64,000 nt of DNA from an uncultured bacterium (GCA_963729625.1 CAVSOU010000011.1:448001-512000), one strand, 5' to 3'; counted from the first letter of the stretch, positions 1 through 64,000 are shown. Notes: generated by a model not told the origin, from the sequence alone. Numbers and translations are program-made.

Positions 1-1560
1 GTCTGTATGGAATGTGGCAGCGTCTGCGGCTTCCTGAAGGTCCATTCCAAACTCGACCACGTTCAGGAAGAACTGCAACGTCCACTGGTCTTGCTGATCG
101 CCGCCGGGCGTACCGAACACCATATGCGGCCGGCCGGCACGCATGACCAACGACGGAGTGAGTGTGGTGCGAGGTCGCTTTCCGGGTGCAAGACAGTTGG
201 GATGACCGGGGTCAAGCGAGAACATCTGCGCTCTGGTGCCAAGAGGAAAGCCCAGCCCTTCAACCACGGGCGAGCTCGAAATCCATGCGCCGGACGGAGT
301 TGCACTGATCATCAGGCCCTCGTTGTCGATTGCATCCAGATGGGTGGTGTCGCGCCGGTGAACACGCACGTCTTCGGGCGCCTTCGCACCGGCTCTATCC
401 AGCGCGCCCGGTCGGATCGTGATCGAAGCACGATTGGGGTCGATGAGAGCTCTGCGTTGCTGTGCATACTCACGCGAAAGCAGTCGCTGCAACGGCACAT
501 CATTGAATAGCGGATCGGCGTAATACGCATCGCGGTCCGCGAATGCCAGTTTCGCTGCTTCGACGAGCGTATGTACGTAGGCAGGGGTGTTGTGTCCGAG
601 CGCATGCAGATCGTAGCCTTCGAGCAGGCGAAGCTGCTGGAGAAATACGGGTCCCTGCGTCCAGGTGTCGCATTTGTATACGTCGTACCCGCGATACTCG
701 GCGTGGACCGGTTCGTCCACACGTGAGCGATAGGAACCAAAGTCGTCAAGCGACAGCAGGCCGCTGTGCGCCCTGCCGGAATGGTCGACAACCAGGGTGT
801 TCGCGGCGAATTCGGCGATGGCGCGAGAGATCGGGCCACGGTAGAATACGTCGCGAGCTGCCTGCAGCGCTGCTGACCGGTCCGCGCCTGCCCGAATGGC
901 AAGAGCCTCGGCTTCGATCGTCTTGCTCATTGCCGCCGCCCAATCTGGCTGCCGGAGACGATCGCCCACTGCGGGCGGGGCTCCGCCGGGCAGGTAGATG
1001 GCCGCGGACGTCGGCCACTGGTTTCTGAACGTCTCTTGCTGCCTGGCAATCGCGCGCCGCAAGCCGGGATACACCGCGAAGCCGTCTGCCGCCAACTCCA
1101 GGGCCGGCTCCATTACATCGTACAGCGACATGGTTCCGAAGTCGCTGAGCGCCGTCACCCATGCGTCAAAGGCAGCCGGTACTGTCGCAGCCAACAGGCC
1201 GCTACCTGGGATGAGCGATATGCCCTCTTCCTGGAAGTACCCGATAGTCGCTCGTGCGGGCGCGGTGCCCTGGCCGCTAATGGAAACGACGCGGCGCGTA
1301 CGCGGGCTATAAATGAGCATCGGCGCCTCGCCCGCTATTCCGTTATCCTGCGGCTTGACCACGGCCAGGGCCAGCCCGGTCGCTACTGCGGCGTCGACCG
1401 CATTTCCGCCCCGCGCGTACATGCGCAGTCCCGCCGCGCTTGCGAGATAGTGGCCGGACGTGATCACGCCACGACGGCCCTGGATCACGGGTCGTGTAGT
1501 ATGCCGAATGCCGGTGTGTCGCTCCGCTTTGCTCGGGTTGGCCGAGACCGCCTGTGCCAT
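1..1560 (-). CDS. ggt: gamma-glutamyltransferase family protein (3' end runs off the window)
   Basis: Not in the ORF track because it has no stop in the window. Manual translation gives MAQAV...TTRPVIQGRRGVITSGHYLA, the nucleophile region RDTTHLDAIDNEGLMISATPSG and FGTPGGDQQDQWTLQFFLNVVEFGMDLQEA. Its ATG overlaps the leuD-like TGA. Confidence 0.9.
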   Translation of the reverse strand, partial: MAQAVSANPSKAERHTGIRHTTRPVIQGRRGVITSGHYLASAAGLRMYARGGNAVDAAVATGLALAVVKPQDNGIAGEAPMLIYSPRTRRVVSISGQGTAPARATIGYFQEEGISLIPGSGLLAATVPAAFDAWVTALSDFGTMSLYDVMEPALELAADGFAVYPGLRRAIARQQETFRNQWPTSAAIYLPGGAPPAVGDRLRQPDWAAAMSKTIEAEALAIRAGADRSAALQAARDVFYRGPISRAIAEFAANTLVVDHSGRAHSGLLSLDDFGSYRSRVDEPVHAEYRGYDVYKCDTWTQGPVFLQQLRLLEGYDLHALGHNTPAYVHTLVEAAKLAFADRDAYYADPLFNDVPLQRLLSREYAQQRRALIDPNRASITIRPGALDRAGAKAPEDVRVHRRDTTHLDAIDNEGLMISATPSGAWISSSPVVEGLGFPLGTRAQMFSLDPGHPNCLAPGKRPRTTLTPSLVMRAGRPHMVFGTPGGDQQDQWTLQFFLNVVEFGMDLQEAADAATFHTD

Positions 1561-2060
1561 CACACGATCTCGCTTCGGCGGAGCTTGCGCTCAAGATAGG
1601 GCACAAGCCCACCTGCGCGAATCAGGTCCAGGATGTGCCCGGTGAAGGCATCCGCAGCGAATGCTTCTCCGGTATCCAGAATCTCGATACGACCGGCTTC
1701 GACGTCGACACGCAGGCGCTGGCCCGCCTTCACACTGCGAGCACTGGCGCACACGATGACAGGAAGGCCAAGGTTGATGGCGTTTCGATAGAAGATGCGA
1801 GCGAACGAGAGCGCAACTACTGCCGCCACGCCGGCACACTTGATCGCTCCCGGCGCCGATTCGCGACTCGATCCGCAGCCGAAGTTCGCTCCTCCGACCA
1901 TGATGTCTCCCGGCAGGACTCTCGATGCAAAATCGGGATCAATACCCTCCATGACATGCGCGGCGCCTTCCTCGGAGGTGAACTTCAGGTACTTTCCTGG
2001 CAGTATGACGTCCGTATTGACATCGTCGCCGAAACACCAGGCGGCGCCCTCCAGGATCAT
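1560..2060 (-). CDS. leuD: 3-isopropylmalate dehydratase/homoaconitase-family small subunit
   Basis: FGDDVNTDVILP and NFGCGSSRESAP motifs; ATG at 2060 with GGAG upstream. The symbol is family-level and the substrate is uncertain. Confidence 0.85.
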   Translation of the reverse strand: MILEGAAWCFGDDVNTDVILPGKYLKFTSEEGAAHVMEGIDPDFASRVLPGDIMVGGANFGCGSSRESAPGAIKCAGVAAVVALSFARIFYRNAINLGLPVIVCASARSVKAGQRLRVDVEAGRIEILDTGEAFAADAFTGHILDLIRAGGLVPYLERKLRRSEIV

Positions 2061-2073
2061 GGCGTTCTCCCGT

Positions 2074-3333
2074 CTATGAGACATACTGGCGAGGATCCGC
2101 GATCCGGCCCTCCAGCGCGGACGCGGCGACAGTGGCCGGCGATGCAAGGTACACCTCGGCATCGGCGCTGCCCATCCGCCCTCGGAAGTTCCTGTTCGTG
2201 GAAGAGATACAGCGTACCGTTCCCTTCAGAGCATTCAGACCTACGCCAAGGCAGGCGCCACAGGATGTCGGAAGAAACTGCGCGCCGGCGTCGCGCAACA
2301 CGTCGACAATGCCGTCCCTCACCGCATGTTCCAGGATTTCTTTCGAGGCCGGGGCGATCTGCAGCAGCGTGCCTTGATGCACCCGCCTACCGCGCAGTAC
2401 GTCCGCGACCCGGGCCAGATCGTAGTATTTTGCACCGGTGCAAGCGCCTATATACGCTTGGTCGATCGGTGTACCCGCGGCTTCGTCGACATCCACACCA
2501 TTGTCGGGCGAATGCGGTAGCGCAACCTGTGGTACGAGCTTTGCAGCGTCGTCCTCAAACAGTCCGGCATAGATGGCATCGTCGTCCGGCAGGACTGGAG
2601 TCGGATTTCGCATTCCTCTCCGCTCAAGGTAGTCGCACACGACGTCGTCCGCGGCGACAATACCTGCCTTGCCTCCCAGCTCGATGGTCATGTTGCTGAG
2701 GACCAGTCGCTCGTCCAAAGGCAGATTGCGCACGCCCGATCCGGTGTACTCGATCGACTTATAGGTCGCTCCATCGCAGCGTAACCGCCGAAGCGTCGAC
2801 AAGATCATGTCCTTCGCCATCACGCCCGGCGCCAGCTTGCCGTTCCACCGTACCTCGATCGTTTCCGGCACGCGCAGCCATATCTCGCCCGTAGCGACCA
2901 CGCCCAGGATCTCGGTTGAGCCGACTGGTACGGCCATGCAGCCGAGTGCGCCGGCAGTTACACTGTGGGAGTCCGCACCCACCATCAACATGCCCGGCCA
3001 CACATAGCCTCTCTCGATGCTGACAATGTGCATGATGCCTTCAAAGAAATGGAACTTGCGCACGCCCTTCGCCTCGACCCACTCGCGCGTCACTCTCTGG
3101 ATGTCGGCCTCGACGTTGTCTGTCGCGGGAACGAAGTGGTCGCTGATCACGCACACCTTCTCAGCGTCCCAGACCTTGCCGCCAAGCCGTTCTAGACCTG
3201 GACCGATGCGCCGTGGCCCGCTGGTATCGCTCATGAGGGCGAGATCGACTGCCGCCCAAACAATGTCGCCGGGCTCAACGTGGTCGTGCCCTGACGCGCG
3301 AGCAAGGATTTTCTGCGCAATAGTCGATCCCAT
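2074..3333 (-). CDS. leuC: 3-isopropylmalate dehydratase/homoaconitase-family large subunit (4Fe-4S aconitase superfamily)
   Basis: TIAQKILA, GADSHS, IGACTG, CGACLG and STNRNFRGRMG motifs. The symbol is family-level. Confidence 0.88.
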   Translation of the reverse strand: MGSTIAQKILARASGHDHVEPGDIVWAAVDLALMSDTSGPRRIGPGLERLGGKVWDAEKVCVISDHFVPATDNVEADIQRVTREWVEAKGVRKFHFFEGIMHIVSIERGYVWPGMLMVGADSHSVTAGALGCMAVPVGSTEILGVVATGEIWLRVPETIEVRWNGKLAPGVMAKDMILSTLRRLRCDGATYKSIEYTGSGVRNLPLDERLVLSNMTIELGGKAGIVAADDVVCDYLERRGMRNPTPVLPDDDAIYAGLFEDDAAKLVPQVALPHSPDNGVDVDEAAGTPIDQAYIGACTGAKYYDLARVADVLRGRRVHQGTLLQIAPASKEILEHAVRDGIVDVLRDAGAQFLPTSCGACLGVGLNALKGTVRCISSTNRNFRGRMGSADAEVYLASPATVAASALEGRIADPRQYVS

Positions 3334-3561
3334 CAGAAGACCTTTCGGGTGCTTGGGGGAGGTTCGCGGCACGGCTCCGTGTGTAGGAGAGTGTATTGCG
3401 ATCGCGCACGATGCGACAAGAAGAGCCGGTTTGCGGGTGCGCTCCCCGCTTGTTGGGCATTTCGCCAGGCGCTAGACTAGACCTAGCGGGACTCTGTGCA
3501 GGAGGGTGCCGCGCTCTTGGACTAGCGCATTTCACCGCCACTCAGTTGGGAGACGCGTCCA

Positions 3562-3813
3562 GTGACCTATGTAATAACCGAGCCATGCATCAATGTGAAG
3601 GATGCCGCGTGCGTGGCAGTGTGCCCAGTAGATTGCATCTATACAAAAGATGATGATGACATGTACTACATCCACCCGGATGAGTGCATTGACTGTGGCG
3701 CCTGCGAGCCCGAGTGTCCGGTGACCGCGATTTTTGCCGAGGACGAGGTGCCGGCAGACCAGACCAGGTTCATTCAAATCAACGCCGACTACTTCAAGAA
3801 CCGGGGTAGCTGA
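3562..3813 (+). CDS. fdxA: ferredoxin (FdxA-type dicluster)
   Basis: YVITEPC..KDAACVAVCPVDCI and ECIDCGACEPECP motifs; GTG start after GGGGAG. Confidence 0.92.
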   Translation: MTYVITEPCINVKDAACVAVCPVDCIYTKDDDDMYYIHPDECIDCGACEPECPVTAIFAEDEVPADQTRFIQINADYFKNRGS

Positions 3814-4051
3814 CACGTACGCTTCTGGCAGGCACCACATACTCTCTGCGTCTATGGGTGATCCGATCCGGTGAAGATCTCCGAGCGCTGGCCAGGTGCC
3901 TTGCCTGAAAGCGCAGCAGAACTCCAGTTGACCATTGACGCCGCAGTGCCACGGATCCATCCCTGCTACACCCAAGCACAGTCGGTCTGCCGAGTCGACA
4001 GTGCTGCGCTGCCGGTCTTCCGAGACACTGCGCCAGGTATGCGAGACGCGA

Positions 4052-4492
4052 CTACGCTTTCCCGTTGGTAGCCTGCGCACTCTCGCGGACGATGAACACG
4101 CGGCTTGTCGCGTGCTCGAGCACATACGGCACGGTGCGGCCCATGTCGAACCGGCTAAAGCGATAACGGGGCACCAAGCCCATGATGATCAACGAGCAAT
4201 CTCGGTCGCGCGCCTCATCCACGATGCCCGGCCCAGCGTCGCGAGCTTGCACGACCTCTGCCTCAACCTCGTAGTTGGCTTCCTCGGCCGCCTCGATAGC
4301 GCGATCGAGAATCTCGTCGACCTCTGCGTCCTGCAGATGCGCGTCAAGCGGAAGGTTGCGTGGCACCTCCATGACGTGTACGACATAGACGTGGCTCCGG
4401 CTGTGCTTCGCCATGAAGCAGGCCATCCTGACAAGATCCCCGTCGATGACGTTCCCAGATAGGGCTACCAGGATATTGCGGGAACCCGACAT
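4052..4492 (-). CDS. universal stress protein (USP) domain protein
   Basis: RNILVAL, VYVVHVMEVP, IVDEARDRDCSLIIMG and MGRTVPYVLEHATSRVFIVR follow the USP fold pattern. Confidence 0.85.
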   Translation of the reverse strand: MSGSRNILVALSGNVIDGDLVRMACFMAKHSRSHVYVVHVMEVPRNLPLDAHLQDAEVDEILDRAIEAAEEANYEVEAEVVQARDAGPGIVDEARDRDCSLIIMGLVPRYRFSRFDMGRTVPYVLEHATSRVFIVRESAQATNGKA

Positions 4493-4648
4493 GCCCCTCT
4501 TCGCTAGTTCCCGACTGTCTTTTTGCGTGAACGGAACCAAAGCACCTCTCGCTTACGTTGCACTGCGCCACCGCGTCGTGGAAGTTACTTGCGGTTTTCG
4601 CCCACTATGGTACACCGGCACGATGTCTCGCTGATGCGCATCAGCTCG

Positions 4649-4852
4649 CTACTGCAGTCGAGAGCGATTGTGCCAGAGGAGAAGTCGCGCGGCTCCATTG
4701 AGCACAAGTAGCACGGCGATGACGATCCCGATGGGTGGATCGACGTATCCCGGCGCCACGAGCGCGGCGACCACGAGAGCGGTTGCGGCGATGAATGAGA
4801 CCAGGGCCAGCGGAATTTGCGTGCTGGGGCCCGTGAGCAAGCGCTGGCTCAC
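4649..4852 (-). CDS. small two-TM membrane protein
   Basis: 67 aa with two hydrophobic stretches; its start has a GTGA 4-bp overlap with the stop of the GAF gene. Confidence 0.6.
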   Translation of the reverse strand: MSQRLLTGPSTQIPLALVSFIAATALVVAALVAPGYVDPPIGIVIAVLLVLNGAARLLLWHNRSRLQ

Positions 4853-5418
4853 CGGCCTGACGAGCCCCAGAAGGACTCCACGGTCTCGTGGTACGTCCGG
4901 TTAAGCGCGTCATACATGCGAGCATTTTCTATGGCCAGAGCACAGATATCGGCCAGGGCCTGCAGGAATTCCACCTCACCCGTACCAAATACGTGCTCTT
5001 CGCCCGTGTACACGCGCATGACGCCGATCGGCAGTCCGTGGCGGATGAGCGGCGCGCAAAGCACAGAAGTGATTCCCTCGCGTGCCAGCTCGTCGGGATA
5101 CTGAAGCCGTGTGTCGGTTGCCACGTTGCCAACCGCGACAGTCGCACCAAGCAGCGCCTCGCGATCAATCTTGCTTCCTGACACCTCGACGGCGCCTTTG
5201 TTCAAGTATTTTTCACTCAGACCGAACGAGCTCACCAGTTCCAGTTGGTTGCCGCCCTCGTCCAGAAGCCTGATCGAACTGGCCTTAGCCCGCATCGCCC
5301 CGGCAACACTTTGCACGACCGCACTCAGCGTGTCGCGTAGATCGAGTGAGGAATTGACGAGGCAGGCGACGCGGTACAGCGCACGATAGTATGCATGCTC
5401 ATCAGTCTGCACGGACAT
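4849..5418 (-). CDS. stand-alone GAF domain protein
   Basis: NSSLDLRDTL..SIRLLDE..SVLCAPLI..IGVMRVY..EVEFLQALADICALAIENARMY; ATG 5418 with a GGAGGGG RBS. The longer ORF in the track is an unlikely extension. Confidence 0.85.
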   Translation of the reverse strand: MSVQTDEHAYYRALYRVACLVNSSLDLRDTLSAVVQSVAGAMRAKASSIRLLDEGGNQLELVSSFGLSEKYLNKGAVEVSGSKIDREALLGATVAVGNVATDTRLQYPDELAREGITSVLCAPLIRHGLPIGVMRVYTGEEHVFGTGEVEFLQALADICALAIENARMYDALNRTYHETVESFWGSSGR

Positions 5419-5723
5419 TCCCCTCCACGCGACGGGCGTTTCCCTGTATGGTAGTTGCTTCGTCCGCCATTGGTAAAGAGTCGCCGCGTCAACGTTGCAG
5501 CAGCCGCGGGCTGTGAGTTCGCCCGCGCAATCGTTTCGTGGTATCCGATGGCCACGCAGAACGTGGCAGCGGGGCAGTGGATGCTGGTTAGCTCGTGCGG
5601 CAGAGACGGAGCCACCTTGTGCCAGGTAGTGCCGCCGTCGCCGCTCGAACAGGGAACTTGGGCAGCTGGGCTGTCGCTGCTTCTTCATACGGATCGACGT
5701 GCTCGAGCAGCGTAAGCGTTGCA

Positions 5724-6320
5724 CTATGAGCGAAGGCTGACCTGCCAGAAACGGGCAATATAGTCGGCGGCCGACGCCACTGTCATGATCGTTGCCAGCC
5801 ACAGCCCTGCCTGTACTGGAGCGGGCGGGGACGACATCGGGAAGGCCAGCGTGAACGCGAGCGCGACAAGCGTGACGGTCGTCTTCCACTTGCCCAGCAG
5901 GCTTGCCGAGATTACCTTGCCCGTAGTGGCGGCCTGGCTCCTGATCCCGGAGATGACAAACTCTCTGGCCACGATCAAGGCGGCCATCCACGACGGCACT
6001 GCGCCGGTGCCGACAAGGACGATGAGCACCGTCGAGACAAGCACCTTGTCCGCCGCGAGGTCGATGAACACACCCAGTGTACTCACGACCTTCCAGCGCC
6101 GCGCCAGATAGCCGTCGAGGTAGTCGGTGACCGCAGCCAGAACGAAGAGCGGGATCGTCACGAAGCGCAGCCCCTCCGCGTTGATCAGGAGGAGAAGCGC
6201 GAGCGCGGGCGAGCTCAAGAGGCGAAAAAGGCTGAGGCCGTTTGGCAGCGCACGCCGCGTGCGGCCCGCACTGGTGGAAGCGGACGTCGGAGAGCGCTGA
6301 GGTGTCGGAGAAGCGCTCAC
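5724..6320 (-). CDS. pgsA: CDP-diacylglycerol--glycerol-3-phosphate 3-phosphatidyltransferase
   Basis: LPNGLSLFRL, DYLDGYLARRWKVVSTLGVFIDLAADK (CDP-alcohol phosphotransferase motif) and GKWKT. Confidence 0.88.
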   Translation of the reverse strand: MSASPTPQRSPTSASTSAGRTRRALPNGLSLFRLLSSPALALLLLINAEGLRFVTIPLFVLAAVTDYLDGYLARRWKVVSTLGVFIDLAADKVLVSTVLIVLVGTGAVPSWMAALIVAREFVISGIRSQAATTGKVISASLLGKWKTTVTLVALAFTLAFPMSSPPAPVQAGLWLATIMTVASAADYIARFWQVSLRS

Positions 6321-6327
6321 TCCTCGA

Positions 6328-6819
6328 TCACCGGTAGTTGATGAATTGAATTGGAACTGGATAGTCCTTCTCGCGCAAAAGCCGTTGAACGCCCTGGAGC
6401 TCGTCCTTACTCTTGCTCACCACGCGGACCGCGTCGCCCTGAATCTGCGACTTGACCTTGGGGAAGTTGTCGCGCAAGAGCTTGGTGATTTGCCTTGCCA
6501 GATCCTGATTCAAACCTTGCTGCAGCGCAGCAGTCAGGCGCACCGTTCCTCCTGATGCTTCCTCAGGATCCGCGAACTTCAGGATCTTCAGCGACAACTT
6601 GCGGCTTACCATCTTTGACTGCAGGATATCCTTTACGGCGTTGAGGGCCATGGTCGACGGCGCCGTAAACTTCAGCTCGGTCTTCTCTATCTCGATCGTG
6701 GCGCCGCTGTCCTTGAGATCGTAGCGAGTGTGAACCTCGCGAAGCGTTTGGTCCACGGCGTTCAGCAACTCCTGGTGGTCGAACTCGGAAACAATATCGA
6801 ACGAAGCCTCGGAAGCCAT
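6328..6819 (-). CDS. yajQ: YajQ family nucleotide/c-di-GMP-binding protein
   Basis: SFDIVSEFDHQELLNAVDQ..RYDLK..IQGDAVRVVSKSKDELQ..QFINYR. Confidence 0.93.
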   Translation of the reverse strand: MASEASFDIVSEFDHQELLNAVDQTLREVHTRYDLKDSGATIEIEKTELKFTAPSTMALNAVKDILQSKMVSRKLSLKILKFADPEEASGGTVRLTAALQQGLNQDLARQITKLLRDNFPKVKSQIQGDAVRVVSKSKDELQGVQRLLREKDYPVPIQFINYR

Positions 6820-6897
6820 CGCACACTCCTTTCCAATATCACTCAGAGTAAACCCTGGCGGATGGCACTGTCGCCCAAACCGCGAAGACGCACAGGC

Positions 6898-7260
6898 TCA
6901 GAGAACGTGGAAGGCAAACAGGGCCACCGTTAAAACAACAAGCACGACCAGCGAGGCTGCGGCGTAGGTCAAAGGTGTAAATGCTGTCCGCGTGCTCACC
7001 TGCGACAATGGACGAGTTGCGACGGCCGCGGGTCGCGCCTCTCGATAAAGAGCTAGGGCCTGGTTGGGATCGACGCCGAGGTAGAGCGCGTAATTGCGAA
7101 TTGCGCCCTTCGTGTACACGTCATCCGGCAGCTCGTCGAGCCGATCTGCTTCGAGAGCCTCGAGGCGAGCCCGATCGATGCGCGTCTCAGCTTCGACCTG
7201 CGTCAGTTTGGTCTTCTTGGCGTTTCGTGCTTCTCGTAGGGTCTCCCCGAGTGTAGGCAA
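6898..7260 (-). CDS. RodZ-like HTH protein with a C-terminal TM (short form)
   Basis: LGETLREAR..TRIDRARLEALE..YTKGAIRNYALYLG followed by a hydrophobic helix. The start codon is TTG and approximate. Confidence 0.8.
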   Translation of the reverse strand: MPTLGETLREARNAKKTKLTQVEAETRIDRARLEALEADRLDELPDDVYTKGAIRNYALYLGVDPNQALALYREARPAAVATRPLSQVSTRTAFTPLTYAAASLVVLVVLTVALFAFHVL

Positions 7261-7464
7261 CCATCGAACTCCTTTGTCGCTGTTCCGTGGCGGTGATCAG
7301 CATAGCCAGCGGTGTTCGCGGCGTCAAGATCCGGACTGCAATCGTCTAGCCGTCCAGCCCTTCTTCTTCATCTGGCCATCATCTCTTCTCTGTAGAGTAG
7401 GAAGCAGAGACGGAACAGGCCTCTTCATGCAGTGTGCGGCCAATAGTCACGAAAGTGCATCACG

Positions 7465-8547
7465 ATGACAATAGATACCGAGAGGATCCTCGAGCGGTTG
7501 CCCTCTTTGCTCGGAGTCCGCCGCGATCCGGCGAAGACCTCGTCATATGCCCTCCTCCCGCTGCGCCTGTTCTTCGGCGCTACGTTTGTGTATGCAGGGC
7601 TTCAGAAACTCACGGATCCGCAGTTCTTCAGTCCCACAGCACCAGGCTTCATCGGCCACCAGATGAGCGGGTTTGTTCGCGCCGGATCGCCGATGGCGGG
7701 GCTCCTCAATGCGATCGCGATTCCCCATGCGGCGGAGTTTGGCGCGCTCATCGCCTTCTGTGAGATCTGGGTCGGTTTGTCCGCCCTCGTCGGACTCATG
7801 ACGCGCCTTGGCGCTCTCGGCGGGCTGGCCACCAGCCTCACATTCTACCTGACTGCAACCTGGTCAACGCATCCATACTTCCTGGGTGCCGACCTGCCGT
7901 ACGCCTTAGGCTGGCTGACGTTGGCACTGGCCGGACCTGACGCCCTAACCCTGGACAACTACTTCTTTAGCGTGGCACGGACCCAGGCAATCGAGAGCGC
8001 GCGAGCCCAGCAACGTAAGCGCCAGAAGTCCCTCATCCAGGTGCCAGTTCGAGCCGCTACGGTGCCGAGAATAGCCGCACTGCGCGGGCTAGGAACGGCA
8101 GCGGGACTGATCGTGGGAGGCGGTTTCGTGGGTTTGATTGCCAAGATGCTGACGGCCAACGATGTGCTGGCCAGCGGCGCTCAGGCCCTCCCAGCCACCG
8201 GATCCGCCGCGTCGGCGGGCAGTGGGTCCCTGACCGGCTCGACCCTGCTCGGCAGTGTGAAGTCGTTGGCCGTCAACAGTGCCGCGTCGTACACCGATCC
8301 GCGGTCCGGTGATCCTGCCCTGCTTATCCACCTGCCGGATGGCAAGTTCGTAGCGTATGATGCGGTGTGCACGCACGCAGGCTGCACGGTGCAATACGAC
8401 CCGACTCAGCAGCAAATGGTGTGCCCGTGTCATGGCGCGGCGTTCGACCCCGCGCGCTCCGCGGCCGTGATCAATGGACCCGCACAGCAGCCCCTCTCGG
8501 CGCTGAATGTCACGGTCGACGCTAAAGGCAACGCCTACTCCGCATAG
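7465..8547 (+). CDS. DoxX/TQO small subunit (DoxD)-like membrane domain fused to a Rieske 2Fe-2S domain
   Basis: LLPLRLFFGATFVYAGLQKL (DoxX) with several TMs; C-terminal CTHAGC and CPCHG Rieske motifs. Confidence 0.85.
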   Translation: MTIDTERILERLPSLLGVRRDPAKTSSYALLPLRLFFGATFVYAGLQKLTDPQFFSPTAPGFIGHQMSGFVRAGSPMAGLLNAIAIPHAAEFGALIAFCEIWVGLSALVGLMTRLGALGGLATSLTFYLTATWSTHPYFLGADLPYALGWLTLALAGPDALTLDNYFFSVARTQAIESARAQQRKRQKSLIQVPVRAATVPRIAALRGLGTAAGLIVGGGFVGLIAKMLTANDVLASGAQALPATGSAASAGSGSLTGSTLLGSVKSLAVNSAASYTDPRSGDPALLIHLPDGKFVAYDAVCTHAGCTVQYDPTQQQMVCPCHGAAFDPARSAAVINGPAQQPLSALNVTVDAKGNAYSA

Positions 8548-8585
8548 GTTCGCGGTTGGTTCTCCCTACGACTGCACGTTACGCG

Positions 8586-8616
8586 AGGGCGCCTGAGGGG
8601 CGCCCTTCTCTATTCT
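8586..8616 (+). terminator. putative intrinsic terminator after the DoxX-Rieske gene
   Basis: AGGGCGCC...GGCGCCCT hairpin followed by a pyrimidine-rich tract. Confidence 0.4.
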
Positions 8617-8735
8617 CCAGACGGTTACCTGGAATGGCATAATGTCGCCAACCCGATAGACTTTCTGTTATATTGAGCCGGGTGGTGAAGAACTGGTGCG
8701 GCTCTGCCCTGCTCACGCCGACAACACCAGCCTGA

Positions 8736-10100
<1,365 letters not shown>

Positions 10101-10324
10101 CCTCGTTAGTAGCCAGCCGACATGCATGGGTAGGCTGCCCTGATACCGCGGCATCGCGGCAGCCTACCGATCGATGGTTGACAGGGCAGTCGCGTATAGG
10201 GCAGCCGACAGCGTTCGAAGCAGACCGCGCTACCCAGGCGCCTCCATTGAAATCACGGCCCGGGCGCACCCACCGCAGTGGGTCGCCGCCGCCATGACAT
10301 CGCTATGTCAGGCTTGGAACGCAG

Positions 10325-11581
10325 TTACGGGTAGATGCCGCGTGCCTCCAGTGCCTGCACAACGCGAGCAACGGCGAGAACATAGGCGCCCATACGCATG
10401 TCCGTACCTGCCTCGGTCGCCTTGGCCAGTACCTCGGCAAACGCCCGCACCATCACGGTCTGCAGCTTTGCGTTGACCTCGTCCTCCTTCCAGAGGAAGG
10501 ACTGCAGACCCTGCACCCATTCGAAATACGACACCGTCACGCCACCGGCATTGGCCAGAATATCGGGGATCAGGAAAATGCCTTTCTCCCTGAGGATGCG
10601 ATCGGCCTCGGGCGTGGTCGGGCCGTTGGCACCTTCCGTCACGATCCTCGCCCGCAATTTGCCTGCGTTGTCCACGGTGATCTGGTTCTCAAGCGCTGCC
10701 GGTACCAAGACCGTACATGGTAGTGTCAGCAACTCGTCGTTCGAGACACGATCGACAGCAGGCATATTCGTTATTGTGCGGTCTTCGGCCATGTGGGCAG
10801 CGGCCACCGAAAGGTCAATGCCGTTGGGATTGTAGACACCGCCGCGTACGTCACTGATCGCTACGATCTTGCAGCCTGCATCCGCAAGGCACCGTGCCGC
10901 ATGCGACCCTACATTGCCAAAGCCTTGAATGACAACGGTGGTATCCTCGGGCGCAATGCCGACATGGCGCAGCGCTTCCTTCGTCACCAGCATCACACCT
11001 CGGCCGGTCGCCTCGCTGCGGCCCTCGGAACCACCGATCGACAGCGGCTTCCCGGTCACCACTCCGGGCACAGCGTAGCCTGTCTGCATGCTGATGGTGT
11101 CCATCACCCAACCCATCACCTGCGAATTCGTGTTGACGTCGGGCGCGGGGATGTCCATTTGCGGGCCGATGATCACGGAGATTTCCGTGGTGAAGCGTCT
11201 GGTAAGGCGCTCGAGCTCCCGCACACTCAGACTCTGCGGCGTACAGACGACACCGCCCTTCGCACCGCCGAAAGGGATATCTACGACCGCGCATTTCCAT
11301 GTCATCCACATGGACAGGGCCTTCACCTCGTCGAGAGTGACGTCGGCGTGAAAGCGGATGCCTCCCTTGGCAGGTCCGCGAGAGGTATCGTGCTGTACCC
11401 GGTAGCCGGTGAACACGCGAATCGTGCCGTCGTCCATATGCACAGGAAAGTGGACGGTCAGCTCGCGGTGACAATCACCTAGTATCTGCCTGTATCCGTC
11501 GTCGAGGTGGAGCAAGTCCGCTGCGGTGTGAAACTGCTCCTGCGCGATGCCAAATGGATTAGGCTTCTCTGTCTGCATCAT
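10325..11581 (-). CDS. gdhA: Glu/Leu/Phe/Val dehydrogenase (glutamate dehydrogenase)
   Basis: GPAKGGIRF, GGAKGG, DIPAPDV, QGFGNVG and NAGGVTVSYFEW. Confidence 0.93.
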   Translation of the reverse strand: MMQTEKPNPFGIAQEQFHTAADLLHLDDGYRQILGDCHRELTVHFPVHMDDGTIRVFTGYRVQHDTSRGPAKGGIRFHADVTLDEVKALSMWMTWKCAVVDIPFGGAKGGVVCTPQSLSVRELERLTRRFTTEISVIIGPQMDIPAPDVNTNSQVMGWVMDTISMQTGYAVPGVVTGKPLSIGGSEGRSEATGRGVMLVTKEALRHVGIAPEDTTVVIQGFGNVGSHAARCLADAGCKIVAISDVRGGVYNPNGIDLSVAAAHMAEDRTITNMPAVDRVSNDELLTLPCTVLVPAALENQITVDNAGKLRARIVTEGANGPTTPEADRILREKGIFLIPDILANAGGVTVSYFEWVQGLQSFLWKEDEVNAKLQTVMVRAFAEVLAKATEAGTDMRMGAYVLAVARVVQALEARGIYP

Positions 11582-11789
11582 GTTCCGCACACACATTGCA
11601 TACCCAGGCAACAGCTACCCCTTCGCAGCCTGCTACTGCATGCAACGACTCCTTACAATCAGATTATCCTCGGCGTCGTCGATTCTGGCTACGGCCAACC
11701 GCCCGGCCTGGCACGTTGTGCCTGGGAATGTCGAGTCGAGGCGGCAATGTGGTGGTTCTGGCTCGGGCCAGGAGGAGGATCAGCGTGGG

Positions 11790-12010
11790 GTGTTGCAGGC
11801 ATTTGATCTCACCGGCAACGTCGCGGCTACAATCGGGGGCAACATGGGACTCGGCGAAGCATTCGCACATGCTCTGACGGAGGCCGCCACGATCGTGGCC
11901 GTTGCCGCACGGACTCGCGGCAGGAGTGAGTCCATCGTGCATGACATCGAGGAGGCCGGTGGGAACGCGGCAGCGTTTGTTGTGGGCGAAACGAAGCCCC
12001 CAGTAGTGCG
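11790..12010 (+). pseudogene. degenerate N-terminal fragment of an SDR oxidoreductase
   Basis: GGAGGAGG RBS, then VLQAFDLTGNVAATIGGNMGLGEAFAHAL..VAVAARTR..IEEAGGNAAAFV, a TGxxxGxG-like Rossmann start. Similarity is lost after about 70 aa and there is no YxxxK. Confidence 0.6.
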
Positions 12011-12123
12011 CAAGTCCGCCTGCCTGCATACTCATAGTAAGTACGCCCTCACGGATGCAGGTCACCCTTCGCCGAGTGGCCTTTGGGAGCTCGTGGAAAC
12101 TTGCAGGCAGAATTGACGGTCCG

Positions 12124-14178
12124 ATGAGCGACGAAGCTGCAACCGTCGAGACATCTCGAAGCCGCTATCCGGCGGCTGTGGAAGAAACGCTGGCCAAGCT
12201 GCCGGCTTCGCCAGGCTGCTACCTGTTTCGCGATGAACAGGGCACGGTCCTGTACGTGGGCAAGGCACGCTCGCTGCGGGACCGCGTGCGCTCGTACTTC
12301 CGGGCGCCGAATGGTTTGAGCCTGAAGAACTCGCACCTCGTGCCACGCATCGCCGAGATCGACTACCAGATCTTGCCCAGCGAAAACGCGGCACTTCTGG
12401 TGGAGTTCAATCTTATCAAACAGTACCGGCCCAAGTACAACATCATCATGCGGGATGACAAGAGCTTTCTTTCCATCCGCATTACAAACGAGCCGTACCC
12501 CAGGATCGAGGCGGTACGGCATCGGTCGGACGATGGCTCGCGTTACTTTGGCCCCTATACGAGCGCCCAAGCCGTGCACACGACACTCGACTTGCTCAAG
12601 CGCCTGTTCCCCTATCGCTCTTGCCGGCTGAATATACAGCCACCCCAGGATGGGCCGGAGCTGGCGAGTGCGGCGCCATCGCGGCAGGACCCCATCCCGC
12701 GGCGTGGCCGCCGGCGCGGAGTAAGCCAGGAGAATGGGCCACCCCAAATACGCGCGCTGACCATCGCAAGTCCGCAGAACCGAGCGTGCCTCGAGTACCA
12801 TATTCATCGCTGCGCGGCGCCCTGCATCGATGCCGTGAGCCGCGAGGAGTACTCGAGGATCGTCGGCCAGGCCGAGCTATTCCTTCAGGGGAAGAGCGAG
12901 CAGGTGGCCGCTCAGCTCAAGCAGTCCATGAATGAGGCCGCGGAGGCGCTGGACTTCGAGCGAGCAGCTCGTGTGCGCGACCAGATTGGAGCCGTCCAGC
13001 GAGTGGCAGAGCGCCAGCGCGTTACCGTACTCGACGGCCACGACCAGGATATCGTCGGGATGGCACGTGCGGAGGACGAGGCATGCGTCGAGCTGATTGC
13101 CGTACGTGAAGGCCGAATGCTGGGCCACAAACAGTTCGTGATGCAAGGGACGGCTGAGCAGGAGGATGGTGCGGTTCTCGCCGCGTTCATCGGTCAATAC
13201 TACCTCTCTGCAACGGATCTGCCCGAAGAGCTGTTGTTGCCGGCGGAGCCCGACGACCTCGATCAGCTCTCCGCGCTCCTGACCTCTCAGCGAGGTCGAA
13301 GAGTCACGGTGACCGTGCCTCGACGGGGCGACAAGTTCGATCTTGTATCCGTTGCGCAGGACAACGCGCGAAAGGCCGCCGAGGACCGGAGGCTCAAGGC
13401 GCTCACCGACGCGCGAAAGGCGTTGCAGGCCCTGGACGAATTGCAGGAAGCGCTCTCTCTGCCGCGATTGCCGATGCGAATCGAGTGCTATGATGTTTCA
13501 AACATTCAGGGTACGTCGACCGTCGGCTCAATGGTCGTCTTCGAGAATGGAAAGCCCAAGAGTGCTGCGTACCGGCGATTTCGCATCAAGGCGGTGGAAG
13601 GCTCCGACGACTTCTCGAGCCTTGCTGAGATGCTGCGGAGGCGGCTCAAGCGAGCCGAAAGAGCTGACCCTGCGGTGGCCGATGGCGGAGACCACGCGAT
13701 GACCGCCGCTAACACGCCCGCTGTTGGGGATGATGAGTGGGTTGTCAGACCTGACCTGGTGATCATCGACGGCGGAAAGGGGCAGCTCAACGCGGTGCTT
13801 GGCGTGTTCGACGAGTTGGGCATTCAAGGTCAGTCCGTTGTCGGCCTGGCGAAGCAGCGAGAGGAGCTCTTCTTGCCCGGTCGTCCGGATCCCATCCTTC
13901 TGTCGCCGTCGTCGCAGGCGTTGTTCCTGGTACAGCGAGTGCGAGACGAGGCGCATCGGTTTGCGATAACCTACCACCGCGCGGTACGTGGCAAGCGGAG
14001 CCTCGAATCCAGCCTCGATAGCGTCCCAGGAGTCGGGCCTCGAAGGAAGCGGGATCTGATTCGCCATTTCGGAAGCGTCAGAGCGTTGCGGTCGGCGCGG
14101 GTCGATGAAATCGCGCGGCTGCCCGGCATCGGTCCGAAGACGGCGTTGGCAATCAAGGAGTATCTCGGCGAAACATAA
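12124..14178 (+). CDS. uvrC: excinuclease ABC subunit C
   Basis: GIY-YIG region (PGCYLF..LYVGKARSLRDRVRSYF), UVR domain, RIECYDVS, DGGKGQL, RDEAHRFA and C-terminal HhH motifs. Confidence 0.96.
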   Translation: MSDEAATVETSRSRYPAAVEETLAKLPASPGCYLFRDEQGTVLYVGKARSLRDRVRSYFRAPNGLSLKNSHLVPRIAEIDYQILPSENAALLVEFNLIKQYRPKYNIIMRDDKSFLSIRITNEPYPRIEAVRHRSDDGSRYFGPYTSAQAVHTTLDLLKRLFPYRSCRLNIQPPQDGPELASAAPSRQDPIPRRGRRRGVSQENGPPQIRALTIASPQNRACLEYHIHRCAAPCIDAVSREEYSRIVGQAELFLQGKSEQVAAQLKQSMNEAAEALDFERAARVRDQIGAVQRVAERQRVTVLDGHDQDIVGMARAEDEACVELIAVREGRMLGHKQFVMQGTAEQEDGAVLAAFIGQYYLSATDLPEELLLPAEPDDLDQLSALLTSQRGRRVTVTVPRRGDKFDLVSVAQDNARKAAEDRRLKALTDARKALQALDELQEALSLPRLPMRIECYDVSNIQGTSTVGSMVVFENGKPKSAAYRRFRIKAVEGSDDFSSLAEMLRRRLKRAERADPAVADGGDHAMTAANTPAVGDDEWVVRPDLVIIDGGKGQLNAVLGVFDELGIQGQSVVGLAKQREELFLPGRPDPILLSPSSQALFLVQRVRDEAHRFAITYHRAVRGKRSLESSLDSVPGVGPRRKRDLIRHFGSVRALRSARVDEIARLPGIGPKTALAIKEYLGET

Positions 14179-14191
14179 GGAGGTGTGCACG

Positions 14192-14887
14192 ATGCGCGTC
14201 CTGGTGATCGAGGATGAGCACAAGATCAACCGTACAGTCTGCCAGGCGCTCCGCGAAGAAGCATATGCCGTGGACGCAGCCTTTGACGGCGAACAGGGCG
14301 AAGAGATGGCCCTCGTCAACACCTACGATCTGATCGTGCTCGATCTCATGCTGCCGAAGAAGAACGGCCTGGCGCTGTGCAAGGGGCTTCGCGAACAGGG
14401 CGTGACCACGCCGATCCTGATGCTGACGGCGCGAGATTCGCTCGAAGATCGCGTGCAGGGACTCGACAGTGGTGCCGACGACTACGTGGTCAAGCCGTTC
14501 TTCATGGACGAGTTGCTGGCTCGCGCCCGCGCACTGTTGCGTCGCGACACTACGGCGAAGACTTCGAAGCTGCAGCTCGCCGATTTGCTCGTCGACACAA
14601 GCTCGCACCGCGTCTGGAGAGCCAGCATCCCCATCGAGCTCACAAGCAAAGAATATGCGATGCTCGAGTATTTCATTCGCAATCCGGATCAGGTCTTGAC
14701 GCGCACAATGATCAGCGAGCACGTGTGGGACGATGAGTTCGATAGCCTCTCGAATATCATCGACGTCTACATTCGACGCCTCCGGCGAAAAGTCGACGAA
14801 GGACATCAGCCACGCCTACTCCATACAATCCGAGGCAGTGGCTACCTCCTCGGCATCTTGCCTGACGACGAGGACGGAAGCAGCTAG
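14192..14887 (+). CDS. OmpR/PhoB-family DNA-binding response regulator
   Basis: VLVIEDE, LDLMLP, LMLTAR, GADDYVVKPF and NIIDVYIRRLRRK..TIRGSGY; AAGGAGG RBS. Confidence 0.93.
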   Translation: MRVLVIEDEHKINRTVCQALREEAYAVDAAFDGEQGEEMALVNTYDLIVLDLMLPKKNGLALCKGLREQGVTTPILMLTARDSLEDRVQGLDSGADDYVVKPFFMDELLARARALLRRDTTAKTSKLQLADLLVDTSSHRVWRASIPIELTSKEYAMLEYFIRNPDQVLTRTMISEHVWDDEFDSLSNIIDVYIRRLRRKVDEGHQPRLLHTIRGSGYLLGILPDDEDGSS

Positions 14888-14999
14888 ACGCTGGCACGGA
14901 GCAGCCAAGAACGCACCAGAGAACTGGTGGATTGCTCGAAACGCAACGCGGACATAGTATAGGCGCTGTGAAGCACTGCGACTGCCCGTCAAGCATGTC

Positions 15000-16409
15000 A
15001 TGGTCCCGCCGTCCAGGTGCGCCATGAGCGGTCCTGGTATGTCGGCTCTTGCTCATGCCGGCGCGCCGCTGGCGCGATTCGTGGACCGCCTCGCGGCATC
15101 GCGAACCCTGGCGCTGGCAGTGCTTGCGCTCTTGGCGCTGACGCCGCGACTGGTATGCGCGGACGGCGGCACGTTCGCCTGGGATCTCTGGGCGTTCAGC
15201 TGGTGGAGCAGCACGTTGGCCTCGACCGATCTCCACACGTTCTACCACGCGACCGGTACTGACTATCTACCAGGCTATCTGTATATCCTCTGGGGGCTGG
15301 GTAAGCTCGCCCCCGCGCTCCAGCATCTCCCCGATGGCGTGGCCACCTGGCTGCTGCGGGACCGCGTGCTCTACAAACTGCCGGCAATTCTCGCTGATGT
15401 GGCTACCGTCGCGACTATTTACCTTGCAGGCCGCCGCTGGGGCAAAGCGCGGCTGGCCTTGCTCGCCGCTGCGATCTATGCGGTTATTCCAGGCGTGATA
15501 GGCAATTCTGCCCGCTGGGGGCAGATGGACAGTATCCCAGCCTGCCTGCTGTTGCTCGCGATTGTCTTCTGCATTGAGGGACGTGTCATGCCCTGCGCAA
15601 TACTGCTCACGTTGTCGGCCATTACCAAGCCGACCGCGTTGGTATTGATGCCGCTCATCATCACGGTGCTTGTCTGCCGCCGTCGTGTCTCCGGCCTGCT
15701 GCAGTTCGGTGCTGCTTCGCTGATTGCCGGAACGATAGCCTTCATGCCATTCGTGCCGGCCGGCAGCAACGTAGTGAGATTTGCGTGGTTCGGTTATCAA
15801 AACACGTCGGGCCGCTATCCAGTTCTGAGCTTGCGCGCCTTCAACTTCTGGATGGCGTACTGCTCGCTGGTATCCGGAGTCGGCCCCGATCGTTCCGCGT
15901 CCGCGACGATGCTCGGCCTGGCGTATGTCGTCTGGGGCTGGGTGCTCTGTGGCGCGGTTATCCTGCTCGCGTGTGTAATGGTGGCCGGCTACCTATCGCG
16001 TACCTCTCGCGACGACTTGATACCAATGCTTCCGGCTGCCAGTATTGTGACACTCGGTTTCTTCTTGTTTCTGACGTCTATTCACGAACGGCACATGTTG
16101 CCGGCATTGCCGCTTCTGGCACTCACCTCGGCGATTCTGCCGCGATTCTGGATTCCGTTTCTCTGGTTTGCCGTTGCCTATACACTGAACGTCCACTTTG
16201 TGGATTCAGCCATGTTTCCGATGCCAGAACCGGTGCTCGGCTCTCAGGAGCTGGCGCTTGGCTCGTATCTTAATCTCGTCGTCTTCGCGCTCACCGTCAT
16301 GTCTTTCGCCTACGCTATTCGTGCTCCCAAGACGCAGTGGCGAGACGCCGGCCTCGGACCGAACAGCCCAGCACGCGAGCCCGTCCTGCATGCCAACGTT
16401 CCGCCGTAG
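15000..16409 (+). CDS. multi-TM glycosyltransferase (GT-C fold, mannosyltransferase-like)
   Basis: DYLPGYLY, KLPAILAD, WGQMDS and HERHM motifs with many TM helices. The start is uncertain (15000, 15024 or 15039). Confidence 0.72.
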   Translation: MVPPSRCAMSGPGMSALAHAGAPLARFVDRLAASRTLALAVLALLALTPRLVCADGGTFAWDLWAFSWWSSTLASTDLHTFYHATGTDYLPGYLYILWGLGKLAPALQHLPDGVATWLLRDRVLYKLPAILADVATVATIYLAGRRWGKARLALLAAAIYAVIPGVIGNSARWGQMDSIPACLLLLAIVFCIEGRVMPCAILLTLSAITKPTALVLMPLIITVLVCRRRVSGLLQFGAASLIAGTIAFMPFVPAGSNVVRFAWFGYQNTSGRYPVLSLRAFNFWMAYCSLVSGVGPDRSASATMLGLAYVVWGWVLCGAVILLACVMVAGYLSRTSRDDLIPMLPAASIVTLGFFLFLTSIHERHMLPALPLLALTSAILPRFWIPFLWFAVAYTLNVHFVDSAMFPMPEPVLGSQELALGSYLNLVVFALTVMSFAYAIRAPKTQWRDAGLGPNSPAREPVLHANVPP

Positions 16410-16645
16410 CCCCGGCAGGTACGGGGCCGATACGACCCTGGGTTCGCTCGCCTGCGCCATCGTTCTCCTGTCAACCCACCCCAGTTGCGCCTGAAGAGCT
16501 TCGCCGACGCAACGTGGAGAGAGCCTTTGGCACGGCCGCGAGCAAACCGTTTCGGGTTCACGACGACGTTGGCGCGTGCCGGATCGCGTGCTACAATTCG
16601 CTTTGCCCATTGCCTGGCATCCCGTGGCTGCGTGCCTGGAGAGCT

Positions 16646-19015
16646 ATGAAGCGCGCGATCAAGTTAAGCAGGTCATCTCGCAGGCCAAAGAAGAAAGCCC
16701 CAAAGGCGCCGCTCGCCGTGCTCGTCTCGCTCCTGGCCGTCGTGCTTGCCGTGATTCTCCTGCTCGTTTCGGTGCTGGCCACGGCCGGGGTTGCCGCGTA
16801 CAGATACTACAACGCCGTCGTCCCAGACGGCATTGCCGCGCTGAAGGCATACCAGCAGAACCCGTATACCATCAGTCTGATTACAAATCGGAATGGCGAC
16901 ACGCTCGAGCAGCTGTACGATCCCCGCTTTGGCACGCGCGTGCTGGTTCCCCTGAAAGACGTTCCCAAGGCCATGATCGCTGCGACGATCGATACCGAGA
17001 ATCGTACGTTCTATACCGATATCGGCGTCGATCCGCTGCGCCTGTTGAGTGCCGCGAGGATCGACGTCACTGGGAGCGGCGCCCTGCAAGGCGCCTCAAC
17101 CTTGACCGAGCAGCTTGTCAAGCTCGCGCTCTTCGGCTCGAACCCGGCAGCACCACGCAAGCTCGATCAAAACGGCGTGCAGATGAAGTTGCAAGAGATC
17201 ATGGTAGCCATCGGCGTCACCAGAGATATCAAGGATTGCAATCTGAAGTGCCGCAAGGATGCCATCCTCGAAATGTACTTGAATACGGTCACATACGGGA
17301 TCGCCGGCGGCGACATCGACGGAGTCGAAGCCGCGGCCGAGTACTTCTTCGGCATTCACGCGTCGCAGCTCGACCTTGCGCAGTCGGCGCTGCTCGCGGG
17401 ACTCCCCCAGGCGCCGAGCCAAGACGATCCATTTCGACACAGGGGCGCGTCACAAGAGCGACAAGTCCATGTGCTAGACGGCATGAAGGCTGCCGGAGAT
17501 ATCACCGAGGCCGAGTTTGAAGCCGCGAAGTCGGAGCCATTGAAATATACGTTCAAGCTGGTCTCGACCAACGCGTCGGTCAACACGAATGAGTCCTATT
17601 TCGTGCACTGGCTCCGCACCGACTACCTGGCAAACCCGGCGAACCTGCGCCAGTTCGGCATTCCGGGCCTCCAGAACCCTGACGATATCTACCGCGGCTT
17701 TGTGTTCCAGACCACGCTCGATCCCGCGTGGCAGGATCTGGCCCAGAACACCATCGACACGCAGATCGAGAGTAACAGGGCCGCCTACAACATGAACGAT
17801 GGTGCGCTGGTGGCAATCGACCCGCGTAGCGGCGAGATCAAGGCGTATGTCGGCGGTGTTGGGTGGAACTCCGGGATCAACGGCGCTCAGTACGATTTTG
17901 CCGGTGAGCAGGCAAGGCAACCCGGTTCGTCGTTCAAGCCATTTATGTACGTGACGGCGTTTGAGAACGGCCATTTCCCGGCTGAGACCATCAACGATGC
18001 CTACGTCGCCTATCCCGATGCGGGCGGCACGACGTACATTCCTCGAAATTACGACCTGTCGTATCACGGCCGCATCACGCTCCGCGCGGCGTTGGCTAAC
18101 TCCTACAACGTGCCGGCGGTCAAGACGTTGTATTCGTTGGGACCGGACGGAATTAAGAAGGTCCTCAATACCATCAACAGTTTCGGCTACCGGCTGAAAG
18201 ACGAGAATCTCAAGGACCTCGGCCTGGCGATGACTCTCGGCAGCGGCGAAGGCAAACTGCTCGACGAAGTCAATGGCTACGCGGTGTTTGCCAACAACGG
18301 TGTGTACCGGCCGTACATGCCTATCCTGGCGATCTACAGAGTGCAGGCGGACGGCTCACGGAAGCTGGTATGGAAATACAGCGCTCCCAAGGGAGTGCAA
18401 GTTATCGCGCCGCAATTCGCGTACCTGATCACCAGCATCCTGAGCGATGTTCAGGCCAAGACGCCCGCTTTTGGCCAGGCCGCATACGAGTATCTTGGCC
18501 TGGGAAACCGCCCGGTAGCCAGCAAGACCGGCACCACCAGCGACTTCAAAGACAACTTGACGCTTGGTTACACGCCGGACGTCGTAACCGGCGTGTGGGT
18601 CGGCAACCCCGATGACTCAGCCATGTACGGGTCAACCGGCATCACCGGCGCCGCACCTGCCTGGCATGAGTTCATGTACGATATCACGCAGAACACGCCG
18701 ATCAGCCAGTTCATCATGCCGACGGGGATGATCACGGCGACCGTGGCGAGGTATGCGCCCGCCGGCCAGGAGCCCGGCCTGGCGCTTGGCGGCAGCGGCG
18801 TGACCGATATCTTCGCCCCCGGCACCGTGCCGACGACGCTCGACAACCCGTCGCTTGACGATTACAGCGGTAGCACGCAACCGGGTGCGACGCCCACGGT
18901 CGCACCGACTACCACCGCCAATTCTTCGAGCAGCGCACCGTGCGGTGGTGGGCCGTACAGCATTACTTCGACGACAAAGAACGGGCAGACACACGTCACA
19001 CTCGTCTGCAAGTAG
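16646..19015 (+). CDS. class A penicillin-binding protein (transglycosylase-transpeptidase)
   Basis: N-terminal TM; GT51 motifs ENRTF, QGASTLTEQLVK and ILEMYLN; transpeptidase motifs SSFK, SYN and KTG. Confidence 0.93.
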   Translation: MKRAIKLSRSSRRPKKKAPKAPLAVLVSLLAVVLAVILLLVSVLATAGVAAYRYYNAVVPDGIAALKAYQQNPYTISLITNRNGDTLEQLYDPRFGTRVLVPLKDVPKAMIAATIDTENRTFYTDIGVDPLRLLSAARIDVTGSGALQGASTLTEQLVKLALFGSNPAAPRKLDQNGVQMKLQEIMVAIGVTRDIKDCNLKCRKDAILEMYLNTVTYGIAGGDIDGVEAAAEYFFGIHASQLDLAQSALLAGLPQAPSQDDPFRHRGASQERQVHVLDGMKAAGDITEAEFEAAKSEPLKYTFKLVSTNASVNTNESYFVHWLRTDYLANPANLRQFGIPGLQNPDDIYRGFVFQTTLDPAWQDLAQNTIDTQIESNRAAYNMNDGALVAIDPRSGEIKAYVGGVGWNSGINGAQYDFAGEQARQPGSSFKPFMYVTAFENGHFPAETINDAYVAYPDAGGTTYIPRNYDLSYHGRITLRAALANSYNVPAVKTLYSLGPDGIKKVLNTINSFGYRLKDENLKDLGLAMTLGSGEGKLLDEVNGYAVFANNGVYRPYMPILAIYRVQADGSRKLVWKYSAPKGVQVIAPQFAYLITSILSDVQAKTPAFGQAAYEYLGLGNRPVASKTGTTSDFKDNLTLGYTPDVVTGVWVGNPDDSAMYGSTGITGAAPAWHEFMYDITQNTPISQFIMPTGMITATVARYAPAGQEPGLALGGSGVTDIFAPGTVPTTLDNPSLDDYSGSTQPGATPTVAPTTTANSSSSAPCGGGPYSITSTTKNGQTHVTLVCK

Positions 19016-19097
19016 ACGGCGGGCTTGACATGTCCGCACTGCACGTCCCGGCGAAATGCAACGACGGCCCGCCGCAGGATCCGCGTAGCGGGCGGCC

Positions 19098-19841
19098 ATG
19101 ATCTCGTGTCGCGGACTCGGCAAGCAGTTCGGTCCGAAGTGGGCGATTCGCGACCTCGACCTCGATATTCCTGGCGGAATGGTATACGGTTTCCTGGGGC
19201 CGAACGGCGCAGGCAAGACGACGACGATACAGATGATGGTCGGCTTGCTGCGACCCACGACCGGCCAAATTCTCATCGATGGCCACGACATTGTGCGCGA
19301 TCCGGTTGGCGCTAAGCGGTGTATCGGATTTGTTCCCGACGAGCCCTATCTGTATGAGAAGCTCACTGGCCGCGAGTACCTCGAGTTTACCTGCGCACTC
19401 TTCGCGATGCCGGTTGACGAGCGGGGCCGCCGCATAGATCACCTCCTCGAACTCTTTTCGCTAAGCGGTGACCAGCACCAGCTCATCGGAAGCTACTCAC
19501 ATGGCATGCGACAGAAGATAGCCGTCATCGCCTCGCTCGTGCATGATCCCGGCAATCTCTTCCTCGATGAGCCGACTGTGGGCCTCGATCCCGGTACTGC
19601 CAGACTGCTAAAGGACATACTGGCAGAGCGAGCGAAAAATGGCGTTACAGTGCTCTTCTCGACGCATATCCTCGAAATCGCCGAAAGCATCTGCGATGCG
19701 GTGGCAATACTCCACCGCGGTCGCGCGATCGCGAAAGGAACAATTCCCGAGCTGCGCCAGAATTCAGTGCACGGAAATCAACGGCTGGAAGACATCTTTA
19801 TCGAGCTGACAACTCCGACGACCGATGTGCCGACTCTGTGA
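19098..19841 (+). CDS. ABC transporter ATP-binding protein (DrrA/CcmA-like)
   Basis: GPNGAGKTT, YSHGMRQK, LFLDEPT and STH motifs. Confidence 0.9.
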   Translation: MISCRGLGKQFGPKWAIRDLDLDIPGGMVYGFLGPNGAGKTTTIQMMVGLLRPTTGQILIDGHDIVRDPVGAKRCIGFVPDEPYLYEKLTGREYLEFTCALFAMPVDERGRRIDHLLELFSLSGDQHQLIGSYSHGMRQKIAVIASLVHDPGNLFLDEPTVGLDPGTARLLKDILAERAKNGVTVLFSTHILEIAESICDAVAILHRGRAIAKGTIPELRQNSVHGNQRLEDIFIELTTPTTDVPTL

Positions 19842-19969
19842 CATCGCGAACGTAGCCCGGAGCGCATGACTCGCGTACAGTGGTAGTATCGAGTATTGTC
19901 ACCGAGTGTGCTTCACGCGAGGTGCGCGCGGTTCGACGGCCCAGTTTCCCGAAGAATGAGGTCTCCGTG

Positions 19970-22900
19970 ATGCACGCTCGTACTCGCTTGGTAGCCAGAG
20001 CCGTGGCAGCTGCCGTAGTGGCAAGTGCCGCCTTTCCGGCCCTCATCAGCAGAGGCAGTGTTCTGCGTTCGATGCGTGCGCCTGCCGCCCACGCCATGCC
20101 AGTCGAGGTACGCGGCTACTCGCCGGCGCTGCTCGATCAAGCGGCAGCGCACTCGGTTCCCATGATCTTCTTGCTCAAACCAGGGTCGGTTAGCAGCGCA
20201 GAAAGTGTTATCCGGACCCTAACGCAGGCCGGCGCCTCGAACATCTCGCAGCTCAGCTTGATCGGTGGAATCTCGGCGAACGTGGGGCAGCCCGCGCTCG
20301 ACGCGCTTCGCTATGATGGCCGCCTGGCTTCGGTCCAGCCCGACCAGATCATGCAACCGGAACCAATCCCCAACCTGGCACAAATGCAGGATCAGGAGGC
20401 GCACGCGCAGGTAACAGCCGGTGGCGCAGTGCCATTCACCCAAACGGTGGTAAGCGAGCCCGACACCCTGAGCATCATCCACGCCGACCTTGCTCAGGAG
20501 CAGTTTACGGGCCGCAACGTGCGTGTAGCGGTGATCGACTCGGGCATCGACCTCAGCCATCCCGATTTGCAGGGGGTGATGCTGATGGGGTCCGATGGTA
20601 AACCGCTCTACAAGGATTTCACCAATACGGACCTCACAGACACTATTGGGCACGGGACCGCGTGCGCGGGCACGATCGTCGCGCAGGGAAAGACACTGTA
20701 CAGCGCGACGGATACGTACTCTCGCTATCTCTATCCGGCACTGAAACCGGGCGAGCGGCAATCCGATCGCACCTACTTCACTACGACCGGGGTCGCGCCC
20801 GGGGTGAAACTCATGGTAGCCAAGGTGTTTGACTCGCGAGCCGACGCCAGCACCAGCGGTTTCGTACGGGCCATTCAGTGGGCAATTCAGAATCACGCGG
20901 ATATCATCAGCGAGTCGTGGGGCGCGCCTGACCTCTACTACGCCGGTAACAACGTCACCGCCCTGGCCGATGAACAAGCCGTTCAGCACGGAATCACGGT
21001 CGTCGTCGCCAGCGGCAACGCCGGGCCAGGCGCTTCCAGCACTGAATCACCCGGCTCACTTCCCGATGTAATCACCGCGGGCGCCTCGACCGACTATCGA
21101 CAATACGCCGAGACCGGTTTCTACACGCGATACGGCCTGTACGGGTCGGATAGCATTGCCGCGTTCACGTCGGAAGGACCAACGCTTGACGGCCGGGTGC
21201 GCCCCGACATTTTTGCACCCGGAGCGTTTGGTTGGGCGACATTTCCGCACACCCCGAGCGTCGATGGTCCAACGACCAAGCCGTACACGATTGGCAGCTT
21301 CGGCGGCACGAGCATGGCGACTCCAGTGACCGCCGGTGTGGCGGCGCTGGTGATCAACGCGTATCGTGACACGCACGGCGGTACGGGCCCCACGCCCGCG
21401 CACGTGAAACAAATCTTGCAGAGCAGCGCCGACGACCTTGGCTATGGCGCTCAGGATCAGGCAGCCGGCCGGATCGATGCCTATCGCGCTGTTGAGATGG
21501 CCGGTCATCGAGGAGCGTCAGTGCTCCTGTCGGGCCCGATCACGCTCGAAGGATTGCCGGGACAGCACCTGAGCCAGACCATGACGCTTACGAACACGGG
21601 ACAGGTCAGTGAGACCGTCTTGGTGCAGCCGCAGGTGACGCATCAGACCCAGGCGCTCAGCTTTGGCGGAACCGTGGTCGCCGATAACGCCGTCGCGTAT
21701 CACTTCAGGGTTCCCGCGGGTACGACCGTTCTGAAGGGTTCTGCCACCTTTTCGAGCCAACGCACGGTGCCCATTCCCGGTGAGCCGGCTCAGGATGTCA
21801 TTCTGCAGATTGCACTCTACGACCCGCATGGGAACCTGGCTAACGCCGAGCAATCGTTCGTAGCCGACCCCTCGTCTCCCGTGCAATCGGCTTCGGGCTA
21901 TGCCGGTACCACGGCGGCTCGTCCACTACCAGGCACCTGGACCGCCGTAGTAAGCCAGGCCCCGCGCCGTGGCGCCAATCAAGTTCGTCACTACGTGAGC
22001 GTGCCTTTCACCGGCCATATCAATCTGTTCAATTTCGCGTCCAGCAGTAGCGTTGTAAGTCCTTCGAGCTTCACGCTCAGGCCAGGCGAGGTCAAGCACA
22101 TACAGTACAAGACGGGTGCGCTCGGCGGGCCCGGCGTGTCGGAGGTCACCGTGCATGTACGAGAGCACGCTCTAGCACCGCTTGCCGACAGCCCGGTCGC
22201 CTCGACATCCGCGATCACGCCTACTGACGCGGTGGAGAGTATTCCAGCGATTGTGACCTCCGACATCGCTGTTGCGCGTGGCGTGGGCGCTTTTTCCGGA
22301 TCATTTACGGGAGGCATCGGCACGCAAGGATTCGCACGTGAAACCCGGTTCTACAACTTCTCCGTGCCCAGCGGCGTGCATAGCGCACAGGTGGCCATCG
22401 CATGGCACCACCAAGGAAACCTCTTCCTGCTCGGGCTGATCGACCCAAGCGGCAAGATCAACAACGCGGTCGACAACGCTTTCGTCAACAGCGACGGTTC
22501 GCTTGATCTCACACATCCGGTCGTGGAAGCGTACCTGACCGACCCGACGCCCGGTACCTGGCGCATCGTATTCATGAGCTTGACCTATGATGGACTCTAT
22601 ACGAGCGAGCCGTATAAGGGCGCGGTACTGCTTGACCAGCCCCAGCTCCGGGCAAGCGCCACTTCACTTACGGTCACAGCGGGAGGCAGCGCCAGCAAAT
22701 TCAGTATCGCGGTGCGCAATACCGGCGTTGCCCCGGACGGGTACTACAGCTACGCCACTTCCGATCAGTACACATATCTCGCGCTTGGTGGAAACGGCGG
22801 GTCGCTGCAGGCCGGTCTTTCGGTCGGCGTGGGAGCCACGAGTACCCTGACGTACACGACCAGCTTTGTCCCGCCCGGCACGCGCGAAGTCATAACGCAG

Positions 22901-24658
22901 GCGCAGAGTCTGAACACATCGCAACCCCTGGATATCGAGCTGGACGACTCGGCATACGGCTCGTACGCCGCTTTCGCTCGGCGAGCGGAGGTAAGCCTCG
23001 GCGGGCGCGTCAGCACGGGCGATTCGGCGACCATACAGGGCGATAACCTGCCTATCGGCCAGTACTTCATCAGCGTCTCGTTGCCCAGCGGTGCGCGGGG
23101 GGGCCAGATCTACGTCGCGTCCAGCACGCAGGCCTACGCTCTGTCGCCACAGCCATGGATCAAGCTGGACGCACAGCGCCACGTCGACGGAACCTTCAGT
23201 CAGAACTTGCTTGTGGCGCGACCAGGCGGTGTCGTCACGTTCCATGGCCAGGTCGCGGTTCCCGGGACCGTGGCTCCTGGCACCTACCACGCCCTTGTAT
23301 ACATCTACTCATATCGCGATGACCGAGTTGGCGTGGTTCCGCTTACGATCGCGGTGCTGCCTGCTCAACCAGCCCCGGCACCAACACCCGACCCGTTGCT
23401 TGCTACGGTTGCGTCGGCGCAGTACTTCCCCGAGGGTGCCTCGGCGCCCGGAGTACGGGACCAGATGGACCTGGTAAACCCGGGTTCGCTAGACGCCCAC
23501 GTGCAGATCCGTTTGATCAACGATGGCGGCTGGACGACGCTGTCACGCTACGTGCTTCCCGCCCACACTAGGAAGACGGTCAACGTGCAACCGCTCATAG
23601 GGGACAACCAGGTCATCGCGGCGGTCGTGCAAGCAGATCAGACGATCATCAGCGGCCGCCAGATACTGAGAAGCGGCGAGGCCGGCTCATATTCGGTAGG
23701 CACACAGAGCCCGGGCACTAAGTGGTACTTCGCGGACGGCTACACGGTGGGAAGCTTTGCCGAATACCTTACCGTCGTCAATCCGGGCGCGACGCAGGCT
23801 CACGTTCATATGCACCTGGTGAGTGACTCCGGCGATACGCGGGTCGGCAACTTCACAGTTCCAGGCTCGTCACGGCGAACTGTCCAAATGAGCGACCTGA
23901 TGCCGGACAAGGCCTTGAGCGTCACCATCACCAGCAACGTGCCGGTGGTTGCCGAGCGCGTACAGCTCTTCGGCAACTTGGGACAGGGCGTAACGACGAC
24001 CGTTGGCGCCCAGTCGGGCAGCACCGCGCAGTACATCGACCCCGGCCACCTGCCTGCAAGCGCGCAAGGGCATATCGTGATCTACAACCCTGGTGGCAAG
24101 CCGGCCAGTATCTCAGTCACGCCGATCGATCAACACGGACGGGCGAGAGCCACAGTACTGCTGAGCATCAAGGCTGGACGGCGCGCGACGATCGACCTCA
24201 GGGCGTTGTACCACACGGCCAATCTCGGCGCTGAAATAGCCAGCAATGTGCCGGTCGTGGCGGAGAAGGCGGCGTATTACGGGCGTATCGCGCAGTCGGT
24301 AGTGGGCGGTAGCGACCTGCTTGGACTCGCCTCCGCGGTGTCGCAGGTGGTCTTCCCAGGTGGGACAACGGCGAGCGGCGCTTCCAATTATCTCAACCTC
24401 TACAACCCGACTGCGAACCCGGAGAGCTTATCCATAATCGCGATCTTTGGTGGGTACCGGCAGGTGCATCGGACGGTGACCGTGCCCGCGGAAACACGGC
24501 TCAGCCTGAGCGTCTCCAGTCTGGGCGTCCCGACCGGTTCAAGCAGCTTGATTGTGCGCGGCGCCCAGGATGCGCAGTTTTTTGCAACACAATCGCTCTT
24601 CAACCGCGCCGGAACGGACGGTTCGGAACTCAGCGGTGTCAGTCTGACCGGGCAGTAA
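19970..24658 (+). CDS. secreted S8 (subtilisin-like) serine peptidase with a long beta-rich C-terminal region
   Basis: Signal-like N-terminus; catalytic triad VAVIDSG / GHGTACAG / GTSMATP; C-terminal repeated units starting YFPEG, WYFADG and VFPGG with SNVPVVAE. Confidence 0.88.
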   Translation: MHARTRLVARAVAAAVVASAAFPALISRGSVLRSMRAPAAHAMPVEVRGYSPALLDQAAAHSVPMIFLLKPGSVSSAESVIRTLTQAGASNISQLSLIGGISANVGQPALDALRYDGRLASVQPDQIMQPEPIPNLAQMQDQEAHAQVTAGGAVPFTQTVVSEPDTLSIIHADLAQEQFTGRNVRVAVIDSGIDLSHPDLQGVMLMGSDGKPLYKDFTNTDLTDTIGHGTACAGTIVAQGKTLYSATDTYSRYLYPALKPGERQSDRTYFTTTGVAPGVKLMVAKVFDSRADASTSGFVRAIQWAIQNHADIISESWGAPDLYYAGNNVTALADEQAVQHGITVVVASGNAGPGASSTESPGSLPDVITAGASTDYRQYAETGFYTRYGLYGSDSIAAFTSEGPTLDGRVRPDIFAPGAFGWATFPHTPSVDGPTTKPYTIGSFGGTSMATPVTAGVAALVINAYRDTHGGTGPTPAHVKQILQSSADDLGYGAQDQAAGRIDAYRAVEMAGHRGASVLLSGPITLEGLPGQHLSQTMTLTNTGQVSETVLVQPQVTHQTQALSFGGTVVADNAVAYHFRVPAGTTVLKGSATFSSQRTVPIPGEPAQDVILQIALYDPHGNLANAEQSFVADPSSPVQSASGYAGTTAARPLPGTWTAVVSQAPRRGANQVRHYVSVPFTGHINLFNFASSSSVVSPSSFTLRPGEVKHIQYKTGALGGPGVSEVTVHVREHALAPLADSPVASTSAITPTDAVESIPAIVTSDIAVARGVGAFSGSFTGGIGTQGFARETRFYNFSVPSGVHSAQVAIAWHHQGNLFLLGLIDPSGKINNAVDNAFVNSDGSLDLTHPVVEAYLTDPTPGTWRIVFMSLTYDGLYTSEPYKGAVLLDQPQLRASATSLTVTAGGSASKFSIAVRNTGVAPDGYYSYATSDQYTYLALGGNGGSLQAGLSVGVGATSTLTYTTSFVPPGTREVITQAQSLNTSQPLDIELDDSAYGSYAAFARRAEVSLGGRVSTGDSATIQGDNLPIGQYFISVSLPSGARGGQIYVASSTQAYALSPQPWIKLDAQRHVDGTFSQNLLVARPGGVVTFHGQVAVPGTVAPGTYHALVYIYSYRDDRVGVVPLTIAVLPAQPAPAPTPDPLLATVASAQYFPEGASAPGVRDQMDLVNPGSLDAHVQIRLINDGGWTTLSRYVLPAHTRKTVNVQPLIGDNQVIAAVVQADQTIISGRQILRSGEAGSYSVGTQSPGTKWYFADGYTVGSFAEYLTVVNPGATQAHVHMHLVSDSGDTRVGNFTVPGSSRRTVQMSDLMPDKALSVTITSNVPVVAERVQLFGNLGQGVTTTVGAQSGSTAQYIDPGHLPASAQGHIVIYNPGGKPASISVTPIDQHGRARATVLLSIKAGRRATIDLRALYHTANLGAEIASNVPVVAEKAAYYGRIAQSVVGGSDLLGLASAVSQVVFPGGTTASGASNYLNLYNPTANPESLSIIAIFGGYRQVHRTVTVPAETRLSLSVSSLGVPTGSSSLIVRGAQDAQFFATQSLFNRAGTDGSELSGVSLTGQ

Positions 24659-24765
24659 GAGGTATCCCGATCCAATCATGACGACGCCGCCGATCCTCTT
24701 CGCTCGAACGCATCGTCGGCCGGGTCCATCAGTTCCGAAGGGCGAAGAACAAGGCTTCTTGGCCC

Positions 24766-24806
24766 GAAGAAAGAACCAGGCGGGCACCCCCTCGGGAGTG
24801 CCCGCC
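24766..24806 (-). terminator. intrinsic terminator downstream of sodA
   Basis: GGCGGGCAC..GTGCCCGCC stem (24779-24806) followed on the minus strand by TTCTTTCTT. Confidence 0.65.
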
Positions 24807-24833
24807 GGTCTGCAGTCTGGACCACCGGGCGGC

Positions 24834-25451
24834 TCAGCGGCCGCCGGCGGCCTCATATCGACGCGCTACTTCCGGCCAGCTTACCGTGTTGTACCACGCC
24901 TCGATATACTTCTGACGCTGATTCTGGTATTTGAGATAGTACGCGTGCTCCCAGACGTCCACTCCAAGTATCGGAGTGCGGGCGTCGGAAATCGGGCTGT
25001 CCTGATTGGCAGTCGACTCGATGCGCAGCGCACCCGCCGAATCGATCGTGAGCCACGCCCAGCCGCTGCCGAAACGCCCGAGACCTGCCTTCGTGAGTTG
25101 TTCCTTGAACGCTTCGAAGCCCCCGAACGTCTTGTCGATGGCAGAGGCAACCGCTCCCGTGGGAGTGCCGCCTCCGTTCGGGGACAGGATCTGCCAGAAG
25201 AAGGTGTGGTTGGCATGACCGCCAGCGTTATTGCGGACGGCCATGCGGATATCCGAGGGCACCTTCTCCAGACTCTTGAGCAGATCCTCAACGCCCAGGA
25301 CAGCGAGGTCGGGGTAATTCGCCAGGGCGGCGTTCGCGTTATTGACGTACGTACCGTGATGCTTGTCGTGATGGATTCGCATTGTCAGTTCATCGATGTG
25401 CGGCTCCAGCGCGGCATAGTCATACGGCAAAGGCGGTAGTTCGAAAGCCAT
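24834..25451 (-). CDS. sodA: Mn/Fe superoxide dismutase
   Basis: [36 protein letters not shown] and DVWEHAYY. Confidence 0.95.
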
Positions 25452-25684
25452 GTGGTGAATGCTCCTCGCGTGCTGTGGTTTTAACTCCTACTAGGAGTAT
25501 GCCGGAGTCGCCAATAAATGCAGACAACCAAACAGCAGTGTTCGATGCATTTGAGGCGAAAACCGGTCTGATAGCGAAACCAGCAACCCGCCATTCTCGT
25601 CCTAATGTGACGACAGAGAACGGGCAGGTTGCTGGATGCGGATCACTGCGATGGCAACACCGGCCCGCATGGGGCAAGATCGCG

Positions 25685-25987
25685 CTACTTGCGATAGCTC
25701 TCAGATCCTGCTTTCTCGGCGCGCTCGCTCAAGTCTTCCTTCATGGACGAGTTCTTCGCGCGGGAATTCTGGCCATGGCTCTGCCCGCCGCGACTGCCGA
25801 TCGCGGCCATGTGCGCGCGGTCCTCGCTGACGACCTCGCCACCCTTACTGCCCGCTATTCTTGCCTCTTCGGACGTGAACTCATGCGCAGTGCCGGCCTC
25901 ATGCGCGGCCCTGCCTCCCTTGCTAGCGATACTACGCTGCTTCTCTGGATCCATTGAGGCAAAGCCTCGGTTTGACGTGCCCGGCAT
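25685..25987 (-). CDS. KGG-repeat general stress protein
   Basis: RGFASMDPEKQRSIASKGG..AHEFTSEEARIAGSKGG..DRAHMAAIGSRGG. Confidence 0.85.
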   Translation of the reverse strand: MPGTSNRGFASMDPEKQRSIASKGGRAAHEAGTAHEFTSEEARIAGSKGGEVVSEDRAHMAAIGSRGGQSHGQNSRAKNSSMKEDLSERAEKAGSESYRK

Positions 25988-26257
25988 TGTCTGGTTTCCT
26001 TTCGTTTCGCGTTACCAGGCGAGTGTCCCCAATTGCTCAGTGTGCGGATAGTGCGGTTTACCCACATCAATCGAATGGCCGGATCAGCCCGCCGATCGGC
26101 TTAGGCCGGTTTGGCCGAAAGCATGGACCGCTCCACACACAACTGCACGTCTCGACACGTGTCGTGCGGTGTACTATCATGACTCTGCCAGGCTAGCTGC
26201 TCACAGTCAAGTGGCTGGGTACGGGCCTACGCACTAGTCACCGTCGGTGAAATTGGG

Positions 26258-26971
26258 ATGCACGCGCTATACCTGGTCTGTCTGGTAGGCGGCCTGGGCG
26301 CGACGGTTCTACTCGCCCTGATCGGCGGTCTCGCCGGTCACGTGGGTGGTCACACCGCAGGGCACCTGCATGTCGGGCATTCAACACCACATCTCGCCGC
26401 CCCGCATGCGCATGCGGCGCTGCCCGACGCGCACGGACACGCGGTCGCTCCCGTCGCTCCTTCAGCGGTGACGAGCCCCGGCTCGACGATGGTCTCGGCT
26501 TTCGGTTGGACGCTTTCGTGGCTCAGCCCACTCTCGATCGCCGCCGCCGTACTGTGGTTCGGCGCCGGCGGCATGCTTGCCGATCTTGCGGTACCCGGTA
26601 TCTCCGCGCTCATCGCGGTCGTCGCTGCCGTCCTGGGCGCTGGGATCGTGCGCGAGGTCATTTCGGCGTTTGCCCGAGCGAGCAGCGAGCCCTTATCGGC
26701 GGGCGCAGTCGGCGCAGTCGGCCTATTGAACGCCAGAATCCAGCCCGGGGCGATGGGCGAGGTCGTCTTCGATCTGGAAGGACTACATCGCAGCGCTCCA
26801 GCCCGCAGCAACGACGGATCGCCAATCCCTCGCGGTGCCAGTGTCGTGATCGTTCGCTACGAACAGGGCGTCGCCTATGTTAGCGCACTGGATCCGCTCA
26901 GCGCCATCAATGAATTTGAGCAAACCGGCAATGGAAGCGAAGAGGTAGGCAGCCGTCGGGCCGGCCCGTGA
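26258..26971 (+). CDS. NfeD-like (YuaF/YqiJ-type) membrane protein with a His-rich loop and C-terminal OB-fold
   Basis: TM helices, a His-rich segment and GEVVF..ARSNDGSPIPRGASVVIVRYEQGVAYV; lies directly upstream of flotillin. Confidence 0.8.
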   Translation: MHALYLVCLVGGLGATVLLALIGGLAGHVGGHTAGHLHVGHSTPHLAAPHAHAALPDAHGHAVAPVAPSAVTSPGSTMVSAFGWTLSWLSPLSIAAAVLWFGAGGMLADLAVPGISALIAVVAAVLGAGIVREVISAFARASSEPLSAGAVGAVGLLNARIQPGAMGEVVFDLEGLHRSAPARSNDGSPIPRGASVVIVRYEQGVAYVSALDPLSAINEFEQTGNGSEEVGSRRAGP

Positions 26972-27077
26972 CCGTTGCCCATTGATTCCAACGTCCCTAT
27001 GGGATACATGCGCATCTCGGTAGACCGATCGGCGATAGTGCGGTGAATGCTCCAGGCGGCAAGAGAGAGGTTCTGAA

Positions 27078-28727
27078 ATGAGTCCAACGGTAGAAGGTAT
27101 CGTCATAGCTGTCGCCGCGGTTGCCGGGCTCATGTTGATCATTTCCGTGCTGGGCACTATCTACAGAAAGGTAGGGCCCAACCGGGCGCTGATCGTCTTT
27201 GGCAAGGGAGGAACCAAGGTCGTGGTCGGTGGCGGCACACTGATCCTCCCACTGTTCCAGCGAGCCATGGAATTCAATCTCGAGCTGATGAGCTTCGACG
27301 TGGCTCCTTCATTCCTGCTGTACACGACACAGGGTATTCCGGTCAAAGTCGAGGCGATCACGCAGCTCAAAGTCGAGAACGAAGCTGAAAAAATCAAGCG
27401 GGCTGCGAACCAGTTCTTGAGCAAGAGCGAGGATGAGCGGGAGACGATGGTCCGCCAGGTAATGGAGGGGCACCTTCGCGGGATCGTCGGCCAGCTGACC
27501 GTCGAGCAGTTGGTGAAAGACCCCGAGATGGTCTCCGCCCGCATGCGCGAGACCGTTGCCGGCGATCTGGACAAGCTCGGGCTTGAAGTGATCAGCTTCA
27601 CATTGAAGGATGTAGCGGACGAATCGGGCTACATCCAGAACATGAGCCGGCCAGAAATAGCGCGCAACAAGCAGATGGCGGAGATCGCCGAAGCGGAGAT
27701 GACGAGAAACGTTGCCATCCGCTCTGCCGAGACGTCCAGAGAGTCCGCGCAGGCGAGGGCCAAGGCGGATCAGGAGCGGGTACTGGCCGAGACGCTATCC
27801 AAGACGGCGCAGGCGGAGGCTCAACGCGATCTGGAGGTGAAACAGGCTGAGTATCTGAGCACGATCTCCGGCCAGAAGGCGCAGGCCGATCGGGCGTACG
27901 ACATACAGGCAAGCATCACCCAGCAGAAACTCATCGAAGAGAAGACGAAGATCGATATCGTCCAGAAGCAGCAGGAAGCCAAGGTCCAGGAGGCGGAGGG
28001 CGTGCGGCGGACGGCGGAGCTCATCGCCACGGTGCAGCGCCAGGCCGAGGCTGAGCGCGAACGGATCCGCATCCTGGCAGAGGCCGAGCAGCGACGCGCG
28101 ATTCTTGACGCGGAGGGGAAGGCCAAGGCGATAGTGCTCCAGCTCGAGTCAGAAGCCGAAGGTAAGGCTCGAGCGGTACGCCTGCAAGCCGATGCGGATG
28201 CCATGGCGATCAAGGCGCGCGGCGAGGCCGAGGCCGATGCCCTCCGCCTGAAGGGCATGGCGGAAGCCGACGCGATCAGGGCTCGCGGCATGGCGGAAGC
28301 GGAGTCGCTTCGCCGGCGCGTCGAAGCCTTGAACGCGCAAAACCAGGCTGCCATCCTGGACAAGGCGCTGAGCGGCTTGCCCGAGATCGCCGGTCACCTG
28401 TTCGAAGCGTACGGACACGTGGGCAACGTGACATACGTAGCATCGGGCGACGGCGATGGCGTCACTGCCAAGATTACACGGGACGTGATAGGCATGGTGC
28501 CGTTGCTGGGCGCCGTTTTCGAATCTACCACCGGCCTGAAGCTGCGCGATCTGATCAGCCACCAGACTGGCGGCAACGGCCACGACCAGACGCCGGCCAT
28601 AGTCAACGACGCGGATGTGGCCTCGACTGCCGGGCCTCGGCCGGCGGAAATTGCAATGCAGGACGCGCCGGCCAGTGCTGCACCGGTAACTGCCGTCGTA
28701 TCGAGCGCGCCTGGGGCCCCAGTCTGA
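27078..28727 (+). CDS. flotillin-like SPFH domain protein
   Basis: YRKVGPNRALIVFG, EGHLRGIVGQLTVEQ, LGLEVISFTLKDV and an AEA-rich coiled coil. Confidence 0.9.
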   Translation: MSPTVEGIVIAVAAVAGLMLIISVLGTIYRKVGPNRALIVFGKGGTKVVVGGGTLILPLFQRAMEFNLELMSFDVAPSFLLYTTQGIPVKVEAITQLKVENEAEKIKRAANQFLSKSEDERETMVRQVMEGHLRGIVGQLTVEQLVKDPEMVSARMRETVAGDLDKLGLEVISFTLKDVADESGYIQNMSRPEIARNKQMAEIAEAEMTRNVAIRSAETSRESAQARAKADQERVLAETLSKTAQAEAQRDLEVKQAEYLSTISGQKAQADRAYDIQASITQQKLIEEKTKIDIVQKQQEAKVQEAEGVRRTAELIATVQRQAEAERERIRILAEAEQRRAILDAEGKAKAIVLQLESEAEGKARAVRLQADADAMAIKARGEAEADALRLKGMAEADAIRARGMAEAESLRRRVEALNAQNQAAILDKALSGLPEIAGHLFEAYGHVGNVTYVASGDGDGVTAKITRDVIGMVPLLGAVFESTTGLKLRDLISHQTGGNGHDQTPAIVNDADVASTAGPRPAEIAMQDAPASAAPVTAVVSSAPGAPV

Positions 28728-28830
28728 CGGGGACGCCAAGTGAAGGAGCGCGCCGGTGCCCGCGCTGGGGTGGGCGGACCGCTACCATGCAGATACCGCC
28801 GGGCAGTGCACAGGCAAGAATGGAGAGTTG

Positions 28831-29814
28831 ATGCCGGCTGAAACCACTCCGGAGGAGGGGCCGCACGTGTATTCGGAGCCAACCGTACGTCCCCTCCGCG
28901 AGCATGAGCTGAGCGCGGCCGATCGCGTCGTTCGTCTGGCTTTCGGTACGATGCTGGGATTGCCGGATCCCACGAGTTTCCTCGGCGACGCGGATCTTGT
29001 CGGCACGCGGTTTGCCGGCGACGCCTCCGTAGCCCTCGCCGCGGTGGCGGGAAGCGACGTGGTCGGATACAACTGTGTAAGCCGTTGGGGCAGCGTGGGC
29101 TTCTTCGGCCCGCTTGCCGTCCACCCAGAGTGGTGGAATCGCGGTGTTGCCCAGAAGCTGATTGGCGCGACCCTTGAGTTGTTCGCCGCATCCGGCACAA
29201 GCCACCTCGGCCTGTTCACGGCGCCGGAAAGCATCAAACATCTCCATCTGTACCAGAAGTTCGACTTCTGGCCCCGTTTCCTGACGCCAATTATGCAGAA
29301 GGTTGGAAGCGCGCCCGGCGCCGAGGACACGTGGTCTCGCTTCTCACGAATCGCCAAAGAGGAGCGCACCGGATGTCTCCGGGCGTGCCGAGCGGTCACC
29401 GACGCCGTGCTGGATGGTCTCGACGTGACGGCCGAAATCCAGTCCGTCGAAGCTCAATGCCTTGGCGACACTGTGCTCCTCTGGGACGGCAGCCGGTTAG
29501 CCGGGTTTGCTGTCTGCCACTGCGGTGCGGACAGCGAAGCCGGATCCGGAACATGCTACGTGAAGTTCGGAGTCGTCCTTCCAGGCCCTCGAGCAGCGGA
29601 GTACTTTGCGCGACTCCTCAACGCGTGCGAAGCGCTTGCCACGGCGGAGCAGGCAGGCACGATAGTAGCCGGTGTGAACATGGCCCGGCACGATGCGTAC
29701 CGGCGGATGTTGGCGGCGGGATATCGCACGCAGAGCGAGGGAATCGCCCTGCACCGGCAGAATGACCCGGGATACAACCGACCAGACGTCTTCCTCATCG
29801 ACGACTGGCGCTAG
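28831..29814 (+). CDS. GNAT family N-acetyltransferase (tandem GNAT-like)
   Basis: GPLAVHPEWWNRGVAQKL and HLYQKFDF. The start is approximate. Confidence 0.75.
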   Translation: MPAETTPEEGPHVYSEPTVRPLREHELSAADRVVRLAFGTMLGLPDPTSFLGDADLVGTRFAGDASVALAAVAGSDVVGYNCVSRWGSVGFFGPLAVHPEWWNRGVAQKLIGATLELFAASGTSHLGLFTAPESIKHLHLYQKFDFWPRFLTPIMQKVGSAPGAEDTWSRFSRIAKEERTGCLRACRAVTDAVLDGLDVTAEIQSVEAQCLGDTVLLWDGSRLAGFAVCHCGADSEAGSGTCYVKFGVVLPGPRAAEYFARLLNACEALATAEQAGTIVAGVNMARHDAYRRMLAAGYRTQSEGIALHRQNDPGYNRPDVFLIDDWR

Positions 29815-29825
29815 CCGCGGGCCTG

Positions 29826-30749
29826 TCACTTCTGCGCGGCATACGCTACGGCGATGCGCGAGGCGATTGTGGCGTTGTTACGGATCAGGGCAATGTTCGT
29901 CGACAGGCTTTCGCCCTCGGTCGTGCGGCGAATCTCGTCGAGCAGATAGGGCGTCACGTCGGCACGCGAAATGCCGGCAGACGACGCGGCAGTCAGCGCG
30001 GCCTCAATGGCCCGCTGCATGATCTCCGGGTCGAGCGCGAACTCGGGAGGAACCGGACAGGCTACCAGAATACCACTGCCCAGACCGAGCGACCAATGCA
30101 GCCGCGCGACCCGCGCAACCGTTTCGGGCTCGTCGATCCGTGCATCGACGCGGTAGGGCGTCGAGGGCACGTAGAAGCCTGGAAAGCGATCTGTGCCGAA
30201 CCCCACCACCGGAACGCCTTGGGTCTCGAGGTATTCGAGCGTCAGCCCGATGTCCAGTATCGCCTTGGCCCCGGCGCACACGACCACCACCGGCGTACGC
30301 GCCAGCTCCATGAGATCGGCCGAGATATCGAGTGTCTGGGCGCCGCCACGATGCACGCCTCCAATACCTCCTGTGGCAAACACGGCTATGCCGGCTTGCG
30401 CACCGCACCACATGGTCGCCGCGACGGTGGTTGCTCCCCATCCGCCGGCTGCAAGCACGAGGCTGAGATTGCGACGACTGAGTTTGGCCACGCCGGTTCT
30501 GCGCGCCAGTTGCTCGACCTCAGCTGCGCCCAGACCCACGCGTATGACGCCGTCGATAACGGCTATCGTCGCCGGCACGGCGCCCTGGCTGCGCACGGCA
30601 GCCTCCGCTTCGTGCGCCACCTCCAGGTTTTGCGGCCAGGGAAAGCCGTGTGAAATGATCGTCGACTCCAGCGCGACGATCGGGCGACCTTCAAGCTTGG
30701 CAGCTGCGACTTCGGGCGATATGGAGAAGGATGGATGCGGCGTGCTCAG
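29826..30749 (-). CDS. psuG: pseudouridine-5'-phosphate glycosidase
   Basis: PIVALESTIISHG (upstream of the track's start), PATIAVIDG, ATTVAATM, FATGGIGGVHRG, DISADL and GAKAILD. The start is inferred at CTG 30749. Confidence 0.9.
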   Translation of the reverse strand: MSTPHPSFSISPEVAAAKLEGRPIVALESTIISHGFPWPQNLEVAHEAEAAVRSQGAVPATIAVIDGVIRVGLGAAEVEQLARRTGVAKLSRRNLSLVLAAGGWGATTVAATMWCGAQAGIAVFATGGIGGVHRGGAQTLDISADLMELARTPVVVVCAGAKAILDIGLTLEYLETQGVPVVGFGTDRFPGFYVPSTPYRVDARIDEPETVARVARLHWSLGLGSGILVACPVPPEFALDPEIMQRAIEAALTAASSAGISRADVTPYLLDEIRRTTEGESLSTNIALIRNNATIASRIAVAYAAQK

Positions 30750-31717
30750 GCGAATGCGCTACCTCCAACACTTGGGCCGCTCAGGCCGTCATAGCTCTCA
30801 GGAAGGAGGGTATCGATTGAAAGTCGCGGACGGGCGCCGACGTGCTGTACGACAGCGGCGGCCAGGCCGTTGGCAAAGCGCAGCGCATCCGCGAGCGATC
30901 GGCGCTGGGCAACACCAACGGTGAAGGCCGCGGCGAACGCGTCGCCGGCACCGGTCGTGTCAACCACCGGCACGTCAAGGCCCTGGGTGCTGACATACTC
31001 ATCGCCGCGTGCCGCGGCGCCTCGCCCTCCGAGCTTCCAGACGACGGTGGCCGCATAGCGGCGGAGGAATCGGCTTCCATCCTCGGGATCGTTCGAGCCA
31101 CTGAGAAGAACCGCCTCGGCGTCATTGGCAAAGAGCAGATCGGGACCAATGCGTTCGAGCAGCGCGAGAAACCGCTCTCGGCCGTACGCTCGTAGCGGTC
31201 CCACGGATGAGGTGTCCACGCCGGCGCATCCTCCCGCTTGCCGGCACAGCGCGGCAGCCACGAGCGCCGAGCCGGCCAGAGGGCCTTCAAAGAGCGAGTA
31301 GGCAGGCAAATGCAGACGAGAACCCGGTGGGAACATAGACGGGTCGAGGAAGTCGGGCTGAAGCTGCAGCGCGGCGCCGCGATCGGTGATCATGCTGCGC
31401 TCGCCGCGATCGTCAAGCAGCACGGCAATGGTGGCGGTGGGCGCTGGACAACGCATGAGGTGCGCAACCACTCGTTCGCGATCGAGATCGGCGCGCAGAA
31501 AGCCGGACGCGTAGTCGTCGCCCACGCCGCCGATAAACGAGGAAGTCGCTCCCAGGCGAGAGGCCCAAACCGCCACGTTGGCTGCGGATCCACCCGGCCG
31601 CACGCGGACAACTCCGCGCGCGTCGCTCCCGGCGACCACGTCATGGTCGGGTGCAACAAACACGTCGAGAGCCAGGTCGCCGAGGGCGACAATCGACGGC
31701 CTATTCGCCGCGATCAT
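30746..31717 (-). CDS. PfkB/ribokinase-family kinase (candidate pseudouridine kinase by context)
   Basis: PGGSAANVA, GVGDD, ANDAEA and DTTGAGDAF; coupled to psuG. Confidence 0.85.
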   Translation of the reverse strand: MIAANRPSIVALGDLALDVFVAPDHDVVAGSDARGVVRVRPGGSAANVAVWASRLGATSSFIGGVGDDYASGFLRADLDRERVVAHLMRCPAPTATIAVLLDDRGERSMITDRGAALQLQPDFLDPSMFPPGSRLHLPAYSLFEGPLAGSALVAAALCRQAGGCAGVDTSSVGPLRAYGRERFLALLERIGPDLLFANDAEAVLLSGSNDPEDGSRFLRRYAATVVWKLGGRGAAARGDEYVSTQGLDVPVVDTTGAGDAFAAAFTVGVAQRRSLADALRFANGLAAAVVQHVGARPRLSIDTLLPESYDGLSGPSVGGSAFA

Positions 31718-32144
31718 TGCAGGTTCCGGCACATCGCGATGCCAAGCCTTCATCAGCACGGGCACACTGCGCATCGTTCACCGGCAGGCACCACCCAGAC
31801 ACGGCATCATATCCTCGCGTGTCGCCGCTCTGGCTATCCGACCGCGAAAAACACACAGCACGTGTTCGACTCAGCCGGCGACCCGCATCAATATCATACG
31901 GGCTCGCGACACAGCCGGGATAGTCATTTCCAGGGTCCGAAAATGGCCAAAGGCCCTCCGAGGGTTCTTCAGCCCAAGGTCCCCATGTTCCCAGGGCACT
32001 AGCGTGCTCAGCGATGGGGTGCTAGAATCTGGGCATCAAGCGCTGTGAGCGCGTTGCGCGTCGCGATCCCCGGGCTCGGCCGGCGACCATCGGCGGCACA
32101 CGTTCGAAACCCGAGCTACGCAGCGCGTAGCGGGAGGTGAAGGC

Positions 32145-33377
32145 ATGAGCCTGCGACATCGAGGTGCTGCAGGAGATGTGACGCTTCGTCTGGTCGTAGC
32201 CCTGGTCGTTGCACTTGGCTGGGCGCTTCCCCGCGCGGCTCCAGCACGCGCCGTTCCGGCGCATGCACCTGCGAACAACGTGTATGTCGCGGACTTCACC
32301 GGCTCCTTCAATGCGGGAAACCCGCAGGCGGCGAAAGCATCCGGGATCAGCGGAGGCTTGACGCAGTGGCTGGCGACGTTGCTCGAGCAGAAGTATCCGT
32401 GCGCAACAGTCGATACCGCGGCAGATTATCACGAGCTGCTGAACTGGGAGAGGCAAAGAGAGCTGTTGGGCGGTGAGACGCCCGAGCAGCAAGGACAAAC
32501 GCTCGAGAATATCGCGAAGGATATGGGCAATACGGGTACGTTCGTCTATGGCAGCTACGCGGTAGTGGGCAGCCAGTATACGGTGTTCATCAACGTCATG
32601 GACGCCGCCACGGCGCAGGTAGTGGACCGGCAGATGGCGACCGTGAAGGGCAGCGACGCCAGTGTGATGCTCGTTCTTGTCTCACAGACAGTGGGTAAGC
32701 TCTCCGTGGCGCTGTGCAACGCCCACTGGACCGGCTCGATCACTATCACCACGACAAGCAATACCAGCACGACCAAGCGTGACTCGTACACTCCTATGGG
32801 ACCAAGCGCCGGAAAGAAGAACAAGTCCACCAACACGTCTGCTCATCAGTATCGTAGTGAAACCTCGCTCACGCTGCTGCCCCCTAAACTGTCCCAACAG
32901 TCCGGAACTGCTTCCCCCAGAGTACTGATCTCGCGAGACTACTTTGAGCGCTCCGACGACACGTTCAAGGAGTCCGGGTCGATCTACTGCAACTACAAGT
33001 GGCGACCCTGGAACAAATCGACCGAGGAGGTCCAGACGACGAAAGGCCATGACTTGTGGAAGGACACGATTAGCATCGACCTGGACACCGACACCGGCCG
33101 CTTCGAGATCGGCTACTCCCTGCGCGCCGCAACCGCACAGTATTCGGATGAACAAACCTGGAACTATCCTTCGCCTGACTGCGGCAGCACCAGGGCCAAA
33201 GCACCACCGTCCGACATCCACTCCGTATCGTGGAACGACGACGAGACCGAGGACGTGGATGGCCGCTTCGACCCCAAGCACCCGGATGCCGTACATAGCA
33301 GGGTCGTCACGCACCTCGGCGACAGCACGACGACGACCGTGGTCGACCTCACGCTGGTGACGCCCAAGAAGAGATAG
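32145..33377 (+). CDS. hypothetical secreted protein with an N-terminal TolB-N/CsgG-like alpha/beta domain and a Thr-rich beta C-terminus
   Basis: Signal peptide ending in ARA; the segment ELLNWERQRELLG..IAKDMG..VYGSYAVVGSQYTVFINVMDAATAQVV. The domain call is pattern-based. Confidence 0.6.
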   Translation: MSLRHRGAAGDVTLRLVVALVVALGWALPRAAPARAVPAHAPANNVYVADFTGSFNAGNPQAAKASGISGGLTQWLATLLEQKYPCATVDTAADYHELLNWERQRELLGGETPEQQGQTLENIAKDMGNTGTFVYGSYAVVGSQYTVFINVMDAATAQVVDRQMATVKGSDASVMLVLVSQTVGKLSVALCNAHWTGSITITTTSNTSTTKRDSYTPMGPSAGKKNKSTNTSAHQYRSETSLTLLPPKLSQQSGTASPRVLISRDYFERSDDTFKESGSIYCNYKWRPWNKSTEEVQTTKGHDLWKDTISIDLDTDTGRFEIGYSLRAATAQYSDEQTWNYPSPDCGSTRAKAPPSDIHSVSWNDDETEDVDGRFDPKHPDAVHSRVVTHLGDSTTTTVVDLTLVTPKKR

Positions 33378-34302
33378 CGGTCGGCATGCCGTTGGTGGCA
33401 TGCGCTTCTTCGGTGTGCTTGAGCGAACGTCCGGGAACGAGCGCCTGCGCCTCGGCACTGTCGGGACTGCGCAGCGTGAAGACCGTGATCTCCGGCCGGC
33501 AGTTGAAACGGACGTTGTAGCCGCTGGTCCCCACTCCACGATTCGTGTACTGGTACATATCGCGGATGCGATACAGGCCGATGGTGTAGCGCCTGCCGAA
33601 CGGCTTGCGGGCCACAGGCCCGTAAACCGGCAGGTTGACCTGCCCGCCGTGGGTGTGCCCGGAGATCTGAAGGTCGAAGCGACCGCACGCCGCGCTGCGA
33701 TCGGCGAAGTCGGGCTCATGTGCCAGCAGTATTGCCGCGCCATTGCCGGGCAGCTTCGCAAGCACTTCGTCCAGCCTGTCGAGATGTTCCCACACGTCGC
33801 CCACGCCGGCGACGTGGAAAGTCATCCCCTGCCGCGAGATCGTCAGCATGTCGTTACTGAGGTCGACGATTCCGCTCTCGCGCATGACACGTCGCACCAC
33901 GGCGGGACCGGCCCACTGATCGTGGTTGCCGAGCACGCCCACCGTACCGTCGGTTGCTCGCAGCCTGCTTAGCTCGGCGATGAGGTCACCCGCCACGTCT
34001 TCCGGCGAGCCGGTGACAAAATCCCCGGTGATGGCCACCAGGTGCGGTTGCTGCGCGTTCACGGTATCCACGATCCTGGCCAGCATCGCCCGATCGAGCG
34101 GGTAGCCCATGTGAATGTCGCTGAACTGCACCACGCGGTATCCGTCGAATCGACTGCTCAGGCGAGACAGCGTCAGATCGACATGTTCTACCGCCAGCCA
34201 GCGCGGCTCGATCCGTGTTGCGTAGGCGTAGCCACCTCCGCCACCGGCCGCGGTGCCGCCGAGTCCGGCAAGCCCCAATCTCAGAAAACGGCGTCGTGAC
34301 AT
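33349..34302 (-). CDS. Tat-exported metallophosphoesterase (YkuE-like)
   Basis: SRRRFL twin-arginine signal; SDIH, GDF, GNHD, HEP and GHTHGGQ motifs. Confidence 0.9.
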   Translation of the reverse strand: MSRRRFLRLGLAGLGGTAAGGGGGYAYATRIEPRWLAVEHVDLTLSRLSSRFDGYRVVQFSDIHMGYPLDRAMLARIVDTVNAQQPHLVAITGDFVTGSPEDVAGDLIAELSRLRATDGTVGVLGNHDQWAGPAVVRRVMRESGIVDLSNDMLTISRQGMTFHVAGVGDVWEHLDRLDEVLAKLPGNGAAILLAHEPDFADRSAACGRFDLQISGHTHGGQVNLPVYGPVARKPFGRRYTIGLYRIRDMYQYTNRGVGTSGYNVRFNCRPEITVFTLRSPDSAEAQALVPGRSLKHTEEAHATNGMPTAISSWASPA

Positions 34303-34548
34303 GATTCCGCCATGTGCCATCGTCGGTTGCTGCCAATCTGAAGGTTTGGCCAAGCCAGTCCTGCGCCGACTGACCGTGGGGCCGGTGCGAAATCAGTCCT
34401 GCGCGTACCGTGCATGAGCAGCCGCTCCAGAAATGGTACCGCAGACCGAGCCAAACAGCGCGGCGCTTGCCCTATCCTGGAACGAAGCGTACACTTGAGG
34501 TGTCCTACATACACATATGTGCATACAGGAAATGGGAGGGCTTGGCCG

Positions 34549-35895
34549 ATGGCTGATGGATTTCGTGCCGCAGTCGAGGCGCCGCGTGGTTCGGTAGCTC
34601 TGGCGCCTGCGTTCAACGCGCTCAACAGTCTTTCTTTGCTTCACGCCGTGGAATCGCTGCCCGCGGTCGACGAATGGGTGCGGCGAACGGCCGCCGCGCT
34701 CAGCGTGCCGCAAATCAAGTTGAACCGGGCGATCTTTGATCAGCTGGGCGAGACAGTGCTGATCGGCGACGCCGAACAGGACTTCCCGTCCTATCTGGCC
34801 GCCATGGCGGCACTGCACCCGGCCGATCTGCGGGAGCGGATTCGCGCGCGGGTCGACGCAAACGCAGCGGAGCAGCCATCTGAAGAAGCGGCGGCTCTGC
34901 TGAACGACCCCGTCAAACTGCACGACACGACGATCACGCACTTGCGGGAGCTCTGGGAGCGGTATCTGGCGCCGGAGTGGGCACGCGTGGAGCGGCAGTT
35001 GCAGGCAAGCCTCAGCTACTTGCTCAGTTCGGTGCCCGGTTCGGGCGTGCCGCCTGCTGCAATCATGGAGAACCTCCAGCGGTACATGACTGCTGCGAAC
35101 AGCGGTGACCCGGCAACGCAAAGCATCGTGTTTGTGCCTTCACCGCACACAGGCCGGTATACGACTCGGATCCAGGCCGGCGCATCGCTGTACCTGTTCT
35201 TCGACGCCGCGCTCCACGCGGATCTGCTGATGCGCAATACGCGCGTCTCACAGGCCGAGCTTGTCGGGCGTTTGGGCGCGCTTGCGGAGCCCGCGCGCCT
35301 CCGTGTTCTGACAGCCGTCGCCCAGCACGACGACGTGACGCTCCAGGATCTGATGGACCAGCTGGACACGAGCCAGCCGAACGTCTCGCGCTACCTAAAG
35401 TCACTGAGACCATTCCTCGAGGAGCGGCGCGACAAAGACGGTCGGAAGCGCTATCGGCTCGTACCTGCCCAGCTCGACCTCACGTTCCATGCGCTCAGGC
35501 AGACGGTGCTTGCGGCTCCGGCAGCGGCCGAAGCCCAGGAAGACAAGAAGGCTCCATCGACCGGGTTGGCTCGTTTCCTCGACGGCAAGGGCTCGGTGAA
35601 GCTCTGGCCGGCAGGTGAATCCGACCGCCGCGAGCTCTTGCGATACCTCGCCGACAAGTTCGCCCCCAGCCAGACGTACGGTGAGAAGGAGGTCAACGCC
35701 GTGCTGGTCCTGCATGTGCCGCCGTACGCGCGCGATCACGTGACGGTCCGCCGCGATCTGGTCGACGCCCATTGGCTCGAGCGATCCCACAATGGCTCGC
35801 AGTACTGGCGAGGCTCAGGTGACTCCAGCCAGGCGCGGCTCGTGTCCGATGACGAAGCCTATGCGCGCTACTGGGGTGGCCAAACAGACAGTTGA
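34549..35895 (+). CDS. ArsR-type HTH regulator with an N-terminal helical domain and a C-terminal DUF2087-like domain
   Basis: ALAEPARLRVL..TSQPNVSRYLKSL (ArsR HTH); C-terminal KLWPA..LRYLADKF..YGEKEVNAVL..DHVTVRRDLVD..LER..GSQYWR. Confidence 0.72.
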   Translation: MADGFRAAVEAPRGSVALAPAFNALNSLSLLHAVESLPAVDEWVRRTAAALSVPQIKLNRAIFDQLGETVLIGDAEQDFPSYLAAMAALHPADLRERIRARVDANAAEQPSEEAAALLNDPVKLHDTTITHLRELWERYLAPEWARVERQLQASLSYLLSSVPGSGVPPAAIMENLQRYMTAANSGDPATQSIVFVPSPHTGRYTTRIQAGASLYLFFDAALHADLLMRNTRVSQAELVGRLGALAEPARLRVLTAVAQHDDVTLQDLMDQLDTSQPNVSRYLKSLRPFLEERRDKDGRKRYRLVPAQLDLTFHALRQTVLAAPAAAEAQEDKKAPSTGLARFLDGKGSVKLWPAGESDRRELLRYLADKFAPSQTYGEKEVNAVLVLHVPPYARDHVTVRRDLVDAHWLERSHNGSQYWRGSGDSSQARLVSDDEAYARYWGGQTDS

Positions 35896-36016
35896 ACGGT
35901 GGCCGGCGACTGAGCGTGCCAATACTTCATCCTCTGTCGATGCCCTGGCCACGGAGCAGCCGAAGCTGACCAGTCTGGAAGCCAAGCATAGCGGCTACCG
36001 ACCCGGCGCCGACCAG

Positions 36017-36032
36017 CGTTTCACATGAAACC
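36017..36032. other. canonical-type parS site (candidate)
   Basis: CGTTTCACATGAAACC versus the consensus TGTTTCACGTGAAACA (13/14 in the core); intergenic between convergent genes. Confidence 0.55.
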
Positions 36033-36064
36033 TCTGACCTGATGCCACGGGCGGGCGGCGCGAC

Positions 36065-38581
36065 TCAGTGCTGCAAGCCGTTGACGACTGTTGCGTACTC
36101 CTCGGCGAGTGACTTGGCCGCCTGCTCGCTGCGCGCCTCGGCCACAATATGGAACAGCGGCCGGTCGGCATCGGGCAGCACCAGCACCCAATCTTCACCC
36201 CGCTCGATGCGGATACCGTCGATGTGCCGGCCGCGCTGGCTGCGGAAGTTTTCGTTCAACACGCGCATAACCTTGCCCTTGACTTCCCAGGCGCACTTGA
36301 CGCTTGTCGTGCTCTGGTAGTAGTGCGGCAGCGACGAGACAACCGCGCCAAAGGAGGTGCCCTGCACTGCGAGCAGCTCGAGAATCTTGGCGACCGCGAA
36401 CATACCGTCAAAGCTTGGATGGAAGCGCGGAAAGATGAGGCCTCCTTCGCCGTCGCCTGCGAGCACCACGTTCTCGCCGGTTGCCGCGACCATGATCGCC
36501 TGGCTGTTGGCCTTGGTACGGAGAACCTGCCCGCCATACCGTTCCGCGATCGTCTCCAAAATGCTCGGAGCCGTGGCCGGCACGGCCACCACGAAAGGCG
36601 CCCCATTCCGCTCGACGTTGGTGCTCTCAGACTGAAGCACGAGCGATGCCACGGCGGCCAGCGCCGTCATGGGAGGCACCGCTCGGCCCTGTCCATCCAC
36701 GATGGAGATTCGCTCGCCGCTCATCTCCATACCCACGCCAAGCTCGGTCGGCAGCGCCGCAGTGATGGCTTGAAGCTGCCTGAGCGTTTCGACTGGGTCG
36801 CCCGTTGCCTGCGTCAGACGATTGTCCTCGACACCCGCACTCAGCGCCACAACCTTGCAGCCAAGCTGATCCAGCAGGCCCGGCAATATGCTTGCCGTGG
36901 TCCCCTGGCCATAGTCGATCACCAGGTGCGGGTTCGAGATGGCCACGGCTTCCGCGTCGATAGCGCGGAGGAAGCCCTCGCGATATCGCCATTCGGCCTC
37001 AGGGGCATAGGTGATGAGACCGATCTCGTCGATCTGCGAGCGGCGGAAGTCCTCTCTGAAGAACAGGCTCTCGACCTTCCGCTCCATCTGGCGGTCCGCA
37101 TCGCGGCCGTTTCGGTCGATGAGCTTGACGTCGATCATGCGCGAGTCGTTAAGCGATACGCGCACGTGCGCGGCGCCGAGCACCGATGACACGCGTGTGA
37201 AATAGCGGGCTGCAGGAAGCGGCAGCGACTGCAGATCCAGCACGCTGATGCCCGCGGACGTGAGGCCGGAGATGATACCACGTTTGATCATGCGGGACGG
37301 CCGGTGGAGATCGCGGTTCACGGCAACCGTGGAGTGGATAGGCAAGGTGCCGCCGTAGGCAGCACCAAGCTTGGCAGCGAACTCAGGCACCATGTCGATA
37401 TTCGTGAGCCCGCTTACACCGTTGCGGCCAAAGAGCAGTCGCCGGCCTTGCTGACCGTAGATGATACTGCTTGAGACCGTGGCGCCGGCCTCTACCTGCT
37501 TATTCGGCCAGATCTTGACGTTGGGCCGGATTATCGCCCCGTCTTCTATCGTGCACGCGTCGCCTACCACGGCACCTTCAAAGATCGACACATTGCTTTT
37601 CACGCTGACCTGGCGTGTCAGGAGCGCACCGCGTATCTCCGAGCGCTCACCGACATAGCACGATCGCCAGAGAATACTGCGCTCGATCGTTGCCAGGTTA
37701 TCGACGATGACGTTCTCCAGCAGGACGGATGGGCCGATAATCTCTGCTCCGGGGCCAATCTTCACTTCGTCGCCGAGCCAGAGCGGTCCAACAAGCCGTG
37801 CATCCGGCGCGACGTCCACTCGCTCGCCCATCCAGATGCCGTTGCCCATATCCCTGCCCATGGGTCCCACCTGGACACGACCTTCGAGCACGTCGCGCGT
37901 GGCGCGCGCGTACTCTTCGAGATTCCCGATGTCACACCAGTAGCCCTCGGAGATGTAGCCATAGATCGGATCGCCGTTTCGCATCAGAATAGGGAACAGA
38001 TCCTGGCTGAAGTCAAATGATTGCGAGCTCGGGCAGTAGTTGAGAACTTTGGGCTCGAGCACGTAGATGCCGGTATTGACAGTGTCGCTGAACACCTCGC
38101 TCCAGCTAGGCTTCTCCAGAAACTGGCGCACGGACCCATCGTCGTTGGTGATGACCACGCCATACTCCAGCGGATTAGAAACGCGAGCCAACGTCAGCGT
38201 AGCCATCGCGCCACGCTTCCGGTGATTCTCGATGATCGCGGAGAGATCGTAGTCTGTCAGTGCATCGCCGCTGATGACGACGAAGGTCTCCGTCAGCAGG
38301 TGCTGCGCCTGCTTCACGCTACCGGCGGTACCAAGTGGCACGTCTTCGACGGTATACTCGATCTTCATGCCGAGCTGCGAGCCGTCGCCAAAGTAGCTTT
38401 GAATTGCTCCAGCCATGTACTGCAGGGTTACCACGACCTCGGTGATGCCGTGCCGCTTCAGCAGCAATAGAATGTGCTCCATGACCGGGCGGTTCACAAC
38501 CGGCACCATGGGCTTTGGCCGGCCGACCGTCAACGGACGCAGACGAGAGCCCTCGCCTCCTGCCATCACCACGGCTTTCAT
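36065..38581 (-). CDS. mannose-1-phosphate guanylyltransferase fused to hexapeptide repeats and a phosphomannomutase-like domain
   Basis: [31 protein letters not shown] and YWCDIG; left-handed beta-helix repeats; LFGRNG start of the PGM/PMM domain; [16 protein letters not shown]. Confidence 0.9.
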
Positions 38582-38931
38582 CTCTCTGCTCCCCAATACT
38601 CGCTTTGCTCGTTCAGCACGAGACATCACGAACCACTGACCAGGCGCGGTGTCAATTCAGCTCAGCATACAGCTTCGAAGCGCCGTGGACTCACACCAGT
38701 CACGAGCCCTCTTCTCGTTCCTGCAGTTCAGGCAACGTACTCCAGGACAAACCTATCCTAGATCACATCATAGCAGTGCTCCGGGTCAAGAGACCGGTCC
38801 TCGCCACGAGGAAACGGACATCGACGTGTCGCGTTTGCCGTTTCCTCAGCGCCAAAGAGCCGCTCTAGCTATACTGCCTTCAAGGATGCAATCTCTGTCG
38901 CGCAGTGCTATCAGTAAAGGTGAGGAGGCCC

Positions 38932-40227
38932 ATGACCACTAGGATCGAGCCCGATGCCACCGTATTCGTCATTCTGTCGTTCGAGGGGCCGGACATCTAT
39001 TCCCAGGCCGGTGGACTTGGCGTACGCGTGACCGAGCTCGCCGACAGCCTGGCGGATCAAGGCTATCAGACCCATCTTGTCTTTATCGGAGATCCTGCGC
39101 TGCCCGGCGAGGAAACGCTGCACGATGGCAAGCTGCACTGGCACCGCTGGAGCCAGTGGATCAGCAGTTACTATCCCAACGGTGTGTATCAGGGCGAAAA
39201 CGATAAGGTACGAGACTACAACGAGTCCGTGCCCGCGTGGGTTGTCGAGCACATCGCTAAACCGGCCGAGGCAGAAGGAAGACTGCTGGTCGTGCTCGCC
39301 GAGGAGTGGCACACAGCCCATTGCGCGTGCCTTCTCAGCGACCAACTGCACGCAGCGCACCTTCGCAGCAAGTCGGTGATTCTGTGGAATGCAAATAACG
39401 TGTTCTCGTTCTGGCGCATCGACTGGGGACGCCTGGGTTATGCCTCTACTATTACGACCGTTAGCCGGTACATGAAACACCGGATGTGGCAGGAGGGTGT
39501 GAATCCTCTTGTCATTCCAAACGGCATACCTGAACGCGCGCTGAATCCTGTGGATGCCAAGCAGCATGCTGCCCTCGCCAAGGTTTTCGGCGATCGCTTC
39601 CCCCTCTTGAAGATCGGGCGCTTCGATCCCGACAAACGCTGGATGATGGCGGCCGAGGCGGTGGTGCAGCTAAAGCGCATGGGCGTGCCCGTCCTCTGGC
39701 TGATGCGCGGAGGACTCGAGCCACATGGACGCGACGTGCTGAGCTATCTCACCTGGTCCGGGATGAATGTCGCGCACGTCACGTCTCCCGACAGACGTCC
39801 GTCAGTCCAGGACTGCGTTAAGCTGGTCCATCAGAACTTGCACGCGGACGTCCTTAACCTGGCATTTTTCCTGCCGGAAGAATTCGTGCGGCTGCTTTAT
39901 GCGGGTGCTGCTGCCACCATGGCCAACAGCGGCCACGAGCCTTTTGGCCTGGTTGGCCTTGAGGTCATGGCGGCAGGGGGCGTGGCCGTGGTCGGCAGTA
40001 CCGGGGAGGACTACGCGATCTCGCTGCAGAATACTCTCGTAACTGAGACATCCGATCCCGGTGAGCTTGTCGAGTATCTGCTCGAGTTGCGGCGCAATCC
40101 CACCCTTGCCGGCAGGCTCCGTACGGCCGGGCGTCACACCGCCACGGAGTTTGTCTGGCCAAGGGTCCTTGAGGATCTGCGCGTCAAGATCGAGTATCTG
40201 GCTAGACGCCAGGGCGCTATCGGCTAG
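38932..40227 (+). CDS. glycosyltransferase family 4 (GT-B)
   Basis: AGGLG, VIPNGI, GRFDPDK and HEPFGLVGLEVMAAG (ExxxxxxxE); GAGGAGG RBS. Confidence 0.87.
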   Translation: MTTRIEPDATVFVILSFEGPDIYSQAGGLGVRVTELADSLADQGYQTHLVFIGDPALPGEETLHDGKLHWHRWSQWISSYYPNGVYQGENDKVRDYNESVPAWVVEHIAKPAEAEGRLLVVLAEEWHTAHCACLLSDQLHAAHLRSKSVILWNANNVFSFWRIDWGRLGYASTITTVSRYMKHRMWQEGVNPLVIPNGIPERALNPVDAKQHAALAKVFGDRFPLLKIGRFDPDKRWMMAAEAVVQLKRMGVPVLWLMRGGLEPHGRDVLSYLTWSGMNVAHVTSPDRRPSVQDCVKLVHQNLHADVLNLAFFLPEEFVRLLYAGAAATMANSGHEPFGLVGLEVMAAGGVAVVGSTGEDYAISLQNTLVTETSDPGELVEYLLELRRNPTLAGRLRTAGRHTATEFVWPRVLEDLRVKIEYLARRQGAIG

Positions 40228-40370
40228 AGGCATGGACCACATCGCACATAGAACTGCCGGACACCTTGGGGTCCACGATGCGTCGCGCGCGTCCTTGGCG
40301 GGCCGCTGCCTCGGCGCATGCCGGCGGTCGGCATCAGGAGCGCACGAGCGTGCGCTCGGGAGGAAGGCAT

Positions 40371-42392
40371 ATGTTTGCCAATGGTAGCGGCGAACCGGGC
40401 GAAACCGCGGAGCCGCAGACGTCTCGTACGTTGAGGGACTTCGCGCAGCGACGCATGCGCGTGGCTGCGTGCCTGGACGAGTTGGCGCAGATAAATGAGG
40501 AAGCTGGTCAGCACGGGCGCGCCGAACGCATTCGCGAACAGTCGACTGCAATCTCGAGCCAGCGCTTCACACTCCTTGTTCTCGGCGAGTTCAAACGCGG
40601 CAAGTCAACGCTCATCAACACCCTGCTGGGGAGCGACATGCTCCCTATTGGCGCGGCGCCGACCACCGCTGTCCTGACCAGGGTCAGCTACGGCGATGAC
40701 GTGTCAGCCAAGCTGCTGCTGGACGACGGCAGCGAGCGGGTGGTGCCAATCGAGCGGCTGGCCGACGAGATCACGCTTGTGCAGACAGATGAGGCGGTCA
40801 ATCAGCGGCGCCTGGCCGGGATCGTGCGCGCGGAAGTCACGGTGCCCGCGGCGATCTGCCGGAATGGCGTCGACATTGTCGATTCACCAGGCCTCGGTGA
40901 ACATGCGAGGCGTACCGAAGTGACGCACCAGGCGCTGCCGGCCGCGGATGCCGTTGTCTTTGTCTCCGACGCCGCGCAACTGGGTAGCGAGGACGAAGGC
41001 TTCGTCCGCGCTCGTCTCGCCAACGAAGATATCGACAACGTGTTCTTCGTGATTAACAAGTGGGATCGCGTGTACAACGAGTCAGAAGATCCCGATGCCG
41101 AGATCGCGGCCCTCAGCAGGCGAGCGTGGTCGCTCTTCGTGCCCGAGCCGAAGGTAGGCTTCAACGGACAGGATCTGCGAGCACACCGCATCTACCCAAT
41201 CTCCTGCCGGCCAAATCTGGCCCCGGAGGAGGAGCGTGCTGGCTTGCGGGCGAAGTTTGCCGCGTTCTCCGCCGACCTGGAGGGCTTTCTCGTTGAGGAA
41301 GCAGGCCGCGTGGCACTGGAACGCTCGGTGGCTCGCGGCCGAGCCCTGGCAGCGGAGACTATTGCAGGCCTGCGCGCCCGCGGACCTGCTCTGGCAGCGG
41401 GTATCGATGAGTTCGAGCGCCGCGTGCAGGCCGCGGAGGAGGCCCTGCGCAAGCTGGAGGGCCCGCGCCAGTCAATCCGGGATAAGATTGCCGTGCGGCG
41501 CCAGACTGTCCGGGACGAGGTGCGCGTGCGAGCTACCACGGACCTGCCGCGCATCGAGGTGGCTATAAAGGAGGAGTTCACCGCGTTTGAGTTCCGGCCG
41601 CGAAAGGAATGGCCGCAGCGCATTGCAGACGGCATGCAGGATAGCTTCCGACGGCAGCAGATCCGTGATGAGCTTCGCGTAAAAGTTCGCGAAATCGCTA
41701 TCGCGAAGCTGGAGCCCTGGGCGTCCGGGCTCAACACCTTCGTCGAAGGGCAGCTCAAGTCCCTTGCTGAAGAAGTGGCTGTCGAGGGTATGCACGTCGA
41801 GGCCACGCTCCGCGAGGCGACACGGATCTTGAGCGGCCTCGATCACCCCGGGGACACGAGCAACCAGGACCAGGAGGACATGCTCAAGCGTGGGATCGCC
41901 GCGGGCATTGGCGTCATTCTTCTGGATCCGTTCCTGATATTCTCCGGAAGTATGCACGGATTCAAGGGACTCGGTCGAACGCTGCTGTACCAGTTGGCGG
42001 CGGCTATGGTTGGCGTGGCCGTTGGACTTCCCTTGCTGCCGGTACTGGTCGTAGGCGCTGCCGTAGCGACCGTACAGAACAATGACGAGCTGATCGGCGA
42101 TCTGAAGAGCGATGTCGAGAAGGAGGTCCTCGAGCGCCTTCAGTCCATGCACACGACCGCCCTGGGCGACCTGCAGAACCAGGTGGCGGAGCCGCTGGAC
42201 ACGGCGGCGGTGGCAATCGAGAAGGAAATCGGCGCGCGAGTCGCCGACCACAGGGAGACTGTTGCGACGCTCCGCAAGCAGTTTGGAACCGCCCAGCAGG
42301 ACACCGAGCGCGAGCGCCAGCGCCTGGAGCAGGCGCAGGTGAGCATCGTGCACATCGTCGCACGACTCGAGAGTATAGGCATTGGCAATTGA
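40371..42392 (+). CDS. bacterial dynamin-like GTPase 1 (with a hydrophobic paddle)
   Basis: G1 GEFKRGKS, G2 PTT, G3 DSPG, G4 NKWD; helical stalk; hydrophobic segments GIAAGIGVILL and AAAMVGVAVGLPLLPVLVVGAAVA. Confidence 0.88.
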   Translation: MFANGSGEPGETAEPQTSRTLRDFAQRRMRVAACLDELAQINEEAGQHGRAERIREQSTAISSQRFTLLVLGEFKRGKSTLINTLLGSDMLPIGAAPTTAVLTRVSYGDDVSAKLLLDDGSERVVPIERLADEITLVQTDEAVNQRRLAGIVRAEVTVPAAICRNGVDIVDSPGLGEHARRTEVTHQALPAADAVVFVSDAAQLGSEDEGFVRARLANEDIDNVFFVINKWDRVYNESEDPDAEIAALSRRAWSLFVPEPKVGFNGQDLRAHRIYPISCRPNLAPEEERAGLRAKFAAFSADLEGFLVEEAGRVALERSVARGRALAAETIAGLRARGPALAAGIDEFERRVQAAEEALRKLEGPRQSIRDKIAVRRQTVRDEVRVRATTDLPRIEVAIKEEFTAFEFRPRKEWPQRIADGMQDSFRRQQIRDELRVKVREIAIAKLEPWASGLNTFVEGQLKSLAEEVAVEGMHVEATLREATRILSGLDHPGDTSNQDQEDMLKRGIAAGIGVILLDPFLIFSGSMHGFKGLGRTLLYQLAAAMVGVAVGLPLLPVLVVGAAVATVQNNDELIGDLKSDVEKEVLERLQSMHTTALGDLQNQVAEPLDTAAVAIEKEIGARVADHRETVATLRKQFGTAQQDTERERQRLEQAQVSIVHIVARLESIGIGN

Positions 42393-44643
42393 CCTTGAAA
42401 CGTTGCGGGCGACAGTCCTGGCGGAGGTGCCCTGGCATCCCGCCAGGACTGTCGCCGGCACGCTGCGATTCCAGGGCGATAACCTCGTCGTCGAGCCTCG
42501 CAGTGCCGACGATCAATGGGTCGAGCTACCGGTAACGACGATCTCGCGTGCAGCCATGGAGTCGACACTTGGCATGCTTCCAGTGCTTCGCGTGTGGCAC
42601 ACGGCTCACGGCGGCGAACAGGAGTCGCGTTTTGCATTCAGCGCGGCCGGCGATCACGATGACCGTTCGCAGGATAACGGCGGTCCAGGACTCTCCGACC
42701 GCATTGGCCCTGGCGTCGCGCGTGATGCGGCCCAGGCGATCGAGAGCGGTTTCCGTGTGCTGACCAGCGGGCTCAGCCTTGGCAAGCGGACCGCGCGGCA
42801 GGCGGTGGAGGGACTTGCACGGCACGAGGAATACCAGCAGTGGCCGGCAGCCATCGCCCAGGCGCAAGAGCAGGCCAAGAAGCGGCCACACGGACAAGGA
42901 TCCCCCCAGGCGCCGGCGGCCGTGCAGGAGCCGATCGTGCCGCCCAATGTGCAGCCTCCGACGGGGAACGCGATCGAGCAATTCGCGTGGTTCCGCGAAC
43001 GAGTGCCTGGGTGGCTGGCCGTGTGCAGCCGGCGCGCGCGTGAGTTAGGTGTGCACGGCGTACCCGTGATCCAGCCGATGTATCCGCTCGACAGCGACAC
43101 GTGCAGAATTGTGGTCATCGGAGAGTTCAGCCGCGGTAAGTCCACGCTGATCAACGCGCTGTTTGGCATTCATGGGGAGATCGCGCTCCCGACGGGCATG
43201 ACTCCGACCACGCCAATCGCATTCGCCCTGCGCGTACCGCGCGTTGGCGAAGTAGACGGCGCCACAATCACGTACCGTACGCGCCGCCAGCCGCTTGAGC
43301 TGACGCTGGACGAGTTCCGGCAGGCGGCGCGATTGGTGGACGACGATCGGCTTGCCGGACATGAATCCGCACCAGACCCAAATTTGCAGGAAGCCAGACG
43401 GGTAGAGGTCCGCATTACTGGCGCCTACCTTCCGTCAGGTGTGGAGATCGAAGATACGCCGGGGTTGAACGAGCAATCCGGCAGATCGGCGGGCGCGCTC
43501 TCCGCACTCGGACGAGCCGACCTGATCCTCTTCGTTCTCGCGGCCGATCAATTGCTCGGGGATCTCGAACGCGACGTGATTACCAACACGCTGATCAAAG
43601 AGCATCACCGAAACGTGCTGTTTCTTGTGAATTTCTGGGATAACGTGCTGGATGAACATGAGCGGGAGAACCTGAGGACACGAGCTCGCGCCATCCTCGC
43701 CGACTTCCCGAGCCCCTTTCGGCGCACCACCGGCGCTGCGGAGAGCGGCGAACAGCTTGGCGACGTCTTCTATGTGTCGGCGCTTCAAGCCGCCCGCGCT
43801 CAGCGCCAGCGTAAGTCGGCGCCTGACGAATCCGGCATTCCGCTCTTGCGCGCGCGCTTGCGTGAGCTCGTGGGCCCCGAATCGCACGCTATGCTGTTGC
43901 GTGCGCGGGCAGGACGAGCGCGCAGGTTCGTGCGGATTCTTCGCAACGTCGTGTCGCGGTCGACCGCCGAGCGGAGCGCGCGCGCCCACGGCGCTGCACG
44001 GCCAGCCACCACGGGTGAACAAGCGGGCGTAGCCGCCGTCGCGGCGAAACGCGTCGCAGCCGGTCTCCCGGACGCCATGCTCGGCGCCACCGCACGGTTG
44101 CAGGCCGGACTTGAACAGGGCACGGTTGGCAGCCTCGACCGGTTGACTGAGCGCCTGGCCATGGCGCGCGCGACCGAGCATGCGATTCGGATTGATGATG
44201 AGCTCAGGCGCGCGCTGCTTGCTGAGTTCCGAACTGTGGCCGCGGACTACGCAAGAGCCGCCCAGGCCGCATTGGACCTGGTCGTTGCCCGCGCGCGCGC
44301 CGCGTTTCTGCAACATGGGTTGACGCCGCCTGCCTTCGACGTGCACCTGGCGCCCATGAGCCTTTCGTTGCCCCCCGACGCGGAACCCGACCTCCTCCTG
44401 GCTACGGCTCGAGGTGCTTCCCGCCTGCTGCGAGAAGATCTTGAGCGACAGTCGGCGTCGCTCACCGCGGATCTGCTGCGCATGTGCGATGAGCACCCGC
44501 GCACCGCTCAAGCGTCTGCCGGGAATCTGGACACCGAGCAACCATCGAGGTCCGGCGCGGACGCACTCGCCCATACCGCGGGACTGCGGCTGCTCGAGGA
44601 GGACCTGCTCCGACTCGACGACCTGCTTGCCCGGATGACCTGA
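42382..44643 (+). CDS. bacterial dynamin-like GTPase 2 with a long N-terminal extension
   Basis: G1 GEFSRGKS, TPTT, DTPG and G4 NFWD; the TTG start overlaps the end of the upstream gene. Confidence 0.85.
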   Translation: MAIDLETLRATVLAEVPWHPARTVAGTLRFQGDNLVVEPRSADDQWVELPVTTISRAAMESTLGMLPVLRVWHTAHGGEQESRFAFSAAGDHDDRSQDNGGPGLSDRIGPGVARDAAQAIESGFRVLTSGLSLGKRTARQAVEGLARHEEYQQWPAAIAQAQEQAKKRPHGQGSPQAPAAVQEPIVPPNVQPPTGNAIEQFAWFRERVPGWLAVCSRRARELGVHGVPVIQPMYPLDSDTCRIVVIGEFSRGKSTLINALFGIHGEIALPTGMTPTTPIAFALRVPRVGEVDGATITYRTRRQPLELTLDEFRQAARLVDDDRLAGHESAPDPNLQEARRVEVRITGAYLPSGVEIEDTPGLNEQSGRSAGALSALGRADLILFVLAADQLLGDLERDVITNTLIKEHHRNVLFLVNFWDNVLDEHERENLRTRARAILADFPSPFRRTTGAAESGEQLGDVFYVSALQAARAQRQRKSAPDESGIPLLRARLRELVGPESHAMLLRARAGRARRFVRILRNVVSRSTAERSARAHGAARPATTGEQAGVAAVAAKRVAAGLPDAMLGATARLQAGLEQGTVGSLDRLTERLAMARATEHAIRIDDELRRALLAEFRTVAADYARAAQAALDLVVARARAAFLQHGLTPPAFDVHLAPMSLSLPPDAEPDLLLATARGASRLLREDLERQSASLTADLLRMCDEHPRTAQASAGNLDTEQPSRSGADALAHTAGLRLLEEDLLRLDDLLARMT

Positions 44644-44783
44644 GGTATCGCTTGGCTGGTAGTCAGAGCGCGTACGGACCCGCGCAGACTCGGCATAGCA
44701 TAGCGCACGTGCCAGACATTGGATTCGAACTGGCATGGCAGGCCGGAACGAACAGACGGCGACCGCCCAGTAGATAACGCTGA

Positions 44784-44799
44784 GTGCAGACGTCTGCAC
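44784..44799. repeat. perfect 16-bp palindrome GTGCAGACGTCTGCAC, copy 1 (candidate parS or operator)
   Basis: Read directly; an identical copy is at 44878-44893; lies upstream of parA. Confidence 0.85.
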
Positions 44800-44877
44800 C
44801 GTGCCAACCGGAAAGCTGCCGGCTCGGTGTCCCAAGGCAGAACAGCCAGAATGTGACCGCCGCATGGTCGACGTCCT

Positions 44878-44893
44878 GTGCAGACGTCTGCAC
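44878..44893. repeat. perfect 16-bp palindrome GTGCAGACGTCTGCAC, copy 2 (candidate parS or operator)
   Basis: Read directly; flanked by TGGTCGAC (44865-44872) and GTCGACCA (44897-44904), which form a longer imperfect inverted repeat. Confidence 0.85.
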
Positions 44894-44930
44894 TGTGTCG
44901 ACCAAATGAGTGCCGGATCGTGGCGCGCTC

Positions 44931-44939
44931 TGGTATACT
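44931..44939 (+). promoter_or_regulatory. extended -10 promoter element for parAB
   Basis: TGGTATACT (TGnTATACT) about 30 nt before the parA ATG; no convincing -35. Confidence 0.5.
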
Positions 44940-44970
44940 CCGCCAGTGCAACGGCAGTTAAGAGGGTGTC

Positions 44971-45735
44971 ATGGCCACGATAATCGCGTTTGCTCAGCGG
45001 AAGGGCGGCAGTGGCAAGACCACATCGGCCTTCAATATCGCCGGCGCGTTGAGCGAGGTGGGCAAACGCATTCTTGTCATCGACATGGATCCTCAGGTCA
45101 CGCTCAGTACCCTCTGTAGTGCGCCTCTCGACCTGGACCTGCCAGGGATCCTGCACGAAGGCGCGCCGCTCAATCGCCTGGTGTGCTCGACGCCGTTCCA
45201 CAACATCGCGATCATACCGGGCCACTCGGACATGGTCGGACTGCAGGAGCAGACCCTGCCGAACGCGGACTTGCTGCTCAAGCGGAGCCTGGACGCCAGC
45301 CCCCACTTGCTGGAGAACTTCGACATCTGCCTGATCGACAGCCCTCCACTGCTCGGGCGGCTCACCTTGAACGTATTGGTCACCGCACACGTCGCGATTC
45401 TCCCGCTAAATCCGCAGGATCTGGGCAGTCGGCAGGCGCTTGACGAAACGCTCGGCACAATCGAACGCGTTCGCCGCCAGCGAAACTACACGCTGAGGCT
45501 TGGTGGAATCCTGCTGGGCCAGGTACGAGCTCGCACGTCACTTGGACGGCAAGCGGTGGCTGCAATGCGCTCACGCTTCGGCTCGGCGATTCTCGAGCCC
45601 ATTGTTCCTGACGCGATAAGTGTGCAGGAGTCACTCAATGCGCAGCGACCGATGGTGTTCTATCGCCCACGATCGGCCGCTGCCCAAGCCTATCGCGAGC
45701 TGGCCCAGATTATTGCCGGCTCTCGCCCGGGGTAG
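44971..45735 (+). CDS. parA: ParA/Soj family ATPase
   Basis: Deviant Walker A KGGSGKTT, IDMDPQ, DSPP..LTLNVL and AAQAYRELA. Confidence 0.9.
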   Translation: MATIIAFAQRKGGSGKTTSAFNIAGALSEVGKRILVIDMDPQVTLSTLCSAPLDLDLPGILHEGAPLNRLVCSTPFHNIAIIPGHSDMVGLQEQTLPNADLLLKRSLDASPHLLENFDICLIDSPPLLGRLTLNVLVTAHVAILPLNPQDLGSRQALDETLGTIERVRRQRNYTLRLGGILLGQVRARTSLGRQAVAAMRSRFGSAILEPIVPDAISVQESLNAQRPMVFYRPRSAAAQAYRELAQIIAGSRPG

Positions 45736-45757
45736 CAGGTAACTGAGGAGAACGCAG

Positions 45758-46861
45758 TTGGCTCCTAGGCAATTCGATTTCACGCCAATACCGCAGCCCT
45801 CCGCTCCGGTTCGCGACCACGCGTTGACCGCAAGCTCCGACGGGTCGCAGCCGCTGATGGCAGCGCGCCTTGTCCCTCTGGACCGGCTCGTAGCCGACCC
45901 GGACCAGCCCCGGAAGACGTTCGGCGAGGAGGGGCTGCAAGAGTTGGCAACCTCGCTTCGTACCGCAGGCATGCGACAGCCGATTACCGCCTACTACGAT
46001 GACAGCCGCGAAGCATTCGTAGTGATCAGCGGTGAACGCAGGCTAATCGCCGCACGGGCCGCCGGCCTCACCCATGCCCCAGTGCTGGTTGAGCATCGAC
46101 CAACGTCGGACGCTGAGAAGCTCGTGCTGCAGCTTGCCGAGAACCTGGTACGCGAGGACCTAACGGTGCCGGAGGCGGCGCGCGCACTCTCTCGCCTGAG
46201 GGAGCTCAGGCCGTCAGACTGGCTGGAGGTGGCACGACAGCACGGTATCGGCCGGCGAAGAGCGTACCAGTATTTGGAACATCTCTCCGACCCACCTATC
46301 TTGCAGAGGGCGCTGGCCGGCAATGCGATCAGCGAAGGTCATGCCGCCGAGCTACGCCGCATACCAGTCGATCGCCTCCCGGACATGCTCAGGGAAGTCA
46401 TCGAAAACCATCTCAGTGTCGCGAACACCCGGCTGCTCATCGCGGCGACGAAGGCAGTGGCGCCGACCCCGAGCCCCGGGACATCGGCTGCGCTGGTTGA
46501 ACCGGCAGGCACACGCGTAGACGAGCCAAGTGATGATCTGTTGAGCGATGCGCCTTCGGCCGGCGAGATCGCCGAGGTGCTCAGACCCGAGTCCGCAGCC
46601 TGGTCCAAAGCGGTGAGCGGCACCGACATCCGGCGCGATAAGGCGAGGCGGGAACGGATGCGCCGTCTGCGGCTGCGCCTCGAACGCATTGCATCCGAGC
46701 TCCGAAACGCCCACGTGGACGAGATCGCCGCTGACCTGGACGCACTGCCCGAGATTATCATACAGGCACGGGAAGCCCGCGCCGGCCTGGATCGCTTCAT
46801 CGCACTGCTCGAGCGCGTCCGGCTTGATCGCGCCGAGCCGAACGAACCTGCCATCGAGTAG
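45758..46861 (+). CDS. parB: ParB/Spo0J family partition protein
   Basis: DPDQPRKTF, LQELATSL..GMRQPI, SGERRLIAA (CTP-binding motif), ENLVREDL and an HTH; TTG start after GAGGAG. Confidence 0.88.
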   Translation: MAPRQFDFTPIPQPSAPVRDHALTASSDGSQPLMAARLVPLDRLVADPDQPRKTFGEEGLQELATSLRTAGMRQPITAYYDDSREAFVVISGERRLIAARAAGLTHAPVLVEHRPTSDAEKLVLQLAENLVREDLTVPEAARALSRLRELRPSDWLEVARQHGIGRRRAYQYLEHLSDPPILQRALAGNAISEGHAAELRRIPVDRLPDMLREVIENHLSVANTRLLIAATKAVAPTPSPGTSAALVEPAGTRVDEPSDDLLSDAPSAGEIAEVLRPESAAWSKAVSGTDIRRDKARRERMRRLRLRLERIASELRNAHVDEIAADLDALPEIIIQAREARAGLDRFIALLERVRLDRAEPNEPAIE

Positions 46862-46935
46862 GCCTTCGAGCCCCAACGCGGCAGCAATGTCGCAGGCTAC
46901 AATCAAGTCAGCAAGTAAGGAAGTATGACACCGCG

Positions 46936-47772
46936 GTGAACTCCTCATTCATGCCCGGCTTCGTGCGGCCCGAGACACTGGCGCCCGAAGCATGGTGGTT
47001 CGTCCTTAACGACGACAGCGTTCTCGTACGAGAGCACGATGGCCAGGTCGAAGTACCGTTCGCGCGCAGTCTTGCGGACTTGGGCATCGACGCTTCCGAG
47101 CCCCACTATCTGGGCAGGGTGGGGGATCATGCGTGCCTGGCAGCTCCGCTGGCCTCGGATTGGACCCCACCGGCCGGTTTCGCGCGTGAGGGATTGCGCG
47201 GACTGTATGGAAGAATCGACGACGATCTCTTCGCGATCGCCGGACGCGCAAGCCAGGTTGTGACGTGGGATCGCACGCACCGGTTCTGCGGCCGGTGCGG
47301 AGCACCGACCGTTCCGCTCGATACCGAGCGCGCGCGCCAGTGCCCAGTCTGTGGTTTGACGGCCTACCCGCGCATCTCCCCATGCGTGATCGTACTGATC
47401 ACGAGAGACGCGGAGGTGCTGCTCGCGCGCGGCCGGAATTTCCCCGCCGGGCGCTATAGCACACCCGCGGGCTTTGTCGAGCTGGGAGAAACACTGGAAG
47501 AGACGGTAGTGCGCGAGGTGCGCGAAGAGGTCGGCGTCGAAGTGGAAAACATCCGGTATTTCGGCAGCCAACCATGGCCGTTTCCTCACCAGATCATGAT
47601 TGGCTTCACCTGCACCTGGAAGTCCGGAGAGATATGCATCGACCCTCAGGAGATCGCCGACGCGCAATGGTTCACGCGCGGCTCAATGCCTCAAATCCCA
47701 CCGCCGCTCAGCATCTCGCGCCGGCTTATCGATTCGTACCTGTTCGCCGAGGCAGGACGCGCGTCGGGCTGA
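46936..47772 (+). CDS. nudC: NAD(+)/NADH diphosphatase
   Basis: HRFCGRCG..CPVCG..YPRISP zinc finger, Nudix box AGFVELGETLEETVVREVREEVG and SQPWPFP. Confidence 0.93.
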   Translation: MNSSFMPGFVRPETLAPEAWWFVLNDDSVLVREHDGQVEVPFARSLADLGIDASEPHYLGRVGDHACLAAPLASDWTPPAGFAREGLRGLYGRIDDDLFAIAGRASQVVTWDRTHRFCGRCGAPTVPLDTERARQCPVCGLTAYPRISPCVIVLITRDAEVLLARGRNFPAGRYSTPAGFVELGETLEETVVREVREEVGVEVENIRYFGSQPWPFPHQIMIGFTCTWKSGEICIDPQEIADAQWFTRGSMPQIPPPLSISRRLIDSYLFAEAGRASG

Positions 47773-47908
47773 CCGGCCTCCCACCGCGGCTGGAGGTCAA
47801 TTCCATGGAAGTCGGGCCGCATCTGCTTTCCACGACCTGCCTCGGCAGGTACCGCTACCAGAGGCCGATCGTCAGTCGAGCTTACCCGTGGGGAGCCTGC
47901 CGCACACG

Positions 47909-48499
47909 CTATACGGCGACAGGGCGCAGCGCGTGCAGGAAGGCCACTTCGTCCGAAGCCGCCATAACCGTGGGTATCAGCTCGAACTGCCCAATTCCAA
48001 GGTGCGCGCTCGCCACGAGCCGGAAGCCAGCGCGAGCAAAGGCGTGCAGCGACGGCTCATTGCCGGGAGCCACGGCGCCCCAAGCCCACACGTCGCCCTG
48101 CAGTCGAAGATCTTCTACCACGAAGCGCAGCAGCCCGGCAAATATGCCTCGACCGCGATGCAGTGGAAGTGTTGCACAGTCCCAGATATATGCGTGCCCG
48201 CGCGGGATCGGCACGGCCAGGTTCAGCTCGTAGATGCGAATCATGTCGTGGTTGACCCAGCCGTACGCTGCGATGCGATCGTCGGGAAGCACTGCAAGAA
48301 AAGCCTGTGCGGCCGCGGCGCAGCGCTCGAAAACTGTCTCGACCGGCACGCTCATGGCTTCCGCCAATGGCTGAGCAAAGGCCGCGTGATAGCGCACAAA
48401 CCGTATCCCCGCGACGACATACGGTTCGATAGGTCCGCACTGCAGGTCAAACGTCTCGATTGCCCCGGCAGGTACCTGTTCGCGCCGATCCGTCATCAT
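47909..48499 (-). CDS. GNAT family N-acetyltransferase
   Basis: YIWDCATLPLHRGRGIF and NEPSLHAFARAGF. The start is approximate. Confidence 0.75.
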   Translation of the reverse strand: MMTDRREQVPAGAIETFDLQCGPIEPYVVAGIRFVRYHAAFAQPLAEAMSVPVETVFERCAAAAQAFLAVLPDDRIAAYGWVNHDMIRIYELNLAVPIPRGHAYIWDCATLPLHRGRGIFAGLLRFVVEDLRLQGDVWAWGAVAPGNEPSLHAFARAGFRLVASAHLGIGQFELIPTVMAASDEVAFLHALRPVAV

Positions 48500-48638
48500 A
48501 CAGGCCTGAGCATCTCGACCGCGCTGAGCGCACGCTGCCAAGACGATGGCGTCTTCCACGGACGCGAGCACTTCTCTCGGCACGACGTGTCACCAGGCGT
48601 CCAAGTTTCATATCGAGCATACCCTGTCGCATGCGAAG

Positions 48639-49757
48639 TTAGCACATGCGGACCGCGCGCGGTAGATCGCTCAGGACATGAGCGCCACCGTCATCCAGGT
48701 ACACGATCTCTTCCAGCCGCACGCCGAAGCGGCCGGGAAGGTAGATTCCCGGCTCAATACTGAAAACCATGCCCGGCAGCAACATCACGTCGCTGGTCGC
48801 GGTGATATACGGCTGCTCATGCACGGAAAGGCCCAGACCATGACCGGTACGATGCACGAAGTACTGCCCGTAGCCGGCATCGGCAATGACCTTCCTTGCC
48901 GCGGCGTCCACTTCTCGCGCAGGCACTCCCGGCCGCGCTGCCGACTGTGCGGCGCGAGATGCCTCTTCCACGACGGCGTGCACGCGCGCGTATTCGGCGT
49001 CGGGCAGCGCCCCACCCGCAATTGCCATGCGCGTGATATCAGAACAGTAGCCGCGCAACCTGCTTCCAATGTCTGCGACGACGACATCGCCTGCCCGTAT
49101 CGTCGTCCCATCCGACTGGTGGTGAGGCAGGGCGCTGTGAGAACCAGCGCCGATGGTGGCAAAGACCGTCTCCTCGGCGCCCGCGCGGGCCATCGCCGCC
49201 GATGCAATCGCAACGAGCTCCAGCTCGGAAATACCCGGCTCGCAGGCAGCGAACGCCGCATCGATTCCGGCATCCGCCGTGGCGGCCGCGGCCCGCAATA
49301 CTGCGATTTCATCCGGATCCTTGACGCTCCGAAGTGGTCCTACGATCGGGCTTGCAGGCCCAAATGACGCGTCCTTCAGCGCACTCTGGAGTTCGAGCAG
49401 GTGATCGGCCCTCATCTCTTCGTCGACTGCTATGCGGGGTCTTTCCGGCAGGCCCATGGCCTTGATGGCTAGCGTCAGCGCGGCGGACGGGCCGTGCTCA
49501 TCCTGATAGGTCTGGATCGGCACCTGCGCATGCGATCGCACTTGGTCGGCATTCACCGCTGGAACGACGAAGAGTTGGTGGGCGTCGGTGAGGAGGAGCG
49601 CGCAGTACCGCTCGTCGGGGTGCGGGGCGAACCCACCCAGCGTGTAACGCATATTGTCGGTCACCGCGAGCACGAGCAGGTCGACGCCGGACTCCGTGAT
49701 CGCGTGCTGCAGAGCCCGCAGCCGCACCGGCCGGGCGTCCTCACTACCAATGTTCAT
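48639..49757 (-). CDS. Xaa-Pro peptidase (M24 family)
   Basis: LRSVKDPDEI, ALPHH, DIG..GYCSDITR, HRTGHGLGLSVHE, SIEPG and GVRLEE. Confidence 0.92.
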   Translation of the reverse strand: MNIGSEDARPVRLRALQHAITESGVDLLVLAVTDNMRYTLGGFAPHPDERYCALLLTDAHQLFVVPAVNADQVRSHAQVPIQTYQDEHGPSAALTLAIKAMGLPERPRIAVDEEMRADHLLELQSALKDASFGPASPIVGPLRSVKDPDEIAVLRAAAATADAGIDAAFAACEPGISELELVAIASAAMARAGAEETVFATIGAGSHSALPHHQSDGTTIRAGDVVVADIGSRLRGYCSDITRMAIAGGALPDAEYARVHAVVEEASRAAQSAARPGVPAREVDAAARKVIADAGYGQYFVHRTGHGLGLSVHEQPYITATSDVMLLPGMVFSIEPGIYLPGRFGVRLEEIVYLDDGGAHVLSDLPRAVRMC

Positions 49758-49970
49758 GTGTCATATCTCCTCGGTCCGTTACCGCGTCGTGACGCTGCGC
49801 TGGGAGGCGTGCTCGCTCGCGATCCCCCTCAGCGTCGCGACACCACTTACCCTATAGTATGCAGTTTGAGCTTGGTTGATTCACAGCACGCTGCTTCACC
49901 TTGTACGCTTCTTCAAGGCGCTTCGTCAACTATTGGCGCCGGGATACCGAGTTATTCAAGGGAGACGACC

Positions 49971-50849
49971 ATGAACACGCAGGCAGGTGCGAGCGATCTA
50001 CCCGAGCACGCGCGCGAACGGCTCCAGACCATGTTGCCCGGCAGCACAGGCAAGCGATTCTTCACCAGCGATCTCACCGTGAGCGAGTTTCTGTTAGTGA
50101 AAGAGGCCGGTTTCGATCCCCTCGGCTTGGTGGTCGGCACGAGCATCTATCATATAGGACTGCAGGTCGCCCGGCTCCAGGCCAACATGGAGATGGACGT
50201 ACTTACCCAGGCCATGTACCACGCTCGCGAGCTGGCGATGCGGCGCATGGAGGAGGAAGCAGACGTCCTGGGGGCAGATGGTATCGTTGGCGTCAGGTTA
50301 CTTGTGGGCCAGTACAATTGGGCGTCGAATCTCGCCGAGTTCAAGGCTATCGGCACAGCGATCAAGTCCAAGGATGGTGTTGGTCGGCGGACCAACGCGG
50401 GAAAGCCGTTCACGTCGGACCTGTCTGGCCAGGATTTCTGGACGCTGCTGCGCTCGGGCTACCGACCTCTCGCCCTGGTGTTCGGCACGTGCGTGTATCA
50501 CGTGGCTCACCAGACCTTCGGCCAGTTCTTCAAGACAATGGGACGCAACACGGAGATGCCCAACTTCACGCAAGCGCTTTACGATGCACGTGAACTGGCG
50601 ATGGAGCGAATGCAGCACGAGGCGGTGAACATCGGCGCCGAGGGCATCGTCGGCGCGAATATATACGAGAGCACGCACAGCTGGAACAGTCACGTTATCG
50701 AGTTTCTAGCCGTCGGCACGGCCATCGTGAGCACGGCCGAAGACCACCGCATCCAGACACCGCAGCTCACCATGTCCCTCAACGCGGACCAGCATCCGCC
50801 GTCGGTCCTGCACTCGGGACCGTTGCCGGTCATGGCAACCGCTCGATAA
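49971..50849 (+). CDS. duplicated YbjQ/UPF0145 heavy-metal-binding domain protein
   Basis: Two internal copies of FTSDL..G..PL.LV.G..Y.ARELAM.RM..EA...GA.GIVG..EF.A.GTAI. Confidence 0.82.
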   Translation: MNTQAGASDLPEHARERLQTMLPGSTGKRFFTSDLTVSEFLLVKEAGFDPLGLVVGTSIYHIGLQVARLQANMEMDVLTQAMYHARELAMRRMEEEADVLGADGIVGVRLLVGQYNWASNLAEFKAIGTAIKSKDGVGRRTNAGKPFTSDLSGQDFWTLLRSGYRPLALVFGTCVYHVAHQTFGQFFKTMGRNTEMPNFTQALYDARELAMERMQHEAVNIGAEGIVGANIYESTHSWNSHVIEFLAVGTAIVSTAEDHRIQTPQLTMSLNADQHPPSVLHSGPLPVMATAR

Positions 50850-51050
50850 CCGGCAGGCAGCCGTTGGAGATCCCCCGGATCGATCCGGATGGCAGTGAGG
50901 AAAGACCGGACGAATCCGGGGGCGACGGGCACGAGCAGCTCGAACATGAAGGCCACAGTCGTCGCCCAGCTGGTCAATCTGCAAAAGGAACTCGGCGACG
51001 CGCCGGCATGAGCGCCCCGGGAACCCGGGGTCTCGGAGGTGTCAATGCGG

Positions 51051-52325
51051 CTACCGGCGCCAGAAGCGCCTGCCTCCGGCAAGCGACACCTTGCGGTGCG
51101 GGGGCACGTCCTCGACTTCGACGCTGGGATCACCCGCGAGGAAAGAGGCCAGATCGCGGATGTTCTGGCTGAGAGGAGCGTCGGGACTGCTGAGCATAAA
51201 CGGTATACCCTCGGTCGCCGCCGCGGTTGCACGCCGGCCGTCACTTACCACGCGCCAGCGAAGCTCCCGCTTGAGGAACGTCTCGATGTCCGCGATGTAG
51301 CCCGGCTCCACACTATCCGAACGCATGAGCACCGGGATGATTTGCTCCTCCTTGTAGTGCAGCAGACTCGCCACCCGCAGAAATGCATAGAGGTTCTTGA
51401 TCGCCGGCATATCCGGTCCGAAGGGCACGAGAATGGTATCCGCCATTTCGAGCGCGGCCAACACGCGATCGTCGAATCCGGGCCACGTGTCCACGACGGT
51501 GTACGTAAACTGCCGGCGCAGCATTGCCAGGATATGTCTGACGTGCTCGACGCGGATGCGGTCACCCTCTTCCGGCTGGAGGGGCGCCAGAAGCACGCTC
51601 AGACCGGAGCGGTGTCGTACAAGTGTCTCGGCAATGACCTCTGCGGTAATCTCGTGCGCTGGAGCGGCAAGCTCCAGCATCGTGCGCCCAGGAGGCAAGC
51701 TGAGAAACACGTCATGGCTACCGAAGCTGATGTTGCCGTCGACAAGCGATGTCGCGTGCTTGGCAACCTGCAGGGCGATGGCGAGATTCACGGCAAGCGT
51801 TGATGAGCCGACCCCGCCTTTGGGGCTGAAAACGACGATGATGTGATGTGACTTGCCGGTGTCTCCGGCAATTGGCGTGTCGTCCAGCTCGGTGGACTGG
51901 TCGCTCTGCAACCGTGACAGCGCGTCAAGCGAGCCGAGCAGCCCGTCCAGCTCCTGGCGCACCGCGACAACTTCCTCAAGCAAATCGGCAATGGAGAAGG
52001 GAAACGGGAGCAGTCGCCGAACGCCCGCGGCCATCGCTGCCGCCAGAGCGTCAGCGCTGAACGCCACGGAGTATGCGAGGACCGCTGCCCGCGGATAGAG
52101 CTCCTGAATGCGTCTGGCATACGCGAGGCGGACCGGCAGGTCGCCGTCCAGTCCAACCAAGAGCGCATCCGGGCCCGACCACCCGGGCATCGCGACGAGC
52201 GGTCGATCACCGGTGACCACGTACAGTGATACCGCGCTGCCGGCTACAGCGTCGTGGAGCTGCGCCGCAACCTGATCATCGCTTTCTACGGCGAAGACTT
52301 CAATAGGGGTCGCATCCGTCGTCAT
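51051..52325 (-). CDS. CpaE/TadZ-like protein (atypical receiver domain plus MinD-like ATPase)
   Basis: Degenerate REC domain (AMAAGVRRLLPFPF), FSPKGGVGSSTLAVNLA and TVVDT. Confidence 0.75.
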   Translation of the reverse strand: MTTDATPIEVFAVESDDQVAAQLHDAVAGSAVSLYVVTGDRPLVAMPGWSGPDALLVGLDGDLPVRLAYARRIQELYPRAAVLAYSVAFSADALAAAMAAGVRRLLPFPFSIADLLEEVVAVRQELDGLLGSLDALSRLQSDQSTELDDTPIAGDTGKSHHIIVVFSPKGGVGSSTLAVNLAIALQVAKHATSLVDGNISFGSHDVFLSLPPGRTMLELAAPAHEITAEVIAETLVRHRSGLSVLLAPLQPEEGDRIRVEHVRHILAMLRRQFTYTVVDTWPGFDDRVLAALEMADTILVPFGPDMPAIKNLYAFLRVASLLHYKEEQIIPVLMRSDSVEPGYIADIETFLKRELRWRVVSDGRRATAAATEGIPFMLSSPDAPLSQNIRDLASFLAGDPSVEVEDVPPHRKVSLAGGRRFWRR

Positions 52326-52708
52326 GGATCTTCAGTGACACCCCCAACCATCGACTGACCAACTGTATGTGCCAGGGCAATGCCACGCCATGCGTGCCAC
52401 GTATGCCCCGGGTCTGGCAGGCGAGCTCATACATCGATGCGGGCGCCGTCACACACAGTGTGTCAGATGCACGTTTCGATTTGCTCACATGCATTGTAGG
52501 GCACCTTCTGGGTTGAGCAAGAGCCTCGAGGGATAACGGCGCCCTACTGTGCGCTCGTCGATGGCCCAACCGCCTGACCTGGAGCCTCCGTTGGTGCATC
52601 GCCTCCTCCGCGACCTGTCTGTGGCGGGGTCGCCGGCAGAATCAGGCGGCTGGGAAGCTCTGCGGCGCTGCTTGAAAACCCGTAGCACAGCGATGATCCT
52701 CAACGCGA

Positions 52709-52743
52709 CAGGGCGCCGGCGGTATCGAGCCGCCGGCGCCCTG
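52709..52743. terminator. GC-rich hairpin downstream of the secreted repeat protein
   Basis: 14-bp perfect stem CAGGGCGCCGGCGG/CCGCCGGCGCCCTG with a 7-nt loop; no clear U-tract. Confidence 0.5.
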
Positions 52744-52766
52744 CCAAGCCCTGGAAGAGCGCGGAC

Positions 52767-54491
52767 TTACATCAGCGTAATATGCATCGTGGGATCCACG
52801 CGATGCTCGTCACGGTCGTAGTAGGCCCACACGAGGACAGTTTGTCCCGGATTGAGCGACGTCACATCATGGCTCGTTTGGTTGTGGCGAAGGTAAATAA
52901 TCGTGCTCGGCTGTACGAAGACGGTCAGGGTCGTGCCAGTCCTGAACGGATTGTTGCGGTCGTTGAATCTCACGGTCCGCACCGCCAGGAACTCAGGCGA
53001 CGACGTGAAGTTGATGAACGTGATCTTGGCCTTGAATCGGACCTGCACCAGGTTTGCCAGCGAGGCATCCTTGATCCACGTCGCGGTGAACTGTGCGTTC
53101 ACGAACGTGCCTCTGATCTCCAGCCTGTTGTTCGAGTGCAGATAGCTGACCGGGATCGTGTTGCCGTTGTTACGAACAATCACCGTGCTGGGCGTTACGT
53201 AGACCGGAAGCTGGCCGGGCCGGCACGGACTGGTCATGGCAAGGTTCGGTGAGAGTCCGCCGGTGAACCGAGCCGACTTGATGCACAGCAGGGTCGGAGG
53301 CGTGTTTGGATTCGCCGGAGCGTTGAGCAACCCGGCGAGAGCGATAAGCCCGCTCACCGGTGCCGCAGTGGCGGTCGCCGTCGGCACCGGGGTCGCGGTC
53401 GGCCCAGCGCCGAGCGCGCTGCCCGTCGTGATCCACGAGATATATTCAAACGCGTTGAGCGCGCTGTTGTACAGGCCCTGCGTGGTTACGACAGAACCCG
53501 GACCAATGCCGCCGACGGGATAACCGGAGGTCGCGGCGCCGTTGATGTTGACGGCGGTGCAGGGCGCCTGTGTGTTCGACGGAGCGGTGCAGAACACGGT
53601 GCCGGCGTTGGTCAGGGGCAACGTGAACTGCCCGTTGCTGGGAACCGGAGAATGACTCGAGTTCAGGCTGGTGACCATCACGCTCAGAACCGTCAACGGC
53701 GAACCAACGGCGACGCTCTGCACCGAGCCGGTGAACTGGGTATAGGTCAGGTGCAGCGAATGATCGTCGAGGCTGGCGGCAGTGAACTGCGCGTTGACAA
53801 AACTGCCATGAACTTCCAGCGAATCGCCGGCTCGGAGCTCGAACAGGGCCGAGACACTGTCGTCATTGCGCGTCAGCTTTGTGGTGGGCGTGATGTACAC
53901 CGGCAGCAGGCCGGGCGCGCACGGACTGACCAGAGAGACATTGGGAGTGATACCGCCCACTACCTGTGCCTTGGCGAGGCAGAGCAGAGTCGGGGGCGTC
54001 AACTGGTCGGGCGCCGCGAAAAGTGTTCCCGTCACGTCGAGCTGCGATAGCACCTGCGTTGGCGAGCTAGTCGGGGTCGCGCTGACCGTCACGGTTGGCG
54101 TGGGGACAACGACCGTACCGGTCGCGGTTGCGGTCGGAAGCGGCAAGAGCGACAGATCCTGAATGACGCTGGCGGTGATACCGCCGTTCCTATCGACTAC
54201 GCCTGTGACCTTGAGCGAGTCGTTATCATGCAGGTCCGTCAGATTCGCCGGCGATCCATCTTGTCGCTCAATTTGCGTGCTCACGGAGATCCAGACGGGA
54301 GCTGTCTCGCTGCCCTCCTGAATAAACAGGGACGTCGGTGCAGTTGGCTGCGGCATCGCCACCATCGTGGCCGTGATCGTAATGTTCGCGAGTTGCGCTG
54401 CCGAGACATGAGATGCCGATGGCAGAAGTGGCACTGCTGCGAAAAGCAATGGAGCAAACGCAAGTCCCGTAAGTAACCGCTTGGCGTTCAT
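52767..54491 (-). CDS. secreted protein with repeated DUF5666-like OB/beta units and PT-rich linkers
   Basis: Signal peptide; repeated V(Y/W)(I/V)xxxT..R....L..(G/N)(D/N).L.(V/I).G....TA units; two copies of PPTLLC..SPC.PG.LPVY. Confidence 0.7.
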   Translation of the reverse strand: MNAKRLLTGLAFAPLLFAAVPLLPSASHVSAAQLANITITATMVAMPQPTAPTSLFIQEGSETAPVWISVSTQIERQDGSPANLTDLHDNDSLKVTGVVDRNGGITASVIQDLSLLPLPTATATGTVVVPTPTVTVSATPTSSPTQVLSQLDVTGTLFAAPDQLTPPTLLCLAKAQVVGGITPNVSLVSPCAPGLLPVYITPTTKLTRNDDSVSALFELRAGDSLEVHGSFVNAQFTAASLDDHSLHLTYTQFTGSVQSVAVGSPLTVLSVMVTSLNSSHSPVPSNGQFTLPLTNAGTVFCTAPSNTQAPCTAVNINGAATSGYPVGGIGPGSVVTTQGLYNSALNAFEYISWITTGSALGAGPTATPVPTATATAAPVSGLIALAGLLNAPANPNTPPTLLCIKSARFTGGLSPNLAMTSPCRPGQLPVYVTPSTVIVRNNGNTIPVSYLHSNNRLEIRGTFVNAQFTATWIKDASLANLVQVRFKAKITFINFTSSPEFLAVRTVRFNDRNNPFRTGTTLTVFVQPSTIIYLRHNQTSHDVTSLNPGQTVLVWAYYDRDEHRVDPTMHITLM

Positions 54492-54997
54492 GTGACCTCC
54501 TGGTGAAGCAAACTAACTGTGAAACAGAGATCCATCATTTGGCCGAATGATTAACCCCAAGGCTTTTACCAAGGCGCCTCACTGGCGGACCGCCAGGGCG
54601 CTCGATACCTCAAGTACCACAGTAGGATGCGCGTGTTGTCGTGGTGTTGTGTAGATGTAAACAGTCTGTTAACGGCAGGAAAGCACGGCATAGCAGGCGC
54701 GGGCGGGCTGCTGCCGTGCGGCTTGAGGCTGGTGACGGCAGGAAGCCCGCCCACGTCGCTCCACCCAGCGCCCGAATACGTACCCTCGACCACCGCATAG
54801 TCAGGACAGCGTGTCGCGGCGCCCGGGTGCCCCACCTGTCATCCAACCGTCATGTTGCAATCACATGGCTGTCATGCGTTGAACCTACGATCGCAGTGAT
54901 ATGTGGTTGCAGCCCAGGCAAGAGCTGTCTCTTGCGGCAATGAAGAAGGTGGTTAGCCCCTTCACGGCTGCGCTTCACACTGCATGGAGGCATTTCC

Positions 54998-57900
54998 TTG
55001 AAGGGAAAAACTGTTCGTGTTGCCGTGTTGGCGGCGTTGCTCCCCACCACAGGCTTGACGCTCGCATTCTCGTTGCCAGGCATCAGTACTCCACCAACAC
55101 TTGACGGTCGTGTTGTACTGGTCTCAAGAGGCACCATTACCACCACGCTGACGCCGTCCGGTCAGGCCGCAAACGTGACGACCTACTCGTTGAATTTCTC
55201 GGCCTCGGGCACGGTCAAGTCAGTCAACGTCGTACCGGGTCAGTCGGTCAAGAAAGGCCAGGTTCTTGCTTCAATTGACGATCCATCGTTGCAGCTATCG
55301 CTGATCAGCGATCGGAACGCGCTGAACAATGCTCAGCTGGCTCTGGCAAAGCAACTCGCTCCCCCGAATCCGAACTCACTTGTCCAGTCCCAAGCGTCGC
55401 TCGATCAGGCTCAATCCAAGCTGGCCGCTATGAAGGCAGGCGGCACCGCCGCCTCCATCGCGCAGGCCCGCGCCAACGTGGACTCCGCCAAAGCCAAGCT
55501 CGTGGCGCTGCAATCGGGCACGGCCTCCGCGATCATCTCTGCACAGGCCAGTCTTGATTCCGTTCAACAGAAGCTGGCCGCGATGGAAGCCGGAGGCACC
55601 GCCTCCAGCATCGCCCAGGCGGAAACGACGCTTGCTACGGCCCAGGCCAAGCTGGCAGCCATGCAGACCGGCGGTACGTCCGCGAGCGTCACGCAGGCGC
55701 GTCAAGCGCTCGACGAAGCCAAGACGAAGCTTGCGGTGATGAAGAAAGGCGGCACCCCCGCCAGCATCGCCCAGGCCCGGTCGTCCCTCGAACAGGCCCA
55801 GCTCAAGCTTGCCACAATGAAGAAGGGTGGTACGCCTGTCAGCATTGCGCAGGCCAGGGCTGCACTCGACCAGGCGCAGCTCAAGCTGGCGACTATGGAG
55901 AAGGGTGGCACGTCGACCAGCGTCACCCAGGCCAGGGCTGCGCTCGATCAGGCCCAGCTCAAGCTGGCCACGATGCTCAAGGGCGGTACCGCGGCAAGCA
56001 TCGCCCAGGCCAAGTCATCGCTCGACCAAGCCCAGCTCAAGCTGGCCACGATGCTCAAGGGCGGTACCGCGACCAGCATCGCCCAGGCCAGAGCTTCGCT
56101 CAACCAGGCGCAGCTCAAGCTGGCCACGATGCTCAAGGGCGGTACCGCGACCAGCATAACCCAGGCCAAAGCATCGCTCGATCAGGCGCAGCTCAAGCTG
56201 GCCACGATGCTCAAGGGCGGTACCACGACCAGCGTAGCCCAGGCCAAAGCATCGCTCGACCAGGCACAGCTCAAGCTGGCCACGATGCTCAAGGGCGGTA
56301 CCACGACCAGCATCGCCCAGGCCAGGGCGTCACTCGACCAGGCACAGCTCAAGCTGGCGACCATGAAACAGGGCGGTACCCCGGCCAGCATTGCCCAAGC
56401 CAAGGCATCGCTCGAACAGGCCCAGATCAAGCTGGCGACCATGAAGAAGGGCGGAACGCCGGCCAGCATTGCCCAGGCCAAGGCATCGCTCGAACAGGCC
56501 CAGATCAAGCTGGCGACCATGAAGAAGGGCGGCACCCCCGCCAGTATTGCCCAGGCCAAGGCATCGCTCGAACAAGCGCAGATCAAGCTGGCTTCCATGA
56601 AGCAGGGCGGCACCCCCGCCAGCATCGCCCAGGCCAAGGCATCGTTGCAACAGGCGCAGATCAAGCTCAACGTCATGCAGACGCCTCCTGATCCGCACAC
56701 CGTCGTAGCGGCAAAGGCCAACCTGGACTCAGCGATCCTGAAGCTGACGGCCCTCCAGGCTCCGCCGAACCCGCAGACCGTCGCCCAGGCACAGGCCAGC
56801 CTGGACTCCGCCAAGCAGAAGCTCATCGCCCTGCAAGCCGCTCCTGACCAGAACACCCTTGCTCAGCTTCAGGCGAGCCTGGACTCCGCCAAGCAGAAGC
56901 TCATTGCCCTGCAAGCGCCCGTCAATGCAAACACTCTGGCCTCCGCCCAGGCGAGCCTCGATAGCGCAAAGCAGAACCTGGCCGCGCTCTCCAACGCCGC
57001 GTCGTCGGCAACCGTCGCCTCCGACCAGGCAGGAGTGACACAGGCTCAGAACAATCTGAGCAGCGCGACGACTCCATCAGCTGCGTCGCTCGCCCAGGCG
57101 AATGCAACCCTTCTCGCGGCTCGAAATAAGCTGCAAGTGGATCAGGTCGCTCTATCGCTTCTCGTGCCACCCAACACAAGCGCCATCACCAATCCCACCG
57201 CGCTGCAGACCGCGACGAATACGTATCTGCAAAACCAAGCGCAGGATGAGGCGAATATCGCGAACGACGAGGCCAGCGTCGCGAGTGCGACGGCAGCGTA
57301 TACCGCGCTGACCAACCCGAGCGCCGGCGCGCTGACCCTGGCCCAGCAGCAGTTGACCGCCGCCCAGGCCAAGCTGGCAGCCGACCAGCAGCCAACGCCA
57401 AGCTCGACGGACCTGGCAAAAGCGCAGGACGCCGTCACCCAAGCCCAGGCGTCGCTCGCCAACACGCAGGCCGGCACCACGACGCCGTCCGATATTGCCT
57501 CCGCGCAGGATGCCATCACCTCCGCGCAGGCCTCGCTCAACGCGGCGACCGCCCCGCCGAAGGCTACGGACCTGGCCACGGCTCAGGACGCTCTTGTTTC
57601 CGCGGAGGCCTCGCTCACGACTGCGACGGCACCGCCGGCAGCTACCGACATCGCCTCCGCCCGGGACGCGATCAACTCCGCGAACGCCGCGGTGTATACG
57701 GCGGAGCATCCATACACTGCGCAAGACATCGCGACACAGCAGTCCACGGTGACAAGCGCCGAGGCAGCATACAAGAACGCCCTGCAACCCAACTCGGCGT
57801 CGGATATCGCCACACAGGAACAAGCGGTCAAGACCGCGCAGGTGGCCTATCAGAATGCGCTGCAGCCTAACTCCGCGTCGGACATCGCCACGCAAGAGCA

Positions 57901-59794
57901 AGCGGTCAAGAGCGCGCAAGTAGCCTATCAGAATGCGCTGCAGCCTAACTCGGCGTCGGACATCGCCACGCAAGAGCAAGCGGTCAAGAGCGCGCAAGTA
58001 GCCTATCAGAATGCGCTGCAGCCTAACTCGGCGTCGGACATCGCCTCGCAGGAGCAGGCCGTAGCCGGCGCCAAGGCTGCCTACCAAAACGCCCTGCAGC
58101 CCAACTCTCCGTCCGACATTGCCACCCAGGAGCAGGCCGTGGCCAGCGCCAAGGCCGCCTACCAGAATGCTTTACAGCCTAACTCGGCGTCGGACATCGC
58201 CACCCAAGAGCAAGCGGTCAAGAGCGCGCAGGCCGGCTACCAGAATGCCCTGCAGCCCAACTCGCCATCCGACATCGCCACGCAGGAACAAGCCGTGGCC
58301 AGCGCCAAGGCCGCCTACCAGAATGCCCAGCAGCCTAACTCGCCATCCGACATCGCCACGCAGGAGCAAGTGGTAGCCAGCGCCAAGGCCGCCTACCAGA
58401 ACGCCTCGCAGCCCAACGCAGCGTCGGACATCGCCACACAGGAGCAAGCGGTCAAGAGTGCGCAGGCCGCCTATCAGAATGCGCTGCAACCCAACTCGCC
58501 TTCCGACATCGCCACGCAAGAGCAAGCGGTCAAGAGCGCGCAAGCCGCCTATCAGAACGCCCTGCAGCCCAACTCGGCGTCGGATATCGCCACGCAGGAA
58601 CAGGCCGTGGCCAGCGCGCAAGCCGCCTATCAGAACGCCCTGCAGCCCAATGCGGCCTCCGACATTCGACAGGCGCAGGACGCGGTAACCAGCGCGGAGG
58701 CGGCGTTGGCATCTGCCAAGCAGCCGAACTCTGCCTCGGACATTACCCAGCAGAAGCTCGCAGTACAGAGTGCGCAGGCGGCCTTGGCTGCAGCCAGGCA
58801 ACCGAACACCACATCGGATATCCAGCAAGCGCGAGATTCGGTCACCTCGCAGCAACAGGCGCTCATCACTGCCCAGCATCCCGGCACCGCGACGGATATT
58901 CAGCAAGCTCAGGATTCGTTGATCAGCGCGCAGGCAGCGCTCGACTCGGCCGTCCAACCGAACACCGCGCAGGATATTGCCCAGCAACAAGATGCCGTGA
59001 AGAGCGCGCAGGCGGCGCTGCAGCTGGCGCTTCATCCCTACACCGCGCAAGACATCGCCATCTCGCAGGCGAGCGTCACGGAGGCGCAGCAGTCATTGAA
59101 GGCTGACCAAGCGCTGTTCGCCAGTGAAACGGATATCGTGGCGCCGAGCGCCGGGGTGGTCCAGGTGGTGAACCTTTCGCCCGGACAGGCGTCGTCCAGC
59201 GCCAGCAGTAGCAGTAGCAGCACCAGCACCAGCACCGCGGCCATCCAGATGGCCGATACCAAGGGTCTTGTGGTGACGGCAAGCATCCCTGAAGCCCAGA
59301 TTGGCAGCATACAGCTTGGCGATCCGGTGGCGATGGTCTTCAACGCGTTCCCCAACAGAACGCTCGTCGGCATCGTCAACAGCCTGCCCTTCCAGGCGAC
59401 CACCACGTCGAACGTTACCACCTACCCGATCAAGGTTTCTCTGACGGGGAACCTCAAAGGCATTACGGCCGGCATGACCGCGAACATGACCATTGTCACG
59501 GCGGAGGTGACCAACACGATCGAGGTGCCCACCGCGGCGATTGTCGGCACCGGCACCCGCAGCTTTGTCCGCACACTCGATAAGACGAATAACGAGGTGA
59601 TAACGCCCGTCCAGACGGGAATCAGCGACACAACCTTCACGCAAATCGTCAGCGGCTTGAACGTTGGCGACCGGATCGTCGTACCGACCACCAGCGGCTC
59701 CACCACGACGGGTACCGGCGCGGCCCGCGGCTTCGGTGGCGGCGGCGGCTTCGGCGGCGGAGGCTTCGGCGGCGCCGTACGGATTGGCGGCTAA
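54998..59794 (+). CDS. giant efflux membrane-fusion (periplasmic adaptor) protein with a repeat-expanded alpha-hairpin
   Basis: N-terminal anchor; lipoyl halves [28 protein letters not shown] and [18 protein letters not shown] flank about 1280 aa of helical repeats; C-terminal barrel/membrane-proximal motifs [14 protein letters not shown] and [18 protein letters not shown]; GGAGG RBS with a TTG start. Confidence 0.9.
55748..56683 (+). repeat. 12 x 78-bp tandem repeat (26 aa, [26 protein letters not shown]), ascending hairpin limb
   Basis: Counted from the translation and checked on the DNA; more diverged units extend on both sides. Confidence 0.9.
57710..58645 (+). repeat. 12 x 78-bp tandem repeat (26 aa, [26 protein letters not shown]), descending hairpin limb
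   Basis: Counted from the translation and checked on the DNA; five diverged units lie on each side. Confidence 0.9.
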
Positions 59795-60636
59795 TGGTCA
59801 TGCAACCGACGTCGCTTATCGAGATGCAGCAGATCACCAAGACGTACGTCATGGGCGATCAGGAGGTGCATGCGCTGCGCGGGATCGATCTCCGCATCGC
59901 CGAAGGGGAATTCGTGGCGATCATGGGAGCCTCGGGCAGCGGAAAATCCACCATGATGAATATCGTCGGCTGTCTGGACCGCCCATCTTCCGGCCAGTAC
60001 TACCTCGCGGGCAGGGAGGTGGCGACGCTCAGCGACGATGAACAGGCGCTCATGCGCAATCGTACCATCGGGTTCGTGTTCCAGTCGTTCAACCTGCTCA
60101 GGCGCACAAGCGCCCAGAAGAACGTGGAGCTACCACTCATCTACTCGGGCGTACCTGCCCGCGAGCGTGCGGAGCGCGCCAGGGCTGCCCTCGAGCAGGT
60201 CGGCCTTGGCGCCAGACTCGACCACCATCCTAGCCAGCTCTCGGGCGGGCAGCAGCAGCGCGTGGCGGTGGCAAGAGCGCTGGTAACGAACCCGGCGCTG
60301 ATCCTTGCCGACGAGCCTACCGGCAATCTGGACTCTCAGGTCAGTGCTGAAGTAATGAGTCTCTTTCAAAGACTGAATCTCCGCGGCCTGACGGTTGTGC
60401 TTGTCACGCACGAGAGCGACATCGCGGCCTACGCAAAACGCGTCGTTCGCATGCGCGACGGCCACGTGATGCACGACAGCCAGCCCGATGCCGCGAGAGT
60501 GCCCGAGAGTGCAGTCGCGCTGGGCGAATCCCTGCCGACTACTACGCCGTCGCCCGATGCTCCGGAAGCGCCGGCCGATTCCGGCATGCACCCGTTGCTC
60601 ACGCGTATCTCGCTCGATCGGGAGGGTCCGGCATGA
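59794..60636 (+). CDS. MacB/LolD-type ABC transporter ATP-binding protein
   Basis: [38 protein letters not shown] and VTHE; TAATG overlap with the adaptor gene. Confidence 0.93.
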
Positions 60637-61967
60637 ACCCTGCAGGGCAAATCAGGCAGACGCAAAAGCCGTCGCGCAAGGCGCCTCGTATCACGTTCGT
60701 TGGTCAGGCCCTGTCGGTGCTGCACATCGCCACGACAGGCATATTCACAAACAAGGCCAGGACGGTTCTGACCCTGCTTGGCGTCATCATCGGCGTTGCG
60801 TCGGTCATCGTGGCCGTCGGCATCGGCAATGGCTCTGCCACACGGGTCAACAGTCAACTGAGTGCGCTTGGCACGAATCTCGTGCAGATACAGCCCGGAG
60901 GGACATTCTCCGGCGGCGTCCGCGGGGGCGCCGGCTCGGCCAGCACCCTGACCGTCTCCGACGCGCAGACCCTTGCCGACAGCTTGGGTTCGGGCGGCAC
61001 GTTGCCTGACGTGGCCATGGTGGCGCCGGAGTTCAACGTAAACGTGCAGATCGTGGCAGGAGCCCAGAACACGGGCACATCGGCGGACGGCGTATCGCCC
61101 GAATACCTTACGGTGCGCAACGCTCAGGTAGCAACGGGCCGTTTCGTCACCACGCAAGACTTGATGCAGCAGGCGCAGGTCGTCGACCTGGGAGCGACCG
61201 TGATCACCGATCTCGGTCTCGACGCGTCCAGCGCGGTTGGGTCGACGATCACGCTGAGCGGTGTACCGTTCACCGTCATCGGGACGATGGTCTCCAAAGG
61301 AGGCGGGGGAGGGCGCAACCAGGATGATACCGTGTACGTGCCGCTCACCACGGCCGAATACGTGTTGCCGCATTCGTCCGCATCCGGTTCCCTGTCCTCG
61401 ATCGATCTTGAAGCAACACAGCAAGACACCACGAACCAGGCATGGACCGAGGCCGAGTCGATGTTGCGCGGCCTTCACCACCTCCTGTCCTCTCAGAGCG
61501 ATGACTTCAGCGAATTCAACCAGACGACGATTCAGCAGACGGCGGCAGACGTGTCCGGAACGCTGACGACGTTGCTAGCCGGCGTGTCGGCTTGCTCGCT
61601 CCTGGTCGGCGGCATCGGGATCATGAACATCATGCTCGTCACCGTAACCGAGCGCACGCGTGAAATAGGGCTGAGAAAAGCGGTCGGTGCGAGGAAGATC
61701 GACATCCTGTCGCAATTCCTCGTCGAGGCAATCATGATCAGCGGGACCGGCGGCGCTATCGGAGTCGGTATCAGTTTCCTGGTGGCCTGGATGTTTAACA
61801 ATATCTCGACTCTCGCCACCGCGTTTGGAAACTCCGCACCGGTGATCAGTCCGAATTCGGTGATTCTGGCGTTTGGCGTGTCGCTGGCCATTGGTCTGTT
61901 CTTTGGCAGCTATCCCGCCAGCCGCGCCGCCGCACTCGATCCCATCCAGGCCTTACGTTACGAGTAG
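60633..61967 (+). CDS. MacB/FtsX-type ABC transporter permease
   Basis: [48 protein letters not shown] and [18 protein letters not shown]; ATGA overlap. Confidence 0.93.
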
Positions 61968-61989
61968 TCATCCTCTGGAGAAAGAAACG

Positions 61990-63114
61990 ATGAACCAGGG
62001 CACAAAGCTGAATATCAGAACGGCAAGCGTCGTGCTTGTCTTCGTGCTTGCCGTCGGGCTGGCGTTCTACGGCGGCCGCGTGTATCAGAACAACGTCGAT
62101 AAGCCGCTGTTCACCCAGTACAATCCGCCAACTACCACTGGTGGCACTGGCGGCGCGTCTGGGAGGGGGAGCAGCTACTTCGGCGCGGTGTCGTCCGGTG
62201 GCTCGCAAATCCAGGCAGCTCTCGCCTATGCCACGCCGCCAGGCAGCACGACCTCCCAGAGCGGCGGCACGGCGAACGGCACATCGGGAGGCCAGACCGG
62301 TACCGGTGCGACGGGAGGCCAGACCGGTACCGGTGCGACGGGCGGTCAGGGCGGTACCGGTGCGACGGGTGGTCAGGGCGGTACCGGCGCGACGGGTGGT
62401 CAGGGCGGTACCGGTGCGACGGGTGGTCAGGGCGGCAGTGGCACAACTGGGGGTCAATCCACCGGCGCTGCGACCGATTCAACCGAGGTGGCCGGCACCC
62501 TCGTCAGCTTGGCCAATGGGAAGCTGACAATCAAGACGAGCCAGGGCGCCAATCAGACCGTGTCCACGACCGCGTCGACGACGTACTATGACGCGCAGAA
62601 GGCAACCAGCAGCGCAATTACCAAGGGTCAAAACGTGACCATCAGTATGGCCGCAAGCGGCTCCTCGCAGGGATTTAGCGCGGGTGACATCACGATCGCG
62701 CCGCCCGGCGCCCTCTACGGCTACGTCAAGCAGCAGGCGCCTGCGGCCGGAGGATTCGGTTTCTCGCCGGCCGGCACTGTCGTGTCCCTGAGCGGCAGCA
62801 CGCTAACCCTGCAGACCAGTACCGGCCGCAGCCTGTCGATCTCGATCGACAATTCCACGGCGGTCTACCAACTGGTAAAGACGACCAGTAGCGCCATCCA
62901 CGCCGGAACAACGGTCTCGGCGCTCAAGGACACGAGCGGCGCCACGGCCCTCAATGTGGTGGCATGTTCATTGGATGGCATGGTCGCCTCGCTCACGACT
63001 CCTCGCGCACGCGGCGCGGGAGGTTTTGGCGGGGGCAGCGGCGGCACTGGAGGCTATGGCGGTCAGGGCGGCCAGGGCGGCGGCCAGAGCAATCCGAACG
63101 GGAACGGCAGCTGA
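61990..63114 (+). CDS. membrane-anchored Gly/Thr-rich protein with two DUF5666-like domains
   Basis: N-terminal TM ending AFYGG; two GT.VSL.....TL.T..G....S....T..Y......SAI..G..V units; last gene of the ABC operon. Confidence 0.75.
   Translation: MNQGTKLNIRTASVVLVFVLAVGLAFYGGRVYQNNVDKPLFTQYNPPTTTGGTGGASGRGSSYFGAVSSGGSQIQAALAYATPPGSTTSQSGGTANGTSGGQTGTGATGGQTGTGATGGQGGTGATGGQGGTGATGGQGGTGATGGQGGSGTTGGQSTGAATDSTEVAGTLVSLANGKLTIKTSQGANQTVSTTASTTYYDAQKATSSAITKGQNVTISMAASGSSQGFSAGDITIAPPGALYGYVKQQAPAAGGFGFSPAGTVVSLSGSTLTLQTSTGRSLSISIDNSTAVYQLVKTTSSAIHAGTTVSALKDTSGATALNVVACSLDGMVASLTTPRARGAGGFGGGSGGTGGYGGQGGQGGGQSNPNGNGS
62287..62448 (+). repeat. 27-bp tandem repeat, about 6 copies (GGQ(T/G)GTGAT)
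   Basis: Read directly in both the DNA and the translation. Confidence 0.85.
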
Positions 63115-63160
63115 GCCCGACCGGGTGCCTCCAGACACATGCGGCAGCGCCCAACGCGAG

Positions 63161-63186
63161 GAACGGCAGCCAATCGGCTGCCGTTC
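63161..63186. terminator. hairpin terminator after the ABC operon
   Basis: GAACGGCAGCC-AATC-GGCTGCCGTTC, an 11-bp stem between convergent genes. Confidence 0.65.
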
Positions 63187-63249
63187 TTGCGTGTCCGTGT
63201 CAGTCTCTGTGGCCGACGAGCCGTTCTTGGCCCAAGCAGTGCCCGAGCG

Positions 63250-63291
63250 GGCGTGCGGCGCTGTCCCAAGACTGCGGCAGCGCCGCACGCC
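63250..63291. terminator. second hairpin, downstream of hsp20
   Basis: GGCGTGCGGCGCTG/CAGCGCCGCACGCC 14-bp stem. Confidence 0.5.
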
Positions 63292-63310
63292 GCGCACCCG
63301 TTCGGCCGTA

Positions 63311-63787
63311 CTACTTATGTTCGATCACGTGTTGGGTGTCGTTTCCCGCGATCACCTTGACGGTGTGCGCGCGCGCATGCTGGACCTTCGGCATGGTCAG
63401 CGTCAACATTCCGTGTTGATAGGATGCCGACGTGTGCTCGCCTTCGACGGCCGTCGGCAGGCTGAACGTCTGATCGAAATTGCCTGACCCGATCCCGTTC
63501 CAGATCTGCTGTCCGTTCTCAACCTGCGGCACGAGGCGCTCGCCCTTGATGTTGACGGTCTCACCCTGCACGGTGATGTTCACCTTGTCCGGATCGACGC
63601 CCGGGAGTGCGATCTGCACGACATAGTTGTCGGCAGTCTCATACAGATTAGCCGGCAACGCCATGAGGTTGCCCATGGGGGCGACCAGGCTGCGCGGATT
63701 GATGAAGCTGTCGGAAACCAACCGGTCCATCGCGTCGCGCAGGGTCACAAACTCGTTGATAGGGCTCCACAACGTTCGAATCGCCAT
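63311..63787 (-). CDS. Hsp20/alpha-crystallin small heat-shock protein
   Basis: LRDAMDRL, NLYETAD..LPGVDP..IKGER..GNFDQTFSLP..ASYQHGMLTLTMPK; AGGAGG RBS. An alternative start is at 63793. Confidence 0.92.
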   Translation of the reverse strand: MAIRTLWSPINEFVTLRDAMDRLVSDSFINPRSLVAPMGNLMALPANLYETADNYVVQIALPGVDPDKVNITVQGETVNIKGERLVPQVENGQQIWNGIGSGNFDQTFSLPTAVEGEHTSASYQHGMLTLTMPKVQHARAHTVKVIAGNDTQHVIEHK

Positions 63788-63869
63788 TGTCATCCTCCTG
63801 CTGAATCCTCTTGCTCCTCACAAGGGTTCTGTTCTCTGGGAAGACCCGCCGCCTCCCCGTCACACCTCT

Positions 63870-63899
63870 GTTATAGCACTTCAATGGCAGTACTGTCAA
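63870..63899 (-). promoter_or_regulatory. sigma70-type promoter of hsp20 overlapped by a CIRCE-like (HrcA) element
   Basis: Minus strand TTGACA-N18-TATAAC. The same DNA reads TTGACAGTA-N9-AAGTGCTAT versus CIRCE TTAGCACTC-N9-GAGTGCTAA (5/9 and 7/9). Confidence 0.6.
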
Positions 63900-64000
63900 T
63901 AGATATGAGTTAGTTACTAGCAAGTTATTGATCTAGCAATCATCGTTCCATCTTGAGTAGCGTCGTCTTCCTGGCGACAATGCGGTGCCAGCACTTCGAG

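Follow-up and report, generated by a model that had tools for sequence, protein, structure and literature searches.

The 64,000-nucleotide stretch of DNA analysed here (the window; GCA_963729625.1, CAVSOU010000011.1:448001-512000) comes from an uncultured bacterium and contains an operon of four genes, which encode a giant membrane-fusion protein (periplasmic adaptor), a MacB-type ATPase, a MacB-type permease and a protein with an N-terminal anchor (Table 1). A second giant open reading frame in the window (19880-24658), considered as another adaptor, encodes a subtilase. In a scan for promoters and terminators, sites were no more frequent than in shuffled sequence.

Table 1. Genes of the adaptor locus and parts of the adaptor, with positions in the window and supporting evidence
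Feature	Position	Strand	Evidence
Secreted protein with three DUF5666 stretches, divergently transcribed	52767..54491	-	Pfam PF18914, E 1.1e-11
Giant membrane-fusion (periplasmic adaptor) protein, 1598 aa	54998..59794	+	ORF and translation; TTG start; Pfam/NCBIfam MFP domains; MacA as top PDB match
N-terminal hydrophobic membrane anchor, aa 1-30	54998..55087	+	17-residue uncharged stretch in translation
N-terminal half of split lipoyl domain, aa 65-94	55190..55279	+	Pfam Biotin_lipoyl_2, E 1.3e-8
Ascending (N) limb, aa ~100-720; ~23 helices of ~22 aa, GG-T-P breaks, P-P near tip	55295..57157	+	Unit table; 26-aa spacing; AF2 DSSP
N-limb homogenised array, aa 248-557; 11.9 copies of a 78-nt unit	55738..56667	+	Tandem Repeats Finder, 86% matches, no indels
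Non-repetitive conserved tip module, aa ~695-800; turn at aa 721-732	57080..57397	+	Orthologue conservation; model pLDDT; DSSP
Descending (C) limb, aa ~733-1379; ~24 helices, mostly Q-P-N-S between	57194..59134	+	Unit table; 17 consecutive 26-aa spacings
C-limb homogenised array, aa 926-1223; 11.4 copies of a 78-nt unit, mirroring the N-limb array	57774..58665	+	Tandem Repeats Finder
C-terminal lipoyl half, beta-barrel and membrane-proximal domain, aa 1380-1575; Ser-rich insert	59135..59722	+	HlyD_3, HlyD_D23; TIGR01730; MacA alignment
Gly-rich C-terminal tail, GFGGGGG repeats	59723..59791	+	Translation; 15/18-nt repeats
MacB-type ABC ATPase, 280 aa	59794..60636	+	ABC_tran; start overlaps adaptor stop
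MacB-type permease (MacB_PCD + FtsX), 444 aa	60633..61967	+	Pfam/NCBIfam; start overlaps ATPase stop
Fourth, lineage-specific gene, 374 aa, N-terminal anchor	61990..63114	+	True start 61990; syntenic in 5/5 complete orthologous loci

The TTG start codon of the adaptor gene lies 7 nt downstream of GGAGG, and a paralogue has methionine at the matching position. Two Pfam models matched above their cut-offs, Biotin_lipoyl_2 at aa 65-94 (34.9 bits, cut-off 29.8) and HlyD_3 at aa 1380-1485 (41.4 bits, cut-off 22.2), and the NCBIfam models for RND_mfp, MacA and YbhG-type HlyD all matched under their curated cut-offs. TIGR01730 covers aa 1284-1563 (positions 23-308 of the 322 in the model), but its 82.9 bits fall short of the subfamily cut-off, 94.9. 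Among solved structures, Escherichia coli MacA matches the C-terminal 246 aa best (E 1e-5); positions 149-363 of its 371 residues align with this region. The Gly-rich tail is found in all orthologues. By its predicted domains (split lipoyl halves, beta-barrel and membrane-proximal domain) the protein is a membrane-fusion protein of the MacA/YknX type, about four times the usual size of a pump adaptor. The initial annotation had described a giant adaptor whose lipoyl halves are separated by about 1280 aa of 26-aa helical units; the open reading frame and the domain matches confirm this, with a measured separation of 1286 aa (between aa 65-94 and aa 1380 onward) and a unit spacing of strictly 26 aa. 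The proposed translational coupling to a MacB-type ATPase and permease is likewise borne out by overlaps of the adaptor stop with the ATPase start (TAATG, 59792-59796) and of the ATPase stop with the permease start (ATGA, 60633-60636), by matches to ABC_tran, MacB_PCD and FtsX, and by the MacB equivalog as top NCBIfam match of the ATPase and permease.

The product of the fourth gene combines one N-terminal hydrophobic stretch with a linker rich in Gly, Thr and Gln (27-nt repeats in its DNA), a pair of small beta-rich repeats and a tail rich in Gly; it has nine database relatives in all, none of them annotated. It had been described as an anchored DUF5666-like protein. The membrane anchor stands; for the second part of that description the sole support is an Atlas feature comparison, in which DUF5666 accounts for the three best clusters (score 0.87-0.88, with 172-178 features in common) and which weakly suggests the label. 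Pfam DUF5666 (PF18914) had no match at E<=1 in this protein or in its orthologue from genome G008, no Pfam or NCBIfam family matched the protein, and a PDB search gave one chance-level row (E 0.77). Comparison with the DUF5666 protein encoded upstream yielded an hhalign probability of 0.2% and nothing by BLASTP. The label fits that upstream gene more safely, to judge from the Pfam matches; a 67% identical neighbour lies at the corresponding place in genome G001, and the gene may be associated with the operon.

The host genome (5.4 Mb, 87% complete) was searched for markers of an outer membrane. TolC/OEP (PF02321) gave 0 matches, with 7 of 14 control genomes positive, and Omp85 and LpxC gave 0 matches each, with positive controls detected. 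Since the genome is 87% complete, these genes are described as not found rather than as absent. The results extend to the whole assembly the initial observation that operon and window contain no TolC-like gene, and they agree with the suggestion that the host may lack an outer membrane. HlyD_3 has a single match in the genome, so the giant adaptor is the only adaptor detected. The closest named relatives are proteins of Chloroflexota MAGs; among genome contigs, the related loci are all distant (27-36% identity) and mostly belong to MAGs of the candidate phyla radiation (Patescibacteria type). The Chloroflexota envelope is described as multilayered, devoid of BAM and LPS genes and still debated in nature (PMC8871954, PMC7332563, PMC13319060).

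The insert between the lipoyl halves consists of two limbs of 26-aa units on either side of a tip. Helix breaks recur exactly 26 aa apart, 13 times in succession on the N limb (GG[TS]) and 17 times on the C limb (xP[NYG]). Units of the N-limb array have a mean nucleotide identity of 0.80, and the adaptor gene contains no exact repeat of at least 100 nt. Invariant columns among five orthologues concentrate in the tip module. Structure prediction with AlphaFold2, which the initial annotation had recommended, gave the helical units with confidence, whereas neither run gave a confident tertiary model. A single-sequence run on aa 275-1199 reached pLDDT 50.5 and pTM 0.22, so that its secondary structure alone is usable; DSSP assigned one helix to each 26-aa unit and placed the tip loop at fragment residues 447-458. 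The whole 921-aa orthologue, modelled with a 5-row alignment, reached pLDDT 48.7 and pTM 0.25, and its tip (residues 340-430) was the sole region at pLDDT 76-88. In both models, at this low overall confidence, the insert is all-helical.

Limb lengths were determined for six gene copies from five genomes. The N and C limbs measure 661/625, 583/546, 583/~547, 504/467, 302/285 and 302/285 aa, so that the N limb exceeds the C limb by 36-37 aa throughout the genus and by 17 aa in the sister family; expressed in units, the congeneric limbs are 25.4/24, 22.4/21 and 19.4/18 long. Every indel within the genus is a multiple of 26 aa, and the totals for the two limbs match. Relative to G001 the indels are 52 + 26 on the N limb and 26 + 52 on the C limb, in mirror order and at roughly mirrored places; relative to G002 they are 156 on each limb. 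The core positions of the N unit (7, 10, 14, 17, 21, 24; I A L A L M) and of the C unit (8, 11, 15, 18, 22, 25; I Q V A Y A) are mirror-complementary at a constant sum of 32, which sets large residues on small ones and places K20 (18/20 units) opposite E12 (11/17 units). Three independent estimates of the register, given as the predicted sum of paired N-limb and C-limb residue numbers, lie within 6 residues of each other (1471 from the cores, 1474 from the lipoyl domain boundaries, 1477 from the array midpoints), and the 3-residue register offset was seen again in G001 and G002. Unit subtypes are mirrored blockwise, with 12 array units and 4 tip-proximal units per limb. A complex prediction for N-limb aa 327-456 and C-limb aa 1018-1147 scored 0.01, which speaks neither in favour of pairing nor against it. 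Because lengths change in lockstep, 26-aa indels and unit subtypes are mirrored, cores are complementary and registers agree, the antiparallel, in-register pairing of the limbs, a new finding of this study, holds on comparative evidence, as does the hairpin that had been proposed between the lipoyl halves.

Breaks offset by half a unit between the limbs would make a stiff rod more likely, but core complementarity and the domain-boundary register both place the breaks of the two limbs level, and each of the ~24 joints is therefore a potential hinge.

The initial annotation had called the adaptor giant. Among the matches listed (401 genomes sampled), adaptors of more than 1300 aa occur in genus g1 alone, but frames of 900-1040 aa are frequent in the phylum, open frames of at least 900 aa accounting for 37 of the 150 Chloroflexota matches listed; the giant adaptor is an extreme of a lineage trend and not a singleton. 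The adaptor L112 (1031 aa) from the same phylum resembles it in that the helical units of each limb are punctuated by Gly/Pro, the tail is Gly-rich and the operon is of MacB type, but its units measure ~33 aa (by eye) as against 26 aa. P0162 (977 aa) and P0164 (881 aa) share GGTP-type units. The inserts of these long-hairpin relatives are about half as long and their arrays less homogenised. In an exhaustive search of representatives the best relatives were fragments (298, 474 and 243 aa), and the longest among the best 150 had 817 aa. A length-restricted protein search (878-2797 aa), in which the ~8000 most word-sharing candidates were scored and the window's own protein was not returned, is no measure of rarity. 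An exact look-up in the protein collection did not find the window adaptor or two sister-family orthologues under these start codons. Genome G001 carries two copies, 76% and 57% identical to the window adaptor's C-terminal domain. No adaptor hairpin with several hundred residues per limb was found in the literature searched.

The hairpins of EmrA and HlyD (~12 nm) show, like the giant adaptor, that hairpin length can evolve, but they are continuous and end on TolC, whereas that of the giant adaptor is segmented. EmrA is termed 'unusually long' in a 2026 review (PMC13328181), and sections of paired helices termed 'hairpin-extension' are described for some adaptors (PMC4446572). With E. coli MacA (PDB 3FPP, 5NIK, 9QGY) the giant adaptor shares the split lipoyl domain enclosing an alpha-hairpin and a MacB-type ATPase and permease as partner. 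MacA, however, has 371 aa and a continuous hairpin that docks on TolC, in contrast to an insert of 1286 aa broken every 26 aa, and in the present system ATPase and permease are separate genes and a TolC family gene was not found in the genome. The system probably works like a MacAB pump but appears not to be a tripartite TolC system, because OEP, Omp85 and LpxC had 0 matches in the 87% complete genome.

Judged by gene content, a MacA-like adaptor with a split MacB and no outer-membrane markers found, the system belongs to the YknWXYZ/Spr0693-95 type. Spr0693 of Streptococcus pneumoniae and YknX of Bacillus are described as monoderm adaptors that form a hexameric nanotube without TolC (PMC5768738, PMC8277102). 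Both Spr0693-0694-0695 and YknWXYZ have separate ATPase and permease polypeptides, as in the giant-adaptor operon, and YknWXYZ likewise has a fourth component, the polytopic YknW, the one here being single-anchored and without a database family. The alpha-barrel of Spr0693 is given as 56 A high and the whole assembly as reaching ~154 A (PMC5768738); the limbs of the giant adaptor (625-661 aa) would be up to ~17 times longer if straight.

The best explanation, to which we assign a probability of roughly 55%, is a MacA/YknX-type adaptor with a MacB-type pump in which a mirrored-duplication hairpin of ~24 paired links would form, in the arrangement we favour, a hexameric segmented tube. Of these elements, the family, the operon, the anatomy of the units and the pairing of the limbs are shown, and the oligomer, its straightness, the conduit function and the substrate are inferred. 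The adaptor would be anchored in the cytoplasmic membrane and partnered with a type VII (MacB-type) ABC transporter, encoded by the two genes that follow it. Mirrored tandem duplication would have lengthened the alpha-hairpin to ~24 links, each consisting of one ascending helix of ~22 residues that lies antiparallel and in register with one descending helix and is closed at equal height on both strands, by GG-T-P on one and Q-P-N-S on the other. Selection would hold the limbs equal, so that hairpin length changes by whole links only, and the chain of links would hold the conserved tip module far from the membrane. Its reach would be ~90 nm if the links are collinear and ~25 nm if they are stacked side by side. 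The hairpin of up to ~90 nm in the initial annotation survives as a ceiling set by arithmetic (625 aa at 0.15 nm each, or ~94 nm); full extension does not follow from AlphaFold2, which is confident in secondary structure alone. In the preferred arrangement six hairpins would pack together, as they do in MacA, YknX and Spr0693, to give a long tube or stalk built of segments, and the pump could thereby pass its substrate through a thick envelope of many layers with no need of TolC. A more specific proposal, possible but doubtful, is that six copies form a self-supporting, bamboo-like alpha-helical tube of ~90 nm with 24 stacked 4-nm rings, its length set in 4-nm quanta, as units are duplicated or lost in step on the two limbs, and fitted to the species-specific thickness of the multilayered Chloroflexota envelope. 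Several points count against the segmented tube: the helices of ~22 residues are Ala/Gln-rich, so that a lone two-helix link would be marginally stable, the level breaks are potential hinges, and a confident tertiary model is lacking.

The same level breaks could let the paired links fold back and stack into a ~25-nm alpha-solenoid or accordion, or into a globular body that caps or cages the pump, a rather unlikely outcome in our estimate. The linkers of ~3-4 residues carry strong cap motifs (GG then T-P; P-N-S) that are typical of tight helix-turn-helix connections, the small residues flanking the core in both unit types fit more than one neighbour per helix, and AlphaFold2 gave no confident rod. 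The hairpin of CusB, described as folding back into a four-helix bundle (PMC4446572), offers a precedent for such folding and a further argument against the extended tube, but unlike the giant adaptor CusB is short, folds back once and belongs to an RND-type metal pump of Gram-negative bacteria. A MacA-type hexameric ring as described in PMC5768738 would hardly have room for six bulky solenoids, and the conserved tip module is easier to explain if the tip must reach something; neither point is decisive.

The conserved tip also suits an adaptor that serves as a tether, spacer or mechanical link through which the MacB-type motor, working by mechanotransmission, shifts or restrains an enzyme or an envelope layer some distance away, with a length that sets or matches the layer spacing. 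Congeners that differ by whole links, two sequence-divergent G001 copies with matching limb lengths, and the MacB relatives FtsEX and LolCDE, described as acting on extra-membrane partners and not in drug pumping (PMC5768738), all point in this direction. We nevertheless consider it improbable, as the solved MacA-type adaptors described in PMC5768738 and PMC8277102 all form channels, a chain of 24 jointed links seems an inefficient means of transmitting force over tens of nm, and G001 has an estimated contamination of 10%, so that its two copies may stem from two organisms. Mis-assembled arrays or a decaying pseudogene are very improbable: tandem arrays are error-prone in assemblies, one G001 paralogue is frameshifted with no ATPase gene beside it, and no public contig spans the arrays (listed pieces have at most 384 nt, no RNA run is listed as containing the sequence, and in six DNA sequencing runs the share of sampled words present does not exceed 0.18), but the 4.8-kb frame is intact, the gene has no exact repeat of at least 100 nt and its units average just 80% DNA identity, short contigs of run X1 match array segments with 0 differences, and three independent assemblies show whole-unit, equal changes on both limbs that random collapse would not yield.

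This locus bears on two open questions, the role of adaptor hairpins in bacteria that have no TolC for docking and the nature of the Chloroflexota envelope. The mirrored co-expansion of two distant arrays in one gene is a clean case of structural constraint steering repeat evolution, and the 26-aa paired link could be used as a module from which to build protein rods or tubes with a chosen length. The orthologues provide a natural series of hairpin lengths, with ~11, 18, 21 and 24 matched links per limb. A tube of ~90 nm, if real, would surpass in length all known export conduits made of adaptor alone, and if hairpin length tracks envelope thickness, it could be read from genomes alone as a molecular ruler that gives the envelope architecture and dimensions of uncultured lineages.

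The 1598-aa adaptor is of the MacA type and is encoded together with a MacB-type motor. Its unbroken reading frame begins at a TTG codon preceded by GGAGG (7 nt before), and the start position is occupied by Met in a paralogue of a related genome. The lipoyl halves placed by Pfam lie 1286 aa apart, in agreement with the initial annotation, which had put about 1280 aa between the two half-motifs. HlyD_D23 fell below the Pfam cut-off (26.6 bits vs 30), the RND_mfp, YbhG-type HlyD, EmrA, MacA and DevB models of NCBIfam gave partial matches, and the best solved structure for the C-terminal 246 aa was E. coli MacA (E 1e-5, MacA residues 149-363). The proposed translational coupling stands, as stop and start codons overlap both between adaptor and ATPase (TAATG) and between ATPase and permease (ATGA); both partners are MacB-type in Pfam and NCBIfam (ABC_tran for the ATPase, MacB_PCD and FtsX for the permease).

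The fourth gene is syntenic in 5/5 complete orthologous loci. Its product is anchored at the N terminus, where the motif YGGRxYQNN(V/I)D is invariant, and further comprises a low-complexity linker (27-nt repeats), two beta-rich repeats and, as in the adaptor, a Gly-rich tail. Of its description as an anchored DUF5666-like protein the anchor was retained; Pfam returned no match for the protein, and the sole support for the DUF5666 label was an Atlas lead (0.88). None of its 9 database relatives is annotated, and the closest named one (63% identity) stems from a 'Chloroflexota bacterium' MAG. Gly-rich C-terminal tails also recur in the unrelated long adaptors P0005, P0007 and P0162 (database proteins) and L112 (a locus in a genome of the same phylum). 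A DUF5666 protein lies upstream of the adaptor in divergent orientation, separated from it by 506 nt; it has a 67% identical counterpart at the same place in the congener G001 and none there in G008, of the sister family. The second very large reading frame was rejected as a second adaptor, being a Peptidase_S8 subtilase.

Features of the window and of the adaptor (window positions unless marked aa)
Feature	Position	Strand	Remarks
ABC ATPase gene	19098-19841		precedes the subtilase ORF
Subtilase	19880-24658	+	second very large ORF, 1592 aa; Peptidase_S8 and C-terminal DUF5719
Bacterial dynamin-like proteins	40266-42392, 42382-44643	+	tandem
ParB-like gene	45758-46861		farther on from the dynamin-like pair
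DUF5666 protein	52767-54491	-	secreted, 574 aa, three DUF5666 stretches
Adaptor	54998-59794	+	1598 aa
Biotin_lipoyl_2	adaptor aa 65-94		Pfam
51-aa double spacing with a 25-aa N-limb unit	adaptor aa 148-199 (about 55439-55594)		conserved slip of phase by one residue, close to the base
78-nt array, N limb	55738-56667		11.9 copies, no indels; Tandem Repeats Finder
78-nt array, C limb	57774-58665		11.4 copies, no indels; Tandem Repeats Finder
HlyD_3	adaptor aa 1380-1485		Pfam
Adaptor tail	59723-59791		Gly-rich, GFGGGG
Fourth gene	61990-63114	+	start 22 nt past the permease stop
Fourth-protein tail	63040-63111		Gly-rich, GGYGGQGG

The insert is near-crystalline when laid out as 26-aa lines, with 13 (N limb) and 17 (C limb) consecutive, exact 26-aa spacings of the break motif. 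The N-limb repeat reads GGT(P/A), ten further residues and (D/E)QAQ(L/I)KLATM-KK, with GG replaced by PP or AP in the last four units before the tip, the conserved non-repetitive module at the hairpin turn; the C limb has its own 26-residue consensus, with four xPPxxTD-type units adjoining the tip and, at the base, five that are more divergent. All orthologues examined have one 25-aa unit near the base, seen as a 51-aa double spacing also in G001, G008 and G013 (sister family) and as a 25-aa spacing in the congener G002. AlphaFold2 (DSSP output) gave each unit a single helix of about 15-24 residues, with breaks of about 4-12 residues in between; in these breaks, Gly-Gly is presumably a C-cap and the following Thr-Pro or Pro-Asn-Ser an N-cap.

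The main new result, drawn from five lines of sequence evidence, is that the two limbs pair antiparallel and in register. First, limb lengths (N/C, in aa) were taken from three conserved landmarks, namely the point where the N-terminal lipoyl half ends, the ANDxA motif of the tip, and the (I/L)xAPxxG motif that opens the C-terminal lipoyl half; they were 661/625 in the window copy, 583/546 in G001, 583/547.3 in its frameshifted second copy, 504/467 in G002 and 302/285 in both G008 and G013. The N limb is longer by 36-37 aa in 4/4 genus copies and by 17 aa in 2/2 sister-family copies, with absolute limb length varying more than two-fold among these six copies, a small and non-independent set from three genera. 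Second, all limb indels within the genus are multiples of 26 aa in pairwise global alignments. Against G001 the window copy differs by 52 and 26 aa in the N limb (aa 311-362, 437-462) and by 26 and 52 aa in the C limb (aa 1001-1026, 1079-1130), with the order mirrored, and the positions roughly so, between the limbs, and against G002 by 156 aa in each limb; these totals are unambiguous, the gap placement within the arrays ambiguous.

Third, the best-conserved positions with hydrophobic or small residues in the N unit (7, 10, 14, 17, 21, 24; I A L A L M) pair antiparallel with those in the C unit (8, 11, 15, 18, 22, 25; I Q V A Y A) at a constant sum of 32 (I:A, A:Y, L:A, A:V, L:Q, M:I), mostly a large residue opposite a small one, and E12 of the C unit (11/17) lies opposite the near-invariant N-unit residue K20 (18/20 units). 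Fourth, the sum of paired residue numbers is 1471 from the unit-level register, 1474 from the lipoyl boundaries and 1477 from the array midpoints, against an expected spread of ±13 for a random register; an identical offset of 3 residues is seen in G001 (1378 vs 1381) and G002 (1288 vs 1291), and the sums for G008 are 778 vs 783. Fifth, unit subtypes are mirrored block for block under the proposed register: 12 N units with L/I at position 19 face C units with Q or S at position 13, the basal boundaries of the two blocks coinciding exactly, and the 4 N units of PP type (aa 561-664) lie opposite an equal number of C units of xPP..TD type (aa 800-903). Together these lines bear out the antiparallel hairpin of the initial annotation. 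The unit-level register sets the 7-residue break KKGGTPA opposite the break QPNSASD, so that the breaks of the two limbs are level rather than staggered, and about 24 two-helix links follow one another in register along the predicted hairpin, their number kept equal on both limbs.

The overall shape is less clear. Structure prediction, to which the initial annotation had looked, yielded a helix per unit and no confident overall fold, with pLDDT 50.5 and pTM 0.22 for a tip-centred 925-aa fragment and pLDDT 48.7 and pTM 0.25 for an entire 921-aa orthologue, in which only the tip (residues 340-430) reached 76-88. The tip looks like a distinct, conserved module because this high pLDDT coincides with a cluster of columns invariant across five orthologues. 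Since prediction left the shape unsettled, the bounds on length are inferential: with roughly 24 collinear links the hairpin would measure about 94 nm (625 aa x 0.15 nm), and in the rival stacked or compact form, with links side by side, about 25 nm (about 1 nm per link).

MacA, YknX and Spr0693 are described as forming hexameric nanotubes (PMC5768738, PMC8277102). By analogy, six adaptor copies would sit on the transporter, their hairpins packing laterally, bearing the conserved tip outwards and guiding substrate across the envelope; alternatively, the adaptor may be a tether or ruler and no conduit. The window genome (5.4 Mb, 21 contigs, 87% complete) gave no match to OEP/TolC, Omp85/BamA or LpxC, the control genomes being positive, so that the TolC-like gene reported as missing from the window is undetected genome-wide, in a host without detected outer-membrane machinery. 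The adaptor is the only HlyD_3 match in this 87% complete genome. It passes as a member of the adaptor superfamily and, with the TolC partner of tripartite pumps undetected, is best filed with monoderm MacAB-like systems. The proposed hairpin scale would not be absurd for the phylum, as several Chloroflexota are described as having multilayered envelopes without BAM or LPS genes (PMC7332563, PMC13319060, PMC8871954).

The weakest rival, that the arrays are an artefact of misassembly, was rejected, since the adaptor gene has no exact repeat of at least 100 nt, units within each array share a mean DNA identity of 79-80%, and three separate assemblies keep whole-unit, equal limb changes, unlike random collapse or expansion. 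Contigs from public metagenomes match short segments inside and outside the arrays (eight at ≥99% identity in sequencing run X1); the matching pieces among those listed are at most 384 nt, and array copy number comes from the genome assemblies alone.

Adaptor hairpins are said in reviews to vary by heptads, that of EmrA being 'unusually long' (PMC4446572, PMC13328181). Full-text searches of the literature outside subscription journals and supplements turned up no account of adaptors whose limbs run to several hundred residues, none of 26-aa segmented hairpins and none of matched limb expansion. Two database proteins, P0005 and P0006 (934 and 976 aa), carry three fibronectin-type-III-like repeats at the hairpin tip in place of extra helix, another route to a larger distal end, and P0161 and P0169 (1534 and 1559 aa) combine adaptor-type domains with MMPL (PF03176, precomputed Pfam) as apparent adaptor-transporter fusions.

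Orthologues were found in 6/21 genomes of the class (a tally that takes in G018) and not in two fragmented congeners. The second giant copy of G001 (L024, G001:C8, 6955-11248, minus strand) is split by a single frameshift close to residue 780, and no ATPase gene separates it from the permease; its limbs of 583/547 aa are like those of the intact copy despite a more divergent C-terminal domain; the two copies may derive from two organisms, given the 10% estimated contamination of G001. The closest named database relative of the adaptor (57% identity) is a partial protein from a 'Chloroflexota bacterium' MAG; a feature search with UvrC gave Actinomycetota clusters instead, as a mere lead, and the phylum is probably Chloroflexota. 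The closest relatives in an exhaustive representative search are fragments, the likely cause being that assemblies from short reads break within the arrays, and the longest of the best 150 has 817 aa. A 969-aa adaptor at L115 (G041:C1, ORF 2045-4954) has short-repeat runs in its limbs (AREAVTAARDAVT / AAEREVAAAQREV) of about 11 aa by eye, as against the 26-aa unit of the window adaptor.

Adaptor matches at E<=1e-15 occur in 140/401 genomes of the phylum, including the unpublished-flagged G055, G226 and G271, whose frames are all shorter than 900 aa. Whether such lengths are already common has a divided answer: frames of at least 900 aa are frequent (37 among the 150 matches listed, of 172), and those of at least 1100 aa number four among the matches listed, three from this genus (1616, 1470 and 1365) and a fourth, of 1115 aa, with an ORF of 1023 aa and a long Gly/Asn tail. 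The adaptor at L112 (about 1000 aa) has Gly/Pro-punctuated units of about 33 aa by eye on both limbs. Long hairpins built from segments are thus a habit of the phylum, of which the window genus is the extreme.
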